DNA of 57,277 bases from a virus (taxonomy: Duplodnaviria; Caudoviricetes), in the IMG/VR virus record IMGVR_UViG_3300009169_002640, positions 1 to 57,277 of that record; one strand, 5' to 3'. A program made the position numbers and the translations under genes. The notes beneath the pieces were generated by a model, which was not told the DNA's origin, made no database searches, and was given only the letters and a program-made list of their open reading frames with translations. Of the stretch, positions 1 to 57,277 are shown piece after piece (within the stretch, counting starts at the first letter, position 1; every line of letters starts with the position of its first letter).

Positions 1-249
1 CTAGGCCTCGGCCTGCACGGGGAGGACGTTCCGCCCGTCCTGGCTAACTTGCAGCCGCCCGCGGCGGCCGACCTTGGACAGGGTATCATCTTCTGCCCAG
101 TGCCATTCGTGCTTGTTACAGGCAGCCTCTAGCGCCTCCAGTGCCGACAGTTCCCTGTCCATTTTGCGGATCAGGGCGGCCTCCTCATTCACCACCTCGG
201 CCTCTCTTTCGATTGTAGATAGGCGGATACTTCCGCGTGTGCTTCTCAT
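1..249 (-). CDS. hypothetical protein
   Basis: ORF 1..291. The ATG at 249 follows a purine-rich RBS (GGAGAGAG). Confidence 0.6.
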   Translation of the reverse strand: MRSTRGSIRLSTIEREAEVVNEEAALIRKMDRELSALEALEAACNKHEWHWAEDDTLSKVGRRGRLQVSQDGRNVLPVQAEA

Positions 250-332
250 CTCTCTCCTCTCTCTCCGGCTGTGCCGGTCTGAGCTACGCACTCGGCCCCG
301 GTGCCCACCTCCGGGGTTGCCGGGAGGTTAGG

Positions 333-683
333 CTAGAAGGTGTAGTCGTAGTATTCTTGGCGGTATCCGAGAGCGTAGACCTCGCTTCGCATGGTCGTCC
401 CCGCTTCATGCCAGGTCCCGTTTTCGCGCAGAGTGATGATGGTCTTCTCCCCGTCTAGGTTCGGCCTGTACTCGTAAGACTGGCTATCGGTCATTCCTTG
501 AAATAGCGGGATTGCGGTGTCACGCTGGATCACGAGCTTTTTGCCGCTGACTACTTCTATCACAGTATAAGCTCTGCGGTCAGTCCAGCAAAGTTGAGTC
601 ACCCCCATTCCGACTTCCACCTTGGGGGTAGGCGTACCCTGCATTAGGTTGTTAAAGAAGCTCCCTGTGCGCGCTGGTCTCAT
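333..683 (-). CDS. hypothetical phage protein, first gene after the leftward promoter
   Basis: ORF 333..716. The ATG at 683 follows an AG-rich leader; the translation looks globular (VGMGVTQLCWTDRRAYTVIEV). Confidence 0.7.
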   Translation of the reverse strand: MRPARTGSFFNNLMQGTPTPKVEVGMGVTQLCWTDRRAYTVIEVVSGKKLVIQRDTAIPLFQGMTDSQSYEYRPNLDGEKTIITLRENGTWHEAGTTMRSEVYALGYRQEYYDYTF

Positions 684-733
684 TATCTCTCTTTCCTCTC
701 TCTCCGGGGCTATCACTCTAACCCGTCACAGAT

Positions 734-762
734 AATGTACCACGTTGTACCACGTCAGTCAA
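734..762 (-). promoter_or_regulatory. sigma70-like leftward promoter
   Basis: The minus strand reads TTGACT-17 nt-TACATT with an extended -10 TG; it is overlapped by the direct repeat GTACCACGT x2. Confidence 0.7.
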
Positions 763-824
763 GTGGATAAAGGTGCTTTTTTCGCAGGACGTTTGTACAG
801 GTGGCGAATCTGTGGCATAGCCTC

Positions 825-853
825 TTGACAGGCCTCCCCGCAGGTGATACTCT
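825..853 (+). promoter_or_regulatory. sigma70-like rightward promoter
   Basis: TTGACA (825-830), 17 nt spacer, TACTCT (848-853) with an extended -10 TGn. Confidence 0.65.
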
Positions 854-957
854 GCGCCACGAAGAAGTCTCTCCTCTGGTGTAGTAGAATAACATAGGCT
901 GCCCAATCGCAGAAACGTGGTGGTCAACACGATCACAAGAGACCAGGAGCCTCCGAC

Positions 958-1332
958 TTGAGCATATCCCCCACTGCCATCCGGCGCGTGACCCTCCCCG
1001 AATCAGATCCCGAACCCGAACGAGCAGACGGCATTAAGTGCCGTCTTTGCGCGTCAGCGAACCCGCGCGGGCGGCGTCGCTGCCTGGCCTGCAATGCGGA
1101 CCTTCAACCCCCCAAGCCCCGGCCCTCAACGCTGAGCCAGTTCACAGACACCGTAGCGCGGGGCGAGGACATGCCGGTGGTCAGTCACTACCTCCACCGG
1201 CATGAGTATCTGGAGGACCTGACGCCGGACCAATTCCATGCGTTGCGGCGGAAGCGGGGCCGGCGCGCGGCGGAGCAGCGGGACAAGCGGCTGCGGCAGC
1301 GGGGGACCAGGCGGGAGCGGTATGCAGACTGA
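958..1332 (+). CDS. zinc-ribbon hypothetical protein
   Basis: CRLC...CLAC motif; AGGAG RBS upstream; basic C-terminus. Confidence 0.55.
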   Translation: MSISPTAIRRVTLPESDPEPERADGIKCRLCASANPRGRRRCLACNADLQPPKPRPSTLSQFTDTVARGEDMPVVSHYLHRHEYLEDLTPDQFHALRRKRGRRAAEQRDKRLRQRGTRRERYAD

Positions 1333-1828
1333 AGGGCGGGCGATAGCGGACCTGAAGCCCCACTCCGCGAACTACCGGCGTCACCCCGAGGGACAGCTTG
1401 CAATCCTGCGGGAGAGCCTGCGCGTTCACGGGCAACAGAAGCCGGTGGTGATCACCCCCGATGGCACGATTCTCGCGGGGCATGGATTGGTGGAGGCGGC
1501 GCAGGCTGAGGGTTGGACGGAGATAACCTGCCACGTTTACGACGGGCCGTATCCCGAAGCGTTCTTAGTTGTGGACAACAGGAGCGCCGACCTCGCGGAA
1601 GACGATACTATCGCCCTCGCCTCCCTCCTCCAGTCTCTCCAGGAAGACGGGCAGTTGGAGGCGACGGGGTTTGACTCAGAGGGGCTGGCGGAACTGCTTG
1701 CGGAGATTGAGGCTGGCAATCCTGAGAACGTCACCTTCCCTGAGTATGATGAGAACCTGTCAGATTCACCAGAGGGCAAGCTGAAGCGCGCTACCTGCCC
1801 GGAATGCGGCCATGTCTTCGACCTCTAG
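1322..1828 (+). CDS. ParB/Srx N-terminal domain protein
   Basis: LKPHSANYRRH...SLRVHGQQKPVVI...ILAGHG...DNR pattern; C-terminal CPECG. Confidence 0.85.
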   Translation: MQTEGRAIADLKPHSANYRRHPEGQLAILRESLRVHGQQKPVVITPDGTILAGHGLVEAAQAEGWTEITCHVYDGPYPEAFLVVDNRSADLAEDDTIALASLLQSLQEDGQLEATGFDSEGLAELLAEIEAGNPENVTFPEYDENLSDSPEGKLKRATCPECGHVFDL

Positions 1829-2825
1829 GGACTTCACCGTTATCAGCACCTTCGCGGGCGGGGGGGGGTCTTCCCTCGGTTACAAGCTGGCTGGTGGGCG
1901 GGTACTGCTAGCGGTCGAATGGGACCCCAAGGCTGCGGCCTGCTATCAGGCGAACTTCCCAGAGACTCCCTTCTATCTCGGGGACATTGCCGCGTTGTCG
2001 GTAGAGGAATGCCTTCAACTCGCGGGGATCGCGCCGGGGGAACTCGATATGCTTGACGGGTCCCCTCCCTGCCAGGGCTTCTCGACCGCGGGCAAGCGTG
2101 AGGTTTCAGATCCCCGAAACTCCCTCTTTCGTGAATATGTTCGCCTCCTGCGCGGCCTGCAGCCCAAGGCATTTGTCATGGAGAACGTATCCGGCTTGGT
2201 CAAGGGAGCTATGCGTCCGGCCTTCCGCGAGATCATACGGGAATTGAAGGCCTCCGGCTATCAGGTGAAGTGCCGGCTCCTTGACGCGAAGTGGTTTGGG
2301 GTTCCACAGGAGCGGAAGCGGCTGATCTGGATTGGAGCGCGGGAAGACCTGGGGCTTGTGCCGGAGCATCCGAAGGCACAGGCTAGGCCGGTGACGGTAA
2401 GGGAGGCCCTCGCGGGATGTGAGATCGGACCCGTCCCTCTATTCAACGACAAGTATGCGAGGTTGTGGCCTCGCGTAAGACCGGGACAGAGGGCGGATGC
2501 TGTACTGGGTAACGCGGGGTTCAATGGATGCGTCAAACTGAATCCAGACCGTCCGAGTAAGACTATCCCGAAGGTACAAACCGGACGCGGATTCGGTACT
2601 ATATGTCATTGGGCGGTCCCTCGGGCCATTTCCATCCCGGAGGCCAAGCGACTGCATTCATTCCCGGATGACTTCATAGTGACGGGAACCTATCAAGAGC
2701 AATGGGCGTGGATCGGCAACTCCGTCCCTCCCCTCCTCTCCAAGGCTATAGCTGAGGCAGTCTATGATTCGGTGATAGTACCGGCGCGGGAGAAGCTGAC
2801 CGGGCAGGAGGCCGTCCGTGTCTGA
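1812..2825 (+). CDS. C5 cytosine DNA methyltransferase
   Basis: Motif I FAGGGG, catalytic GSPPCQGFS, ENV, PQERKR and motif X GNSVPP. Confidence 0.95.
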   Translation: MSSTSRDFTVISTFAGGGGSSLGYKLAGGRVLLAVEWDPKAAACYQANFPETPFYLGDIAALSVEECLQLAGIAPGELDMLDGSPPCQGFSTAGKREVSDPRNSLFREYVRLLRGLQPKAFVMENVSGLVKGAMRPAFREIIRELKASGYQVKCRLLDAKWFGVPQERKRLIWIGAREDLGLVPEHPKAQARPVTVREALAGCEIGPVPLFNDKYARLWPRVRPGQRADAVLGNAGFNGCVKLNPDRPSKTIPKVQTGRGFGTICHWAVPRAISIPEAKRLHSFPDDFIVTGTYQEQWAWIGNSVPPLLSKAIAEAVYDSVIVPAREKLTGQEAVRV

Positions 2826-2928
2826 GAACCCCACCCTCCTGAAACACAAGACAAGGCGCGACTCACCCTGTAGGCCAGGCCCCCGGGGAGTGTATCTGGG
2901 GCGAGAAGGCAGAAGAGGAAGCTGGTAA

Positions 2929-3729
2929 ATGGCTGACGATCGCGAGAGAAAGCCGTGGGAGAGGCGTCGGGAGGAGTCCTTCCGCGCCTATGCAGCCTTC
3001 TGCGTCTATCGGAACCTCGGCGCAGATCGGAGCTTGACGCTTGCAGTGCGTCAGTACCTCACGCTCAGTACCCCCAATGCCCGCGCAACCAAGGCACAAT
3101 CTGAGCGCGCTCGCTATCTGACTCACCCGACTCCCGGCAAGTATCTGCGAAACGTCAGACGCAGGTGGGGTGATTGGAGCCGAAAACATGCCTGGGTGGC
3201 CCGCGCCGAGGCCTACGACGCCTGGATACTCGCCGAATCCGACCGGCGCTCTGCCGAGGCTGCAATCGCCGAAGCAGACCGCCAGACTGCCGAGAACATC
3301 CGCCGCCAGGCCCTGCGCTTGACCCATGCGCGCAACCTCCAGGATTCAGCCGAGCAGGCGCGGGAGCTCGCCCTGCCGGTGGCGATGATCAGACTCAAGA
3401 CGGCGCAAGCGGAATTGCTGGAGATGCAGAAGAGGAACGCCCCCCCCTCTGAACTCGCGAAGGCCGCGAAGCAGGCGTCAGAGGATGCTATCAGCATCCT
3501 GCATTGGGTGGTCAAGGCGCTTCCGGCTGGGCAGAAAGCCGAACTCCTGAACCTGGGTGAGGTCACGGACCGGCAGGCCCACCAGGTGGAGGGCAAGGGG
3601 CTGACGGAGCAGATTGTCGCGGCGCTGGAGCAGGCCCTGGGGGAGAGAGATGTTGACCTGCCCACCCTAGGGGTCCTGCGGGAGCGGCTGCTGTCGGGAA
3701 TCAATGGCAACGGCAACGGAGGGGGTTGA
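2929..3729 (+). CDS. probable terminase small subunit
   Basis: Directly upstream of the large terminase; PWERRREES..AYAAF..YR.LG..RSL N-terminus and W..RAEAYD. Confidence 0.7.
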   Translation: MADDRERKPWERRREESFRAYAAFCVYRNLGADRSLTLAVRQYLTLSTPNARATKAQSERARYLTHPTPGKYLRNVRRRWGDWSRKHAWVARAEAYDAWILAESDRRSAEAAIAEADRQTAENIRRQALRLTHARNLQDSAEQARELALPVAMIRLKTAQAELLEMQKRNAPPSELAKAAKQASEDAISILHWVVKALPAGQKAELLNLGEVTDRQAHQVEGKGLTEQIVAALEQALGERDVDLPTLGVLRERLLSGINGNGNGGG

Positions 3730-3745
3730 GCCGCGGGAGGCGGAC

Positions 3746-5209
3746 ATGCAGGGACTTCCTGCGGCACTCACAGAGGAGGCGGTGTGCGGTGGATTCGACC
3801 AGTTTAAGGCGCGGCACTTCCGCCGCCTCTACCGGAATTGCCTAGTCGAGTTCGCCTTCGACTGCGTCTCCTGGGGGGAGGGGGAGGGGCCAACTCCCTA
3901 TCAGGAGGAGATACTCGCGACCATCCCGGCAAGGCCCCGGATCGCAGTGCGTGGGCCGCACGGTTTGGGTAAGACCGCCCTCGCCGCCCTGGTTGTGCTG
4001 CACTTCGGGCTGACGCGGGACGGCGAGGACTGGAAATGCCCGACTACCGCGTCCGCTTGGCGGCAACTAACACACTATCTCTGGCCGGAAATCCATAAGT
4101 GGTGTCGCCGCCTGCGCTGGGAGAAGGTCGGGAGGGACTCGTTTCGGGATGGCCAGGACCTGCTGCAGTTAAGCCTGAAGCTGGGCACGGGGGAGGCTTT
4201 CGCGATGGCCTCCGACCAGCCGAGCCTGCTTGAGGGGGCGCACGCAGACAGCCTGTACTACCTGTTCGACGAGGCGAAGAGCATTCCAGCGCCGATCTGG
4301 GATGCCGCCGAAGGGGCCTTCGCCTCCGGGAATTGCCAGGCCCTCGCGGTCAGTACGCCGGGGGAGCCGGTAGGCCGATTCTACGAGATTCACGCGCGGC
4401 GGCCTGGCTTTGAGGACTGGTGGGTTCGACACGTCACGCTGGAGGAGTGTATCGCCGCAGGACGGGTGTCCCGCGAGTGGGCGGAGCAGCGCAAGCGGCA
4501 GTGGGGTGAGGACTCGGCAGCCTATCAGAACCGCGTTCTGGGCGAGTTTGCCTCCAGCGAAGAGGACGGGGTCATCCCCCTCTCCTGGGTGGAATTGGCG
4601 AATGAGCGGTGGCGGTCCCTGGAGGAGTCCGGGGCCTGGGAGGAATTCAAGTGCGCCGGCGTAGACGTGGCGCGCTCCGGGCAGGACAGGACGGTGTTCG
4701 CCCTGCGGCACGGCTATGCGGTTCGCGAACTACGCCGCTACACGCGCCAGGACACGATGCAGACGACCGGGCTGGTAAGTGGCCTGCTGGCGGCCCATGG
4801 CGGCGGGGCCGTGGTAGACGTGATCGGCATCGGCGCCGGGGTAGTAGACCGGCTTCAGGAGCAGGGCCTGACGGTAACCCCGTTCAATGCTTCGGAGCGG
4901 ACTGACGCAAAGGACCATTCGGGAGAGTTGGGCTTCGTAAACAAGCGCAGCGCGGCCTGGTGGGCCCTGCGGGAACTACTGGACCCGGCCTCCGGTGAGC
5001 CGATAGCCCTGCCTCCCGATGACCTGCTCACCGGCGACCTCACCGCCCCAAAGTGGCGCGTGATGTCTGGCGGCAAGATTCAGGTCGAGTCCAAAGACGA
5101 GATCCGCAAGCGAATCGGGCGCAGCACGGATGACGGAGATGCAGTGGTAATGGCTTTCTGGGAAGAGCGAACCCCGGATTATGCCAGCGCCTATACCGTG
5201 ATGTTCTGA
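3746..5209 (+). CDS. terL: terminase large subunit
   Basis: Walker A GPHGLGKT, Walker B YLFDEA, nuclease motifs GVDVARSGQD and STDDGDA; GGAGG RBS before ATG 3746 (alternative start 3704). Confidence 0.92.
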   Translation: MQGLPAALTEEAVCGGFDQFKARHFRRLYRNCLVEFAFDCVSWGEGEGPTPYQEEILATIPARPRIAVRGPHGLGKTALAALVVLHFGLTRDGEDWKCPTTASAWRQLTHYLWPEIHKWCRRLRWEKVGRDSFRDGQDLLQLSLKLGTGEAFAMASDQPSLLEGAHADSLYYLFDEAKSIPAPIWDAAEGAFASGNCQALAVSTPGEPVGRFYEIHARRPGFEDWWVRHVTLEECIAAGRVSREWAEQRKRQWGEDSAAYQNRVLGEFASSEEDGVIPLSWVELANERWRSLEESGAWEEFKCAGVDVARSGQDRTVFALRHGYAVRELRRYTRQDTMQTTGLVSGLLAAHGGGAVVDVIGIGAGVVDRLQEQGLTVTPFNASERTDAKDHSGELGFVNKRSAAWWALRELLDPASGEPIALPPDDLLTGDLTAPKWRVMSGGKIQVESKDEIRKRIGRSTDDGDAVVMAFWEERTPDYASAYTVMF

Positions 5210-5234
5210 ACTCACCGGGCCGAGAGGGCCGATC

Positions 5235-6800
5235 ATGCCAGGCTTAAAAGACACCATCGGCGGAAAGCTGGCGCGCTTCCTGGCGCGCTACCAGGATACG
5301 GCCCCGACTGCCCCGGCACGTCCGGGATTTGACGAGGCGGGGCTGGTGAATGTCGACCCGATGGCCGCGCAGGTTGACCGCTGGCGGGTAGCGCAGACGC
5401 GGGCGAAGCGACATGCCCTCCGCGACCGAATGGACGAGGAGGACGGCGTAGTCTCCAAGGCCTTGGACGTGCTCGCGGACGTGGCGACAGCCCCAGACGA
5501 CGAGGGCGATTCGGGCGAATCATTCTCCCTTGACTGTGAGGACGAGCGCGCGCTTGCCGAGGCGGAGCTACTGGTGGAGGCCCTGCATCTCCAGGACCGA
5601 TCCTGGGAGATCGCGCGCCGGATCGCGAAGTACGGCAATGACTGCTTCGAGCCGGTGCTGGATGCTGCGGGAACGCGGGTCATGCGCTACAAGCTGTTGC
5701 CCGAGGAGCAGATTTGGAGGCGGCTTGACGAGTTCGGGAACCCGCTGGACCCGCCCTGGGAACAGCGGTCGGCCTGGCAGAGTGAAGGCGCGGGGATTGG
5801 GCTGCGCGAGTGGCAGGTAGTACACTATGCCCACCGCGCGGACGAGCGGGCGATTTACGGGCGCGGGATACTCGACTGCGAGCGGGACTGGCAGCGCCTC
5901 CAAGACATTGAAGATTCGATGGTCAGTGCGCGCCTCCTGCGCGGCTATGATCGCAACGTCCATTACATCCCGGTCTCGGAGAGCGCGTGGCAGGCGGAAA
6001 TTCAGAAGGCGATCGAGGACTACAAGCGGGCCTGGCGGAAGCGCAGGGTGCTGAGCGCAGAGGATGGGGTGACGCAGCGCGACAACCCCGGCAGCGTCCA
6101 CCAGGACGCCTTTGTGCCGGTCCCCATCGGAATGGAAGTGGCGAAGCTCGGAATCGAGAACATCAGTCCCCAGAACGTACAACTCCAGAACATCCGCGAC
6201 GTGGAGTATCTGCGGGCGCGGGTGTTGGCGCGCCTAGGGGTGCCGATGCGCTACCTGAACATGGGCGGCGGGGAGGCCGTCCGGGCGGCCCTGGGCGAGG
6301 GCGGAATCAGCCAGGAGGATATTCAGTTTGCGCGCACGGTGCGACAGATTCAGAAGGTGCTGCGGGAGGGGCATAGCCGGCCACTCAGCCTGCACCTGAT
6401 TCTGCGCGGCTACAACCCAATCGAGAAGCCGGTAGCGCTCAAATTCCCGGTGATCAGCACGGCCGACGCGTCGCGCAATGCAGACGTAGATCTGAAGCGC
6501 GCGCAGGCCCTCCAGATTGTCAGCCAACTTCTCTCCCTGCCCGCCGAGATGGTGGTAGACCACTACATGCGCCTCTCCGCGCAGGAGAAGGAGCGGTGGT
6601 TTGGGGAGCAGATGGAGAAGCTCCAGGCCGCGGTGACCGTCAAGGCGGCCGCGCTACCTGCGCCCGAGAACCTGGAGCGAATTGCGGCAAGCGTGCTAGT
6701 GATGGCACAGGAGCATCTGCATGGCAATGGCAACAGCCGCGCGGGAGTCGCTGGAGCGGACCTGCGCGACCTGCACGCATACCCTGCACCTACTCGCTGA
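5235..6800 (+). CDS. portal protein, T4 gp20-like
   Basis: IEDSMVSARLLR...NVHYIPV, IRDVEYLRARVLARLGVP and ISQEDIQFARTV resemble T4-family portal motifs; follows terL. Confidence 0.85.
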   Translation: MPGLKDTIGGKLARFLARYQDTAPTAPARPGFDEAGLVNVDPMAAQVDRWRVAQTRAKRHALRDRMDEEDGVVSKALDVLADVATAPDDEGDSGESFSLDCEDERALAEAELLVEALHLQDRSWEIARRIAKYGNDCFEPVLDAAGTRVMRYKLLPEEQIWRRLDEFGNPLDPPWEQRSAWQSEGAGIGLREWQVVHYAHRADERAIYGRGILDCERDWQRLQDIEDSMVSARLLRGYDRNVHYIPVSESAWQAEIQKAIEDYKRAWRKRRVLSAEDGVTQRDNPGSVHQDAFVPVPIGMEVAKLGIENISPQNVQLQNIRDVEYLRARVLARLGVPMRYLNMGGGEAVRAALGEGGISQEDIQFARTVRQIQKVLREGHSRPLSLHLILRGYNPIEKPVALKFPVISTADASRNADVDLKRAQALQIVSQLLSLPAEMVVDHYMRLSAQEKERWFGEQMEKLQAAVTVKAAALPAPENLERIAASVLVMAQEHLHGNGNSRAGVAGADLRDLHAYPAPTR

Positions 6801-7812
6801 GGCGCGGTTACCCGAGGCGGGGCCGCGGCGCAAGCTACAGGCCCTGGTCGCCTCGGTGGCCGGAGAGTGGGAGCGTCGCTTCTGGGCGCGGTGGCAGCAG
6901 CCCTCCCGGTCGGCGTTGCCCGCGCTCTGTCTCGACGCCTTCGAGCAGGACCTGGAACTAGAACGGTTGCGCACGGAGTGGCGACGGATCGTCCGCGCGG
7001 AGGCTCCCTTCCGCGGGGTGCGGGCGGAGTGGCGGGATCGCATTGCGGGGCTGAAGTCTTTGTCCGAGTTGGAGAGGCAGGCCTTGGCCGCGCGCTTGCG
7101 GGGCCGGGGGATGCTGGAGGCGGCGATGGGGCCGGGCAGCGGCGACCCCGGTTCCCTGGAGGTATTGCTGCAAGCGGTGGAGTTGCCGGAGGGCCTGAAC
7201 GGGAGGTTTCGAGAGGGGTTTGCCGAGGCCTTCGCGGAGGCAATGAGGAACGGGGCAGTCAACACCGTCGCGCAGCTAGGCCTGGGGCAGGAGTGGCTGC
7301 TAAAAGACCCCCGCGCGCTGGAGAGCCTGCGAGAATACGCTGGGTGGTACGGGGACAGAATCACGAAGCTGCTTCCGGTAGCCTGGCAGGAGGATCTGAA
7401 GCAGGAGGTCATCGCGGGGATGGACGGGGGGGAGTCGGCGCAGGAGATGACAGCGCGGCTGACCGCGCGCTTCGAGGGATTGAAGGGATGGGAGGCAGAG
7501 CGGATCGCCCGGACGGAGAGTGTGCGGGCGCGGGTCGAAGGGCGCATGGGCGTCTACCGGGTCGCCCTGGTGCAGCGGGTAGAGTGGATCACCGCGGACG
7601 CGCCCTGCCCGATTTGCAGCCCTCGTAGTGGGAGGGTGTATGACCTGGAGTCGGCCCCGCCGATCCCTGCTCACCCACACTGCGAATGCGATTACGCCGC
7701 GGCCTCCGAGGACCTGGACCGCCTTCGCCGCGAGGCCTTAGCAGGAACCGGGCCGATAGTACCGTGGCCGATAGACTTGCCCGCGCGGTATGCGCAAGGA
7801 GGCATAGCATGA
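6721..7812 (+). CDS. head morphogenesis protein (SPP1 gp7 / Mu gpF-like)
   Basis: AERIARTE...EWIT...CPICSP...IPAHPHCEC signature. Confidence 0.88.
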   Translation: MAMATAARESLERTCATCTHTLHLLAEARLPEAGPRRKLQALVASVAGEWERRFWARWQQPSRSALPALCLDAFEQDLELERLRTEWRRIVRAEAPFRGVRAEWRDRIAGLKSLSELERQALAARLRGRGMLEAAMGPGSGDPGSLEVLLQAVELPEGLNGRFREGFAEAFAEAMRNGAVNTVAQLGLGQEWLLKDPRALESLREYAGWYGDRITKLLPVAWQEDLKQEVIAGMDGGESAQEMTARLTARFEGLKGWEAERIARTESVRARVEGRMGVYRVALVQRVEWITADAPCPICSPRSGRVYDLESAPPIPAHPHCECDYAAASEDLDRLRREALAGTGPIVPWPIDLPARYAQGGIA

Positions 7813-8003
7813 ACCCCTGGGAGATGGCAGAACTGGCCGCGCGGTTGCTGGCCCAACGCCTGGGCGGGACCGCGTGCGTAGACGTGCTGGCAGCCGTGCA
7901 GGACGAGGAAAGCTGCACCTTTTCGCTGCGGGTGCGCGCGGTAGAAGCGCAGATGCTGATTGAGGGAGTACAGGCGCCGGCCGGGTCGGCGCCACAAGCG
8001 TAA
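7809..8003 (+). CDS. small hypothetical protein
   Basis: ATGA overlap with the previous gene; AGGAGG RBS. Confidence 0.55.
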   Translation: MNPWEMAELAARLLAQRLGGTACVDVLAAVQDEESCTFSLRVRAVEAQMLIEGVQAPAGSAPQA

Positions 8004-8096
8004 GTTCTCACCCCATAGCACGCCTCACGGCACGGCCTCTCGCCGTGCCGTTGTCTTGGCCGGGCACCGGGCAGCCCGTACTCATGGAGCACGGCC

Positions 8097-10730
8097 ATGT
8101 CGAAAACGAAGAGTAGCAAGAAGCGGGAGCGGTTGGAAGCCCTGCTGGAATCCCAGGAGCGGCGCGGCGACGGACTGGGAAGCGGGGGAGACCGCCAGGA
8201 CGACGGGGGAACGGAAACCTGCATCTGCCCTGAGTGTGGGGCTACCGCCTCTCATGAACGCGGCACTCCCTGCGCCGAAACGAAGTGTCCGCAATGCGGC
8301 ACTGCCATGCGCGGGCAGGAGTCTCCATCGCCGCAGGAAGCGGTGACCGAGAGCGAACTGCGCGAGACGTTCGACCCCGCCCTACCGCGGATCGTCGAGG
8401 AGATAGATTCCCCGGCCGGCGATCACCTGATGGTGATCGAGTGCGTGCTGGGCAACGCAGACAAGCCGACCAAGAACGGACGAGTCTACACGCGCGGCCT
8501 CTTCGAGAAGTTGGTCGCAGAGTGCGCGGCCGGGACCCCGCGCTCGGGAACATGGCTGATGGAAGCCGACCACCCCGAGAGCGGCCATGCGCGCCTCTCC
8601 GCCACGATCAGCACCCCCTGGCGTAACCTGCGGATTGATGATCAGGGGCGACTGCTCGGGGAGACCAGTATTATTGACACCTCCCTGGGCGAGGATGTGC
8701 AGAAGCTGATTCGCAACGGCGTCCCGGTGCAGGTATCGAGCCGGACCTTCGCGAGCCTGACGCAGGAGGTGAGGGACGGTCAAACCGTACAGATCGTAGA
8801 GGAGTCATCTGCCCTGGAGCACTGGGGCGGGTGGGATGGAGTTCTCGGCGCGGCCGCTGACGGCGCCGGGGTGACAAGCTATCGGGAGGCCGACGCGCCT
8901 GCGGCCGTTACGCCTCCAGCACTGGATGTCCCGGGCAATCCACTGGACGAGGTGCTGGAAACTATGGACATGAAGGAATTAGTCGCACAGGTTAGCGAGG
9001 GCGTGAAGGAGGCCCTCAAGCCGCTGATGGAGAGCGCAAAGCCGGGCGAGAGCCCGCCCGCCGAGAAGGCCGAAGAGAAGGCCGAGGCGGCCGCTCCCGA
9101 TCTCACCGCGAAGGTCGAGCAGGCGATGCAGGCCATTGCCGCGCTGACGGAGCGGGTGACGCAAAAGGACCAGGCTGAGGAGAAGGCAGTCCTGGAGGCC
9201 GCTACCAAACAGGCCTTGACGGAAGCGGTCAAGGCCATCATGGAGGGCGAGGAGCTGAAGGCCTGGCCGGAGGCGGCGCGCAAGCTGATGGAGTCCTCGC
9301 TCGCCGAAGTCACCTCTCCCGGGGCGCTGTCCACGACTTTCGATCGTATGCAGCGCAACCTCACTGAGATTGGCCTGGTGGTGCTCAACGGTCACCCCGC
9401 TGGCACTGGTATCGCCGGGGTGCATGTGAGTTCCAGCAAGGAGAAGAGCTTCGCCGACCGCGCCAAGGAGTTCCAGGCCGGAAAGCTTGACCCCAAGTTC
9501 CTACCGGAATCCCCCGCTGAGGTACTGGACCTTCTCTGCGAAGGCATTCCCGACAACGGAATGCGCTCTAACTCCGACCCGGATGACCCGGTGCGCAAGA
9601 TGTTGGGTGGCAATGTCTTCTTCGAGGGCTACCACCCCGGCAACCCGCGCCACGCCTTCCGGGCCGTGCTCCTTAACACCATTAAGGAACATGAGGAGTA
9701 CCTCAGAACCAACCTGCGCGGCGAGCGTGGGCCCTTCATGAAGATGCTGGAGTACACCAGCCTCTCGGGCGTGACGGCGGCGACGCCGTTCATGCTGCCG
9801 ATCATCCGCCAGGTGTGGCCACAGTTGATCGCCACGCAGATCATGTCAGTTCAGCCGATGCCGAGCACGACCGGCAAGGCTCTCTACCTCGACTTCCAAT
9901 ACGATCCGGGCGGCGGCGACCCCTCCGTGCCGGGCGAGTTCGAGAGCGAGTACGGCAACAACATCTCTGAGCAGACGGCCATCCCGGAAGTGAAGATGGT
10001 GATCTCCGAGGCCGATGTTGAGACGGACATTAAGAAGCTCAAGGCCGACTGGTCTACCGAGGCTGCAATGCGGCTCCGGCTTGACTACGGCCTCGACGCC
10101 TCCTCGGAATTCGTCCAGTTCATGTCCGGCGAGATTGCCCGCGAGGTCAACGCGAAGCTGATCAACTCTATGCGCCTCGACACCGACCCGAAGGGCAACA
10201 TCACGGCCGGCAACATCAACTTCGGTTGTACGGCTCCCGCCGCTGGCTATACCCAGCAGGAGTGGGATCGGGAGATTTGGCTCTTCCTGTTGCGCACCAA
10301 CGCGCTGATCACGGCGACGCGGCGACGCCCGGCGAACTGGGCGATCTGCGGCGAGAACGCGCTGATGCGATTGCAGCGCAACGAGACCTTCAAGCTGGTG
10401 CAGCAGGACGGGGCCGGCCAGAATTACGAGACCGGAATCAACCTGGTCGGCGTAATCGAGGCTGCCCCGCGCCTGAGCATCTACTCCTGCGCCTCGGACT
10501 TCTTCCCTGCGGAGAGCGTCCTGCTCGGCCGCAAGGGGCCGGACTGGTACGACTCCGGGGCGGTCTACTGCCCCATCGTGCCGTTCTACGCCAGCCCGGT
10601 ATTCGTGGACCCGGACGACCTGTGCCAGAAGCAGGCCGTCATGAGCTGGTTCGGCTACAAGAAGCTGGTCGGCAACGCCTTCGCGACGCTGACCTGTCAG
10701 GCTGGAACCACTGGAACTCCTTGGATCTAA
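8097..10730 (+). CDS. fused prohead protease (T4 gp21-like) + scaffold + major capsid protein (T4 gp23-like)
   Basis: Protease motifs KNGRVY, EADHP and VSSR; acidic helical linker; capsid motifs PIIRQVWPQLIA..IMSVQPM and KLKADWSTEAA..L...YGLDA..E.....EIAREVN. Confidence 0.9.
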   Translation: MSKTKSSKKRERLEALLESQERRGDGLGSGGDRQDDGGTETCICPECGATASHERGTPCAETKCPQCGTAMRGQESPSPQEAVTESELRETFDPALPRIVEEIDSPAGDHLMVIECVLGNADKPTKNGRVYTRGLFEKLVAECAAGTPRSGTWLMEADHPESGHARLSATISTPWRNLRIDDQGRLLGETSIIDTSLGEDVQKLIRNGVPVQVSSRTFASLTQEVRDGQTVQIVEESSALEHWGGWDGVLGAAADGAGVTSYREADAPAAVTPPALDVPGNPLDEVLETMDMKELVAQVSEGVKEALKPLMESAKPGESPPAEKAEEKAEAAAPDLTAKVEQAMQAIAALTERVTQKDQAEEKAVLEAATKQALTEAVKAIMEGEELKAWPEAARKLMESSLAEVTSPGALSTTFDRMQRNLTEIGLVVLNGHPAGTGIAGVHVSSSKEKSFADRAKEFQAGKLDPKFLPESPAEVLDLLCEGIPDNGMRSNSDPDDPVRKMLGGNVFFEGYHPGNPRHAFRAVLLNTIKEHEEYLRTNLRGERGPFMKMLEYTSLSGVTAATPFMLPIIRQVWPQLIATQIMSVQPMPSTTGKALYLDFQYDPGGGDPSVPGEFESEYGNNISEQTAIPEVKMVISEADVETDIKKLKADWSTEAAMRLRLDYGLDASSEFVQFMSGEIAREVNAKLINSMRLDTDPKGNITAGNINFGCTAPAAGYTQQEWDREIWLFLLRTNALITATRRRPANWAICGENALMRLQRNETFKLVQQDGAGQNYETGINLVGVIEAAPRLSIYSCASDFFPAESVLLGRKGPDWYDSGAVYCPIVPFYASPVFVDPDDLCQKQAVMSWFGYKKLVGNAFATLTCQAGTTGTPWI

Positions 10731-10753
10731 GCGCGCAAGCGCACTGACCCCTC

Positions 10754-10785
10754 GGAGGGGAGGCCTCTTGCGGGGCCTCCCCTCC
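10754..10785 (+). terminator. GC-rich hairpin after the capsid gene
   Basis: GGAGGGGAGGCCTC-TTGC-GGGGCCTCCCCTCC; weak U-tail. Confidence 0.55.
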
Positions 10786-10817
10786 CTCATTTCCTTGAAC
10801 CACCGTGGAGGCCGGGC

Positions 10818-12926
10818 ATGGGCGACGAGATGGTGATGGTGGAGAATATCTCAGGCGTAGACCAGCACATCGGGATATGGGTGCTGAAGGCCAGGGCAAC
10901 CCAGCCGATTCCGGTGCAGATGTTGGCGCAGGCAAAGCCTTACGTGCGTATCGTATCTCCGCCCCGAGGCGACCTGCTGGCCATCTACCGCTCATTGTGC
11001 AAGCCTGGGTGCGGACACTCCCTATGCAGCCTGACGCGGGGAGTAACGGCCGCCCTGGAGCACAACGGATTCACAGTGAACCGCGCGGACTGGCGACGCC
11101 CTGACCAGCCGCAGATTGGACGTAGCCACCTCTGCAATTCGGGGACCTTCGAAGGGCCGGCCGGGAAGTTCGCGTGGCCGCACCCCGACGCTGACATCTG
11201 CGCGCGGGCGCAGGCCGACTACTTCCGGCGCAGCTTCGACGGGCATATCTGTTCGAGCGAGGCGATCCGCGCTGCCATGATCGCCTCTGGTATCCCGGAG
11301 AATCGCTGCCATGTGGTGAACGACGCGATTGACGTTGACCTCTTCACCCCGGACGGCCCGGCATTGGAGGGGTGGCCAGGGCGATTCGTGTTCCTGATGC
11401 TGGGGGCGCTGAACCCGCGGAAGGGCTTCGACCTGGCACTGGAGGCCTACGGGAAAGCCTTCACCGCAACCGATCCGGTAGTGCTGGCGCTGAAAGATTA
11501 TGACTATGGGTGGGGTCGTAGGGGATGGTGTCAAGAGCAGGTGGCGGCCTGGCAAGCCCGCCTGGGCGAAGCGGCCCCGATGGTCGAGTACGTTTACACC
11601 ACCTGGGACGAGCAGCAGATTGCGGCCGCCTATCGCCGTGCGGCGCAGCATGGTGCCTACCTCATGCCCTCGCGCTGTGAGGGGTTTGGGCTGACTGGGG
11701 CGGAGGCGATAGCGTGCGGGTGCCGCGTCGGAATGACGGGATGGAGCGGGCAGCTCGATTATGCTACCCCGGAGAACGCCACCCTCTTCGCCTACACCCT
11801 CTCGCGGAATGAGGCGAACCCACAGGCCTATGAGCGCGACGAGCAGCCGAAGTGGGCGGAGGCGAAGGTCGAGGACATCATTGCGTGGATGAGCCGGGTA
11901 GTAGTAGAACGGCCCGATCGGGAGCGACTGAGGCGGAACTCGGAGCAGGTTCGGGCGCAGTTCACCTATGAGCGGATGGCCGAGGAGTTGGCCTCCGCGC
12001 TGGGGCTGGAGAAACCGCGGGGAGGTCGCGCTACCCCCGCAACAGAGGAGGAGAGTGGCGGCGGCAGAGTCTTGCCCGGGACATCCACCGCCGCCGCTCT
12101 TCCCATTGCTGAGCATGAGACCCTGGGAATCGGGATCCCAACGCGAGGCCGGCCGGGCTACGTCGCGGCTCTCCTGGGCGGGCTATTCTGCCAGACGAAG
12201 CGGCCGGACGCGCTCTGCCTGGTGGATGATGACGGCGGCCTGGAGAAGGACTCCGCCATTGTTCACCTGCTTGCGCTCTTTAGGCGGCAGGGAACGCGCT
12301 GCGGGATCGTGCCGGGGTCGCAGAAGGGGGCTAGTCCGAATCACCAGATTGCGATGGAGTGGCTGGAGACTGATCTGGTCTTGCGGCTAGACGACGACCT
12401 CATACCTGCCTCCCCGGACTACGTTGAGAGGCTGTACCGGCTGATCTGCGGCCAGGCTGAAATTGGGGCCGTGGGCGGAACCTACCCGAAGCTGGACGAG
12501 GAGCCGCGCGACTACCGCAAGGCGCTCGGCAAGGCGGGCATGACCAATCGCATTGAGGACATGCGCGCCGGCCGGGTAGACCTTCAATTCCGCAACTGGC
12601 AGGAGGCAGGGGAGCCGGTAGAGGCTGAGCATCTCTACTCCTCTTGGATATATCGGCGCGCCTACCTGGAGGCGGTAGGGGGATTCCCGGACTGCTACTC
12701 GCGCTTCGGGCAGCGTGAGGAGACGGATGCGAGCGTGCGACTATGCCTGCTTGGAGGCTACAAGCTACTGGTGGACCCCGGCGCGAAGGCCTGGCACTTT
12801 CTGGCGCAGGGAGGTCGCCGACCGGAACAGCGCGCGCTGCTGGCGCGGCAGGATGTGCGGACGTTTGAGGGGCGGCTGAAAGAGTGGAGGCATGAACTCC
12901 TGAAAGGAACGGGCAACGGGCAATGA
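10818..12926 (+). CDS. two-domain glycosyltransferase (GT4-like + GT2-like)
   Basis: PRKGFD and PSRCEGFGL..AEAIACG (GT4); IGIPTRGR, VDD, RLDDD and VGGF..EETD (GT2). Confidence 0.9.
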   Translation: MGDEMVMVENISGVDQHIGIWVLKARATQPIPVQMLAQAKPYVRIVSPPRGDLLAIYRSLCKPGCGHSLCSLTRGVTAALEHNGFTVNRADWRRPDQPQIGRSHLCNSGTFEGPAGKFAWPHPDADICARAQADYFRRSFDGHICSSEAIRAAMIASGIPENRCHVVNDAIDVDLFTPDGPALEGWPGRFVFLMLGALNPRKGFDLALEAYGKAFTATDPVVLALKDYDYGWGRRGWCQEQVAAWQARLGEAAPMVEYVYTTWDEQQIAAAYRRAAQHGAYLMPSRCEGFGLTGAEAIACGCRVGMTGWSGQLDYATPENATLFAYTLSRNEANPQAYERDEQPKWAEAKVEDIIAWMSRVVVERPDRERLRRNSEQVRAQFTYERMAEELASALGLEKPRGGRATPATEEESGGGRVLPGTSTAAALPIAEHETLGIGIPTRGRPGYVAALLGGLFCQTKRPDALCLVDDDGGLEKDSAIVHLLALFRRQGTRCGIVPGSQKGASPNHQIAMEWLETDLVLRLDDDLIPASPDYVERLYRLICGQAEIGAVGGTYPKLDEEPRDYRKALGKAGMTNRIEDMRAGRVDLQFRNWQEAGEPVEAEHLYSSWIYRRAYLEAVGGFPDCYSRFGQREETDASVRLCLLGGYKLLVDPGAKAWHFLAQGGRRPEQRALLARQDVRTFEGRLKEWRHELLKGTGNGQ

Positions 12927-13717
12927 GTCACAAGGTATTTAACAACGCAGAAGAGCTCAGGGCGGCTATCTCCAGTGGCAGCATTGATAAGGGAACCTTT
13001 ACGCTCGGCGATGGTTACTGGGACGCCTGGGACGCTGAACTCGACCGGCAGAATGGCAAGGACCGCCTTCCCCTGTTAGTGCAAGCGCAGTATGAACCCA
13101 TCAGGGTGGAGGTGGCAGAGGCCCTAGGTGAGGGGGCGACACAAGAGCAGGTAGAGGTGGAGGCGCGGCGTTGGCAAGAAGTGTGGGGGGCACACCTGCT
13201 CTATTGGTACGCCCGGTGCGTGCACGGACGAGAGTGCTCCGCGTACGGAGAGGCGCACGGAAACGGGGCCGAGGAGGCATATCGCCGCGCCTCGCTTCTT
13301 CGCTACGGCGACGCGGCCCTGCGGGATATTCCTCCCGGCACGTTGGTTTCGTGCCGAAGGCAGGGGCGGCAAAGGACACTTTATCTCGTCGGGCCGACCA
13401 CCGAAGACGGCCTAACCGAACTGACTGTGGCTATCCAGGCGTCATACGCATACTGCGAGCCAGTCGGTTACGTCTACAAGGAGGAAGGCTGGCTCCGCAT
13501 TTTCGAGCCAGCGACGGCGGAGTCACTTACCGAGGCGGTGACGATACATGCCCGCCAAGAAAGAACAGAAAGGGAGCGTAGGCAGCGCCAGATGGACTTA
13601 GAGCGCGAGCGGCGAAGGCAGGCCGATGCTATCGGGCGAGACGCGGCAGCCAACCCAAGGCCCGTCACGCTAGGGCGCCTCATAAGATGGTTCTTCGGGG
13701 GTGGGGGCGCGCGATGA
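12923..13717 (+). CDS. hypothetical protein
   Basis: ATGA-coupled at both ends; no recognised motif. Confidence 0.6.
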   Translation: MSHKVFNNAEELRAAISSGSIDKGTFTLGDGYWDAWDAELDRQNGKDRLPLLVQAQYEPIRVEVAEALGEGATQEQVEVEARRWQEVWGAHLLYWYARCVHGRECSAYGEAHGNGAEEAYRRASLLRYGDAALRDIPPGTLVSCRRQGRQRTLYLVGPTTEDGLTELTVAIQASYAYCEPVGYVYKEEGWLRIFEPATAESLTEAVTIHARQERTERERRQRQMDLERERRRQADAIGRDAAANPRPVTLGRLIRWFFGGGGAR

Positions 13718-14700
13718 TCCTGATGATCGGACTCGACGCCTACCCCTATCAGTGGCGCTCCCTGCTGGAAGAGCGGGATTACCGCGTCGCAGAATTGCAC
13801 TCCCCCCATGCCATGAGCGCGCCGGCCTGGACCTCGATCATGACAGGCCTGAACGCGGAGACGCATGGGGTGCGCGGGATGTATGCCAAGGATTGGACCG
13901 CGGAGGCGGCGGCGTGCCGACCCCGCTACCTCTGGGATCATCTCACGGCCGCGGACCTGGAGAGCGTGGTGGTGAATCTCCCTTTCTCCTACCCGCCCGC
14001 GCTGGTACGGCGCCTCTTGGTATGCGGCTATCCTGCGCTGCCTGAGCATTTCACCTTTCCCCGTCACAGGCAGACAGACTGGGAGTTCGGCGAGCTCGAC
14101 CTGTACAATCGCCGCCGTGGTCTCACCCATCAGGAGGTGCTGGACCTAGATGAGAAGGCGATCCTGGAGGCGCATCGGGAGGCGCGGTGGGCGCTTGCAC
14201 ACCGCTTCCTGCTGGAGATTGGGCGGGGCAAGCCCGACTTCGCGATGTTCTGCCTCACCGATCTGGACCGCCTCTCCCACTATGCCTCCGGGGCGATGCG
14301 TGCGGAAGAAGTGCGGAATGCGGTGCTGACTGACATTCTGGAACTGGTGGATCGGCTGGAAGTACAGATTGCCCCGGAGTGGTTGCTCCTAGTGTCGGAT
14401 CACGGAGTAGACCTGCGCAAGCCGACGCGCGAGGACGGCTGGCATGTCGCGCATGGGCCAGACCTCAAAGAGAGTAAGCGAGGCGTATTCGCGTGGAGAC
14501 GCGCGGACGGGGCGCACCTGGACCGCCAGAACGTAGCACAGAAGCTGCGGCTGGAGGACATCACCCCTACTGTCCTCTCGCTCCTAGACGCAGCTCCGAT
14601 CTCGCGGGTCGAGGGGAGGCCGGCGCTGTTCCCGGTCGCGCCACTAGACGAGCAGGCGCAGATTCAAGAGGCGCTGAGAGGAATGGGCTATGTCGAATAG
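13714..14700 (+). CDS. alkaline phosphatase / nucleotide pyrophosphatase superfamily enzyme
   Basis: MIGLDA, SAPAWTSIMTG, DRLSH, SDHG, DITPT, and a C-terminal LRGMGY. Confidence 0.85.
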   Translation: MILMIGLDAYPYQWRSLLEERDYRVAELHSPHAMSAPAWTSIMTGLNAETHGVRGMYAKDWTAEAAACRPRYLWDHLTAADLESVVVNLPFSYPPALVRRLLVCGYPALPEHFTFPRHRQTDWEFGELDLYNRRRGLTHQEVLDLDEKAILEAHREARWALAHRFLLEIGRGKPDFAMFCLTDLDRLSHYASGAMRAEEVRNAVLTDILELVDRLEVQIAPEWLLLVSDHGVDLRKPTREDGWHVAHGPDLKESKRGVFAWRRADGAHLDRQNVAQKLRLEDITPTVLSLLDAAPISRVEGRPALFPVAPLDEQAQIQEALRGMGYVE

Positions 14701-15577
14701 GCGGTTTCGGCCGGAGCGCAGCATGGGCGACCTGTGGGATGACCTGGCGCAAGAGAACGCGCGGTCAGCGATTCTTTACCACGCGACTCCGGAGTGGTTT
14801 GAGGAGAGCGGTAGGCGCGACGCGGAGGGGCTTTACCGGATCATGGCTCGCCTCCATGTCACCCGCCCCTGCCAGGACGCGGGCAACCGGACCATCCTCG
14901 ACCTCGGCGGCGGGATTGGGCGCATTGCGCTCTATCTCTCTCCGGTCGCCGGTCGTTACTACCTACTCGACGTGAGCCGGGAGATGCTTCGGCAGGCACG
15001 GGCGTGGCTAGACGGGCAGGAGAACGTCTCTCTTGTGCAGGGCGACGGGTTCACGCTCGCGGGCGTCCCCGACGACTCTGTGGATTTCGCTTTCTCCATT
15101 ATGGTCTTCCAGCATATGGACCGCGAGGTGTGTGTGCGCTACCTGATGGACCTGCGGCGGGTATTGGCGCAGCATGGCTACGCTTACCTGGGCGTTCCGA
15201 TGATGGAGTACCCGACGCGCTTTGCGGAGGCCGAGCGGGGGGACTGGCCGGCGAACTTCCGGCGCTGGCACCCAGGCGAGTTCCTGGAGGTATGCGCGCG
15301 CCTGGGCTACGCGATTCTGGAGGCAGACTGCGACCGCGGGCTGTTTCTCTTGCAGCGCGGTGCTGACGCGAATCTGACATGGGAGAACCGGGCAAATGAA
15401 AGGGCGACGACGGCGAGTGACAGGGCGGATCGTGCTGGAGGAGACGACGCAGGGCTGGGTAATGCGGACCCAGCGGCGACGCCTGGGGCTGTGGAGGACG
15501 GCGCAGCGGGCGGAGTATGCGGGGCTGGAGGGCTGCCTGTTGGTGCTGAGTCAGGCCTATGCGACCGCGACGCGTAA
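14690..15577 (+). CDS. class I SAM-dependent methyltransferase
   Basis: ILDLGGGIGR, DVSREML, SVDFAFS..VFQH. Confidence 0.85.
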   Translation: MSNRRFRPERSMGDLWDDLAQENARSAILYHATPEWFEESGRRDAEGLYRIMARLHVTRPCQDAGNRTILDLGGGIGRIALYLSPVAGRYYLLDVSREMLRQARAWLDGQENVSLVQGDGFTLAGVPDDSVDFAFSIMVFQHMDREVCVRYLMDLRRVLAQHGYAYLGVPMMEYPTRFAEAERGDWPANFRRWHPGEFLEVCARLGYAILEADCDRGLFLLQRGADANLTWENRANERATTASDRADRAGGDDAGLGNADPAATPGAVEDGAAGGVCGAGGLPVGAESGLCDRDA

Positions 15578-15656
15578 CGTGAAGGGCGTCCTGGTAGGGC
15601 GCAAGCTGCGGCGCCGGACCGCGCAGCAGATTGTCGCGAGGCTGCTGCGGCCATGA
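15396..15656 (+). CDS. small basic hypothetical protein (overlaps the previous ORF)
   Basis: GGAG RBS before ATG 15396; its stop overlaps the next ATG. Confidence 0.4.
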   Translation: MKGRRRRVTGRIVLEETTQGWVMRTQRRRLGLWRTAQRAEYAGLEGCLLVLSQAYATATRNVKGVLVGRKLRRRTAQQIVARLLRP

Positions 15657-16369
15657 TGACCTACTGGACTGAGGCAATGACGCAGAACCGGATTGCCCAA
15701 CTGAAGGCCGATGCCGGACAGTTCTTTGGCTTGGCGCGCGAGCAAGTGGAGGCCTGTATCGCGGTGAGTCCGGGGCAGGCGACAATCTGGAACTGGCTGC
15801 ACTGGGCGTGTTGTGAATGGGAGTATGGCTGGCCGCAGAGCATCGCGCAAGCCTGCTCCGACTTCGGGATTCGCGAGGTATTGGACTTCGGTTGCGGGGT
15901 GGGGGAAGTGGGCTTGCACCTCGCGGCGCAACTTGACGTTCCGGTGACGTTTTGTGACCAGCCGGGGCGGTCGCGGGAGTTTGTAGCCTGGCGAATAGGG
16001 CGCACCCTCGACGGGCAGATGCGCGGGCCGATAGACCCCGAGGAGGTATGGCGCGAGGGGCTATCCTGGGATGTGGTCTTGTGCCTGGAGGTGCTGGAGC
16101 ACATCGGTGCCGCGCCGATGGTGCTGAGGAAGCTGCTGGCGAGGACGCGAACTGCGTTCTGCATTTCGGGTGTGAGCGGGCGGCCGCCGACTGATAAGGA
16201 CCCCCTGCACGTCTATCGCGATAGCCTGTTGCCGGTGCTGGAGCGAGAAGGTTGGGCGCTGGTGAGGGGCGGCGGAACGCCGTGGTGGTTCATGCGCAAG
16301 GGGGAGGCGAAGCGGCGGGGCTTGGAGGTGTTGGGGGCAGACGGAAGAGGAAAGGAAACGGGCACGTGA
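15653..16369 (+). CDS. class I SAM-dependent methyltransferase
   Basis: VLDFGCGVG, WDVVLCLEVLEHI. Confidence 0.85.
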   Translation: MMTYWTEAMTQNRIAQLKADAGQFFGLAREQVEACIAVSPGQATIWNWLHWACCEWEYGWPQSIAQACSDFGIREVLDFGCGVGEVGLHLAAQLDVPVTFCDQPGRSREFVAWRIGRTLDGQMRGPIDPEEVWREGLSWDVVLCLEVLEHIGAAPMVLRKLLARTRTAFCISGVSGRPPTDKDPLHVYRDSLLPVLEREGWALVRGGGTPWWFMRKGEAKRRGLEVLGADGRGKETGT

Positions 16370-17370
16370 CCCTCCATCACATAGCTTGGTTCAAACGGAC
16401 GCCTCCCGACAATCATCCGGGCGGCGTTCCTCTTTTCGGGGACTATCTCCGGCGCGTCCTTGGCGCGAGGCTCTGGTCCTGGTCAGACTACCCGAATCGC
16501 GGGGCAGTAGACGAGCCGGAGGCGGCGCGGCTGCTGGGGGAGTATCTGTCGGTGCATCTCCTGTGTCCCGACACGGATGATGATATCGTGATCGCTGATG
16601 GATTTTGGGCGCGGGGGATACTTACCGACCATCACAATTTCGGCAGGATCATCACCGTCGCCCACGGCACATGGCGCGGGATCGCCCGGGCCTTCGGGTC
16701 CGCGCAGGCCGCCCGCCTCGGCGATATTCAGGCAGTCGAGTATGCCCGCCTGCCCGTGGTCGCGGTAAGTGAGTCGGTGGCGCAGGAACTACGCGACCTC
16801 TACGGCGTGGAACCGGCCGCGGTGATCCGCAACGGCGTGGACACGGAGGAGTTCCGCCCGCGGGAGAAGGCGCCGCGGACGCGCCCGGTGATTATCTACC
16901 CGTCCGACGCGAAGACCAAGGGCGGCGATATCGTGGCAGCCCTGCGCGCTCGGCGGCCCGACTGGGAGTTTCGGCGAATCGGCGCGGAGATCGGCGCGGA
17001 GGCGGAGGCGATAGCGCAGGGAGATGTCTACCTGCACCCCTCGCGCTATGAGGGCTGCTCCTATGCGGTCCTCGAAGCCCTCGCCTGTGGGCTGCCGGTG
17101 GTGGGCAGCGGCGTGGGGATGCTGGCGAACGGAGCTCCCGATCAGACGCGCCGGGATGATTCCTGGGGGATAGTCTGTGCGCCAGGAGTGTCGCTGCAAA
17201 CCTGGGAGCTGTCACTGGAAGAGGTATTGGCGAGGCAGAGAGAGGCCTCGCTGAATGCCCACGCCTGGGCCGTCGAGCATGGTTCCCTGACCCGATGGGA
17301 GCGCGAGTGGCGTTCCTTCCTCCAGGGCGTGCCAGTTTACGCTGGAGCGCTACGTCCAAGGAGCGCCTGA
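16366..17370 (+). CDS. GT4-family glycosyltransferase
   Basis: VAVSESV, VIRNGVD, PSRYEGCSYAVLEALACGLPVV. Confidence 0.9.
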   Translation: MTLHHIAWFKRTPPDNHPGGVPLFGDYLRRVLGARLWSWSDYPNRGAVDEPEAARLLGEYLSVHLLCPDTDDDIVIADGFWARGILTDHHNFGRIITVAHGTWRGIARAFGSAQAARLGDIQAVEYARLPVVAVSESVAQELRDLYGVEPAAVIRNGVDTEEFRPREKAPRTRPVIIYPSDAKTKGGDIVAALRARRPDWEFRRIGAEIGAEAEAIAQGDVYLHPSRYEGCSYAVLEALACGLPVVGSGVGMLANGAPDQTRRDDSWGIVCAPGVSLQTWELSLEEVLARQREASLNAHAWAVEHGSLTRWEREWRSFLQGVPVYAGALRPRSA

Positions 17371-17666
17371 TGGCTACCCGACTGCGTGATATCTTGCCTC
17401 GCCTCTCGCGCCCCGCCGCAAGCCAGGGGCAGGGTACGGCCCTCCCGACCGAGACCCTGCCCCTGGGAACTTGCGGAAGCTGTGAGGCGGTGAACTTCGC
17501 GGCATTCCGGGAGGTGGCAATGGGCGAAGAGCGCGTCTACAAAAGCCCGGATCGGCGCGCGGCAGAGGTTGGCGGCACCCCCCACCCTGTTCGCTTCCGG
17601 TGTCGTAGCTGCGGGAAGATAGTGACGCATGAGCCGGACCGGCTCGGGGAAGTGAGGTCTATATGA
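17370..17666 (+). CDS. small zinc-binding hypothetical protein
   Basis: CGSC...CRSCG. Confidence 0.55.
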   Translation: MATRLRDILPRLSRPAASQGQGTALPTETLPLGTCGSCEAVNFAAFREVAMGEERVYKSPDRRAAEVGGTPHPVRFRCRSCGKIVTHEPDRLGEVRSI

Positions 17667-18376
17667 CTTCGGCGGAACTGATTGTGGAACTGAAAGCGCA
17701 GGGCTTCGGCACCTCTCTCACCGAGACGCAGTGGGGGCAGGTGGTGACGGACGCGCTCGCGATGTTCTCCCGGCAGCGGCCCCAGTATGTGCTCGATACC
17801 TTCACCACCACGGCCGATCTCGCGACCTACGATCTGCCCGCGGGCGGCTATCTCTGCCTAGCCGTATCTCCGCAGCAGACGATAGATGACCTGTGGGCTG
17901 AACTTACTGGCACGTCTACCGACTCGCCCCTGATCGGGGACGGTGACGCGATTGTGGATTTTCACCGCCCCTCTCTCACGGACGCATTTCGCCAGAAGCT
18001 GGAGGCCTGGGCGCGCCAGTTTGGCAGTGACTTCGAGCAGCCGGAGCCGGGCGGGCCAGTGCGGCTGATTCCCGCACCCTCGGAGGCGCAGGAGATGGCC
18101 TGGTACTACACGGCCCTGCATACTACTGTTGACACAGTGCCGGACGGCGCTCTCGACCTGCTGAAGATGGCTGGCCGGGCCTGCGCGATGGGAGCCCTGG
18201 CGCTGGGAAAGACGATCTCGGTATTGGACTCAGGCGGACGACTCACGCTGGGGCCGTACACGAAAGACACTGGGAGTTCAGCCTCGCTGGTCGCCAAACT
18301 CTTCGGGGAGGCGCAAAAGCTGGAGGAGGCCTTCTATCGTGCCGCCTACCTGCCAGCCGGCGCGATCAGGGGCTAG
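17663..18376 (+). CDS. probable head-tail adaptor/neck protein
   Basis: Position; TYDLP and VRLIPAP neck-like motifs. Confidence 0.55.
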   Translation: MTSAELIVELKAQGFGTSLTETQWGQVVTDALAMFSRQRPQYVLDTFTTTADLATYDLPAGGYLCLAVSPQQTIDDLWAELTGTSTDSPLIGDGDAIVDFHRPSLTDAFRQKLEAWARQFGSDFEQPEPGGPVRLIPAPSEAQEMAWYYTALHTTVDTVPDGALDLLKMAGRACAMGALALGKTISVLDSGGRLTLGPYTKDTGSSASLVAKLFGEAQKLEEAFYRAAYLPAGAIRG

Positions 18377-18379
18377 GCG

Positions 18380-18760
18380 ATGGCAGACGCGGTTCTCCAA
18401 TCCATACTGACGCATATCGTGAACGTCTACCACCTCGTGCAGAGCGAGGACACGGACGGCCAGGTGCTGGAGGGTTACCCGGATCGCTGGTCGCCCGACA
18501 TCCTGAATCTGCCTTGCGCCATCGTGCAGGACGGGGAGACGCTAGCGAAGTCCGCGGTTGGCGCGATCATCGGCAGTACCATGATCCTCTACTGCGAGGA
18601 CGCGGATCTTCGCGAGCATGATCGGGTGCACTGGAAAGAGCATGTCTACTGCGTGAACGGGACCCCGGCCAAGTATATGAACATCTTCGATGCGGCGAAT
18701 GCGAATACGCCCCACTTGCTGGAAGTAGGGCTGATCGAGGAGAGGGCGGACCCGGCATGA
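18380..18760 (+). CDS. probable head closure protein
   Basis: Size and position; DLREHDRV....Y.V pattern. Confidence 0.55.
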   Translation: MADAVLQSILTHIVNVYHLVQSEDTDGQVLEGYPDRWSPDILNLPCAIVQDGETLAKSAVGAIIGSTMILYCEDADLREHDRVHWKEHVYCVNGTPAKYMNIFDAANANTPHLLEVGLIEERADPA

Positions 18761-19308
18761 TAGGCGTCACTGCAACGATCACGAAGCAGGGCCAGATTCG
18801 CGACTGGGCGAGACGGATGCCCACGGAGTTTCAGCGCCGTGCGGTCAAGCTGGTGACGGCCCATGCCCTGGCGATAGAGCGCACCGCGAAGCGGCTTGCT
18901 CCGGTGGACAAGAACGTCCTCAAGGCGAGCATTCACACTGACCTGCGCGTGTCGGGAAGCCATATCTCCGCCGCAGTCGGAACGGACGCGAAGCATGGGG
19001 CCTACCAGGAAATGGGCACCGGACTGTATGGGTACAAGCATCGGGAGTACGTAATTCGGCCGAAGAACAAAAAGGCCTTGGCGTTCGTGGCCCGGGCGGG
19101 AACGCAATTGGCGACGGGACGCGCCCTCTATCGCTCAAAAGCAGGGCGACTGGTGACCTCTCGGAAGCGCGCGGCGCGCACTGTGGTCGCCTACGTCATT
19201 CACCCCGGCGTCCGGCCGCAGCCTTTCCTGGGGCCGGCCTTCGACCACCAGATGCCAACCTTCCGCGCCGATCTACAGAACCTCGCCCGTTTGGGCTTCC
19301 CGAGGTAA
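18757..19308 (+). CDS. HK97 gp10-like tail component
   Basis: AKRLAPVD...LKASI, YQEMGTG, HPG..PQPFLGPA. Confidence 0.85.
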   Translation: MIGVTATITKQGQIRDWARRMPTEFQRRAVKLVTAHALAIERTAKRLAPVDKNVLKASIHTDLRVSGSHISAAVGTDAKHGAYQEMGTGLYGYKHREYVIRPKNKKALAFVARAGTQLATGRALYRSKAGRLVTSRKRAARTVVAYVIHPGVRPQPFLGPAFDHQMPTFRADLQNLARLGFPR

Positions 19309-19311
19309 GAC

Positions 19312-19764
19312 ATGCCCCCGCTTACGACTGGATTCAACTCCACCACGCAGGCGAATGAGATACTGGAGGCCCTACGCGACGCCTTGGCCGCGGGGACTAC
19401 TGTAACGCGCGGCCCCCTCTGGGCCTTGCCGGAACGCACCTGCCTGGTGCTGACCGGGCCGGGGGTAGAGACCACCCCCTTGGGCCTGAACGTCGAAGAG
19501 GCGCGCTACGAGTGGATGATAGTCTCGGTGCGCGCGGTGGCGGATAACGACCGGCGGGCAGACGAACTCGACACTCTCGCCGACACCATCATGGCCGCGC
19601 TGATGGATCTGATGCGCACCTCTACCAGTTTCTCCTACCAGAGCGGAGACGGGCCGCGGCGTTTGCGCGACATGGAGATGGCGGAACTGGCCGAGCGACA
19701 GCCGCGGCTTGACCCCCTGGGAATCGTGTTCTACACCCGCACGGAGGTGAATCCTCCGTGCTGA
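19312..19764 (+). CDS. probable tail terminator/completion protein
   Basis: Position after the gp10-like gene; size. Confidence 0.5.
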   Translation: MPPLTTGFNSTTQANEILEALRDALAAGTTVTRGPLWALPERTCLVLTGPGVETTPLGLNVEEARYEWMIVSVRAVADNDRRADELDTLADTIMAALMDLMRTSTSFSYQSGDGPRRLRDMEMAELAERQPRLDPLGIVFYTRTEVNPPC

Positions 19765-20777
19765 GGCTGCGCACGATACGACGCGTCAAGGGCGCTCGCC
19801 GGGTAGTAACCGAGGCGGGCGCCTTCCATTTCGACGAGTCCCGCGGCGATACCGCCTGCGTGCCAGAGCCGGTTGCCGAAGAACTGGTGGCAGAGGGCCG
19901 CGCCTACCTGCCCTCTCCGCAAGAGCTCTGTGCGGGGAAGTGGATTGTGCGCCGACGCGCAGGCATGGGGGACGTACTCTGCTTGTCTGCTGCCCTGCGG
20001 GAGGTGGTGAAGTTCGGCGGCGCCGTGGAGGTGATCGCCCACGCGAACTACCGCACGATCTTCGATGGATTCCCACAGGGAGCCGGGCAGTTCCAACATC
20101 GCCCGGTGTTGTTTGACGGCTGGCTAGAGCGACACCCAGGAAGGCGGGGCCGACCGGCCGCAGCCTGCTTGGGAGACTATTGGAATCTCGACTTGGAGGA
20201 TATGCGTCCGTACTTCGCGCTCTCCGAGCAAGAGCGATCGCTGGGGCGCTCCTATCTCGCGCAGTTGCGCGGGGGGAGCGAAAGGGTGGTTGCCTTATTC
20301 CAGCGCGCGGGGTGGGAGACGCGCACCTACCGGCACTGGCGGCAGGTAGCGAAGGCGTTGGCGGATTCGGGCTGTACAGTGTTGGGCTTCGACGGCGAGG
20401 TGCTGCCGTGCTGCAAGCAGCCGTTCCCCATGCCACTGCGCGCCCTGGCTGGCGTGATAGCGGCCTGTGATCTGGTGGTGACGGGAGATAGCGGGCCGCT
20501 GCACTTGGCGGCCGCGGTTGGAACCCCTTCGGTTTCGGTGTTCTGCTGCACCGGCGCGGCCGGGTCAGTTGGGCGCGGCTATGACACTGAGTCGCTGGAA
20601 CCGGAGGGGATGGAGTGCTGGCCGTGTTGGGCGGCCAGTTGTCGTGTCGGCGAGGTGGATGTCCCGGGCAGCTGTGTTGAGGCGGTGTCGCCTGAATCGG
20701 TAACACAAGCAGCCCTGGGGCGTCTTAAGGCGCTCTCTGGGCACAAGGAGAGTGCAGATGCAGGGCTTCTACGGTAG
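19758..20777 (+). CDS. GT9-family (heptosyltransferase-like) glycosyltransferase
   Basis: GMGDVL, DLVVTGDSGPLHLAAAVGTP, C.PCW...C...C. Confidence 0.88.
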   Translation: MLRLRTIRRVKGARRVVTEAGAFHFDESRGDTACVPEPVAEELVAEGRAYLPSPQELCAGKWIVRRRAGMGDVLCLSAALREVVKFGGAVEVIAHANYRTIFDGFPQGAGQFQHRPVLFDGWLERHPGRRGRPAAACLGDYWNLDLEDMRPYFALSEQERSLGRSYLAQLRGGSERVVALFQRAGWETRTYRHWRQVAKALADSGCTVLGFDGEVLPCCKQPFPMPLRALAGVIAACDLVVTGDSGPLHLAAAVGTPSVSVFCCTGAAGSVGRGYDTESLEPEGMECWPCWAASCRVGEVDVPGSCVEAVSPESVTQAALGRLKALSGHKESADAGLLR

Positions 20778-21618
20778 GATTTGGTACGGCGTGCAGGGAG
20801 CGAAGGGGACGGCGGCTACGTCCTTCGCCCCCATCGGGATTATCGGCCGGGCAAATCGGCGAATCCCCGCGGGACTTGAGAAGCTGTTTGGCGTCGGCTC
20901 CTGGAATGCGATGGAGCTTTCTGAGGGCATGACCCTCGGCGAAGTAGGAATCTCCATCGCGGCCCTGGAGGACCCGCACTTCTGCCAGTACGCGCGGCGT
21001 AGCGACGTGACCGGCGAGCTCACCTGGCTGACCATCAAGATGGGCTACGTGAAGGGCGCGGAGGTCTACACCTCCGTCATTCAGGACTGCAAGATGGACT
21101 CGCTGGGCCTGCGGCTAGAGGCGGGCGGGCGGATCTCGGTTGACCTCTCTCTGATTGGCGGCAAGGTCACCAACACCGCGGCCGATCCCGGCGACATGTC
21201 GAACCTCGACGCGCGGGCTTACCGCTCGTTTGAGGCCGTATGGGACGAGGTGCTGGACCTACGCGCGTTCTCCCTGGACGTGCGCAACAATATCAGCCCG
21301 ATCCCTGTCATTGCCGGGTCCGGCACGACCCGCGACCCGGATCGAATCTGGGATTACCTGGACGAGGGCCGCAATGACGTGGGAGGTTCGCTCACCTATC
21401 GCGCCGGCGATGTGACGCGCGACCTTCAGGACTGCCTGCTGACCGGGGCGGACCACGACCTGGTATTCACCTCGTGCGGGGATATCTCCCCCGCGCAGAG
21501 CATGACCATCTCGCTCACCGGCCTGAAACTGGAGAGCGAGGACTTCCAGCTGCAGGCCGATGCGGACGTGCTGTTCGAGTGTCCGTATCTGGCGACCGAC
21601 TGGGAAATTACCGGCTAG
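20758..21618 (+). CDS. probable major tail (tube) protein
   Basis: Position before the chaperone and tape measure genes; acidic and beta-rich; FSLDVRNNI. Confidence 0.7.
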   Translation: MQGFYGRIWYGVQGAKGTAATSFAPIGIIGRANRRIPAGLEKLFGVGSWNAMELSEGMTLGEVGISIAALEDPHFCQYARRSDVTGELTWLTIKMGYVKGAEVYTSVIQDCKMDSLGLRLEAGGRISVDLSLIGGKVTNTAADPGDMSNLDARAYRSFEAVWDEVLDLRAFSLDVRNNISPIPVIAGSGTTRDPDRIWDYLDEGRNDVGGSLTYRAGDVTRDLQDCLLTGADHDLVFTSCGDISPAQSMTISLTGLKLESEDFQLQADADVLFECPYLATDWEITG

Positions 21619-21638
21619 GCCGGATAAGGGAGGCGCAT

Positions 21639-22112
21639 ATGACGGGCAATGACGAACTGACCACTCCGGGCAATGTGATAGTTGACCCGGAGGCTCCCAC
21701 CCAGGAGCAAGACCTCGATCTGGTGGCGCTGCTTGACGCAGAGCTTCGCCGCGAGCGCATTCCCCTTCCGGGAAGCGCGGACGGCGCGCTCTATATCGAA
21801 CTGCAAGCCTGGACCGGCGCGCAGAAAATGCGCTACCTGAACACCGGCATGGAGTACGCGGTGCCGGTCGGGAAGGCGGCCGCCACCAAGGCCACCTTCC
21901 ACATGGACACCATTGAGCAGGCTCGCGCGCTGCTGGAGAGTTCCATCGTGGACTTCCGGCTCCGCTTGCGCGGGAAAGAGGTGCGCTATACCGGCGCGCA
22001 GTCTGTCTGGTCGCTCCTCTCGCAGGTCCCGTCCGAAGTGCTGGATTGGGTTGTGGCGCAGGTGCGGCGCTTCCAGGGCCTGGAGGTAGTAACCCCCGAG
22101 GGGGAAGCCTAA
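21639..22112 (+). CDS. tail assembly chaperone (gpG-like)
   Basis: GGGAGG RBS; lies between tail tube and tape measure; slippery site at its 3' end. Confidence 0.75.
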   Translation: MTGNDELTTPGNVIVDPEAPTQEQDLDLVALLDAELRRERIPLPGSADGALYIELQAWTGAQKMRYLNTGMEYAVPVGKAAATKATFHMDTIEQARALLESSIVDFRLRLRGKEVRYTGAQSVWSLLSQVPSEVLDWVVAQVRRFQGLEVVTPEGEA

Positions 22113-22441
22113 CCGGGCAGTTCCTCTCCTACCTGCGGCGCGCGGTCCGCGCGTTGCTGAGTGAGGAGGTGCTGCCCCCAGGGCGCGCCCTCGCGATAGT
22201 GCTGCGCTACTACCGCCACTACCGCGAGGGCTTTCTGCCTCGCGCGGGCGGAGTGGGCGAGCAGCCCGCATTCCTGCTCGAGTGTCTGGAGGCCTGTGCC
22301 GACGCGCAGGCTGAACACGAGGCCCTCAAGCGCCAGGAGCAGGAAACGAGCTCTCCTGGCAAGGGGCCGCGCCGGGTAGGCCGTCTCTCGGCAGAGGACG
22401 CGGCGAAGCCAGACTGGCACCGTCGCGTCAAGCCGAACTGA
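22100..22441 (+). CDS. -1 frameshift extension of the tail chaperone (gpGT-like)
   Basis: G GGG GAA at 22100-22106; the -1 frame is open to 22441 and contains LPRAGGVGEQP. Confidence 0.75.
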   Translation, partial: GGSLTGQFLSYLRRAVRALLSEEVLPPGRALAIVLRYYRHYREGFLPRAGGVGEQPAFLLECLEACADAQAEHEALKRQEQETSSPGKGPRRVGRLSAEDAAKPDWHRRVKPN

Positions 22442-22450
22442 GGAAGCCCA

Positions 22451-25357
22451 ATGGCTCTTGCTGGTGGACCGACAATCGAACGCGGCCGCATGGAGGTCGT
22501 GCTGGAGGCGCAGAACCGCGCGCAGGGAACCTTGCAGCAGTTTGGTTCGCAGGTCTCTCGCACGCTAGAACAAGCGCGCCGGCACGCGCAGGAGGCAGGG
22601 CAGTCCTTGCGCGCATCCGGCGAGCAGCTCTCCGCTATGACGGGCCGAACCACCATCCTCGGCCGCTCTATGATCTTCCTGGGAGGGGCGATCCGTTCGC
22701 CCCTCCTTGGATTGCTGGCCCTGGGGCAGGTGGGGGCTACGGCGCTCGGCACACTCCTGGGCGCACTGGGCCGCCTGGTAGGTGCCGTCGCAAACGCGGG
22801 TATGGCGATCCTGCGCTGGCTGGGACAGACGGCCGTGAACGCCGTCAACTCCCTGGCGAAGGCCCTCACGGCCTTGGGGGTAGCGGCTACGGCCGCGCTT
22901 GCCCTGGGGACGCGGGCCGCAATGGAGTTCGCCCACGGAATGCGCTATGCCAACTCCATCATGCAATTGAGCGAGGCGGGATTCGCCGATATCTCGGTTG
23001 AGGTCAAGCGCATGGCCTCCGAGGTTGGGGAGTTCCCGGCCGTGCTCGCGCGTGGCCTCTATGACATTGCCTCCTCGGGCTTCAAGGGCGCGGAGGGAAT
23101 GGACGTGCTGGGGGCCGCGGCGAAGGCGGGTGTAGCGGGACTCACCGAAACCGCGACCGCGGCGCGCGCCCTCACTGCGGTGCTGAATGCCTATGGCATG
23201 GCCTCCTCGGAGGCGGGTCGGATCGCCGACATCATGTTCAAGTCGGTGGAGGTGGGCGTCTTCACCTTTGGCGACCTGGCGCAGAACATCGGTGATGTAG
23301 TGGCGTCCGCGGCGGCCGCCTCGGTGCCTTTCGAGGAGATTGCCGGGGCCTTCGCCACTATGACCAAGGGCGGCATCACCGCCTCAGAGACCGCCACTGC
23401 CCTGAACCGCATTATCCTTTCCTTCCTCGATCCGGCAAAGGACTTTGCCGCGGCGCTGAAGGCCATTGGTATTGAGAGTGGGGCGGTCCATATCCAGGCG
23501 ACCGGGTTGGCGGGGGCGGTGGAGGCGTTAAATCGGATCGCGGCCGGGAATCCCCTGGTGCTCGCGAACATGGGCCTTGAGATGCGCGCGCTGAAGGCGG
23601 CCCTCTCGCTGACCCGGCAGGAAGGCCGCGGGTTCGCCGAAGACGTGCAGGCCATGACGAACTCGGCCGGCGCGATGGCAAACGCCACGAGTCAGATTGA
23701 GAAGTCACCGGCGCGCGCCTGGCAGCGAATGAAGGTGGAGGCACAGCTTGCCCTCGTCGCGCTAGGGGAGGCCTTCGGCCCGGCGCTTACTTCGCTGATC
23801 GAGGGGGCGGGCCGGGCCTTCTCGCGCCTGGGCGAGATCATGGAGCGGGTGGCGACCTCGGACCGTTGGCAGGCCTTCCTCGCGACCTTGCAGGCCGTCT
23901 TCTCGCAGGCCGAGGGCACGATCATGGGTTGGCTCGATTGGCTTTCCGAAAATTGGGGGCAGGTCTGGGATGAGGTGGCTGATCGGGTCGGCCGCGCCGC
24001 GGACTGGATTGCCGGAGCGATTGGGGGCGTGATCGAGGTGATTCGCTCCCTGGTCGCGAACCGCGGGGCGATCTGGGATTGGGCGCAGACTATCATTGAC
24101 GCGGCCTTCGCGGTGGGGCGAGCTATCGAGCAGTACGTGATAGATACCATTCAGCGTCTCCCGGAGAAGATGGGGAGGGTGCTGGGGCAGGTCGGCGGGG
24201 CGACAGTAGGGCTCATCACCGCGCCTACTTCTATGCGCCCTTGGGGAGAACACATTCGAGAGAGCGCGCAAATTGGCGGGCACGCCGGTGAGCGGTTGGG
24301 GCGGTGGGCCTCTGACGCGACCGGCTATGGGGAGGCTGTCGCCAACCTCCCGCGCCTGAGTGAAGTTCCGCCGCGCCTGCGCGCCTGGGCAGAGCAGCAG
24401 GGCCTGATCGTCGAGGGTAGTCCGTGGGCAGAAGTCTCCGGCGCGTGGGGCCGCGGTTCCCAGGCCGGCCGCGATTGGCTCACGAACCTGCGCGCGGGTG
24501 TGGCGGGCAGCGCGGTGGCGGCTCCGGCCGGCCCCTGGCAGGACCTGGGGGACGGGGCTTGGTTTATCGAGTCCTCGCAGAACCTGAATGAGGCGGCCAA
24601 TACGATCAAAGAGGCGGCCGCCACCATTGCCGAGGCGGGGACGCAGCAGATCAGGACCGCGCAGGAGCAAGCAGGCTACTTCGCCAACGCCTCCTCGCAG
24701 ATCACGGCGGCGAGCGGGGCGGCGAGAGGCGGCGGGGCCGGCGGACAAGTTCCGTCCCTGGCAGAGTTCGCGCCGGCCGCGGTTTACCAGACAGCCCTGG
24801 GTGAGATGGAAAAGGCGCGGGGCAACTTTGAGGGATACCGGGAGGCCCTGGCGCGGCAGGCCGCCTCTCTGGACGAGGCGATAGACCGGCTGTGGCCGCA
24901 GATCGAAAATGACCCGACCACGGAGACGCTGAGTCTGCTTGCCGACCTCTATGACCAGCGCTCCGCCGCGCAGAAGGCCTTCCAGGGCTCCCTCAAGAGC
25001 GCGGCGGGAAATCCCCTGGAGGGCTGGGATCCCAACCTCGTGGCGCAACTGGGGCGCGCCGTCTCGGGCGAGGAGTTCTCGCAGGCGATAGCGCGCGTAG
25101 CGGCGGCGGATGCTGCGGCTGCTATCCCCGCGGCCGCTGCGGTCACCACCGCCTCGCCCACCTACGGCCCCGGCATTGCCCTGCACGACAGCTACGTCCC
25201 CACCATCGCCTCTCCGCAGATCAACATTACCATCGGCACCGTCAACTCAAAGCAGGAGATGAAGCGGATTGTCTTCGAGGCGGTGGACGAGAAGTTGGAC
25301 GAGTTCTGGGAGCAGCAGATGGGCTATGAGGCGGCCGCGACTGGATACCAGAACTGA
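22451..25357 (+). CDS. tape measure protein (TP901-like core)
   Basis: 968 aa, Ala-rich; LARGLYDIASSG, LNAYG....A..IAD.MF..V..G. Confidence 0.92.
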   Translation: MALAGGPTIERGRMEVVLEAQNRAQGTLQQFGSQVSRTLEQARRHAQEAGQSLRASGEQLSAMTGRTTILGRSMIFLGGAIRSPLLGLLALGQVGATALGTLLGALGRLVGAVANAGMAILRWLGQTAVNAVNSLAKALTALGVAATAALALGTRAAMEFAHGMRYANSIMQLSEAGFADISVEVKRMASEVGEFPAVLARGLYDIASSGFKGAEGMDVLGAAAKAGVAGLTETATAARALTAVLNAYGMASSEAGRIADIMFKSVEVGVFTFGDLAQNIGDVVASAAAASVPFEEIAGAFATMTKGGITASETATALNRIILSFLDPAKDFAAALKAIGIESGAVHIQATGLAGAVEALNRIAAGNPLVLANMGLEMRALKAALSLTRQEGRGFAEDVQAMTNSAGAMANATSQIEKSPARAWQRMKVEAQLALVALGEAFGPALTSLIEGAGRAFSRLGEIMERVATSDRWQAFLATLQAVFSQAEGTIMGWLDWLSENWGQVWDEVADRVGRAADWIAGAIGGVIEVIRSLVANRGAIWDWAQTIIDAAFAVGRAIEQYVIDTIQRLPEKMGRVLGQVGGATVGLITAPTSMRPWGEHIRESAQIGGHAGERLGRWASDATGYGEAVANLPRLSEVPPRLRAWAEQQGLIVEGSPWAEVSGAWGRGSQAGRDWLTNLRAGVAGSAVAAPAGPWQDLGDGAWFIESSQNLNEAANTIKEAAATIAEAGTQQIRTAQEQAGYFANASSQITAASGAARGGGAGGQVPSLAEFAPAAVYQTALGEMEKARGNFEGYREALARQAASLDEAIDRLWPQIENDPTTETLSLLADLYDQRSAAQKAFQGSLKSAAGNPLEGWDPNLVAQLGRAVSGEEFSQAIARVAAADAAAAIPAAAAVTTASPTYGPGIALHDSYVPTIASPQINITIGTVNSKQEMKRIVFEAVDEKLDEFWEQQMGYEAAATGYQN

Positions 25358-27057
25358 TGGCAGTCTACGCAGTAGAGTTCGATTTCAACTTGGAGGAGAT
25401 GGCCGGACTTCCGGCAAGCGGCTGGGCAAACATCTTCTCCTATGCCATTGCAGAACTAGGCTGGGAAAAGACGGCGGATACTCGCATACTCAGGCTAGAG
25501 CTTTCTCACTGGCTTTATTATTGGGTCTGGAATCCTGTCGGCGGAAGCCCGATCATCTACCAGAGTTCTGGCAGTAGCCTGTCCATAGACAGGGGGCTTG
25601 GCTTGGGGGCAGAGGCGCTGTATGCGGGCGCCTTGACCTTCGGAGAATGGGCTATCGCCGCCTCATTCGATGATGACACCAATACCTATGCGGTCACCCT
25701 CCAGGACCCCAACGGGGATGAGCATAGCTACAGTGGGGCGATATCCCCTCCATTGTCTCCCCCCATCGCGCTCGATTACCGCAGATTCGGGAGTGGGGTG
25801 AGGAACTACGGTAGTGTCGGGGCTGAGTACCTAGCGGGCTGGATAATCGGGTCCGCGAAGCATAGCATAGATGCCGTCTCCTTCGCGGTTGATGGAACTC
25901 CTGATACCGAGGAAGATTTCGAGGATGAGGCCTTCGACCCGCCCTGGGAGTGGGAGTGGGCGCATGTGCTGCCAGGCGAAGGGGCGAATAGCTGGAGTTG
26001 CGTAGATAGCAAGCTGACCTTTGACTTTTCGGGGCCAACGCCGCCCCTGGAGGAGTCACCTCAGACTGACTATCTGACTCTGACCTCGATAGAGCCGACG
26101 CGAACCTCCCCCCGATCCTTGTCGCTCTGTCGCCTGTCGCCCTCTGCGGTAGTAGCCGTGCTCGCGCCGGAATCAGAGAGCGCGCTAGCCCAGGGGGGCA
26201 TTCGTACTGAGTTGGACGGCGCTTGGGAAAAGGCCACGGTCATACACTGCTCTCCTCACCCAACACCTACCGCCTGGAAGAGTCCGTCTTGCTGTCCGAG
26301 ACAAGGGCGCTTGTGGGTGGCCGGAGTGATTCCTTCGCGCAACGCGGCCAGCCTTGGCGCGTTGGATAGCTCTACCTGGGAGACTGAGGCTGACCTAGCC
26401 GCTCTCGCCGACTCCGCTTGGTCCTGGTGTTCAGCCTCCCTGCGCCCGCTTTCTGGCGGCATAGACGTACTTGCCCTGGACGCGCCGGACGGCGGACCCT
26501 ACACCTGGTATCAGGCCGTCGCGCTGTGGAACCACGAGGGGGACGAGCTCACCTTCTCCGAGGCGGTGGATACTGGGATCGGCGGAAGCGCAGATGCTGC
26601 GGGTAGTTTGCGGCGCTGGGTAGGCGGCGGCCTCCTGTTCGCGGCGATAGACGATGCAGACGACGCCCACCTCTGGCACTGCCCTTGCCTGTCGCCGGAG
26701 GCCGCAGGAGAATGGGAGGACCTCGGCACCATCGGCTCGGGTTATGCGGCAGTTGAAATCGAGGCCCTCCGCCCGCTCGGCCCGGTGCTGGCCATGCTAC
26801 TGGACACCTCCGGTGAGGCTCCCGTCTGGTATCAGAGCTACGGCCTCCCGGAGGTAGACGGCTCCGCCGTCACCTTCTGCGAGCCAGTCCTTTCTGACGG
26901 CCTCCCCAACTCCGCGGAAGTGCGCGGCGGCCTACTCCAAATCCACGATGGCTCCCTGCTGTTCGCGATGGTAGACGACGCGGATGACACCCGCTTTTTC
27001 ACCTGCCCGGCCATTGCGCCGGACGGAACCGGCTCTTGGACTGAGGTGGCGACCTAA
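25357..27057 (+). CDS. minor tail protein with repeated beta-rich units
   Basis: Follows the tape measure gene; two similar units WYQ...TF.E.V...LLFA..DDADD....CP......G.W. Confidence 0.6.
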   Translation: MAVYAVEFDFNLEEMAGLPASGWANIFSYAIAELGWEKTADTRILRLELSHWLYYWVWNPVGGSPIIYQSSGSSLSIDRGLGLGAEALYAGALTFGEWAIAASFDDDTNTYAVTLQDPNGDEHSYSGAISPPLSPPIALDYRRFGSGVRNYGSVGAEYLAGWIIGSAKHSIDAVSFAVDGTPDTEEDFEDEAFDPPWEWEWAHVLPGEGANSWSCVDSKLTFDFSGPTPPLEESPQTDYLTLTSIEPTRTSPRSLSLCRLSPSAVVAVLAPESESALAQGGIRTELDGAWEKATVIHCSPHPTPTAWKSPSCCPRQGRLWVAGVIPSRNAASLGALDSSTWETEADLAALADSAWSWCSASLRPLSGGIDVLALDAPDGGPYTWYQAVALWNHEGDELTFSEAVDTGIGGSADAAGSLRRWVGGGLLFAAIDDADDAHLWHCPCLSPEAAGEWEDLGTIGSGYAAVEIEALRPLGPVLAMLLDTSGEAPVWYQSYGLPEVDGSAVTFCEPVLSDGLPNSAEVRGGLLQIHDGSLLFAMVDDADDTRFFTCPAIAPDGTGSWTEVAT

Positions 27058-29267
27058 TGCCAGATAAGGTGTACCCGATTGCCAGACTACGCGCCTACCC
27101 CCTTGGGGCAGAGGGCTATGTCACGGACCCCGGCTGGGCCTGGTACTCCCCGATGGCCCAAGACTACGGGGCCTGGTATGCCGCCAACGGCTATCGGTGG
27201 GGGGCCGGCGCCGGCGCGCAGCCCATCTACCCCTTCGAGTGCGCCACCTTGGGAAACCGGGCATCGGTATTCCCTCGCCCGATCCCCTACTGGCAGCACA
27301 CCGAAGAGGCGCAGTGGGTTCAGGATGTAGGTACATGGCACGAGGAGCCGAGCTTCCAGGGCCTCGCGTGGAACGTTCTGCATTGCATAGATTCATCCGG
27401 GACACTAACCTCAGATTTCACCGCTCCTGCCTACCCGAACTTCCTGGTCGGGTTCTACTCGCCTGGAGTCGCGTTGGGCTGGGATCCACTTGAGGACCCG
27501 CCTTATATCTCCATCGGCTGGGGGCCAGAGACTCCGACCGGAGCCCAGTGCGGCTATGAGTTCCGCGTCTGGTACGACGGGTGCGCAGAGATTTTCGAGT
27601 GGTCGGAAGGCGGCGCCTATGCGTCGCTCGGGACCGCACAACTCTCCTGGCGGTGGACCTCCGAGAGTCCGCAGTGGTTGTGGCTGATGATCTGCCACCT
27701 CAGCAACGGTATCGCGGTCAAGGACTCCGGCAGCGGCTCCTGGGAGACTGCGCCCTGGTGGTGGGTGGAGGGGGAAGCGGATATCGCCCCTCCATCTGGC
27801 ACGATTCGTTTCTCTCACGCCGGAGGACAGGCCTATTTCTCGCTTTGCTCACTCCTCGGCCCCGCCAGCGCGGCGGCTGAGGGATCGGAATACGCGGGGG
27901 TTACCTCCCATGTGCTCACCAGCACGGTGATGACTACGGACCGGACCCGCGCCGCGGGGCCAACCGTGGACGTGCGGTCCCTGATACCCACCCCGGTCTC
28001 CTATGATGTAGAACCCGATCTGGCGGTGGTAGCGCTGAACCATGATGGAACCGACGAAGTCGAACTGGAGGCAACGCTCACCTGGGGATACAAGCAGATT
28101 CTCGCAGGTCAGGCCGACGCGGCGCAGGCCTACACTTTCGCGTGGTTCCCGGAGTTCTATGCGGCGCAGGCGCGGCATGACCCGACGCTTCAGGCACCGA
28201 ATGGAGGCCTCCCGCCTTACGAGATTTGGTCGGCGCAAATGGACCGAGTGGTGGTAACGCTCCCGGATGACGCGGAGATGTGCCACGCAGAACTGAACGC
28301 GGTATGGCTCCTGAATGACCAAGGGGGCTTTCTGGACTGGCTCGCCGGGGCGTGCCTAGACCTCGCCTTGGGGTGGGTCTACGATGATGATTCACAAGCC
28401 CTCACCAGCATGATCTCCGGCTATGCTGACGCGCTCCAGGTGGTCGAGGAGTCTCCGAATCGGCTGCGCATTTCCGGCAACATCGTGGACTGCACCGTGC
28501 GCCTGCGGGCCTGCGAGGCCGATTCCGCTTGGCCGGTGATGGACGGGTGGGCTGCAGATGACGCGGTGCAGTACGTCCTGGATAAGTTCGGCTGGCACTC
28601 CTCGCGGGCCTCACTCACAGCGCTAGCCACCTATACGCTCTCTGAGGGCCGGCCGGAGGAACCCCTGTGGCGCGCCGGGCCGGGGCAGTCAGCTTGGGAT
28701 TTCATTGAGCGGATCGCCCGCTACTGCGGGTGCGAGTTCACGGTCACTGTAGGCGGCGGGCTGCTCGCGCGCACCATGATGTATTTCGATACCGGGACCA
28801 CGACCACCTGGCCTTCTACCTCCTGCCTCACCCCTCCCGGCGTACAGACCAGCCGGCGCAATATCTGGAGCTTCACCGGCGTCGAGGTGCGCGGGCGAAC
28901 TGAGGACGGGGAGGAACTAGTCGCGATTCGCGCCGACGCGAACATGGAGTCAAATCCTGCCTACGCTTTTTACAAAGGCTATCGCCGCCTGGAGCAGTTC
29001 TACGAGCCGGGGCTGACGACGCAGGCCGATGTAGATACTCTCGCCGACATTCTCTACAACTGCATGAGGTACCGCATCGGTGACGAGGTGCGCTGGAGGA
29101 TTCCCGACGACCTGGCGCGAGTGCGGCGCCAATGCGCTTACATCACCGGCCTCTTTTCTGGCGTAGATGACATTGACCGCCTGGGGATCACGGCGCTTGT
29201 TCACTCCTTCGGCCCACGCCTCCCGGACTGCTGCACTGATATTGTCGCGGTTCCCTACCCGAGCTAG
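27057..29267 (+). CDS. tail tip / baseplate hub-like protein
   Basis: Position; SAWDFIERIARYCG hub-like helix. Confidence 0.6.
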   Translation: MPDKVYPIARLRAYPLGAEGYVTDPGWAWYSPMAQDYGAWYAANGYRWGAGAGAQPIYPFECATLGNRASVFPRPIPYWQHTEEAQWVQDVGTWHEEPSFQGLAWNVLHCIDSSGTLTSDFTAPAYPNFLVGFYSPGVALGWDPLEDPPYISIGWGPETPTGAQCGYEFRVWYDGCAEIFEWSEGGAYASLGTAQLSWRWTSESPQWLWLMICHLSNGIAVKDSGSGSWETAPWWWVEGEADIAPPSGTIRFSHAGGQAYFSLCSLLGPASAAAEGSEYAGVTSHVLTSTVMTTDRTRAAGPTVDVRSLIPTPVSYDVEPDLAVVALNHDGTDEVELEATLTWGYKQILAGQADAAQAYTFAWFPEFYAAQARHDPTLQAPNGGLPPYEIWSAQMDRVVVTLPDDAEMCHAELNAVWLLNDQGGFLDWLAGACLDLALGWVYDDDSQALTSMISGYADALQVVEESPNRLRISGNIVDCTVRLRACEADSAWPVMDGWAADDAVQYVLDKFGWHSSRASLTALATYTLSEGRPEEPLWRAGPGQSAWDFIERIARYCGCEFTVTVGGGLLARTMMYFDTGTTTTWPSTSCLTPPGVQTSRRNIWSFTGVEVRGRTEDGEELVAIRADANMESNPAYAFYKGYRRLEQFYEPGLTTQADVDTLADILYNCMRYRIGDEVRWRIPDDLARVRRQCAYITGLFSGVDDIDRLGITALVHSFGPRLPDCCTDIVAVPYPS

Positions 29268-29269
29268 CC

Positions 29270-31576
29270 ATGCGAAAGACCCTGACCCGCACAACCGGCC
29301 GCTCCCGCTTCGCGCGCTCCGCCCTAGTCGTGCCGCCCGTAGACTATGGCGTAGTGCCGCGCCCTTCCTACAACGTCGGCGCCGCCACTGGCTCTGGCGT
29401 CTCTGACCACGGCGCGCTCTCGGGGCTGGGGGATGATGATCACGCGCAGTATCTGCTAGCCGATGGCACCCGCTTTGTCGCGGGCAATCTCCGCCCGGAT
29501 GTTTCTGGGGGCCGCTCTTTGGGCAGCAGCGGCTACCAGTGGTCGGCGCTCTGGGCGCGCGCAGTTGACCTATCTACGCGCGTGAAGATAGATGCTATCT
29601 CCACATCCATCTATGCAGTTACCCTTACCGTGGACCAGACCGCAACCGCGCTTGGTGAGCACAATGTGCTAAATCTTATCGCGTTGGCGCCGTCTGCATT
29701 ACAAGCTACGTTTGGAGTAGGAATAGAGTTCTGGGCAGGAGTATCAGGAGCGCCCCCTCCCACGCAAGTAGCGCTCTTCGAGGCGCAGCGTGGGGCTACT
29801 GATGCAGATTGGTCTTTTTGCATTCATCTCTACGATGGAGTGTCGCTTTTCGAGGCCTGCGAGTTTACCAACGACGGCAGCCTCGCCCTTCCTGGCGATC
29901 TGGACGTAGACGGGGCGGCCACCATCGGGACGCTGAGTGGCTATGTGATAGCGACGGCGGGCCTGCTCTCGGGGCAGACGGGGGTGCCGTACACCGATCT
30001 GACCTACACCGGGCTCACCGCGGGCCAGGTGCTGCGCGCGACCGGGGCTAACGCCGCCGCCTTCTCGACCGCGACCTACCCGAATACGGTCACGGTGAAC
30101 CGGCTCCTCTACGCCTCGGCTGCGAACGTCATTTCCGACCTGGCGACCGGGAACAGCGGCGTGCTGGTGACGGACGGGAGCGGGGTTCCCAGCATCGCCA
30201 CGAACATTCCCACCGCCGTGACCATCGGCGGCTCCTACATTTACCGCGCCGGAGGAACGGACGTGCCGGTGGCGGACGGGGGCACGAACAAGAGCGCGTG
30301 GACGCAGTATGCCATCCCCTATCTGAGCGCGGCTACCACCTTCGGCGAGATTGCGATTGGCGCGGCCGGGAAGGTGCTCGCGGTGGCGGCCGGGGCGACG
30401 GGGTACGAGTGGATTTCGGTTGTCGCGGGCGGCGGCGCTCCGATCGGCGCGCAGTACGTGGTGCTCGTGGCGGACGGGGACCTCACGTCAGAACGGGTGC
30501 TGACGGGGACGGCTAACCAGATCACCATCACGGACAACGGCGCGGGCAGTACGGTGGTGCTGAGTCTGCCGCAGAACATTCACACCGCGGCCACGCCGCA
30601 GTTCGCGCGGTTGGGGTTGGGGGCGGCGGCGGACGCGTCGGCGTTGTTGTTCGGTTCCGGTGGTAGCCCTGTGTGGTGGTTGAAAGATACGAGCAGCGGC
30701 GACTCCGCCTTGTCCCGGACGATGCAGGCAATCCTGCTCACCTCCGCCGCGATGAACGCGACCTCGAAGTACACCCCGGCTATCCTATTCGGGTCTACTG
30801 ACCCGGACTTTACGACGGAAAACCCGAAGGTGCTCGCCGCCTTGGCGGGTAGGGCCACGGAGGGCTATGTAGGTGATACGCGGGGCGGCATGGCCCTTGA
30901 CTTCGCGACCACACCAAACAACCCAGGAGCGAACTCAGTCCCCGTCGTCAATCTCACCCTCACTGAGAGCGGGAACCTCGCGGTGAACGCGGGGAAGGGA
31001 ATCTACTTCGATGGGGCAGGAGTGGTAGACGGATCATTAGGCGACACGCGCATACTCGAATCCTCCGCGAACGTGATGGACCTGTACGCGGGCGGGGTGA
31101 ACGCGCTGCGGCTGACGGCAACCGCGGTGGCCGTCACCGGCACCTTCTCCTCGACCGGCGAGATTACGGGGGGGACTACCCACACCTTCATTGTCATGCT
31201 CGCGGGGACGCAGGCAGTTGATTCCACTGCCCCGGGCGCATTGGGGGCAGGCTTCCTCATCCCGTTCAACTGCACCATCCTGGAGATTAGGGCGAACGCG
31301 GGCGTGGCCCCAACCGGCGCAAACTTAGTTTTCGATGTACATTATGACTCAAGCGGCGGGGCAGACGGGGGCGGGACTTCCATCTGGTACCTCACCCCGG
31401 CGAACCGCCTTACCATCACCGCCGGAAACAACACCGCCTCCACAACGGCATTCGACACGGATGACCTCGTGGAGGGCGGCACCCTGGAATTCTATCGCGA
31501 CCTAGTGGGTTCGACGGTCGCGGGCAAGAACGTCTGCATTGCGTTGACGGTTCGCAAGACCGCGGCGGTGTCCTGA
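29270..31576 (+). CDS. tail fibre / receptor-binding protein
   Basis: DHGALSGLGDDDHAQYL, VPVADGGT and GTANQIT fibre motifs; rich in Gly, Thr and Ala. Confidence 0.8.
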   Translation: MRKTLTRTTGRSRFARSALVVPPVDYGVVPRPSYNVGAATGSGVSDHGALSGLGDDDHAQYLLADGTRFVAGNLRPDVSGGRSLGSSGYQWSALWARAVDLSTRVKIDAISTSIYAVTLTVDQTATALGEHNVLNLIALAPSALQATFGVGIEFWAGVSGAPPPTQVALFEAQRGATDADWSFCIHLYDGVSLFEACEFTNDGSLALPGDLDVDGAATIGTLSGYVIATAGLLSGQTGVPYTDLTYTGLTAGQVLRATGANAAAFSTATYPNTVTVNRLLYASAANVISDLATGNSGVLVTDGSGVPSIATNIPTAVTIGGSYIYRAGGTDVPVADGGTNKSAWTQYAIPYLSAATTFGEIAIGAAGKVLAVAAGATGYEWISVVAGGGAPIGAQYVVLVADGDLTSERVLTGTANQITITDNGAGSTVVLSLPQNIHTAATPQFARLGLGAAADASALLFGSGGSPVWWLKDTSSGDSALSRTMQAILLTSAAMNATSKYTPAILFGSTDPDFTTENPKVLAALAGRATEGYVGDTRGGMALDFATTPNNPGANSVPVVNLTLTESGNLAVNAGKGIYFDGAGVVDGSLGDTRILESSANVMDLYAGGVNALRLTATAVAVTGTFSSTGEITGGTTHTFIVMLAGTQAVDSTAPGALGAGFLIPFNCTILEIRANAGVAPTGANLVFDVHYDSSGGADGGGTSIWYLTPANRLTITAGNNTASTTAFDTDDLVEGGTLEFYRDLVGSTVAGKNVCIALTVRKTAAVS

Positions 31577-32160
31577 TGGCGGAATACACCTTCGATTTCA
31601 ACGGAGTAGAGAACCCCTCCACCACCCATGTCGCGAAGTACGCGGTGGACGCCTCCGCCGATCTCCCCGAGCCGGGCGTTGGCGGAACCGAGTTCTCCGA
31701 CACCGACTACGCCGACATCGGGGCTGATGACGCGAGCGGCGCGGACCACGAGACAGCGAACGTGGATGGCGACTACTGCTGGCACCAGTTCATGCTTCAG
31801 CCGAGCGCGGCGGCCACTGCCGACTTCCGCGCGGATATCGCCATCACCTACATCGGCTATGGCCGCAACGGGCCGATCCCCTCGCCCTCCTACCACGTGG
31901 ACCTCTACATTTACGACTTCAATGCCGCGGCGTGGCTATTCGTGGGACATCACAGCAACAGCAGCGCCGCCACCATCTCGCAGAGCCTGGGGAACTGGAA
32001 TCGCTTCTACGATGGAACCTACGTCTACCTGCTGGCGCATAACCCCGAACCGTCCGCCCAGAGCGGCACGCCGACACCGCCCCAAGAACTGAGCGTCATC
32101 ATCACGGACTACACGAGCATCACGCTCACCAATTATCCGGGTGGAGCGCAGATATTTTAG
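31576..32160 (+). CDS. virion-associated hypothetical protein
   Basis: Coupled to the fibre gene; beta-rich. Confidence 0.55.
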   Translation: MAEYTFDFNGVENPSTTHVAKYAVDASADLPEPGVGGTEFSDTDYADIGADDASGADHETANVDGDYCWHQFMLQPSAAATADFRADIAITYIGYGRNGPIPSPSYHVDLYIYDFNAAAWLFVGHHSNSSAATISQSLGNWNRFYDGTYVYLLAHNPEPSAQSGTPTPPQELSVIITDYTSITLTNYPGGAQIF

Positions 32161-32217
32161 GGGTTGCCAAAAACCCTAAAGAGTGCTATACCACTTAGTA
32201 GACAGGAGGCGAACAGA

Positions 32218-32634
32218 GTGACGAACGAGGCGAACAGAATGGCAGACGAGGCGAAGTTGACGTTGACGCTGCATTTACACGATGTGCTGACCACGCCCGG
32301 AGGGAAGGCGCCGATCAAGGTGGGCGGCTCGAGGGACGCGGCCGGCGGGGAGGCGTTGGAGGATCTGACGCTGGGGGTTGCGCTGGCGAACCTGCTCCTC
32401 GGTATGTCGCCCTCCAAGGGCGATCCCAAGAAGGTGCTCCGCTGCGGGCGCGTGCAGGACAAGCTGGCGAAGGCCATTGACTCGGAGAGCGGGGAGTATG
32501 TGGTTGGGGAGATTGCGCTGGGCGTGCTGCGCGCCGCGGCCGGCGAAAACGGCCCCGGCTACAAGGACTTCCTGATGGCGCAGGTCTTGCTAAAGATCGG
32601 CACCGGCGAGGACGAGAGCGCAGAGGACATCTAG
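32218..32634 (+). CDS. hypothetical protein (possible fibre assembly helper)
   Basis: AGGAGG RBS before GTG 32218; position. Confidence 0.5.
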   Translation: MTNEANRMADEAKLTLTLHLHDVLTTPGGKAPIKVGGSRDAAGGEALEDLTLGVALANLLLGMSPSKGDPKKVLRCGRVQDKLAKAIDSESGEYVVGEIALGVLRAAAGENGPGYKDFLMAQVLLKIGTGEDESAEDI

Positions 32635-32681
32635 CCGAGGCGCGCGTAGTGCGCCCAAACGACTTGTGAAGGGTACGGCCC

Positions 32682-33056
32682 ATGCCGGAAAGCAATGAGG
32701 TAGTCACGGAGCGACGGTTGACGGCGGTGGAGGAGTGCTACAAATCGTCACTTGCGATGCTCAACAGGGTAGGCGATCAGCTGGATACACTGACTGCGAG
32801 GCTCTCCGAGATGCCCTGCGCAAGCCATACCGCCGACCTAACCGCCTGGGCTGAGTTCAGCAAGGAACATGCGAATCGCTTTCAGCGCCACCAGGAGACA
32901 GATTCCGCCCACAGGGAGGACGTACAGAAGCAATTCACCGGCATACAGTTCCAGATCAATGGCATGTTCTGGAAGATACTAACCGCGTGCTTGACCGCTG
33001 TGGGGGTTTCCATTTCAATTCTCGCAATTACGCTCAACATCGTCGGGAACAAATAA
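32682..33056 (+). CDS. membrane protein (coiled coil + C-terminal TM)
   Basis: Hydrophobic C-terminus ILTACLTAVGVSISILAITL; lysis region. Confidence 0.6.
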   Translation: MPESNEVVTERRLTAVEECYKSSLAMLNRVGDQLDTLTARLSEMPCASHTADLTAWAEFSKEHANRFQRHQETDSAHREDVQKQFTGIQFQINGMFWKILTACLTAVGVSISILAITLNIVGNK

Positions 33057-33105
33057 GGGCTACCCGCGAACCCCTGGGCTTGCCGTGGCCGGATAGGTAG
33101 ACGAC

Positions 33106-33444
33106 ATGGCAGATGAGCTATCCGTTTCGCTTAAGGAATACGTGGACGATAAGTTCCTGGCGCTAGAGAAATCTCTCACCTTGGCGCGGACAGACATGGA
33201 CCGCAGGCTGGAGGGCATGAATGAGTTTCGGGACCAACTGAATCGGCAGGCAGCGACCTTCGTGACGCGCGATACCTGTAGCATATCATCCGAAAAACGC
33301 GAGGCGGATATCAGGATGCTGAGAGAGAGCAGGGCGACATTGGAGGGGAAGGCGAGTCAGCAGAGCGTGTATGTCACTCTGGCGCTGTCCTTTCTCAGCT
33401 TGCTCTTCGGGGCAATCAGCCTAGTGCTTCACTGGATAAAGTAG
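33106..33444 (+). CDS. membrane protein (coiled coil + C-terminal TM)
   Basis: VYVTLALSFLSLLFGAISLVL. Confidence 0.6.
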   Translation: MADELSVSLKEYVDDKFLALEKSLTLARTDMDRRLEGMNEFRDQLNRQAATFVTRDTCSISSEKREADIRMLRESRATLEGKASQQSVYVTLALSFLSLLFGAISLVLHWIK

Positions 33445-33536
33445 CATGGCAATGGCGGTAGTGAACCCGTACCTCCAAAGGCTGGTGGAGGAATACTTAG
33501 GGCCTTGGGTGTGGCCCTGGGAGAGAGGCGAGGCTA

Positions 33537-33917
33537 ATGAGAGAGCCGAAACCGCAAGCGGACCTGAGCCTGCTGTGGACGCCGTTCCAGAAGCGTGTGG
33601 AGGAGTTGCTGAAGGCGATGCGCCTGCGGGGCTATGACCCCGTACCCTTCGAGACGTACCGCTCCGAGCAGAGGCAGAAGTGGCTTTGGGGGGTGGGGCG
33701 AACCCACTCTATGAAGCGCACCCCTGTGACCTGGACGATGGACTCCCGCCACCGCGTCGGCAAGGCTTGCGACATCATCTCCAAGTCGCGCGGCTGGAAC
33801 TACCCGGCGTTCTACGACGCGCTCCGTGAGGAGGCGTTGAAGTTGAACCTGCGGGACTACGCGGGGCAGATGACGTTCAAGCGCGATTGCTGTCACGTCC
33901 AATGGGGAGGGAAGTGA
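33537..33917 (+). CDS. M15-family zinc peptidase endolysin
   Basis: ETYRS..RQ..L...GRT, SRH..GKACD, D..HVQ. Confidence 0.88.
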   Translation: MREPKPQADLSLLWTPFQKRVEELLKAMRLRGYDPVPFETYRSEQRQKWLWGVGRTHSMKRTPVTWTMDSRHRVGKACDIISKSRGWNYPAFYDALREEALKLNLRDYAGQMTFKRDCCHVQWGGK

Positions 33918-33918
33918 G

Positions 33919-34335
33919 ATGGCGATACTCGGCAAGGAGCGGGAAGGCTTTCTGAAGGTCACTGAAGAGGGGGCGAAGGCTCTCCAGGAGATGCAGGGCA
34001 TGATCTCCGACCTGCGAGGCAAGGTGACGGGGGAGGCGTTGGACCTCCTGGACGCTATCGAGTTACGCGTCCTCACCAAGCTCGACACCCTCCAGGCGGC
34101 GGCAGAGACGCTACTCGCCGCGGGAACTGACCTGGTGGATGATGTGGGCGAGATCGTGGAGGGTCTGGAGGACGCGCCCAAGTGGGCGCAGTCCCTGGTC
34201 AAGACCGGAGAGCGGACCCTCTGGCGTTACTCGAACCTGGCGAAGAACGGGATGGTGGTTGACCTGCGCGACGCGCGTGTGGGCGACCTGCGATTGGAGG
34301 GGGTCATCACCATCACCCCCAAGGTGGCAGAATGA
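33919..34335 (+). CDS. hypothetical protein
   Basis: RBS; coupled ORF. Confidence 0.55.
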   Translation: MAILGKEREGFLKVTEEGAKALQEMQGMISDLRGKVTGEALDLLDAIELRVLTKLDTLQAAAETLLAAGTDLVDDVGEIVEGLEDAPKWAQSLVKTGERTLWRYSNLAKNGMVVDLRDARVGDLRLEGVITITPKVAE

Positions 34336-35132
34336 GAATCGGCATCTCCCCCTACCCGGCGAGCAACACCCTGGCGATTCGCGAGAAGCTGCTGGCCCTC
34401 AAGCCGCAGATCGTGCGACTCACCGTGGAGGCTCTCTCCACCTGGACTCCCTCGTGGGTCATCAACCGCGTCAAGGAGATTCGGGCGATAGTGCCCGACT
34501 GCAAGGTTCACTTGCTCTTGCAGGAGCGGGCCGTTCCTACCAACCTCTCGAAGTGGCTTACTGACTTCGCGGCGCGGGCGACTACCCTGCGCGGCTACGT
34601 CTACGCCTACACCCTCGGAAACGAACTGGGCGCGCTCAAGTATTGGTCGGGGCCGCGCGAGAGCTACGTCCCCTTCTTCCGCGCGTTCTCCGCCGCGCTT
34701 GACGACGCGGACCCAGACGCGCTAATCGGAGCGGCAGGCCAGACGCGCGGCGAGATCATGGGGCCGCGGCAGAATGAGTGGATCGCCGCGATAGACGACT
34801 GGGTTTCTTTCTATGATGTTCACCTGGAGGGCCCGCCGGGGACCTTCGCGGAGCCTATCGAGCGGATGAGGAAGCTCACGAGCTATGCGCCGCTGTGGGT
34901 CACGGAACTGACCGGCACGTTGGGCGCACCGTTGACTCAGCAGGCGAAGGAGATTCCGCTGATCTTTGCGGAAGCGGAGAAGGCGGGCGCGGTGTGCGCG
35001 TCCTACCTGCCGGGGGACAGCCGGACGGTCTACGGGCGGTGGCAGCCGAACGCGCTGCTCACGGCGACAGGCAAGGAGCGGACGACCTACGGGGTGGTGA
35101 AGAAGCTGATCGCGGAGGCGAGAGCGAACTAA
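34332..35132 (+). CDS. clan GH-A-like glycoside hydrolase
   Basis: Acid/base motif YTLGNE, nucleophile motif PLWVTE, DVH. Confidence 0.65.
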   Translation: MRIGISPYPASNTLAIREKLLALKPQIVRLTVEALSTWTPSWVINRVKEIRAIVPDCKVHLLLQERAVPTNLSKWLTDFAARATTLRGYVYAYTLGNELGALKYWSGPRESYVPFFRAFSAALDDADPDALIGAAGQTRGEIMGPRQNEWIAAIDDWVSFYDVHLEGPPGTFAEPIERMRKLTSYAPLWVTELTGTLGAPLTQQAKEIPLIFAEAEKAGAVCASYLPGDSRTVYGRWQPNALLTATGKERTTYGVVKKLIAEARAN

Positions 35133-35170
35133 CCGCGGGCAACACGGACACCGCGGACAAGGAGACGAGC

Positions 35171-35638
35171 ATGAAGATTCTGATCGCAGTTGCACTCGCA
35201 GTTCTGTTGTTCGCGGTTCCGGCGCAGGCGGAGGCCCCTCTCACCATTGAGACGGCGGGGCCGGTCTACCTGTTCACCGGCGGGCAGGGCGGGCTCCTGT
35301 TCACTTTCGGCGTTCCCCTGCTGGAGCAGATTCCCGCGGTGGCGGAGGCCAAGAAGTTCGCCCAGCTTGGCACGGTGATGGTCGGGACCTCCTTCGATAA
35401 CGTGAAATTCTACCCGGCACTGGCGACCTCCGTGCAAATCGGGAACAACCCGGCCCTCGCGATTGGCGGAACCTACCTAGTGGGAGCGGACGACCGGCTG
35501 AGCGCGTTCGCGGGCATTGACTTCTGGCAGTACCTCACCGAGGACACCTCTTCGGCCCTGTCCCTCACCTGCGGCGCGGCCCCGACCCCGGCCGTCACCG
35601 AACCGGGCTACTGGTTGAGCTACAGACTGGAGTTCTGA
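35171..35638 (+). CDS. secreted / outer-membrane-like protein
   Basis: Signal peptide MKILIAVALAVLLFAVPAQA; C-terminal YWLSYRLEF. Confidence 0.65.
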   Translation: MKILIAVALAVLLFAVPAQAEAPLTIETAGPVYLFTGGQGGLLFTFGVPLLEQIPAVAEAKKFAQLGTVMVGTSFDNVKFYPALATSVQIGNNPALAIGGTYLVGADDRLSAFAGIDFWQYLTEDTSSALSLTCGAAPTPAVTEPGYWLSYRLEF

Positions 35639-35640
35639 CC

Positions 35641-35844
35641 ATGAATTGGAACATCTGGGCCAACAAGTTCGGGAAGAACCTGCTCTACGCGCTGCTTGTC
35701 GCGGCCTGCGGGGTGGCGACCCTGGCCCTCACCGACCTCTCGAAGAACCCGGCCGCGCCCGTCGCCGTCGCCTACTTGAGTCCGGCACTGTTTGCCATTC
35801 TCAAGGCGGTGGAGAACTGGGCGAAGCACAGGGGGGACGCATGA
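35641..35844 (+). CDS. probable holin
   Basis: 67 aa, two hydrophobic segments, charged C-terminus. Confidence 0.55.
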   Translation: MNWNIWANKFGKNLLYALLVAACGVATLALTDLSKNPAAPVAVAYLSPALFAILKAVENWAKHRGDA

Positions 35845-35974
35845 CCTAGACAGAGTTCGCCCTGGCCGCGTCGTAGCAACGTGACCGCCTCCACTTTGCT
35901 AACACCCCCAGCCCGCGGCCAGGGCAACATAGAGTTACCGCCCACGGTAACGCATCACCTCCTCTCTCGCAAGG

Positions 35975-36006
35975 GACGACCCCCGGCTTCTCTCTCCGGG
36001 GTCGTC
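35975..36006. terminator. hairpin in the convergent intergenic region
   Basis: GACGACCCCCGG...CCGGGGTCGTC. Confidence 0.4.
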
Positions 36007-36083
36007 TCGCGTCTGCAGGGATTTGGTGGGGTGATAGCCCGAAACGCTCCTGGCGAATCCTAGCGCGTTTTTCTACTGGTGGC

Positions 36084-36118
36084 ACAAAGCAACAGGCCCC
36101 CGGTGCGCTGGGGGCCTG
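36084..36118 (-). terminator. intrinsic terminator of the minus arm
   Basis: CAGGCCCCCGG-tgcg-CTGGGGGCCTG stem, followed on the minus strand by TTGCTTTGT. Confidence 0.6.
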
Positions 36119-36165
36119 CCTCGGCTATCAGGTCGCCTCTTTGGATCGGCCGCGCGGCGGACATG

Positions 36166-36672
36166 CTAGGGGGTGGCCTCCTGCGCGCTCCGCCTCCACT
36201 CCCAGTAGAACTTGTTGGCCTGCCGCTCCGCCTGTAGGGGGCCAGGCGCGCATTTCACCGCGGGTAGAAGCTCGGCGCAATCCCGTTCCGAGACTCCGAG
36301 AAGCCCTATGCCGTGCGCGTGCAGGCGACTCAGATTCTCAGCCTGCCTGCGGTTCGCCACGACTGCCTCGGCCCGGTCGCGGGGGAGAGCCACATACGTC
36401 TCCTCGAAAGCGCACTGGTATCCCCTGGCCTGCCGGATAGCCTGGCGAACATAGTCGAGCTTCAGTTCCACCGCGACCAGCCGCGTATGCAGGGGCCTCC
36501 ATCCGCGCTTTCTGTGAAGCCGCCGCTCTGCCATTTCGAGGTTCAGGACGCAAGCTGCTAGGTCTGTAATCCCGCACTGCGTCCCCGCCTGCCAGGGCAG
36601 GACCAGCATCCCCTGCGCGCGCAGCCACGCGGTGACAATGGGGGCCATGTCCTTTTCGCGGGCGAATGCCAT
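36166..36672 (-). CDS. PD-(D/E)XK nuclease-like protein
   Basis: ITDLAAC...VAVELKL....AIRQA..Y......YVALP. Confidence 0.6.
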   Translation of the reverse strand: MAFAREKDMAPIVTAWLRAQGMLVLPWQAGTQCGITDLAACVLNLEMAERRLHRKRGWRPLHTRLVAVELKLDYVRQAIRQARGYQCAFEETYVALPRDRAEAVVANRRQAENLSRLHAHGIGLLGVSERDCAELLPAVKCAPGPLQAERQANKFYWEWRRSAQEATP

Positions 36673-36676
36673 CCCC

Positions 36677-37306
36677 CTACCCCCTCTCCACTCTCACTGC
36701 TACCCTGCTTCCTTCGACATACAGGCCCAGGAGCCGCGGCCCGATGGGGAGGGAGACGGTGCCGCGCAGCATCGAGGTGATGTGGATTGCGCCATCGGCG
36801 AATCCTACGTGAGCTGGCATGTGCGGTTCGTCTTCATCTGCTCCCGTCCACGTCTCCCGAATCTTCTGGTCCTCCGGCCTGCCCCCCGTCACCTCGCCGA
36901 TCTCGAAGCCGCGCGAGGTCGGGCGGTAGTAGTGCATGGGGTGGGGCCACCTTGGCTTTCTCGTCTCTTGCGCGTGCCTTTGCCAGAGAATATCGCTGTT
37001 TGGACCTGTAGTCCCAAGGCACTTTCTAAGAAGCTCCTCTGCCCTCTCCTGACTGAAACATAGGGCGCTATCCTTTGGCGGCGCGAACATCAGCCAGAAC
37101 CCCCGCCAGTCCTCTTCCCCTCCCCACCGCTCCTGCACCTCCCAGGAGACGCGAACGGGTCCCTTCGCCAACAGGTCCGCGTCCGACACCGCGAGGGCCG
37201 AGCCGATTCCGTCGGCCGCGTCGCGCGGGGCCTCCAGGATGATCCCCGCGGGGCCGGAAGAGACGATCCCCCAGACATCGGTAAAGCGGGCGTGTAGGTC
37301 GCTCAC
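36677..37306 (-). CDS. hypothetical protein
   Basis: GTG start after an AGGAG RBS; coupled ORF. Confidence 0.5.
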   Translation of the reverse strand: MSDLHARFTDVWGIVSSGPAGIILEAPRDAADGIGSALAVSDADLLAKGPVRVSWEVQERWGGEEDWRGFWLMFAPPKDSALCFSQERAEELLRKCLGTTGPNSDILWQRHAQETRKPRWPHPMHYYRPTSRGFEIGEVTGGRPEDQKIRETWTGADEDEPHMPAHVGFADGAIHITSMLRGTVSLPIGPRLLGLYVEGSRVAVRVERG

Positions 37307-37548
37307 CGCCCTCTCCTCTCTCCCTGGTCGCAGGCGACCTCCGTCACCTTCACCGCTTCGCCGCCCGAACACCTCACTAGGTTCGCCAAGATCGAGTAGG
37401 TCTCGCGCAACTGCTCGTGATGCGCGGCGCGCAGCGCGTCCCCCGCCAACGCTGCCTCTTTTGCCCAGGCCTCCTGTTGCTGCCACTGCCCCTTCAGGTA
37501 GAGCAGCACGTCCTCGCGACTGATAATTCTCACGGTTGCCTCAGCCAT
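37303..37548 (-). CDS. hypothetical protein
   Basis: Coupled small ORF with RBS. Confidence 0.5.
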   Translation of the reverse strand: MAEATVRIISREDVLLYLKGQWQQQEAWAKEAALAGDALRAAHHEQLRETYSILANLVRCSGGEAVKVTEVACDQGERRGR

Positions 37549-37880
37549 CATTCTCCTCCTCCTTCGGAGGCGTGTTGTGGGGCATCCGGCTTCTTCAGGT
37601 CGTTGCTCTTATTGAGGTGGTTCTTCGCCCGCTGCCACTCCGCCTCCGCAACAAGCACCCTCCGCTTTGCGCGCTCGATCAGGTACTCCTTCGCCTCCTC
37701 GAAGGTAGAGAAGATGATGCTGTCATCCCGCTCCTTTTTCTCCCTACATTCATGGGTGCTGCCATTTAGATACGTCGTGCGGACCACCGCGAAGGCCGCC
37801 GTATGGGATACCACCTGCACCGGCGCGATCTCTCCCTCACTCCACTTGGTCACCCGCCACATCGTTACCGTTTCACCCAT
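37548..37880 (-). CDS. hypothetical protein
   Basis: Coupled small ORF. Confidence 0.55.
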   Translation of the reverse strand: MGETVTMWRVTKWSEGEIAPVQVVSHTAAFAVVRTTYLNGSTHECREKKERDDSIIFSTFEEAKEYLIERAKRRVLVAEAEWQRAKNHLNKSNDLKKPDAPQHASEGGGE

Positions 37881-38445
37881 CACTCTTTCCTTTCGCCGCC
37901 GCGTCGTAGGCGGCGAGTGCATCTCTAAGGGGTACAATACTCGTCACGCCAGACCAGGGGCTAGGCGCGGCCAGCACGTTAGCCAGCCCATCCGCGACCT
38001 CCCGCCACTTCTTGACCTCCGCCTGAAGGGTTGCGATGTCCGTTGCCAACAGTTCCGGGCCTACCTCTGCCTCTATTGCGTCCAGCCTCTTCGCGAGCGC
38101 GGTGAAGCCCCCGCCGGCCAGAAACTCGACAACGATGGCCTCGTCGCTACCTGCCCTGATCGCACCCCACACCTTGACCGCTTGGTGCGACCACTCGTGG
38201 AAGAGAGCGTGGGCGCGATTCCATCGGTTGTTCAGCTTCGCGATCTCTGCCTCCAACTCCACGACGCGGGCCTCCGCCGCCTCCGCGCGGGCGGCCACGT
38301 CTGGATAGGCGCAATCTCGGCACTCATAGTCCATCACCTCCCGATCCCACACAGCACAGCGCGGGTTCCAGGGACCCGCGAGGGCAGGCCAATCGTCGGG
38401 CGGGAAGTCCTGTCGCTTACTGCACGGACGGTACTCAGCCATCAC
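37873..38445 (-). CDS. hypothetical coiled-coil protein
   Basis: RAEAAEARVVELEAE pattern. Confidence 0.55.
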   Translation of the reverse strand: MMAEYRPCSKRQDFPPDDWPALAGPWNPRCAVWDREVMDYECRDCAYPDVAARAEAAEARVVELEAEIAKLNNRWNRAHALFHEWSHQAVKVWGAIRAGSDEAIVVEFLAGGGFTALAKRLDAIEAEVGPELLATDIATLQAEVKKWREVADGLANVLAAPSPWSGVTSIVPLRDALAAYDAAAKGKSDG

Positions 38446-38848
38446 TCTCTCCTTTCAGCGCGCGCACCTTCTCCAGGGCAGCGAGAAAGGCGCGCGCCGT
38501 CGCTATCCTCTCCCAGATCGGGGTCACCAATTCTGCCCCAAGGTGGGCGCGCCCGAAGTCGTCCTGCCAGCGCATAATGGCGGAGGCAATAGACTTGAGT
38601 TGGTCCTCTAATCCCCTCGTCGCCTCTACCGCCTGCGGCAGCAGGTCCAGCACCTCGGCGAGGGGAAGCGCGCCGACGACTGCCATCTGCTTTTTGAGCC
38701 CTTTTGGCATCCCGTCCCGCGAGTCCTCAACGTATCGCACCTCAACAGGCTCACAATTAGGGTGAGGAGGCATCACCCATACCACTTTCTCTCCTGACCC
38801 AAGGATGTCTACGAAGCAGTGCCACTTCCCGTTCGGCAGTTCACTCAC
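38435..38848 (-). CDS. hypothetical protein
   Basis: GTG start with GAGGAG RBS. Confidence 0.5.
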   Translation of the reverse strand: MSELPNGKWHCFVDILGSGEKVVWVMPPHPNCEPVEVRYVEDSRDGMPKGLKKQMAVVGALPLAEVLDLLPQAVEATRGLEDQLKSIASAIMRWQDDFGRAHLGAELVTPIWERIATARAFLAALEKVRALKGESDG

Positions 38849-38888
38849 CGTTCGCTCCTCTCTGCGGCCTCCGCCGCCGTAAGCTCTA

Positions 38889-39731
38889 TCACACGAACAA
38901 CCCCGGCAATTCGCCCTGCTCGTCATAATCAACCCACTCATCCAACTCCTCATCAAATCGCCTCTCCGCCTCACGGAACTGCGGGAAGCGCGGAGGGTAT
39001 GGTCTGTCTCGGCTACACCACCAGTCGTACAGGTCGTCCGGCCCCGTGAACCGCTTGTAGATTTCGCGGTCCTCGCCTAGCTTATCCGCCCACATCTTAT
39101 GTAGGGCGCGACGCACATTCTCCCAAATGCGCGGCCAGCGGGCGATACTCTTGGCGACCCTGTTCTCGAAGGGACAGCACACGCACCCGATGCGGTGCCA
39201 ACCCTCACCGTAAAGCGATGGGTGGGGTAATTTTTCGGCGTGAATGAACTCCCACACTTCCGTCTCCGTCCAATCACGAATCGGGTGGAGCATCCGGCCT
39301 CCGGTGCGGCGGCACGTCTCCACCTGTCCGCGCTTCGCCCGCGAGGGGCTCTCCTCGGCGCGCACCCCAGTTAGGATGATCGCCCGACCACGCCCTCCTC
39401 CCTCCTTCAATTCATCGCAGCACCAGCGGTTTCGACGCGTTGGCACTCCCCGCCGCGCAACGTGCCAGTAGAAGGTATGAGCGGGATGCTCCCACCTCAC
39501 GGTGGGGTACTCTGTCCGCATGAATCGGCACACCTCCGGCGGGTCAATCGTCGTCACCGAGTAATGAGCGTCGAACTTCACTCCAGCCATCTCCGCGAGG
39601 CGATGCAGTACGATGCTGTCTTTACCGCCAGAAAAGGCAAGGTAGTAGCCCTCCTCTGGCTCCCAATGGCGCAGGAGGGCAATGGATATATCGAGGCGTG
39701 ACTTGCCTTGTAGAAGATCAAGCTGACTCAT
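38889..39731 (-). CDS. PAPS reductase family protein
   Basis: AFSGGKDS, RWCC..LK, TGVRAEES..R, HPI.DW, RIGCVCCP. Confidence 0.9.
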   Translation of the reverse strand: MSQLDLLQGKSRLDISIALLRHWEPEEGYYLAFSGGKDSIVLHRLAEMAGVKFDAHYSVTTIDPPEVCRFMRTEYPTVRWEHPAHTFYWHVARRGVPTRRNRWCCDELKEGGGRGRAIILTGVRAEESPSRAKRGQVETCRRTGGRMLHPIRDWTETEVWEFIHAEKLPHPSLYGEGWHRIGCVCCPFENRVAKSIARWPRIWENVRRALHKMWADKLGEDREIYKRFTGPDDLYDWWCSRDRPYPPRFPQFREAERRFDEELDEWVDYDEQGELPGLFV

Positions 39732-40138
39732 TCGGTCGCGGCCTCCGCCGCCGTAAGTTCTATCCGACAGCCCGGAGCCTCTCCCGCCAGGGCATACCGC
39801 TTGCGCGCCACCAGTTCCACGACTTGCTGATCTGTCGCCAGGAGTGCGGGGACCAGGCTATCCAAAGTCCCCTTGATGACGTTATCCAGGTCCGGCTTCT
39901 TGACGTGGGGAATCTCCCGCGTCTTGGGCACGCCCGATACCCGGCGCAGACGAAACTCCATGACAACGCGCGTGGGGCCGCTCAGTGAACCATGCTCTCG
40001 CGCCGCTTCAATCCCTGCCCAGTAGACCCGCTCGTGCCAAGCCTCCTTGGGGGAGTGTACGCGGATCCCCTCGCCGACGCGATAGGCGCGTGGTCGGGCC
40101 TGCGGCTTCGGTTCCCCTGGCACGTCAAGCACGATCAT
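39728..40138 (-). CDS. rusA: RusA-family Holliday junction resolvase
   Basis: PKPQARPR, KPDLDNVIKGTLDSL...DQQVV...K.Y. Confidence 0.85.
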   Translation of the reverse strand: MIVLDVPGEPKPQARPRAYRVGEGIRVHSPKEAWHERVYWAGIEAAREHGSLSGPTRVVMEFRLRRVSGVPKTREIPHVKKPDLDNVIKGTLDSLVPALLATDQQVVELVARKRYALAGEAPGCRIELTAAEAATE

Positions 40139-40353
40139 TGCGCCTTCTTCCCCGCCTCATACGCGGCGTTCGCTCCCGCAGTCAGGAACTGCCACCACGC
40201 CGTGTTATGTCGCTTGTGGTAATTCCGCAACGCCATCTCCAGTCGGTTCCACACCATGCGCCCCAGTGGGTTCGGGTCATGCGCCCAGAGCCATGTTACG
40301 GGCAGGTCCAGCGAGTAGACGAGGCGGGTCAACGTCCTGCGGTATAGCTTCAT
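40135..40353 (-). CDS. hypothetical protein
   Basis: Coupled small ORF. Confidence 0.5.
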   Translation of the reverse strand: MKLYRRTLTRLVYSLDLPVTWLWAHDPNPLGRMVWNRLEMALRNYHKRHNTAWWQFLTAGANAAYEAGKKAQ

Positions 40354-40661
40354 TACGCCCTCAGCGCTAGGTTTGGACGGTCCTCAACGAACTTCTCGCC
40401 GCCGTCCACGTCGCGCACCTTCCATCCTGCTTCCTGGCGGCTGATGATTCCGGCGTTGACCAGCACCCGTTCCAGGATCGCGCATTGCTCGCGCAGTTGG
40501 CATAACTCCCGCCAGATCGCCTGGTTTGCTTGGTCGGCGGGGCTGTACGCTGCCTTCACTTCGCATGACTCCCTGTCCGCGTTGTGTTCCTCCGCAAGCG
40601 TCCGTAGCCTCGCTCTCAGTTGTCCTTGCTGCCGTCTCGCCTTCCAGTTCTCAAACATCAT
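40353..40661 (-). CDS. hypothetical protein
   Basis: GGAGG RBS before ATG 40661. Confidence 0.5.
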   Translation of the reverse strand: MMFENWKARRQQGQLRARLRTLAEEHNADRESCEVKAAYSPADQANQAIWRELCQLREQCAILERVLVNAGIISRQEAGWKVRDVDGGEKFVEDRPNLALRA

Positions 40662-40814
40662 CGTCCTCCATTTCCTTTTCTTCGGCACATTGAGGGCAGA
40701 ATGGCCCCCCGTAATCGAAAGTTGGCACCTGACACGACAAACACAGGTGAGCGCCACAACGGCGGCAGTTGGCGTCATTCCCGCAATCGGCGAACCCGCC
40801 GCAAACGTCGCACC

Positions 40815-41006
40815 TCATTGCGCCTCCCTCCCCGCCTCATACGCGGCGCTGAGGTTCGCGTCTGCATCGGCGGCCCATTTCTGGATCGCCCCTTCGATCA
40901 CCGCCCGCGCGTCGAGCAGGTCCGCCATCCCCGCGCTATAGGGCTGGCCCTCGCGGTCGAGCGCGGTCACAGCCTCAGTGCCAAGGTTCACTTGTATGAT
41001 GGTCAT
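40815..41006 (-). CDS. hypothetical protein
   Basis: GGAGG RBS; coupled ORF. Confidence 0.5.
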   Translation of the reverse strand: MTIIQVNLGTEAVTALDREGQPYSAGMADLLDARAVIEGAIQKWAADADANLSAAYEAGREAQ

Positions 41007-41872
41007 CCGTTCACCTCCAGCAGCCTTCCTTGCGCCGGGCTATCCGTGCGCTCTACTCTGCCCGCGTCGAATTCCTCCAGGGGAATCTTCCCCCCGTGGT
41101 AGATGTGTCGCGCCCAGTAGCGGCAGAAGCGGCGAAGAGTTCCGTCCGTCCATCCCGGCCCCACATAGGAGTTCTTTATCAGTGAGTCAAGGGGCTGATA
41201 CCGCATAGGATTGGGTAACACGCCTGCATCATGGAGAGTCTGACACCGATAGCCTGCGTCCTCCGGGGAATCATTGAAGCCCACCAGAACGTAGCAGCGC
41301 AGGTCGCGAAATCCGTGTTTCTTTGCCACCTCTATTGCCTTCATCACCGCCGACTCGTAGCGCATATCATCCCAGGCGAAGCGCGGGTGCATGGGTAATT
41401 CGGAGAGACGCGCCGCTTTCGCGTCCGTGAAGAGGCTAGCCTGTAACCCCTGGTTGAAATCTACAAACGGCAATGCCTTGAGGCGGTCTACCGCGCGGTT
41501 GAAATGCGCCGCGCTGGTTGCGAGGAAATTGTCATCACAGACGCAAGGGGCGACATCCCACTCCGCTAGCTCTACAAGGGGACGATGCTCGTTCACACAG
41601 AAGCGGCAGGCATTCGGGCAGCCCTGCGAGGTTCGCGTGGCAAGCGGGTTGTGCAGGCGCAGGGGGACAATCGGGGCGGCATCCTGCCCAATCTCACAGA
41701 CGCTCGCGAGGTAGTCAGGGAGGAGTTCCACCGCGGGACCGCCAGCGACCACGCGCCCCTTCGTGGCATCAGCGATTCGCCGCGCCTCCGGTAGCAGCCA
41801 CGTGAAGGGGACGCTCAGGTAGGTCGTTCCTCCCATGCGCCACTGCTTTATGCCCTTGTGCCACGCGTACAT
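41003..41872 (-). CDS. radical SAM protein
   Basis: RTSQGCPNACRFC (CxxxCxxC), DDNF, VDFNQG, YVLVGF. Confidence 0.88.
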   Translation of the reverse strand: MYAWHKGIKQWRMGGTTYLSVPFTWLLPEARRIADATKGRVVAGGPAVELLPDYLASVCEIGQDAAPIVPLRLHNPLATRTSQGCPNACRFCVNEHRPLVELAEWDVAPCVCDDNFLATSAAHFNRAVDRLKALPFVDFNQGLQASLFTDAKAARLSELPMHPRFAWDDMRYESAVMKAIEVAKKHGFRDLRCYVLVGFNDSPEDAGYRCQTLHDAGVLPNPMRYQPLDSLIKNSYVGPGWTDGTLRRFCRYWARHIYHGGKIPLEEFDAGRVERTDSPAQGRLLEVNG

Positions 41873-42666
41873 TAGATGCTCTCCAGCAGCCTTCCTTGCG
41901 CCCGCGCCCGCCGCAGGCGTTCCTCGATCAACTTCGCGTAGACCGGCGAGAGTTCGCAGCCAGCAAACATCCTGCCCAGGTTATGCGCGGCTACTCCTGT
42001 GCTGCCCGATCCTGCGAAAGGGTCCAATACCATATCCCCAGGCCAGGAGTAGAGCTTAATCAACCTGCCCGCGAGCTCTACGGGGAACGCCGCGGGGTGA
42101 GTTCTATTGGTCTCCGGGTTGACGCGCCACAGGTTAGAGGTTCCGAAGGTAAACTCGGAAGAGCAAAGATCGGATTTCGCCCCTCGCGGGTTTGGCAGAT
42201 CGAAGCGCCCTTTGCTGAACACCAGGATAGATTCTTGGTGGTCTCGCAGGCATGGATTGGAGGGGCTGCACCACGTTCCCCAGGCGGTGGAGTTCTTCTG
42301 TGCCGCCCCCTTATCCCAGATGATTCCGCCGCGCAGGAGTAGCCCCGCCTGCACACCAAGCAGCGTGTAGAACGCCTCTAGGGGATATGCGGGGGAACGC
42401 CCGATGTAGCTTGCGACGTTGATCGCTAACCTCCCGCCTTCACAAAGCACGCGAGGAATCTCTGCCATCCACAAGCGCGCCCAGTCCTCATACTCCGGCC
42501 AGGGGCGCTGATCGCAGATGCCTTCCCCGTAATCAATCCCCGCGTTGTAGGGCGGAGAGGTAACGCATATCTGGGCGTATCCCCCTGGAAGGGATCGCAG
42601 CCACGGGATGCAGTCCCCACAGTGGAGGCCGAGGAAGTCGCGGTCGGTGAGGGCGGGGGCGGTCAC
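41872..42666 (-). CDS. N4-cytosine/N6-adenine DNA methyltransferase (beta class)
   Basis: TSPPY precedes HPAAFP and VLDPFAGSGST. Confidence 0.92.
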   Translation of the reverse strand: MTAPALTDRDFLGLHCGDCIPWLRSLPGGYAQICVTSPPYNAGIDYGEGICDQRPWPEYEDWARLWMAEIPRVLCEGGRLAINVASYIGRSPAYPLEAFYTLLGVQAGLLLRGGIIWDKGAAQKNSTAWGTWCSPSNPCLRDHQESILVFSKGRFDLPNPRGAKSDLCSSEFTFGTSNLWRVNPETNRTHPAAFPVELAGRLIKLYSWPGDMVLDPFAGSGSTGVAAHNLGRMFAGCELSPVYAKLIEERLRRARAQGRLLESI

Positions 42667-43121
42667 TCAGCCTCCTCCAGTGCTTTCTCCAGCCACGCCT
42701 TCACCACGTCTCCGTGGCAGGGCTTCGGCGCACACCAGCAGGCCAACACGAGGTCGCCGGAGCGGGCTAGAGAGAGAAGGCGGGTGAGTTCGGCGCAAAT
42801 GCTTGGAGCGCCATCTTTGGCACACTCCACCAGCATAGACTGGTACATTTGGATAGACTGTTTCCGGGTTAGGCCGCCGCCGTGCGTGAAGCAGTGCCAA
42901 GTGATTCCGCGGCCCGAATCTGGATGGTTCGGGTTATCAATAACGACCTGTATTCTCCACCTAATCCCGCCGATCACGAACAGATTCGCCAGCGGGCTCT
43001 CGGCCAGCCCGTACCGCTTGTTGGCCCGCCCGATGTAGACGACGCGCTCCGGTAGCACGCAGGGGGTAACGCCAGAACCATCGCGGATGTAGTCCCGGAT
43101 GTGGGCGACGGTGATCGTCAT
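42663..43121 (-). CDS. DUF4326-like protein
   Basis: VYIGR....SPLANLF...LACWCAPKPCHGDV. Confidence 0.8.
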   Translation of the reverse strand: MTITVAHIRDYIRDGSGVTPCVLPERVVYIGRANKRYGLAESPLANLFVIGGIRWRIQVVIDNPNHPDSGRGITWHCFTHGGGLTRKQSIQMYQSMLVECAKDGAPSICAELTRLLSLARSGDLVLACWCAPKPCHGDVVKAWLEKALEEAE

Positions 43122-43333
43122 CTCGCCTCCTCCGGGTGGCAGACCCTACACTTCGGCAAGGGGTCGCAGTAGGCCGCCCCCGCTTCATCCACGCTCATGG
43201 TCATGGAGTCGCGAACGAGGTGGCAGGTTCCCGGCGCGTGTTCGCCATCCTCGTAGCAGGCGACGCGATGGATAGCGCGGCCGCGCGGGGTTCCTTGGCC
43301 GTCGCAGGTAATGCCCTCGTGGTGCCAGATCAC
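43118..43333 (-). CDS. small Cys/His-rich hypothetical protein
   Basis: Coupled ORF. Confidence 0.45.
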   Translation of the reverse strand: MIWHHEGITCDGQGTPRGRAIHRVACYEDGEHAPGTCHLVRDSMTMSVDEAGAAYCDPLPKCRVCHPEEAR

Positions 43334-43593
43334 TCTGCCTCCTCCGCCTCCATCAACCGATGCAACGCCAGTTCGCTCGTCCCCTTCAGTGCCATGTCCA
43401 TCTCGTACAGCCGCGCCATACGGAAGCAGTCAACCTCCCCGCACGTGTCGCAGCTTTCTTTCCAGTGAAGTTGGCATCTGCCGGGCCACTCCGTCAGCGC
43501 GGCTCGCACCGACTCCAACACTCGCCGGTCCACGAGAACAACGTCGTCCGTCAGGACCCTGCCGGGTCCCGTGCCGGGTCGCCAGCCGCTCAT
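43330..43593 (-). CDS. hypothetical protein
   Basis: Coupled ORF; CQLH..CDTC. Confidence 0.45.
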   Translation of the reverse strand: MSGWRPGTGPGRVLTDDVVLVDRRVLESVRAALTEWPGRCQLHWKESCDTCGEVDCFRMARLYEMDMALKGTSELALHRLMEAEEAE

Positions 43594-44033
43594 GGCTTCG
43601 CCCCCAACGCGCGGAGGGCGGCTATCGCGATACCGATAGGACACTCAGGCCGGTGTCTGACATCCTCCGCCGCGGCATAATGAGGAACCGCCCCGTATAT
43701 GTGCATACAACATCCACAATACGTCCTAGTGCTCCCCTCGTGCGCCCAAATTGACTTTTCGGTGATGACTCGCAACGCTTCCATCGCCTTCTCCACGCAC
43801 CCGGCCTCCGGCTCCGCGCCTTCCTCGAAGCGGAGGTAGGCGAGCGCGGCGCGGGCCATCGCCTCCCGCACGTCTCGCTCATGCTCCTCACGAAGACGGG
43901 CAATCTCCTCCTTCCAGGCTGCCTCGTCCTGCATAGTAGTTACGCCGTCCCTAACGGGGAAGGTCCTAGTCGGGTTCCAGATAGCGTGAGCACGCGCCGC
44001 CTCTATCGCCTTCGCCAAGCCCTCGATGCTCAT
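43590..44033 (-). CDS. hypothetical protein
   Basis: Coupled ORF; CGCC..H..C. Confidence 0.5.
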   Translation of the reverse strand: MSIEGLAKAIEAARAHAIWNPTRTFPVRDGVTTMQDEAAWKEEIARLREEHERDVREAMARAALAYLRFEEGAEPEAGCVEKAMEALRVITEKSIWAHEGSTRTYCGCCMHIYGAVPHYAAAEDVRHRPECPIGIAIAALRALGAKP

Positions 44034-44215
44034 TCTCCATCCTCCCTGATCGCGTTCACGCGGCGGCGCAAGTCCTTCATGTTGCCTGCCACAATTAGCA
44101 AACGGCCCCTCTCGTCGAACAGCGCCGCGTCGCCTTGATGGTCGTAGAACCGCACAATCCTGAAGCCGCGTCGCTTCACCCACCTCCGTAGCTCTATCGC
44201 GTTCTTGAGTTTCAC
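44030..44215 (-). CDS. hypothetical protein
   Basis: GGAGG RBS; coupled ORF. Confidence 0.5.
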   Translation of the reverse strand: MKLKNAIELRRWVKRRGFRIVRFYDHQGDAALFDERGRLLIVAGNMKDLRRRVNAIREDGE

Positions 44216-44649
44216 TTTACCTCCAATCCCCGCAGGACGCGCTGCGCGCTACTGATACGCCGCTCCAGTTCGGCCGCGGTCTTCTTGGGGTCAATCGTGA
44301 TCATCCCCCGCGAGCAGGCGAGCCTATCGCCGACCATGCGGGCTTCCGCAAAAGCCTCCTGTCCCTCCGGGTTCAGATAGCAGATCAGGGAGTGGGCGTG
44401 GTCTCCGTGGTCCTCCAGAATCGCCATGAACTTTTGGAGCGCGGCCAGCGCGTGTCCCGCGAAGGTCACTATCATCTCCGCTTCGGTTTCCTCGACGCCG
44501 TACGCGTCGCACTCGGCAGGGATGATCTCCCAGGTGACTCCCGCGGGAGGCGAGTTCTCCTCGCGCGCTAGGTGCGTCACCAGGGAATTCATCCGTTTGG
44601 CTGTTCCGCTCAGTACCCATCTCGGTTCGCAGTGCAAGTGTTTCATCAC
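44212..44649 (-). CDS. hypothetical protein
   Basis: Coupled ORF. Confidence 0.5.
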   Translation of the reverse strand: MMKHLHCEPRWVLSGTAKRMNSLVTHLAREENSPPAGVTWEIIPAECDAYGVEETEAEMIVTFAGHALAALQKFMAILEDHGDHAHSLICYLNPEGQEAFAEARMVGDRLACSRGMITIDPKKTAAELERRISSAQRVLRGLEVK

Positions 44650-45239
44650 TCACTCTCCTCTTCGGCAATGAACTGCCGCGCCAGCGACCGCACACGGCCG
44701 ATCGCGGCGAGGTCCCGTGCGAGGTCAGCCTCGACCGCTGGCCAGGTGACTTGCCCGTAACCATCCACAACGTGATCGCACTCATTGTGCTGGAGGCACG
44801 CATCGGTTCGCCTCGCCGCAATCAGGCGGTCCAGCACGTCGGTGAACTTTCTTCGCGTTGCCTCCAGTTCCGTCTGTATCCGCCCCACCTCCGCGAGCAG
44901 AAACTCCACGTCCTCCCACGCGTGGGCGATGGCCTGCGCGTCGGGATGGGTGATCTCCACGATCTCGCCGCTGTATTCCTTGACGAGCGCGTGTCTCTCG
45001 TCGAGTTTCGAGACTGGCGTCATGCGGCCGTCCCCGGCATTCTCACCCTCGGCGCAGACCTGGAAGCGCGGCTCGGCCCTTTGCATCCCGCTACGCACGA
45101 AGTCCATCACATATATCCGACCACGATTTTGCGTCGCCAGGTAGATGTTCTGGCCCCGGTATCCAAACCACCTCCACGGCCCTCGCGTCGCCGCTGTGTG
45201 CCGCACCCTGATCTCGTCAAGTTGCTCTGCTCGCGTCAT
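44646..45239 (-). CDS. hypothetical phage protein (Ea22-like N-terminus)
   Basis: LDEIR.R..AAT.GPW...PDA..IAHA..DV..LLAEV. Confidence 0.6.
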   Translation of the reverse strand: MTRAEQLDEIRVRHTAATRGPWRWFGYRGQNIYLATQNRGRIYVMDFVRSGMQRAEPRFQVCAEGENAGDGRMTPVSKLDERHALVKEYSGEIVEITHPDAQAIAHAWEDVEFLLAEVGRIQTELEATRRKFTDVLDRLIAARRTDACLQHNECDHVVDGYGQVTWPAVEADLARDLAAIGRVRSLARQFIAEEESE

Positions 45240-45841
45240 GTCCTCACTCTCCCTTCGGTGCAACCATCGGTTGCTGTCATTCTCGGATACCACCTGCCTT
45301 CAATTTCTAGATGAGGCAAGCCCATCGCAGGCTTTCTAGGAAGCGGCTTCTTTCCGCACGCCTCGCTCCGCCAGAAGAAGTCACATCCTCCGCACCGCAC
45401 CTCCTCCCGCACTCCCGCTGCCGTCGCCGCAGGGGTCGCGCTCGGCATGGGCTTGAGTATCCGCTCCGGTTCCGCCGCGAGAACCCCCGTGCTTCTATGC
45501 TGCTCCCGCTCCGCCTGTTGCTGCAAGGCCACCGTCATGGCTCGATACCAGCGCGCCAGCCGTGGCGTCGTCTCTCCCCGGCAGGCAGGGCAGAGGTAGG
45601 CATAGCGCGGCTGCTCCGGCATCCCGTATAGCACTGACTTCCCGCGCGCCCCGATCAGTTCTTCGTCCGTCTCCTCCGGGCGATACTTGGGTAGGGACAC
45701 CAACCCGGAGTCGCGGCAGTAGCGACACTCGTAGACCGGGACCGTGCGGCCGTTCACCGTCTGGTAGCGCGGCTTGGGCTGCTGCCAACGGCGGACGGGA
45801 GTAGTGGTTTCTGCCGGTTCGCTTCGGACGTTGGTTCGCAT
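45236..45841 (-). CDS. zinc-finger protein next to the initiator
   Basis: YECRYCRDSG..YLCPAC. Confidence 0.55.
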   Translation of the reverse strand: MRTNVRSEPAETTTPVRRWQQPKPRYQTVNGRTVPVYECRYCRDSGLVSLPKYRPEETDEELIGARGKSVLYGMPEQPRYAYLCPACRGETTPRLARWYRAMTVALQQQAEREQHRSTGVLAAEPERILKPMPSATPAATAAGVREEVRCGGCDFFWRSEACGKKPLPRKPAMGLPHLEIEGRWYPRMTATDGCTEGRVRT

Positions 45842-45842
45842 C

Positions 45843-46601
45843 CTATCGTATTCCTCGTCGCTTCTGCACCGCGATGCAGAGCGCGTTCCAGTTGCTCTCG
45901 AACAGCGACCAGTTTGCCGAGGACTTGTCCCCGCGAATCCGGTGGTCGAAGAATTCGTCAACCAAGTCCTTGAAGTCGTGGATATCATAGAGCAGGTGGC
46001 CAGAATCATCCGTTTCAGCCTCGCGCTCCGCCAGAAATCCAGCCGCGCGCCCGAAGGGCATGACGGGCTTGGGTAGGTTGGTGTGCTGCCTGAGCCGGAA
46101 GTAGTAGTACCGCAAAGCCCACTGGCTCGGCGGCAGGTCCGTTTCTGCCGGCGAGGGGAATGCGTTAGCATTCCCTACATTGGCAACGGCAACGGCAACG
46201 GCAACGGCACGACCTAACTTTTCGGAATTTCCTCCCGAAGACTTCACAAGATGCTTCTGAGTTTTTTCCGATAACTTCTCAAGAATATCGGGAGGGGGGA
46301 GGGGGGAGCGCGGCTTCGAGTTGTAGCTCATCTTCTGCCAGTCTTGCCAGTTGATGAAGACGTAGTATTCGCCTCCATCGGCGGAGTAGGAGGCCAGCAC
46401 CTCGGCTTCCTCCAGCATCAGGAGTCGGTCACGCACCGCGAACTCGTCCAGCCCGAGGTGCTTTCCGATCACCTCCGGCCTCGCTGGGAACAGCCCATAG
46501 TTGTCGCAGTAAGCGGTCAGGCAATAGAAGAACACGTCCCGCGTCGCGCTGTCCCACGGCTTGTTGTAGATCTTGTGCCCGTCAACAATTCGCCTTGCCA
46601 T
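45843..46601 (-). CDS. probable phage replication initiator
   Basis: MARR...L..YCDNYG...L.E.....Y..DG..Y..F.NW..WQ N-terminal domain followed by a low-complexity linker. Confidence 0.7.
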   Translation of the reverse strand: MARRIVDGHKIYNKPWDSATRDVFFYCLTAYCDNYGLFPARPEVIGKHLGLDEFAVRDRLLMLEEAEVLASYSADGGEYYVFINWQDWQKMSYNSKPRSPLPPPDILEKLSEKTQKHLVKSSGGNSEKLGRAVAVAVAVANVGNANAFPSPAETDLPPSQWALRYYYFRLRQHTNLPKPVMPFGRAAGFLAEREAETDDSGHLLYDIHDFKDLVDEFFDHRIRGDKSSANWSLFESNWNALCIAVQKRRGIR

Positions 46602-46619
46602 TCCCTCGCCTCTCTAGCC

Positions 46620-46841
46620 CTACTTCAGTGATCCGCACCGCAGGCACAGGCGGACCCGTACCTCTCGCGCGAGCCCCCGTGCTTCTGCCAGGGTCATCTC
46701 CTCGCACATCCTGGCTCGGCATACCTCAGTTAAACACTCCCGGTCTTCGTGGAGCGTCTCCGGCTGCCGGGATTGAGGGCTCCAGTAGTACCGCTTCCGC
46801 CTCAAGTCACTCGGATTCAGTCCCTCTCGCATTTCTCTCAC
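46620..46841 (-). CDS. small hypothetical protein
   Basis: GGAGG RBS; CLRC motif. Confidence 0.5.
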   Translation of the reverse strand: MREMREGLNPSDLRRKRYYWSPQSRQPETLHEDRECLTEVCRARMCEEMTLAEARGLAREVRVRLCLRCGSLK

Positions 46842-46845
46842 CTCC

Positions 46846-47019
46846 CTTCCTAGTCGAGCCTCGCCTAGAACGCCAGCCCGTGCCGAGATTCCGGCTTGTG
46901 CCTAGTTTTGCCTTGTTCGCATTGCCGATCCTGTATGCGCCTTGCCGTGTCACGCCCCGGACGCCATGCCTAGCCGGTTCCTTCCAAGCAATGCCTAGCC
47001 CGTCCTAGCCAAGGCTGCC
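46846..47019 (-). repeat. pentamer-periodic GGN-NN array B (putative guide-like ncRNA)
   Basis: Minus strand: GGC A GCC TT GGC TA GGA CG GGC TA GGC AT TGC TT GGA AG GAA CC GGC TA GGC AT GGC G TCC GG GGC GT GAC AC GGC AA GGC ... Confidence 0.75.
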
Positions 47020-47544
47020 GCTGTCGCCCAACGCCTTATCCAGCGCGGGCCAGTTCACGATCTCCTCCAGATTCTGCAAGCGCCCGTACTTGCGCCTGAA
47101 GGCTTGCAGTTCACGCAACGCCTGCGCCAGCATCTGCACCGAGAGGTCAGGAGTTCCCCGAACGATGTTGAGGGGAACGTACACCCGCTCCTCTTCATCC
47201 TCCGTACCCGCGCCGTCTTGGACGTTCACGAAGAAGCGTACCGGTTCTGACCGCTCCCCCTCCTCGTTGCGCGTAATGACGGTGATGCTCGCCATCATGT
47301 TTCGGGCCTCGCGCAGTCGGTACAGCCGTGCCGCCTCCGTGTCATCCCAGGTGAAGGCGTCGTGGAGGGGACTCCTGGCCCTCCGCGCCGTGGCGACGAT
47401 GTTTTCCGGGGTGAGTCTCACGCCGCCGGTGTAGAGGCGGTAGAGTTCCGCCCCCCATCGGGCCGCTTGCTCCGGGGAGACGCGGCTGCCTGCCGCCGCT
47501 AGGAAGCGCATAGCCTCTTCCGTCCCTACGGGGGCTGTACTCAC
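47005..47544 (-). CDS. hypothetical protein, partner of the RAMP-like gene
   Basis: LTPENIV..AR...SPLH..FTWDD.EAA..YRL..AR; its start overlaps the upstream gene's stop. Confidence 0.75.
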   Translation of the reverse strand: MSTAPVGTEEAMRFLAAAGSRVSPEQAARWGAELYRLYTGGVRLTPENIVATARRARSPLHDAFTWDDTEAARLYRLREARNMMASITVITRNEEGERSEPVRFFVNVQDGAGTEDEEERVYVPLNIVRGTPDLSVQMLAQALRELQAFRRKYGRLQNLEEIVNWPALDKALGDSGSLG

Positions 47545-48299
47545 GAGATAGCTCCCATCTTCCGGGCGATGTCAGACGCCCTGGAGAGAGTGGTCGTCAC
47601 GTCGGGGAGGCGGCGGTAGCGGGGGAGTTCGGAAACGGGAACTTGGCGGGCCTCCGCGATCTCCCACCTGCCCCAGGTGTCGCCCGACTTCTCCGGTCTG
47701 TTCTCGCCCACGCCGATCAGCGTTCCGGCGATGTCGAACAGGTTGAGAAGCTGCTCCAGCGTCATGATGTGCGGGTAGTATTCGACTCCTACCTCACACC
47801 GCCAGTCCTGATACTCCGGGCGGTAGGTGAGGTAGACGGTCCCCGTCTCCAGCCTCACCGCGTCCTCTCTCGCTTCGACGCGGGAACAGGTGATTGGAAC
47901 CACGTCCCCGCTCACAAAGAACTGCCCGCGAGCGCGGGACTTGAACAGTCCTGTGCCGTGAGCCGCCGCCGACACCGCCGCCTTCTTGAAGGCGATGGAG
48001 GGGAACCCGTATCTCCCCTCGGTGATGGGGAGGGACTCATTTCCCTCAACGTGATAGTGCGCCCCCGCGATCTCCTGGGCGATCTTCTCCGGGGTGCGGG
48101 CGTCCTTCTTCGCCTTGGTCGCCGTGCCGCCCTGCTTGTCGCTGATAGCCTGCTTCGCGAACTCAGAGAACTTGTGAACTACCAGTGGGGTTACGCCGCG
48201 CAGCGTGATAATCACGCCGCGCCTTTCGAGCGCCGGCAACTGCACTTCCGTTTGCGTCTCCGTCGGTACTGCTGCTTTCTCTCTTGCCACCTTGCTCAT
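47541..48299 (-). CDS. RAMP/Cas7-like protein
   Basis: ITLRGVTPLVVH, YGFPSIAFKKAA, YRPEY..W and a Gly-rich loop IGVGENRP....WGRWEI. Confidence 0.7.
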   Translation of the reverse strand: MSKVAREKAAVPTETQTEVQLPALERRGVIITLRGVTPLVVHKFSEFAKQAISDKQGGTATKAKKDARTPEKIAQEIAGAHYHVEGNESLPITEGRYGFPSIAFKKAAVSAAAHGTGLFKSRARGQFFVSGDVVPITCSRVEAREDAVRLETGTVYLTYRPEYQDWRCEVGVEYYPHIMTLEQLLNLFDIAGTLIGVGENRPEKSGDTWGRWEIAEARQVPVSELPRYRRLPDVTTTLSRASDIARKMGAIS

Positions 48300-48335
48300 C
48301 TCCTCTTTCCTTACGGCTTACTCGCCGTGATTTGT

Positions 48336-48553
48336 ACGCCTTGCTAGGCCCAGCTTTGCCAGCCCTTGCCTCTCCGCGTCCGCCATGCCAGTCCACACCG
48401 CGCCTATCCAGGCCCGGTCCTGCTTTGCCTCGTCTGCCTTGCCGGTCCCCGCCGTTCCCTTCCAGTCCCCGACCCGCCTGTCCATGCCCGGCCCAGTTCG
48501 CCATGCCTGTCCTAGCCCGTCCACACCAAGCCTTTCCTAGCCAAGTCTGCCAT
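48336..48553 (-). repeat. pentamer-periodic GGN-NN array A (putative guide-like ncRNA), four units
   Basis: About 40 GGC/GGA/GGT-like triplets alternating with variable dinucleotides; the phase resets at ATGGCAGAC, ATGGCGAAC, AAGGCAGAC and ATGGCGGAC. Confidence 0.85.
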
Positions 48554-48634
48554 GTCCCTTACTTCACGCGCCCAGGCGTCGCGATCTGGTGGTAGGGGTT
48601 CAGGTTGCGGAGGCGGAGGGCGCGGGCGATCATG

Positions 48635-49618
48635 TCAATCGCCCTTTTCCAGATAGGCGTCGCTTACGATCTTCAGTTGTAGGCGGCCGATAACCTCCGA
48701 TTCCCGGTCGGGCAGCGGCTTGACGACAATGCCCTCGCGCGGGTGATTAGCTTCAGGCCATAGCGATGCGCCATCCGAGAGCGCAAGCAGTTCCGCCAGA
48801 TTGAACTCTCCCCGGTATACTTCAGGAACCCAGCGAATCCCATATGGCGCGGTGCGGTCGCGTGCCGAGTCGTGCGGCCACCAATTCCCCCTCTCGTACA
48901 CGTCGAAGGCCGCGAAGAAGATGTCATTCCCGGGGACGGCACCATAGCGGAGGCTCTGAACTTTGCCGAACACCTCTCCGTAGAGAACCACGTCGGAATG
49001 TGCGCGACAGAACGCCTCGATTCCGTGGTGACGTTCGAGCGCCTGCCACCAGAGATTGATTCCGCTCGGCCGCTTCCACTCTCCGCGGGAGCCGCAGTAC
49101 ATGCGACTCTCAGATGCCGACCAGACAAAGCGCGCGTTGGCCCCATGTATCTTTTCGGTGGCGACGACGGGTTCGCCGGGTATGAACAAGTCGCAGTATC
49201 GGCGCAGGTTTTCTACGTCATATTTGCTCGCGTAGATCATCGGAGGGGCGGACTCTGCCTCGCCTCCCGTTCCTGTTCCCTGGAGGGGAGGTTCGTAGTG
49301 AATTACCCCTAGCGTCTCCGCTACATCATCACCAATAGAGCTGCCGTCCGGGGCCGCCACTAGCAGGCCCTGGGAGATAGTCCCGCGGAACTTGCGTACA
49401 CGAATGCGGCGGTCTTTCTCCCGCTCTCCTAGGAACGCGTACTCAGGCGTAGCTGGCACCACGGAATCGGGCTGAATGTATGCGCCCGCCGTTACGCCAT
49501 TCCAATCTGCCGTTCGCACTACCACTTGCCAGCCAAATACCCTTACAATGCTGAGGCTGTCTGCGTTCGGATGTGGCTCTAGCACCACAGGCACAACGTC
49601 TACTCTATGACTGCTCAT
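48635..49618 (-). CDS. RNA ligase (Rnl2 / DRB0094-like)
   Basis: N-terminal PHPNAD.L OB-like domain, EKIHGAN motif I, YGEVFG, AFD, REGIVVK, LK. Confidence 0.88.
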   Translation of the reverse strand: MSSHRVDVVPVVLEPHPNADSLSIVRVFGWQVVVRTADWNGVTAGAYIQPDSVVPATPEYAFLGEREKDRRIRVRKFRGTISQGLLVAAPDGSSIGDDVAETLGVIHYEPPLQGTGTGGEAESAPPMIYASKYDVENLRRYCDLFIPGEPVVATEKIHGANARFVWSASESRMYCGSRGEWKRPSGINLWWQALERHHGIEAFCRAHSDVVLYGEVFGKVQSLRYGAVPGNDIFFAAFDVYERGNWWPHDSARDRTAPYGIRWVPEVYRGEFNLAELLALSDGASLWPEANHPREGIVVKPLPDRESEVIGRLQLKIVSDAYLEKGD

Positions 49619-49643
49619 TAACTCCTCCCTTCATCCTTCATAG

Positions 49644-50033
49644 TCAGAACAGTTCCCCCTGCGCGCCGATCTCCTCATACCTCACGCCGTCGCCGGTGAC
49701 GACGCGGCGCAGCCCTTCGATCTGCTGTTCGGTGCGCTCCAGGTGGGGGGCGAGGGCCGCGCGGTGGTCGGATTCGGGCGGCAGGACCAACCGGTAGCGG
49801 TACTCGTCGCGCCCTGGAATGGGTTCGCCAGGAATGTCGCCACCGAGGAGCCGAAGGGCGGCGCGCAGTTGGGCGATAGCCCCGTCGTGTGACCACCCCC
49901 AAACCCCGAACGCCTGGTGAAGCTGAGTCGCCGTCACCCAGTCTCCGTTTGCCGCGAGTAGGCGGTCAAGGACGCGCCGCTTCTTGCTGCCCGGTTTGGG
50001 GGCGACGGCGGCGTAGAGGTCGGGGGCGTTCAC
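49644..50033 (-). CDS. winged-helix-like DNA-binding protein
   Basis: RVLDRLL..GDWVT..QL......IAQLR..L....I.....YRL. Confidence 0.5.
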   Translation of the reverse strand: MNAPDLYAAVAPKPGSKKRRVLDRLLAANGDWVTATQLHQAFGVWGWSHDGAIAQLRAALRLLGGDIPGEPIPGRDEYRYRLVLPPESDHRAALAPHLERTEQQIEGLRRVVTGDGVRYEEIGAQGELF

Positions 50034-50224
50034 CGTCCCCGCTCCTTGAAGTCGCGGCGGCAGACATGCTCCGCCACGGTCAGCCCGCGATACTCCGGGG
50101 CAAGCGCGGGGTCGTGGGAGGAGTGGCCCTTGGCGCAGGGCTTCGCGGTCCCTGGCGGCCCAGCGTTACGATCCCAGTGCGCGCAGAGTCCGCAGCACTC
50201 TGCAATGCGTGTTACCTCGCCCAT
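50030..50224 (-). CDS. small Cys-rich protein
   Basis: AGGAG RBS; CCGLCAHW. Confidence 0.5.
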   Translation of the reverse strand: MGEVTRIAECCGLCAHWDRNAGPPGTAKPCAKGHSSHDPALAPEYRGLTVAEHVCRRDFKERGR

Positions 50225-50574
50225 GTTCGGCTCCTGGTGCGTCTGTGCTGCTAACCCTAGTCCACCACCAACCCCCGGTACTGCTCCCCTGTGTCTCGGC
50301 TGGGGCGGGCCTGCGTATGACGCAGAACCGCGGGTGCGCCTCCTGCAAGCCCGCCCCCCTATCGGCGCGAGGTCGGAGTGCTCGCCTTCGAGTGGTCGGA
50401 TGTGACTCTCCACACCTCCGCTTCCGGTAGGGATACGCCCGTTGCGCCACTCACACCGATAGCCGCCAAGTCGCGTCTCCTGTGCGTCATGTCGGGGCGG
50501 GCTGGCCCTCTCCGCGTCTGCGGGTATACGACCCCGGAAGTGAGGCCCTCGCCGACCCGCCCCGAACTCTCGCG

Positions 50575-50757
50575 CTACAGCCCTCCCTCCGCGTCGGGGA
50601 TGATCCTCCCGGACACCCCGAACGCCGCGTTCAGTTCCTCCTGCGCGTCGTGCACCTCACACTGCGCGGCCGCGTATTCCTTCTCGGCCTTCGCCAATCG
50701 GCGGTAGGCCCGCGTGTGCCGCTCGGATGCGGCGACTCGTCTCTCGGTGTCTGACAT
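50575..50757 (-). CDS. hypothetical protein
   Basis: GGAGG RBS. Confidence 0.5.
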   Translation of the reverse strand: MSDTERRVAASERHTRAYRRLAKAEKEYAAAQCEVHDAQEELNAAFGVSGRIIPDAEGGL

Positions 50758-50927
50758 CTCTCACCTCCCGTGTAGTGACTGCTCAGTGGGGCGGCCCGGT
50801 TAGCTCGCCGGGGACTCCGTGCGGGGTTGGCCCATCTGCCTCCCCGAGCCGCCCTCTCAGCAGTCGCCTACGCTACGCTCCGCTCCGTCCTCGCGCTCGA
50901 TAATCTGGAGGCCTACGATGGTGGCGG

Positions 50928-53210
50928 TCATCGGGTCGTCACCTCCACGCGGCTGCCGTCGCCGTTCTTGGTCACCTGGATACAGGTCGGGAAGGCGTCC
51001 TTGAGGTCGCCCAGGTGGGTCACGACCAGCACCGTCGCGAACCGATCGGCCACACGCGCCAGGCATTCCACGAATTGCGCCTGGCCCTGCTGGTCGAGTG
51101 GCGCGCAGGTCTCGTCAAGCACGAGCAGCTCACACCGCGCCCCGGCCCTGGCCGCCAACATCTCGCTCAGCCCGACGCGGAGGGCGAGGTCAACGCGCAT
51201 CCGCTCCCCGCCTGAGAAGCTCTCGTACAGGCGCGGCCCACGTTCGTCACTTACCACCAGGTCGAGCGTCTCCGCCAGACCCTTCGCGACCTGCCTCTGG
51301 GTCCTCAGTTCCAGGCTCATCCGCCCGTCACTCAGCGTCTCCAGCACCTCGTTCGCCGCGTCCTGGAGAGCCGGTATCGCCTGCTCGATCAACAGGGCAG
51401 GAATTCCGCCCTTCGAGAATGCGCCGTCACGCGGGCTGCCCAGAATAGTGAGCAGTTGCCGGCGCCGGACCAACTTGCCGACCTGCTCGCGCAGGGGTTC
51501 GATTCGCCCGGCCGCTTCCTGCGCGGCCTCCAGTCGGGAACGTAGGCCGCCAAGGTCGGAGAGGCACTGCTCCAGGTCCGTGCGGTAGCACGCCACCATC
51601 CGCTGCTTCTCGGCCGCGAATGTGGCGTTGTCGCGCAGGAGCGTCGCCCAATCCGCCTCCGCCCCGAGCGCAGCGGTGAGTTCGGCGATCCGGGCCGTGA
51701 GTTCGTTCAGTTCGGCGCGGCGTGCCTGCTCTGCGCTGAAGGCCTCGGGCAGTTGCGCCTCCGCCTCCTCTACCTGGTGAAGCCGGCCGAGCCAGGTTTC
51801 CAGCGTAGCCGCGTCCGTCTTGGCCTTCGCGTGGGCGGCCGGGTCGTACTGCACCAGGGCCCGGTCAGCCCTCAGCGCCTCTAGCGCGGCGGCCTCCGCT
51901 TCGCCGGGGGTGATAGCCCGCAGCGCCGTGGCCTTCGTCTCGTCGTCCGCCCAGGGAATCTCCGCCTGCAGTGCCTCAAGCGCAACCTCCATCATCGGGA
52001 GCGCGGTCTGTGCCTCGCGCGCTTGCGCGATCAGCGGACACTGCTCAACCATCGCCGTCGCGCCGGTGGCGGCACACGGCACGGTGTCCAGCACCGCAGT
52101 CTGCTTGCGCCGGTCGGCGATCTGGTCGGTGAGGATGGACGCCTCGCGCTCGTGGGCTGTCCGCTTGGACTTCACCAGGGCGTCCAGTGCCGCCAGGTCG
52201 CCCCTGTGCTGAGTGTGTGCCGTATTGACCTTGGATTCGGCCAGCAGCACCGCCTGGTCGAGCCTCTGCGCTTCCTGGCGTAGGCCCTCCAGCCGGTCGG
52301 ACTCAGCCTGTGCCTGTCGTGCCGTCGCGAGTGCAGCCTCCGCCTCCAGGCGGAGCGCAACGCGGGTGCGCAACTGCTCGGCGCGCTGAGTGGCCGCCTG
52401 ATACTCCGCCTTGACTCCCGATTCCCGGCCTTGCAGGTCAGTGAGTTCCTTACGCGCCGCCTGGTCCTGGGTCTGCTTCGTGAGCAGCTCCTCGCGGTCG
52501 GCTTGCAGGTTGCGGACATTCGCCTCCGCGACCTCCTGCCGCTTCGCCGCGTCCGCCTGTCGCTCAGTGACCTCGGCGATCTGGGATTCCAGCGCCGGGA
52601 CCTGCGCGGCATAGGCGTCGAGGTCATAGACCTGCCGCTCCAGTCCCTCGGCCTCGGCCTGCGCGTTACGAGCCATCGCCCGGGCAGTCTCTGCTTTGCG
52701 CTCCCAGGCGTCGAGGTTGAGAATGGAGGCCAGGACCTGCTTGCGGTCGGCGGGCTTCGCGTCGGCAAAGGCGGCTGCGTTGCCCTGCGTGCTGAATGCC
52801 GTCTGCCGGAGCAGGTCGGCGGTCATGCAGAGGACCTGCTCGATCTTCTCCTGCGTCTCCCGCTCACTCTTCCCGTCGAGGACCACCGGCCCGTCCTCGG
52901 TCAGCTTGTGGAAGGCCGTGGTGGTCTTCCCGCTTCCCTTCGTGGAGCGTTGGCGAGAGACCATGTAGGTGTCGCCATTCAGCGAAAACTCGAACTCGAC
53001 GCGCCCGATCTGCTCTCCCTCGGTGACAATCGTGTCCGCGTTGCCGCGAGCCTCGCCGAAGAGGGCGTAGAGTAGACTGTCGGCCGCGAGGGTGGACTTC
53101 CCGGCGCCGTTCTGGCCGCTCAGGACCGCGAGGGAGACGCCAGACAGGTCAATCTCATGGCGGCCGCGGAAGGAGTGGATGTTTTCGAGCACCAGTCTAC
53201 GCGGTCGCAT
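50928..53210 (-). CDS. sbcC: SbcC/Rad50-like SMC ATPase
   Basis: GQNGAGKS, Q-loop STQG, long coiled coil with Cys pair, FSGGE signature, LVLDE, VVTH. Confidence 0.93.
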   Translation of the reverse strand: MRPRRLVLENIHSFRGRHEIDLSGVSLAVLSGQNGAGKSTLAADSLLYALFGEARGNADTIVTEGEQIGRVEFEFSLNGDTYMVSRQRSTKGSGKTTTAFHKLTEDGPVVLDGKSERETQEKIEQVLCMTADLLRQTAFSTQGNAAAFADAKPADRKQVLASILNLDAWERKAETARAMARNAQAEAEGLERQVYDLDAYAAQVPALESQIAEVTERQADAAKRQEVAEANVRNLQADREELLTKQTQDQAARKELTDLQGRESGVKAEYQAATQRAEQLRTRVALRLEAEAALATARQAQAESDRLEGLRQEAQRLDQAVLLAESKVNTAHTQHRGDLAALDALVKSKRTAHEREASILTDQIADRRKQTAVLDTVPCAATGATAMVEQCPLIAQAREAQTALPMMEVALEALQAEIPWADDETKATALRAITPGEAEAAALEALRADRALVQYDPAAHAKAKTDAATLETWLGRLHQVEEAEAQLPEAFSAEQARRAELNELTARIAELTAALGAEADWATLLRDNATFAAEKQRMVACYRTDLEQCLSDLGGLRSRLEAAQEAAGRIEPLREQVGKLVRRRQLLTILGSPRDGAFSKGGIPALLIEQAIPALQDAANEVLETLSDGRMSLELRTQRQVAKGLAETLDLVVSDERGPRLYESFSGGERMRVDLALRVGLSEMLAARAGARCELLVLDETCAPLDQQGQAQFVECLARVADRFATVLVVTHLGDLKDAFPTCIQVTKNGDGSRVEVTTR

Positions 53211-54372
53211 CGCACACCTCCTGCGCCACGCCGAGCAGTTCGTCGCGCATGGGCAGATAGTCGGGGTGCTGCGCTAGGTATCCATCCAAGGCCGCGCCCA
53301 GGTCACTCTGCGCCGTGATATCCACCTCGCGGCGGCGCACTGTCTCGGCGCGCTCGATCTCGACGGAGACCTCTGCGGCGCCGTAGGACTCCAACACGTT
53401 CCGATAGCGGCCCACCTCGGACTGCCACTCTGCCGGCACTCGCAATCGGATGACGGATCCCTGGGGCACCTGGTCGGGCCAGGGATACCCTTGTGCCTCC
53501 AGCGTCACAAATTGCCGCGCCGGCGTCGGGTAGAACTCCGCCGCGTGCTGGCCCTGCTCGAACGTGTGCAGGTAGTAGCCATGCTCGTGCAGTCGCTCGC
53601 CCTGATTGACCGTCTCGGTGCTGCCGGAGTAGCCGATCCAGGGTCTCTCGTGTAGCACCTGCGGCTTGTGGACGTGGCCGCCGAGTACCGCGTCGAAGCC
53701 GAGCGCCGCGAGCTCGTGGACCGAGAGCGTCACGTCGCCAGTCAGCATCATCATCCGGTCCTGCGGGCCGGCCTCTGCGGTGTCAATCGAGAAGTGGTGG
53801 ATCAGGACAGAGGGAATGCCAGGAGCGCGCTGCGTCGCGAGCCCCCGCGCGATATCCATCAGCTTCTCACGCATGGCCGCGGCGAGGTCGGCGGGGGAGA
53901 GGTCGCGCATCTGCTCATCAGCGAGGAGCCGCGCCTTGTGGGCCGAGGGTAGGCAGGCGATCTGTAATGCTGACTCGGCAGGGTCCCGCTCGTCGGGTAT
54001 CCTGATCATCTCCGGGTAAGCAGCGACGCGCAGCCCCGGCGCATCTTCGAGCAGCGTCAGGGCGTGCTGATAGATGAGGTTCCGATTCGCTTCGTGGGTT
54101 CCGAGGAGTAGGAGGCAGCGGACCCCATGCTCCAGCGCGGGAGCGAACGACTCCCGCGCCCAATGGACCTCGGTTGGGCTGGGTTTCGCGGAATCCAGAA
54201 GATCTCCGCAACTGAGCACCAACCGCGCGCCGCGCCGGATACCGTCCTCGACCGCGAAGCGGGCGCAGCGATAGCGATCCATCAGCGCGCCATTGAGGCC
54301 TGTCTCGGAATCGAGGCGGCTGCCGGCCGGGCCGAGGTGCTGATCCGCAAAGTGGAGGAGGGTGATGCTCAC
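53197..54372 (-). CDS. sbcD: SbcD/Mre11-like metallophosphoesterase nuclease
   Basis: HFADQHLG, GDLLD, GTHE, GGHVHKPQ, YSGS. Confidence 0.92.
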   Translation of the reverse strand: MSITLLHFADQHLGPAGSRLDSETGLNGALMDRYRCARFAVEDGIRRGARLVLSCGDLLDSAKPSPTEVHWARESFAPALEHGVRCLLLLGTHEANRNLIYQHALTLLEDAPGLRVAAYPEMIRIPDERDPAESALQIACLPSAHKARLLADEQMRDLSPADLAAAMREKLMDIARGLATQRAPGIPSVLIHHFSIDTAEAGPQDRMMMLTGDVTLSVHELAALGFDAVLGGHVHKPQVLHERPWIGYSGSTETVNQGERLHEHGYYLHTFEQGQHAAEFYPTPARQFVTLEAQGYPWPDQVPQGSVIRLRVPAEWQSEVGRYRNVLESYGAAEVSVEIERAETVRRREVDITAQSDLGAALDGYLAQHPDYLPMRDELLGVAQEVCDATA

Positions 54373-54563
54373 CGCGCCCTCCTCTCCGCGTCCGTCAGTA
54401 CCAGGCGGCGCTTCGCCTCCTGTAGCTTCCCGATAGCCTCAGTGATAGAGCAGCCCGCGTCCTGATGGTCGCTCCGTGTACACCGGAAGCTGATCTCCTC
54501 AAGCTCCTTCTGCGCCCGCGTGATCTGGCCGCGCAATTCGCTCTCGCTGTGGGTCTCAGCCAC
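54369..54563 (-). CDS. hypothetical protein
   Basis: Coupled ORF with GGAGG RBS. Confidence 0.5.
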   Translation of the reverse strand: MAETHSESELRGQITRAQKELEEISFRCTRSDHQDAGCSITEAIGKLQEAKRRLVLTDAERRAR

Positions 54564-54906
54564 GGTCCACCTCCCGCCGCGCCGCGCGCTTCCGCGCGTG
54601 ACGCTTCACCAGTCTCCGGTTGATTCGCGCCTCGGGCGCGCGCCAGGGGCCGCGCAGGGCGTGGCGCAGGTAATGAGCCGCGAGAGAGCGGTCATAGTCA
54701 TGGGGGCTCTGCGCGAGGAGCCGCGCGTCATACTCCGGGCGAATCGGGCGACCTGCGGCCTCGCGCTCCTGTGCGTACTGCTCATATGCCGCCCACTGCT
54801 CAGGCGTGATCTCGGCTTCGGGCCGCGGAGGGGCAGCAGGTAGCGGGCTAGCCATGCCTGCCGCGCCCTCCGCCGCGCCGTCGAAAGAGAGGGAGAGTGC
54901 GCTCAT
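54556..54906 (-). CDS. hypothetical protein
   Basis: Coupled ORF. Confidence 0.45.
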   Translation of the reverse strand: MSALSLSFDGAAEGAAGMASPLPAAPPRPEAEITPEQWAAYEQYAQEREAAGRPIRPEYDARLLAQSPHDYDRSLAAHYLRHALRGPWRAPEARINRRLVKRHARKRAARREVDRG

Positions 54907-55922
54907 TGGTCACCGCCCCTCTGCCGAAGCAACTCCGCCGCGTTGTCGCACCAGGCGACGATGGTGGAGACTTCCGCATTCGACTTGACGGGGCCGACCT
55001 TCTCCTTCAGGTCCTTGGGTAGCTTGTTCCAGACCTCAGCCACCCGCCTCATTGCATCTTCGCGCGTGTAGGGAGCGGCGGGCTCGGCAGGGGTGTCGGG
55101 GGTATCATCCCAGGGGCCGGGGGCCTCGGGCTGCGTCTCCGCCTCCTCGAATTCCTCCCCCTCCGCCTCAGTCGCCAGGTCATACTCCGGCGCAGGCAGG
55201 GTCGCCGCGGAGGGGAACTCGGGGCCGAAGATCTGAGACGCGGAGGCTAGTCCGCGCTGTCGCGTCTGCTCAGGCGTCAGGTCCGGCTCGACCCGCACGC
55301 AGAGAAAGCCCTTCGCGAGTTCTTCGGGGTTGTACGCTGCCTTCACCCCCACCTCGCGAATCACGCGGAGCTTCGCTTTTGTTTCGGCGAGGGCGAGGCG
55401 ATCGCGATACCGTTTGTCGAATTCGGCCTGCACCTTGTCGGGGTCGCTGACGGTCCGCTCGACCTCTTTCCACTCCTCGTCGCATAGCCAGTACTTGGTG
55501 GCTGAGTGCGTCTGCCACTGGCCCGCCGGGTCGAGCCACGCGCCGACGGCCCGAAAGCCGACGTTGTGGGGGCAGAAGGGCTTGCGTCCGGCGGCCTCGG
55601 CCTTCTCGACGCAGGCGCTGCATGGAGGCGCGTCATCCACGCGGCGGGAGTGGGTATCGCTCCACACGACGCCCCTCGCCTCCGCGAGCTTCATTAATCC
55701 GATCTTCGTGAGGGCGAGCTTGCTGTCGCGCTTGTACACGTCGCCGTCATTGGGATCCGCGGAGACCTGCACGATGATCGGCCGGAGTCGCATCCCCTCG
55801 CCCGCATAGACCATCGCGCGAGGGCCGAGGACGTTGATTCGGGCGGCAACCGGGGCCAGGTCCAGCGACTGCACGGCCTGGCCGACCGGCACGAGAGCGG
55901 TGATGTTAGGTTGCTGGCTCAT
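54903..55922 (-). CDS. putative recombination / single-strand annealing-type protein
   Basis: Lies upstream of sbcD/sbcC; LTKIGL.KLA...G and AETKA..R.IR motifs; acidic tail. Confidence 0.5.
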   Translation of the reverse strand: MSQQPNITALVPVGQAVQSLDLAPVAARINVLGPRAMVYAGEGMRLRPIIVQVSADPNDGDVYKRDSKLALTKIGLMKLAEARGVVWSDTHSRRVDDAPPCSACVEKAEAAGRKPFCPHNVGFRAVGAWLDPAGQWQTHSATKYWLCDEEWKEVERTVSDPDKVQAEFDKRYRDRLALAETKAKLRVIREVGVKAAYNPEELAKGFLCVRVEPDLTPEQTRQRGLASASQIFGPEFPSAATLPAPEYDLATEAEGEEFEEAETQPEAPGPWDDTPDTPAEPAAPYTREDAMRRVAEVWNKLPKDLKEKVGPVKSNAEVSTIVAWCDNAAELLRQRGGDQ

Positions 55923-56241
55923 CTCTCCACCCCCTTGACAGCCGCCTCGCCCACGTCTACACTTATGTGGGTGAAGCCTTCTGGTCGTTCGCGGCCCTCG
56001 GATGCCAGTCCGGGGGTCGCCTCGCGTCTGTTGCTCATCTCTCTCTACTCCTCTCGCTCATTTGGGTTGGGCAAGCGCATACGTCGCCTGCCAGCGTTCG
56101 ATTTTCGCGCGCCCGAGCTCGGCGTCGCTCCTCATTCCATCGCCCAGGACCTCACAGGCTAGCCAGAGCAGGACGATGCTCACCGCCCACTGAACCCAAG
56201 GCCGCAGGCGGCGGCGCGGGCGGTAGCTGATCTCGTGCCAC

Positions 56242-56925
56242 TTACCCATTAGACTGACCCTTGTTCCGCAGGAACTCCGCGACCTCAGAGTGCGTGATTT
56301 CGTCGCCGGAGAAGATGGCTCCGCACTCACGGCAACGCCTCGCCGCGGCGTCCAGATACGAGAGGCACTTTCCGCAGTGAAGTCCACAGTGGGGGATATC
56401 GCCTACCCTGATCGCAGCCCACGTCTCCTCCGGCTCCGGCTCCGGCTCCTCGGCCTCGATGCGGGCGAGGATGGCGTCGAGGGCTGTCAGCCATGTATCT
56501 AGAGCCTCATCAACCCTCGCAGGCCATGCCGCAGGGTATCCTTTGATGCTTTCGATGGAGCCTCGTAGCTTCCGTAGCTCCTCCAGCACCCCACCCGGCA
56601 GCGTCTCAGTCGGGGGCGAGGTGACGCGGGCGAGGATGGCGTCGAGGGTAAGGCGGATTCGGTCATAGGAATCAGTGTCGGCTTGCCGGGGAGTTCCCCA
56701 GTTCTTGATTCGGACTTGTATCTTCCGCAGTTCCTCCACCGCGCTCGCGGGCAGGGTGTCCTCGCCGTCCTGCACCGAGAAGAGGTGGCCAGTCCAGCCG
56801 GGGGAGATACCGAGGTTTTCCGCGAAGCAGGCCCCGAAATCGGCAGTGACCCCTGGTCCCTCGATACCGAGGTACTTGCCTCCAGGTTGCAGCGCTTCCA
56901 CGCTAGTAATCCGTAGACTCTTCAT
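56242..56925 (-). CDS. hypothetical protein with internal repeat and C-terminal Zn finger
   Basis: LDAILAR x2, EELRK x2; CGKC...CREC. Confidence 0.55.
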   Translation of the reverse strand: MKSLRITSVEALQPGGKYLGIEGPGVTADFGACFAENLGISPGWTGHLFSVQDGEDTLPASAVEELRKIQVRIKNWGTPRQADTDSYDRIRLTLDAILARVTSPPTETLPGGVLEELRKLRGSIESIKGYPAAWPARVDEALDTWLTALDAILARIEAEEPEPEPEETWAAIRVGDIPHCGLHCGKCLSYLDAAARRCRECGAIFSGDEITHSEVAEFLRNKGQSNG

Positions 56926-57277
56926 CCTCTCACCTCACTCCCCGACAGCCGCGCCGCCAGGTTGTCTCGCGCGGGGCCGCGTAGGAGCGCTGGGGCCGGT
57001 GATGACCCCTGGCCTCGAAGCCGGACACCATCCGACACGCGCGAATCTGATCTGCAAACGGGGGCCGGGGCCGGCCGTAGGGGTGCTGCCCCTGCTGGGG
57101 GTAGGAACAGCCGGCCGGCCCCGGTGAGAATTGCGCCCGCGAGTACTGCTCTGTTCGGTTCCCCTCGCCCGCGGGGGTCAAGAAGGTGCGACCGACGTGA
57201 TTAGTGCGGACGCGCCCGACCACTGAGCGACCGGGCGCGCCGATTCGCTGCGCGAGTTCACAGAGGTTGCCCGCCTC

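Follow-up and report, generated by a model that had tools for sequence, protein, structure and literature searches.

A VIPR-type locus with head-to-tail guide modules in an uncultivated sediment prophage, and a likely target for one of its guides

A two-gene operon in a phage genome, lying between two stretches of DNA in which GG recurs every five nucleotides, raises the question of whether the virus carries an RNA-guided system of its own and, if so, against what it is directed. The DNA analysed here (the window, 57,277 nucleotides) is the whole IMG/VR provirus record of an uncultivated freshwater-sediment prophage. It has a CheckV completeness of 100% and a G+C content of 64%, and contains provirus genes for terminase, portal, capsid, tape-measure, head, tail and lysis functions. 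Contigs from two DNA metagenome runs are identical to the window sequence, with zero variants. Read along the minus strand, the locus consists of array A (48553-48336), a gene for a 252-aa protein, an overlapping gene for a 179-aa protein, and a weaker array B (47019-46846). The GTG start of the second gene overlaps the TGA stop of the first as GTGA, and the start of array B overlaps the stop codon of the second gene. The features, in the nomenclature justified below, are as follows.

48336 to 48553, minus strand: vrRNA array A, with GGNNN units in four guide modules and a one-base register slip between neighbouring modules
48499 to 48547, minus strand: module A1 (49 nt), with GACTT as degenerate first unit, then 8 GGNNN units and the 4-nt unit GGCG
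48435 to 48498, minus strand: module A2 (64 nt), with AACTG as first unit, then 11 units (5 GGA, 1 degenerate GTC) and the 4-nt unit GGCA
48381 to 48434, minus strand: module A3 (54 nt), with GACGA as first unit, then 9 units (2 degenerate) and the 4-nt unit GGCG
48337 to 48380, minus strand: module A4 (44 nt), with GACGC as first unit, then 7 units (2 degenerate) and GGCG
47541 to 48299, minus strand: vipr, 252-aa RAMP (Cas7-like), predicted guide-binding protein
47005 to 47544, minus strand: vap, 179-aa accessory protein
46962 to 47019, minus strand: start mark GGCA of array B (47019-47016) and module B1 (47015-46962)
46846 to 46961, minus strand: degenerate rest of array B, with weak traces of the 5-nt period up to the ribosome-binding site of the next gene

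The earlier note on this DNA had likened the locus to viral 'VIPR'-type GGY/NN systems. Such systems are indeed published. VIPR (Viral Interference Programmable Repeat) is a small CRISPR-related, RNA-guided DNA silencer that was first described in 2026 (PMC13142463) and is treated in three preprints of that year (PMC13142463; bioRxiv 10.64898/2026.04.26.720927; 10.64898/2026.10.15.759431). Seven types are distinguished (PMC13142463), and the examples given for type II come from Escherichia phage SUSP1 and a Pseudomonas fulva prophage (PMC13142463; 10.64898/2026.04.26.720927; 10.64898/2026.10.15.759431). The locus is thus a further member and not a new system. With a probability of roughly 0.9, it is best explained as the VIPR system of a complete temperate siphovirus-like provirus, with at least one guide aimed at HGGxSTG-domain genes. 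The parts of this explanation that are observed are homology, fold, locus conservation, array grammar and an in-frame target match.

A phmmer search of PDB sequences with the 252-aa protein found SUSP1 Vipr (36pp_D, E 1.4e-5, query residues 148-203), and a BLASTP comparison with Vipr from a SUSP1-like Shigella phage gave an E value of 7e-11. The protein also matches phrog_4652 (1e-19). Foldseek, queried with an AF2 model (pLDDT 83.4), returned Csm3 and type VII Cas7 as top matches (E 4.6e-7, probability 1.0), and the top rows of a VIA-align comparison are all CRISPR RAMPs (Csm3/Cmr4/Cas7, Z 10.5 to about 6). The RAMP/Cas7-like gene that had been proposed from the letters is thereby borne out, and the protein is, as judged from its sequence and predicted structure, a Vipr with a Cas7/Csm3-type RAMP fold. 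The predicted model shares with Cas7, Csm3 and Cmr4 the RRM-based RAMP fold, a glycine-rich loop and a thumb hairpin; the conserved loop reads G192..G196-V-G-E-N-R-P..G206..G210. The residues of SUSP1 Vipr described as contacting GGY are H17, R138, D177, W178 and R179, with W178 stacking on G2. H17, R138 and R179 correspond to H42, R160 and R201 here, which are invariant in the family, and D177 corresponds to E199. At the position of W178, this protein and its closest relatives have N (N200 here), and other relatives have W or M. A C-terminal extension of about 35 aa is common to the closest relatives only, and the protein is longer than those of type II VIPR (252 aa versus 193-202 aa). It belongs to a subfamily of 6891 representative proteins, mycobacteriophage members included, and is 33-35% identical to mycobacteriophage proteins. 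A single-protein search of genome contigs detected no close relative; a narrower alignment query yielded 29 loci, all with at most 41% identity. The three closest proteins are 44-49% identical to it.

The 179-aa protein, Vap, matches phrog_15946 (2.5e-17) and gp58 of mycobacteriophage Quico (E 3e-13). It has no Pfam family and no match among PDB sequences. The vap of a SUSP1-like phage is not recognisably similar in BLASTP (E 1.2), and in this respect the locus differs from type II VIPR. The structural model is confident, with a best Foldseek E value of 0.25, and VIA-align scores of at most Z 6.6, below the tool's reliable level, relate it to winged-helix-like domains. The model thus gives a weak suggestion that Vap may bind DNA. 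That it is a genuine partner of the RAMP gene, as had been supposed, agrees with the presence of its family downstream of vipr in 103 of 109 related loci.

In DNA of such high G+C content, a five-nucleotide period might arise by chance or from the composition of the intergenic DNA, or else from the coding sequence of overlapping ORFs, two of which (68 aa and 113 aa) overlap array A. However, a single place on either strand of the window, 48434-48547 on the minus strand, has at least 8 GG in 9 steps of 5 nt, and there is none in 20 Markov shuffles. When at least 8 GG in 10 steps are demanded, array A contributes three clusters and array B one place, 46961-47010, with no others in the window and none in 50 shuffles. 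The autocorrelation of GG has its maxima at lags 5 and 10 in both arrays, and a 5-nt period is not a codon period. Moreover, strict runs of GGNNN units accompany vipr on the same strand in 85 of the 109 related loci and on the opposite strand in only 2 (363 versus 2 runs). Homologues thus do carry period-5 arrays, which the earlier note had put forward as a check. Some of these array-bearing loci have a G+C content of only 39-48%. Because of the shuffling result and the arrays in 85 of 109 loci, an origin of the period in chance, composition or coding is contradicted and can be considered extremely improbable.

The arrays are best treated as those of a VIPR system. Slip marks in array A lie at 48551, 48502, 48438, 48384 and 48340, which gives spacings of 49, 64, 54 and 44 nt. 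If the first unit is counted even when degenerate, modules A1, A2, A3, A4 and B1 have 9, 12, 10, 8 and 10 five-base units, respectively. As in type II VIPR, the guide length is within or close to the published range of 9-16 tandem GGY/NN pentamers, for which 'a related consensus' is allowed (PMC13142463). The variable dinucleotides of A1 are TT TA AA TT GT CG TA CA AT, and those of A2 are TG CG AT CA GG GG CT AG AC GG CC AA. The guides are short modules of 8-12 units that follow each other head to tail with a one-base slip, and they do not take the form of individual RNAs that each end in a long structured tail. Within the locus, a conserved tail of 40-60 nt is not repeated, and neighbouring modules are separated by the 4-nt unit alone. 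Type II VIPR, in contrast, has a structured 3' tail of this length (pseudoknot), and such tails are visible in a SUSP1-like locus (L190).

The description of both flanks as regularly alternating arrays on the minus strand holds for array A and module B1, which are periodic in comparison with shuffles, but not for the remainder of array B. This array is well formed over its first 54 nt or so only, namely module B1, in which two units are degenerate. The stretch 46961-46846 is degenerate, with many units without GG, and the final 'unit', GGAGG, is the ribosome-binding site of the following gene. The 12-mer GGACGGGCTAGG reported for both arrays is present in both, and GGA triplets are as frequent as had been claimed, with 9 of 23 units in the strict runs of the window (39%).

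Comparison with the related loci shows which of these features are usual. VIPR loci with guides arranged head to tail are termed 'staggered arrays' (PMC13142463), and we find this arrangement in mycobacteriophage Quico and in most of the 109 loci. The family slip mark, GGCA followed by GGY, was counted 297 times on the strand of vipr and twice on the opposite one. GGCAG is the terminal unit of 168 of 363 runs, compared to 81 of 2189 internal units. The spacings between slip marks are of the form 5n+4 in 110 of 160 cases, with modes of 49, 54, 59, 64 and 44 nt, and those of the window (49, 64, 54, 44 and 54 nt) are typical. The locus thus resembles the Quico-type loci in its Vipr subfamily, its vap family and its 5n+4 nt modules, each closing with a 4-nt unit. 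It is unusual in its punctuation and in its roughly 39% of GGA units. In place of GGY, the unit after the slip lacks GG (GAC, AAC, GCC or TCC). GGCG and the GGCA of the family are equally frequent as the 4-nt unit. GGA units are about five times commoner than in the family, where 2344 of 2552 units have a pyrimidine as third base and about 8% a purine. Both the frequent A at this position and N200 in place of W178 set the locus apart from SUSP1, whose Vipr is reported to exclude purines at the third base.

These departures could be signs of decay. The genes and arrays would then derive from a VIPR system, with eroding guides and no silencing activity left, and the degeneration of array B past its first module, the altered slip mark, the excess of GGA and the several units without GG in A2-A4 and B1 would all be accounted for. 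On the other hand, both ORFs are intact and keep the invariant residues of the family, and the module lengths still match the 5n+4 spacing.

Decoding of A2 by the published one-base-skip rule resulted in a search pattern with 22 fixed bases. In metagenome contigs, this pattern has 37 exact matches, which represent 28 distinct 39-mers in loci with a GC fraction of 0.40-0.69. All 37 lie on the motif CR[IM]HGGLSTGPK of HGGxSTG-domain genes and share a single reading frame. Every skipped base is a codon wobble position, and all 12 skipped positions vary among the matches. The skipping of wobble bases would explain why A2 matches so many sequences. The dinucleotide TG of A2, which lies outside the search pattern, fits 36 of the 37 matches, and the next base, A, fits 29. 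All eight target proteins that were tested match NCBIfam NF041373 (HGG_STG), with values from 7e-13 to 2e-17. By rough arithmetic with an assumed collection size, the chance of any exact match is about 0.1-0.2, and it shrinks when the reading frame and the flanking bases outside the search are taken into account. The idea of a gapped code in the NN positions is thus upheld for one guide, with a one-base skip that gives a coherent in-frame target. Although A2 contains five GGA units and one GTC, all its NN pairs match the conserved target, which is unexpected under drift. We therefore regard a decayed, silent locus as improbable, and prefer a functional VIPR system.

In 5 of 6 viral contigs that carry the motif, the motif gene directly precedes the genes for the large terminase and the portal, and thus occupies the place of the small terminase. 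That the 37 perfect-match elements are phages as well is less certain: their contigs have flanks of at most 1 kb, and 1 of 21 downstream ORFs is terminase-like. Between the small terminase of the window itself and the terminase-like ORF next to one A2 target there is no similarity. Only three named phage records contain the target motif family, and no paper on the HGGxSTG-domain family was found in the literature searched. Since motif genes occupy the small-terminase position in phage contigs, the likely role of the system is the silencing of competing phages or mobile elements, and A2 is likely aimed at the most conserved motif of these DNA-binding genes. The match to coding sequence with one-base skips at wobble positions and the likely mobile-element target are both shared with type II VIPR.

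A candidate target was obtained for one of the five modules. The search with NN strings that had been recommended was successful for A2 in metagenome contigs, but in viral contigs, which the scans of A1 and A3 covered, the patterns of A1, A2 and A3 had no exact match. An extended A1 pattern had two matches in contigs of 27-29% G+C, and these were judged to be due to chance. The other modules compared with 43 A2 target loci, and the guides of relatives compared with the window and with the A2 target loci, remained at chance level. The A2 pattern with up to 3 mismatches had no match in 5 genomes. When up to 2 mismatches were allowed, matches appeared in 2 of the 401 genomes from the phylum to which genome G001 belongs, both in the same protein motif, and a reversed control had none; as evidence for a host, these matches say little.

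That four of the five modules have no target assigned, and that the closest solved folds are those of the RNA-targeting Csm3 and Cmr4, might point to a working Vipr-guide complex with another role, either the regulation of genes of the phage itself or its host, or an action on RNA in the manner of type III Cas7. Yet guides compared with the window, with skips of 0, 1 or 2 bases, gave no match above the level of shuffled guides. A2 has the sense of its target mRNA, and can thus pair only with DNA and not with that RNA. Furthermore, the characterised relatives are described as binding double-stranded DNA (PMC13142463). Such another role is therefore very improbable, and silencing of foreign DNA remains the preferred reading.

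Homology with the SUSP1 system suggests how a VIPR system of this kind would work, and transcription, filament assembly, DNA binding and silencing are expected by this analogy. The arrays would be transcribed in the same sense as the genes, and one Vipr protomer would bind each 5-nt unit, with GG and the third base sequestered and the two variable bases displayed. The Vipr filament would then read double-stranded DNA, skip one target base per unit and block transcription, assisted by Vap. A2 would in this way silence HGGxSTG-domain genes of competing phages or mobile elements. The use of one protomer per fixed step of guide RNA would be shared with Cas7, Csm3 and Cmr4 of class 1 CRISPR. The step differs, being 5 nt with three bases hidden in VIPR and 6 nt with one base flipped in class 1 CRISPR, and so does the carrier, which is viral in the former and cellular in the latter. 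Also unlike class 1 CRISPR, and as had been noted before, the window shows neither Cas1/Cas2 nor repeat-spacer CRISPR. PADLOC identified no Cas protein among the 62 ORFs scanned, and PHROG annotation no Cas1/Cas2 or other cas genes. Tandem Repeats Finder listed five short tandem repeats only, none of them resembling a repeat-spacer array. No Rfam family was detected in the locus, and no sigma-70-like promoter between 46500 and 49800.

The likeness to type II VIPR of SUSP1 and P. fulva further extends to the homologous Vipr RAMP, the two-gene vipr-vap operon on a phage, and the arrays to either side on the same strand, built of 5-nt units in which GG is fixed and NN varies. VIPR experiments to date concern the SUSP1 and P. 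fulva clades, and the locus adds an example from a high-G+C sediment prophage, in a subfamily shared with mycobacteriophages. It also offers a candidate natural target, the invariant motif of HGGxSTG-domain genes. It is conceivable, though on balance somewhat doubtful, that a relaxed scaffold (GG followed by A or C) is combined here with a 'protein-motif guide', A2, that would act across at least 28 sequences of 40-69% G+C and so disarm a whole family of rivals. If GGA units work, the known repeat code would be widened, which would be relevant to the reprogramming of Vipr proteins.

Judged from its sequence, the locus belongs to the VIPR systems, in the subfamily with head-to-tail guides that it shares with mycobacteriophages; the kind is already known, and the locus adds another member. 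Three 2026 preprints on VIPR were found (PMC13142463; 10.64898/2026.04.26.720927; 10.64898/2026.10.15.759431). The first describes VIPR as two genes carried by phages, one for a small RAMP protein (Vipr) and one accessory (vap), flanked by RNAs of 9-16 YNNGG repeats, in which the NN bases pair with double-stranded DNA and one target base, usually a codon wobble position, is skipped per unit (PMC13142463). It also states that binding silences transcription and that competing phages and satellites are targeted in nature, describes seven types, and names variant array layouts, "staggered arrays" among them (PMC13142463). Vipr protein-RNA contacts are given in 10.64898/2026.04.26.720927. By analogy with the published systems, silencing is the predicted function of the window locus.

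The minus-strand order put forward in the earlier note is seen in the sequence (arrays) and in the ORF listing (genes):

48553-48336, minus strand, array A (sequence)
48299-47541, minus strand, 252-aa ORF, vipr (ORF listing)
47544-47005, minus strand, 179-aa ORF, vap (ORF listing)
47019-46846, minus strand, array B (sequence)

The vap start codon is a GTG that overlaps the TGA stop of the upstream ORF, and the 12-mer said to be common to both arrays is present. The whole window was scanned on both strands for GG every 5 nt, with Markov shuffles as the control. At least 8 GG in 9 steps occur in a single place, 48434-48547 on the minus strand (0 in 20 shuffles), and at least 8 in 10 steps only in three clusters of array A and at 46961-47010 in array B (0 in 50 shuffles). 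Array B is well formed for its first ~54 nt only, the remainder being eroded. The G-rich periodicity also gives rise, as by-products, to two ORFs of 68 and 113 aa over array A (48318-48524 and 48163-48504, minus strand), one of which is called by a naive gene caller using third-position G+C. A small hairpin (ACGGC-GAGTAA-GCCGT, 48313-48328, minus strand) follows the end of array A, ahead of the ribosome-binding site of vipr, and might serve in processing or as a boundary.

The product of the 252-aa ORF falls in no Pfam family; its PHROG, 4652, is of unknown function. The protein matches 36pp_D, the solved Vipr protein of Escherichia phage SUSP1, with an E-value of 1.4e-5, across the thumb and the glycine-rich loop. 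A word-indexed search yielded 15 homologues, and the profile built from them retrieved 6891 cluster representatives at E <=0.001. The RAMP/Cas7-like fold that had been suggested is recovered by structure comparison: for the AlphaFold model (pLDDT 83.4), the best Foldseek matches are Csm3 and type VII Cas7, and a Foldseek-independent search ranks CRISPR RAMPs at the top (Z up to 10.5). According to an alignment with a SUSP1-like Vipr, SUSP1 H17, R138 and R179 correspond to the invariant H42, R160 and R201, and D177 and W178 to E199 and N200. A C-terminal extension of ~35 aa (residues 215-252; 47541-47645, minus strand), with a predicted helix at 236-247, is confined to the window Vipr and its four closest relatives.

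The 179-aa protein, a member of PHROG 15946, has a homologue in mycobacteriophage Quico, gp58 (E 3e-13), the gene of which is directly downstream of that for Quico's Vipr homologue; comparison with the vap of a SUSP1-like phage gave no detectable similarity. Its role as a partner gene holds across relatives, since among 109 fetched loci (80 viral and 29 genome), the ORFs of which were searched iteratively, 103 have a member of the vap family downstream of vipr. The vap model is confident (pLDDT 88.7), and its fold matches are weak (Foldseek E 0.25 or worse; VIA-align Z <=6.6, to winged-helix-like domains and a helical hairpin), so that a DNA-binding protein is only a suggestion from the model.

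Flanking period-5 arrays are also found in the relatives. At least 8 GG in 9 steps occur on the vipr strand in 55 of the 80 viral loci and on the other strand in none, and runs of at least 5 consecutive GGNNN units in 85 versus 2 of the 109 loci (363 versus 2 runs in total). The third base of the units is C in 1616 cases, T in 728, A in 119 and G in 89, in agreement with the published GGY preference. GGCAG is the terminal unit of 168 of the 363 runs, far above chance, compared to 81 of 2189 internal units, and is followed by GYNN and then GG again, which means that the boundary is a 4-nt unit, GGCA, with the register slipped by one base. Across the 109 loci, the vipr strand carries 297 of these slip marks and the opposite strand two; the distance from one mark to the next has the form 5n+4 nt in 110 of 160 cases and is mostly 49, 54, 59, 64 or 44 nt. 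Quico shares this layout with most relatives, whereas a SUSP1-like phage has separate guides with long tails. L001, the locus of the closest available relative (51% identity), is without an upstream array; its vipr is closely preceded by a near-consensus TTGACA-17-TATAAT promoter (1793-1825) and followed by a downstream array of ~1 kb (3100-4110), many modules of which end in GGCAG followed by TCGS.

In the window, the register slips at 48551, 48502, 48438, 48384 and 48340 in array A and at 47019 and 46965 in array B, giving module lengths of 49, 64, 54, 44 and 54 nt, exactly those preferred in the family. Unlike the family, with its GGCA mark, the window uses GGCG as often as GGCA as the slip unit, and GG has been lost from the unit that follows each slip (GAC, AAC, GAC, GAC, GCC, TCC). 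This altered mark is worth keeping. The frequent GGA triplets remarked on earlier are real, with A closing the triplet in 9 of the 23 units of the strict runs, compared to 8% purines at this position in the family; L001, in contrast, uses GGY.

Also worth keeping is a specific candidate for the natural target of guide A2 (array A). The earlier note had suggested searching for the concatenated NN strings. No guide matches the phage's own genome above the level of shuffled guides (skips of 0-2 bases), and the pattern of A2, decoded with one skipped base per unit (22 fixed bases), was not found in viral contigs; in metagenome contigs it gave 37 exact matches. All 37 fall on R[IM]HGGLSTGPK in the same frame, and the sequence around this motif, ...CGAKTRxGxxCxxPAMxNGRC..., is conserved as well. 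Among the matches are 28 different 39-mers, the G+C content of the loci ranges over 40-69%, and all 12 skipped positions vary. The first unit, outside the search pattern, predicts TG, and 36 of 37 matches have TGY (Cys) as the codon before; the final 4-nt unit predicts A, present in 29 of 37. By our own rough arithmetic, for a collection assumed to hold ~10^12 bases, the chance of any exact 22-base match is ~0.1-0.2, and reading frame and flanking bases reduce it by well over tenfold. Because A2 has the sense of the target mRNA, the template strand of the DNA is all that it can pair with, which fits the published DNA-targeting mode. The high GGA share within A2, with all NN bases still on target, likewise deserves keeping, as it argues on sequence grounds that the window Vipr tolerates A as the third base.

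The NCBIfam NF041373 (HGGxSTG) domain was present in all 8 target proteins tested, which had no Pfam family save one with an added helix-turn-helix. The HGGxSTG proteins are an uncharacterised family; the papers of the library searched do not mention "HGGxSTG", and the window has no such gene. An invariant N-G-R-C-R-x-H-G-G-L-S-T-G-P-K core follows a Cys-rich stretch in the metagenome (L194-L230) and viral (L231-L236) proteins. The latter are from six IMG/VR contigs that encode the motif and match A2 at 19-22 of 24 positions. In five of the six, the gene is directly upstream of large terminase and portal genes, the small-terminase position, and two of the ORFs match a small-terminase PHROG. 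The ORFs downstream of perfect A2 matches (1-kb flanks, n=21) comprise 1 small-terminase-like, 4 in unknown-function PHROGs and 16 with no match; the 1-kb flanks do not settle the type of these elements.

The window is a complete provirus record from freshwater sediment metagenomes. The plus strand carries terminase, portal, protease-capsid fusion, tape measure and endolysin genes, and a long minus-strand block an SbcCD-like nuclease, RNA ligase, the VIPR locus, a replication initiator, methyltransferases and RusA. A search of the window gave no Cas protein and no CRISPR array. No promoter-like site was found near the locus; the arrays may therefore share the transcript of the surrounding operon. 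On the strand of array A, 82 nt separate the array from the end of the upstream RNA ligase gene (48635-49618, minus strand; Pfam RNA_ligase, 2e-23, and an OB-fold domain). The protease-capsid fusion is an 877-aa ORF (8097-10730, plus strand) with a head-maturation protease domain (104-231) and a major head protein domain (621-853). ParB-like, two DNA methyltransferase, PAPS-reductase-like, radical SAM and two glycosyltransferase-like genes are found within 1238-2825, 38889-42666 and 10818-17370, both glycosyltransferase-like genes sitting inside the structural module.
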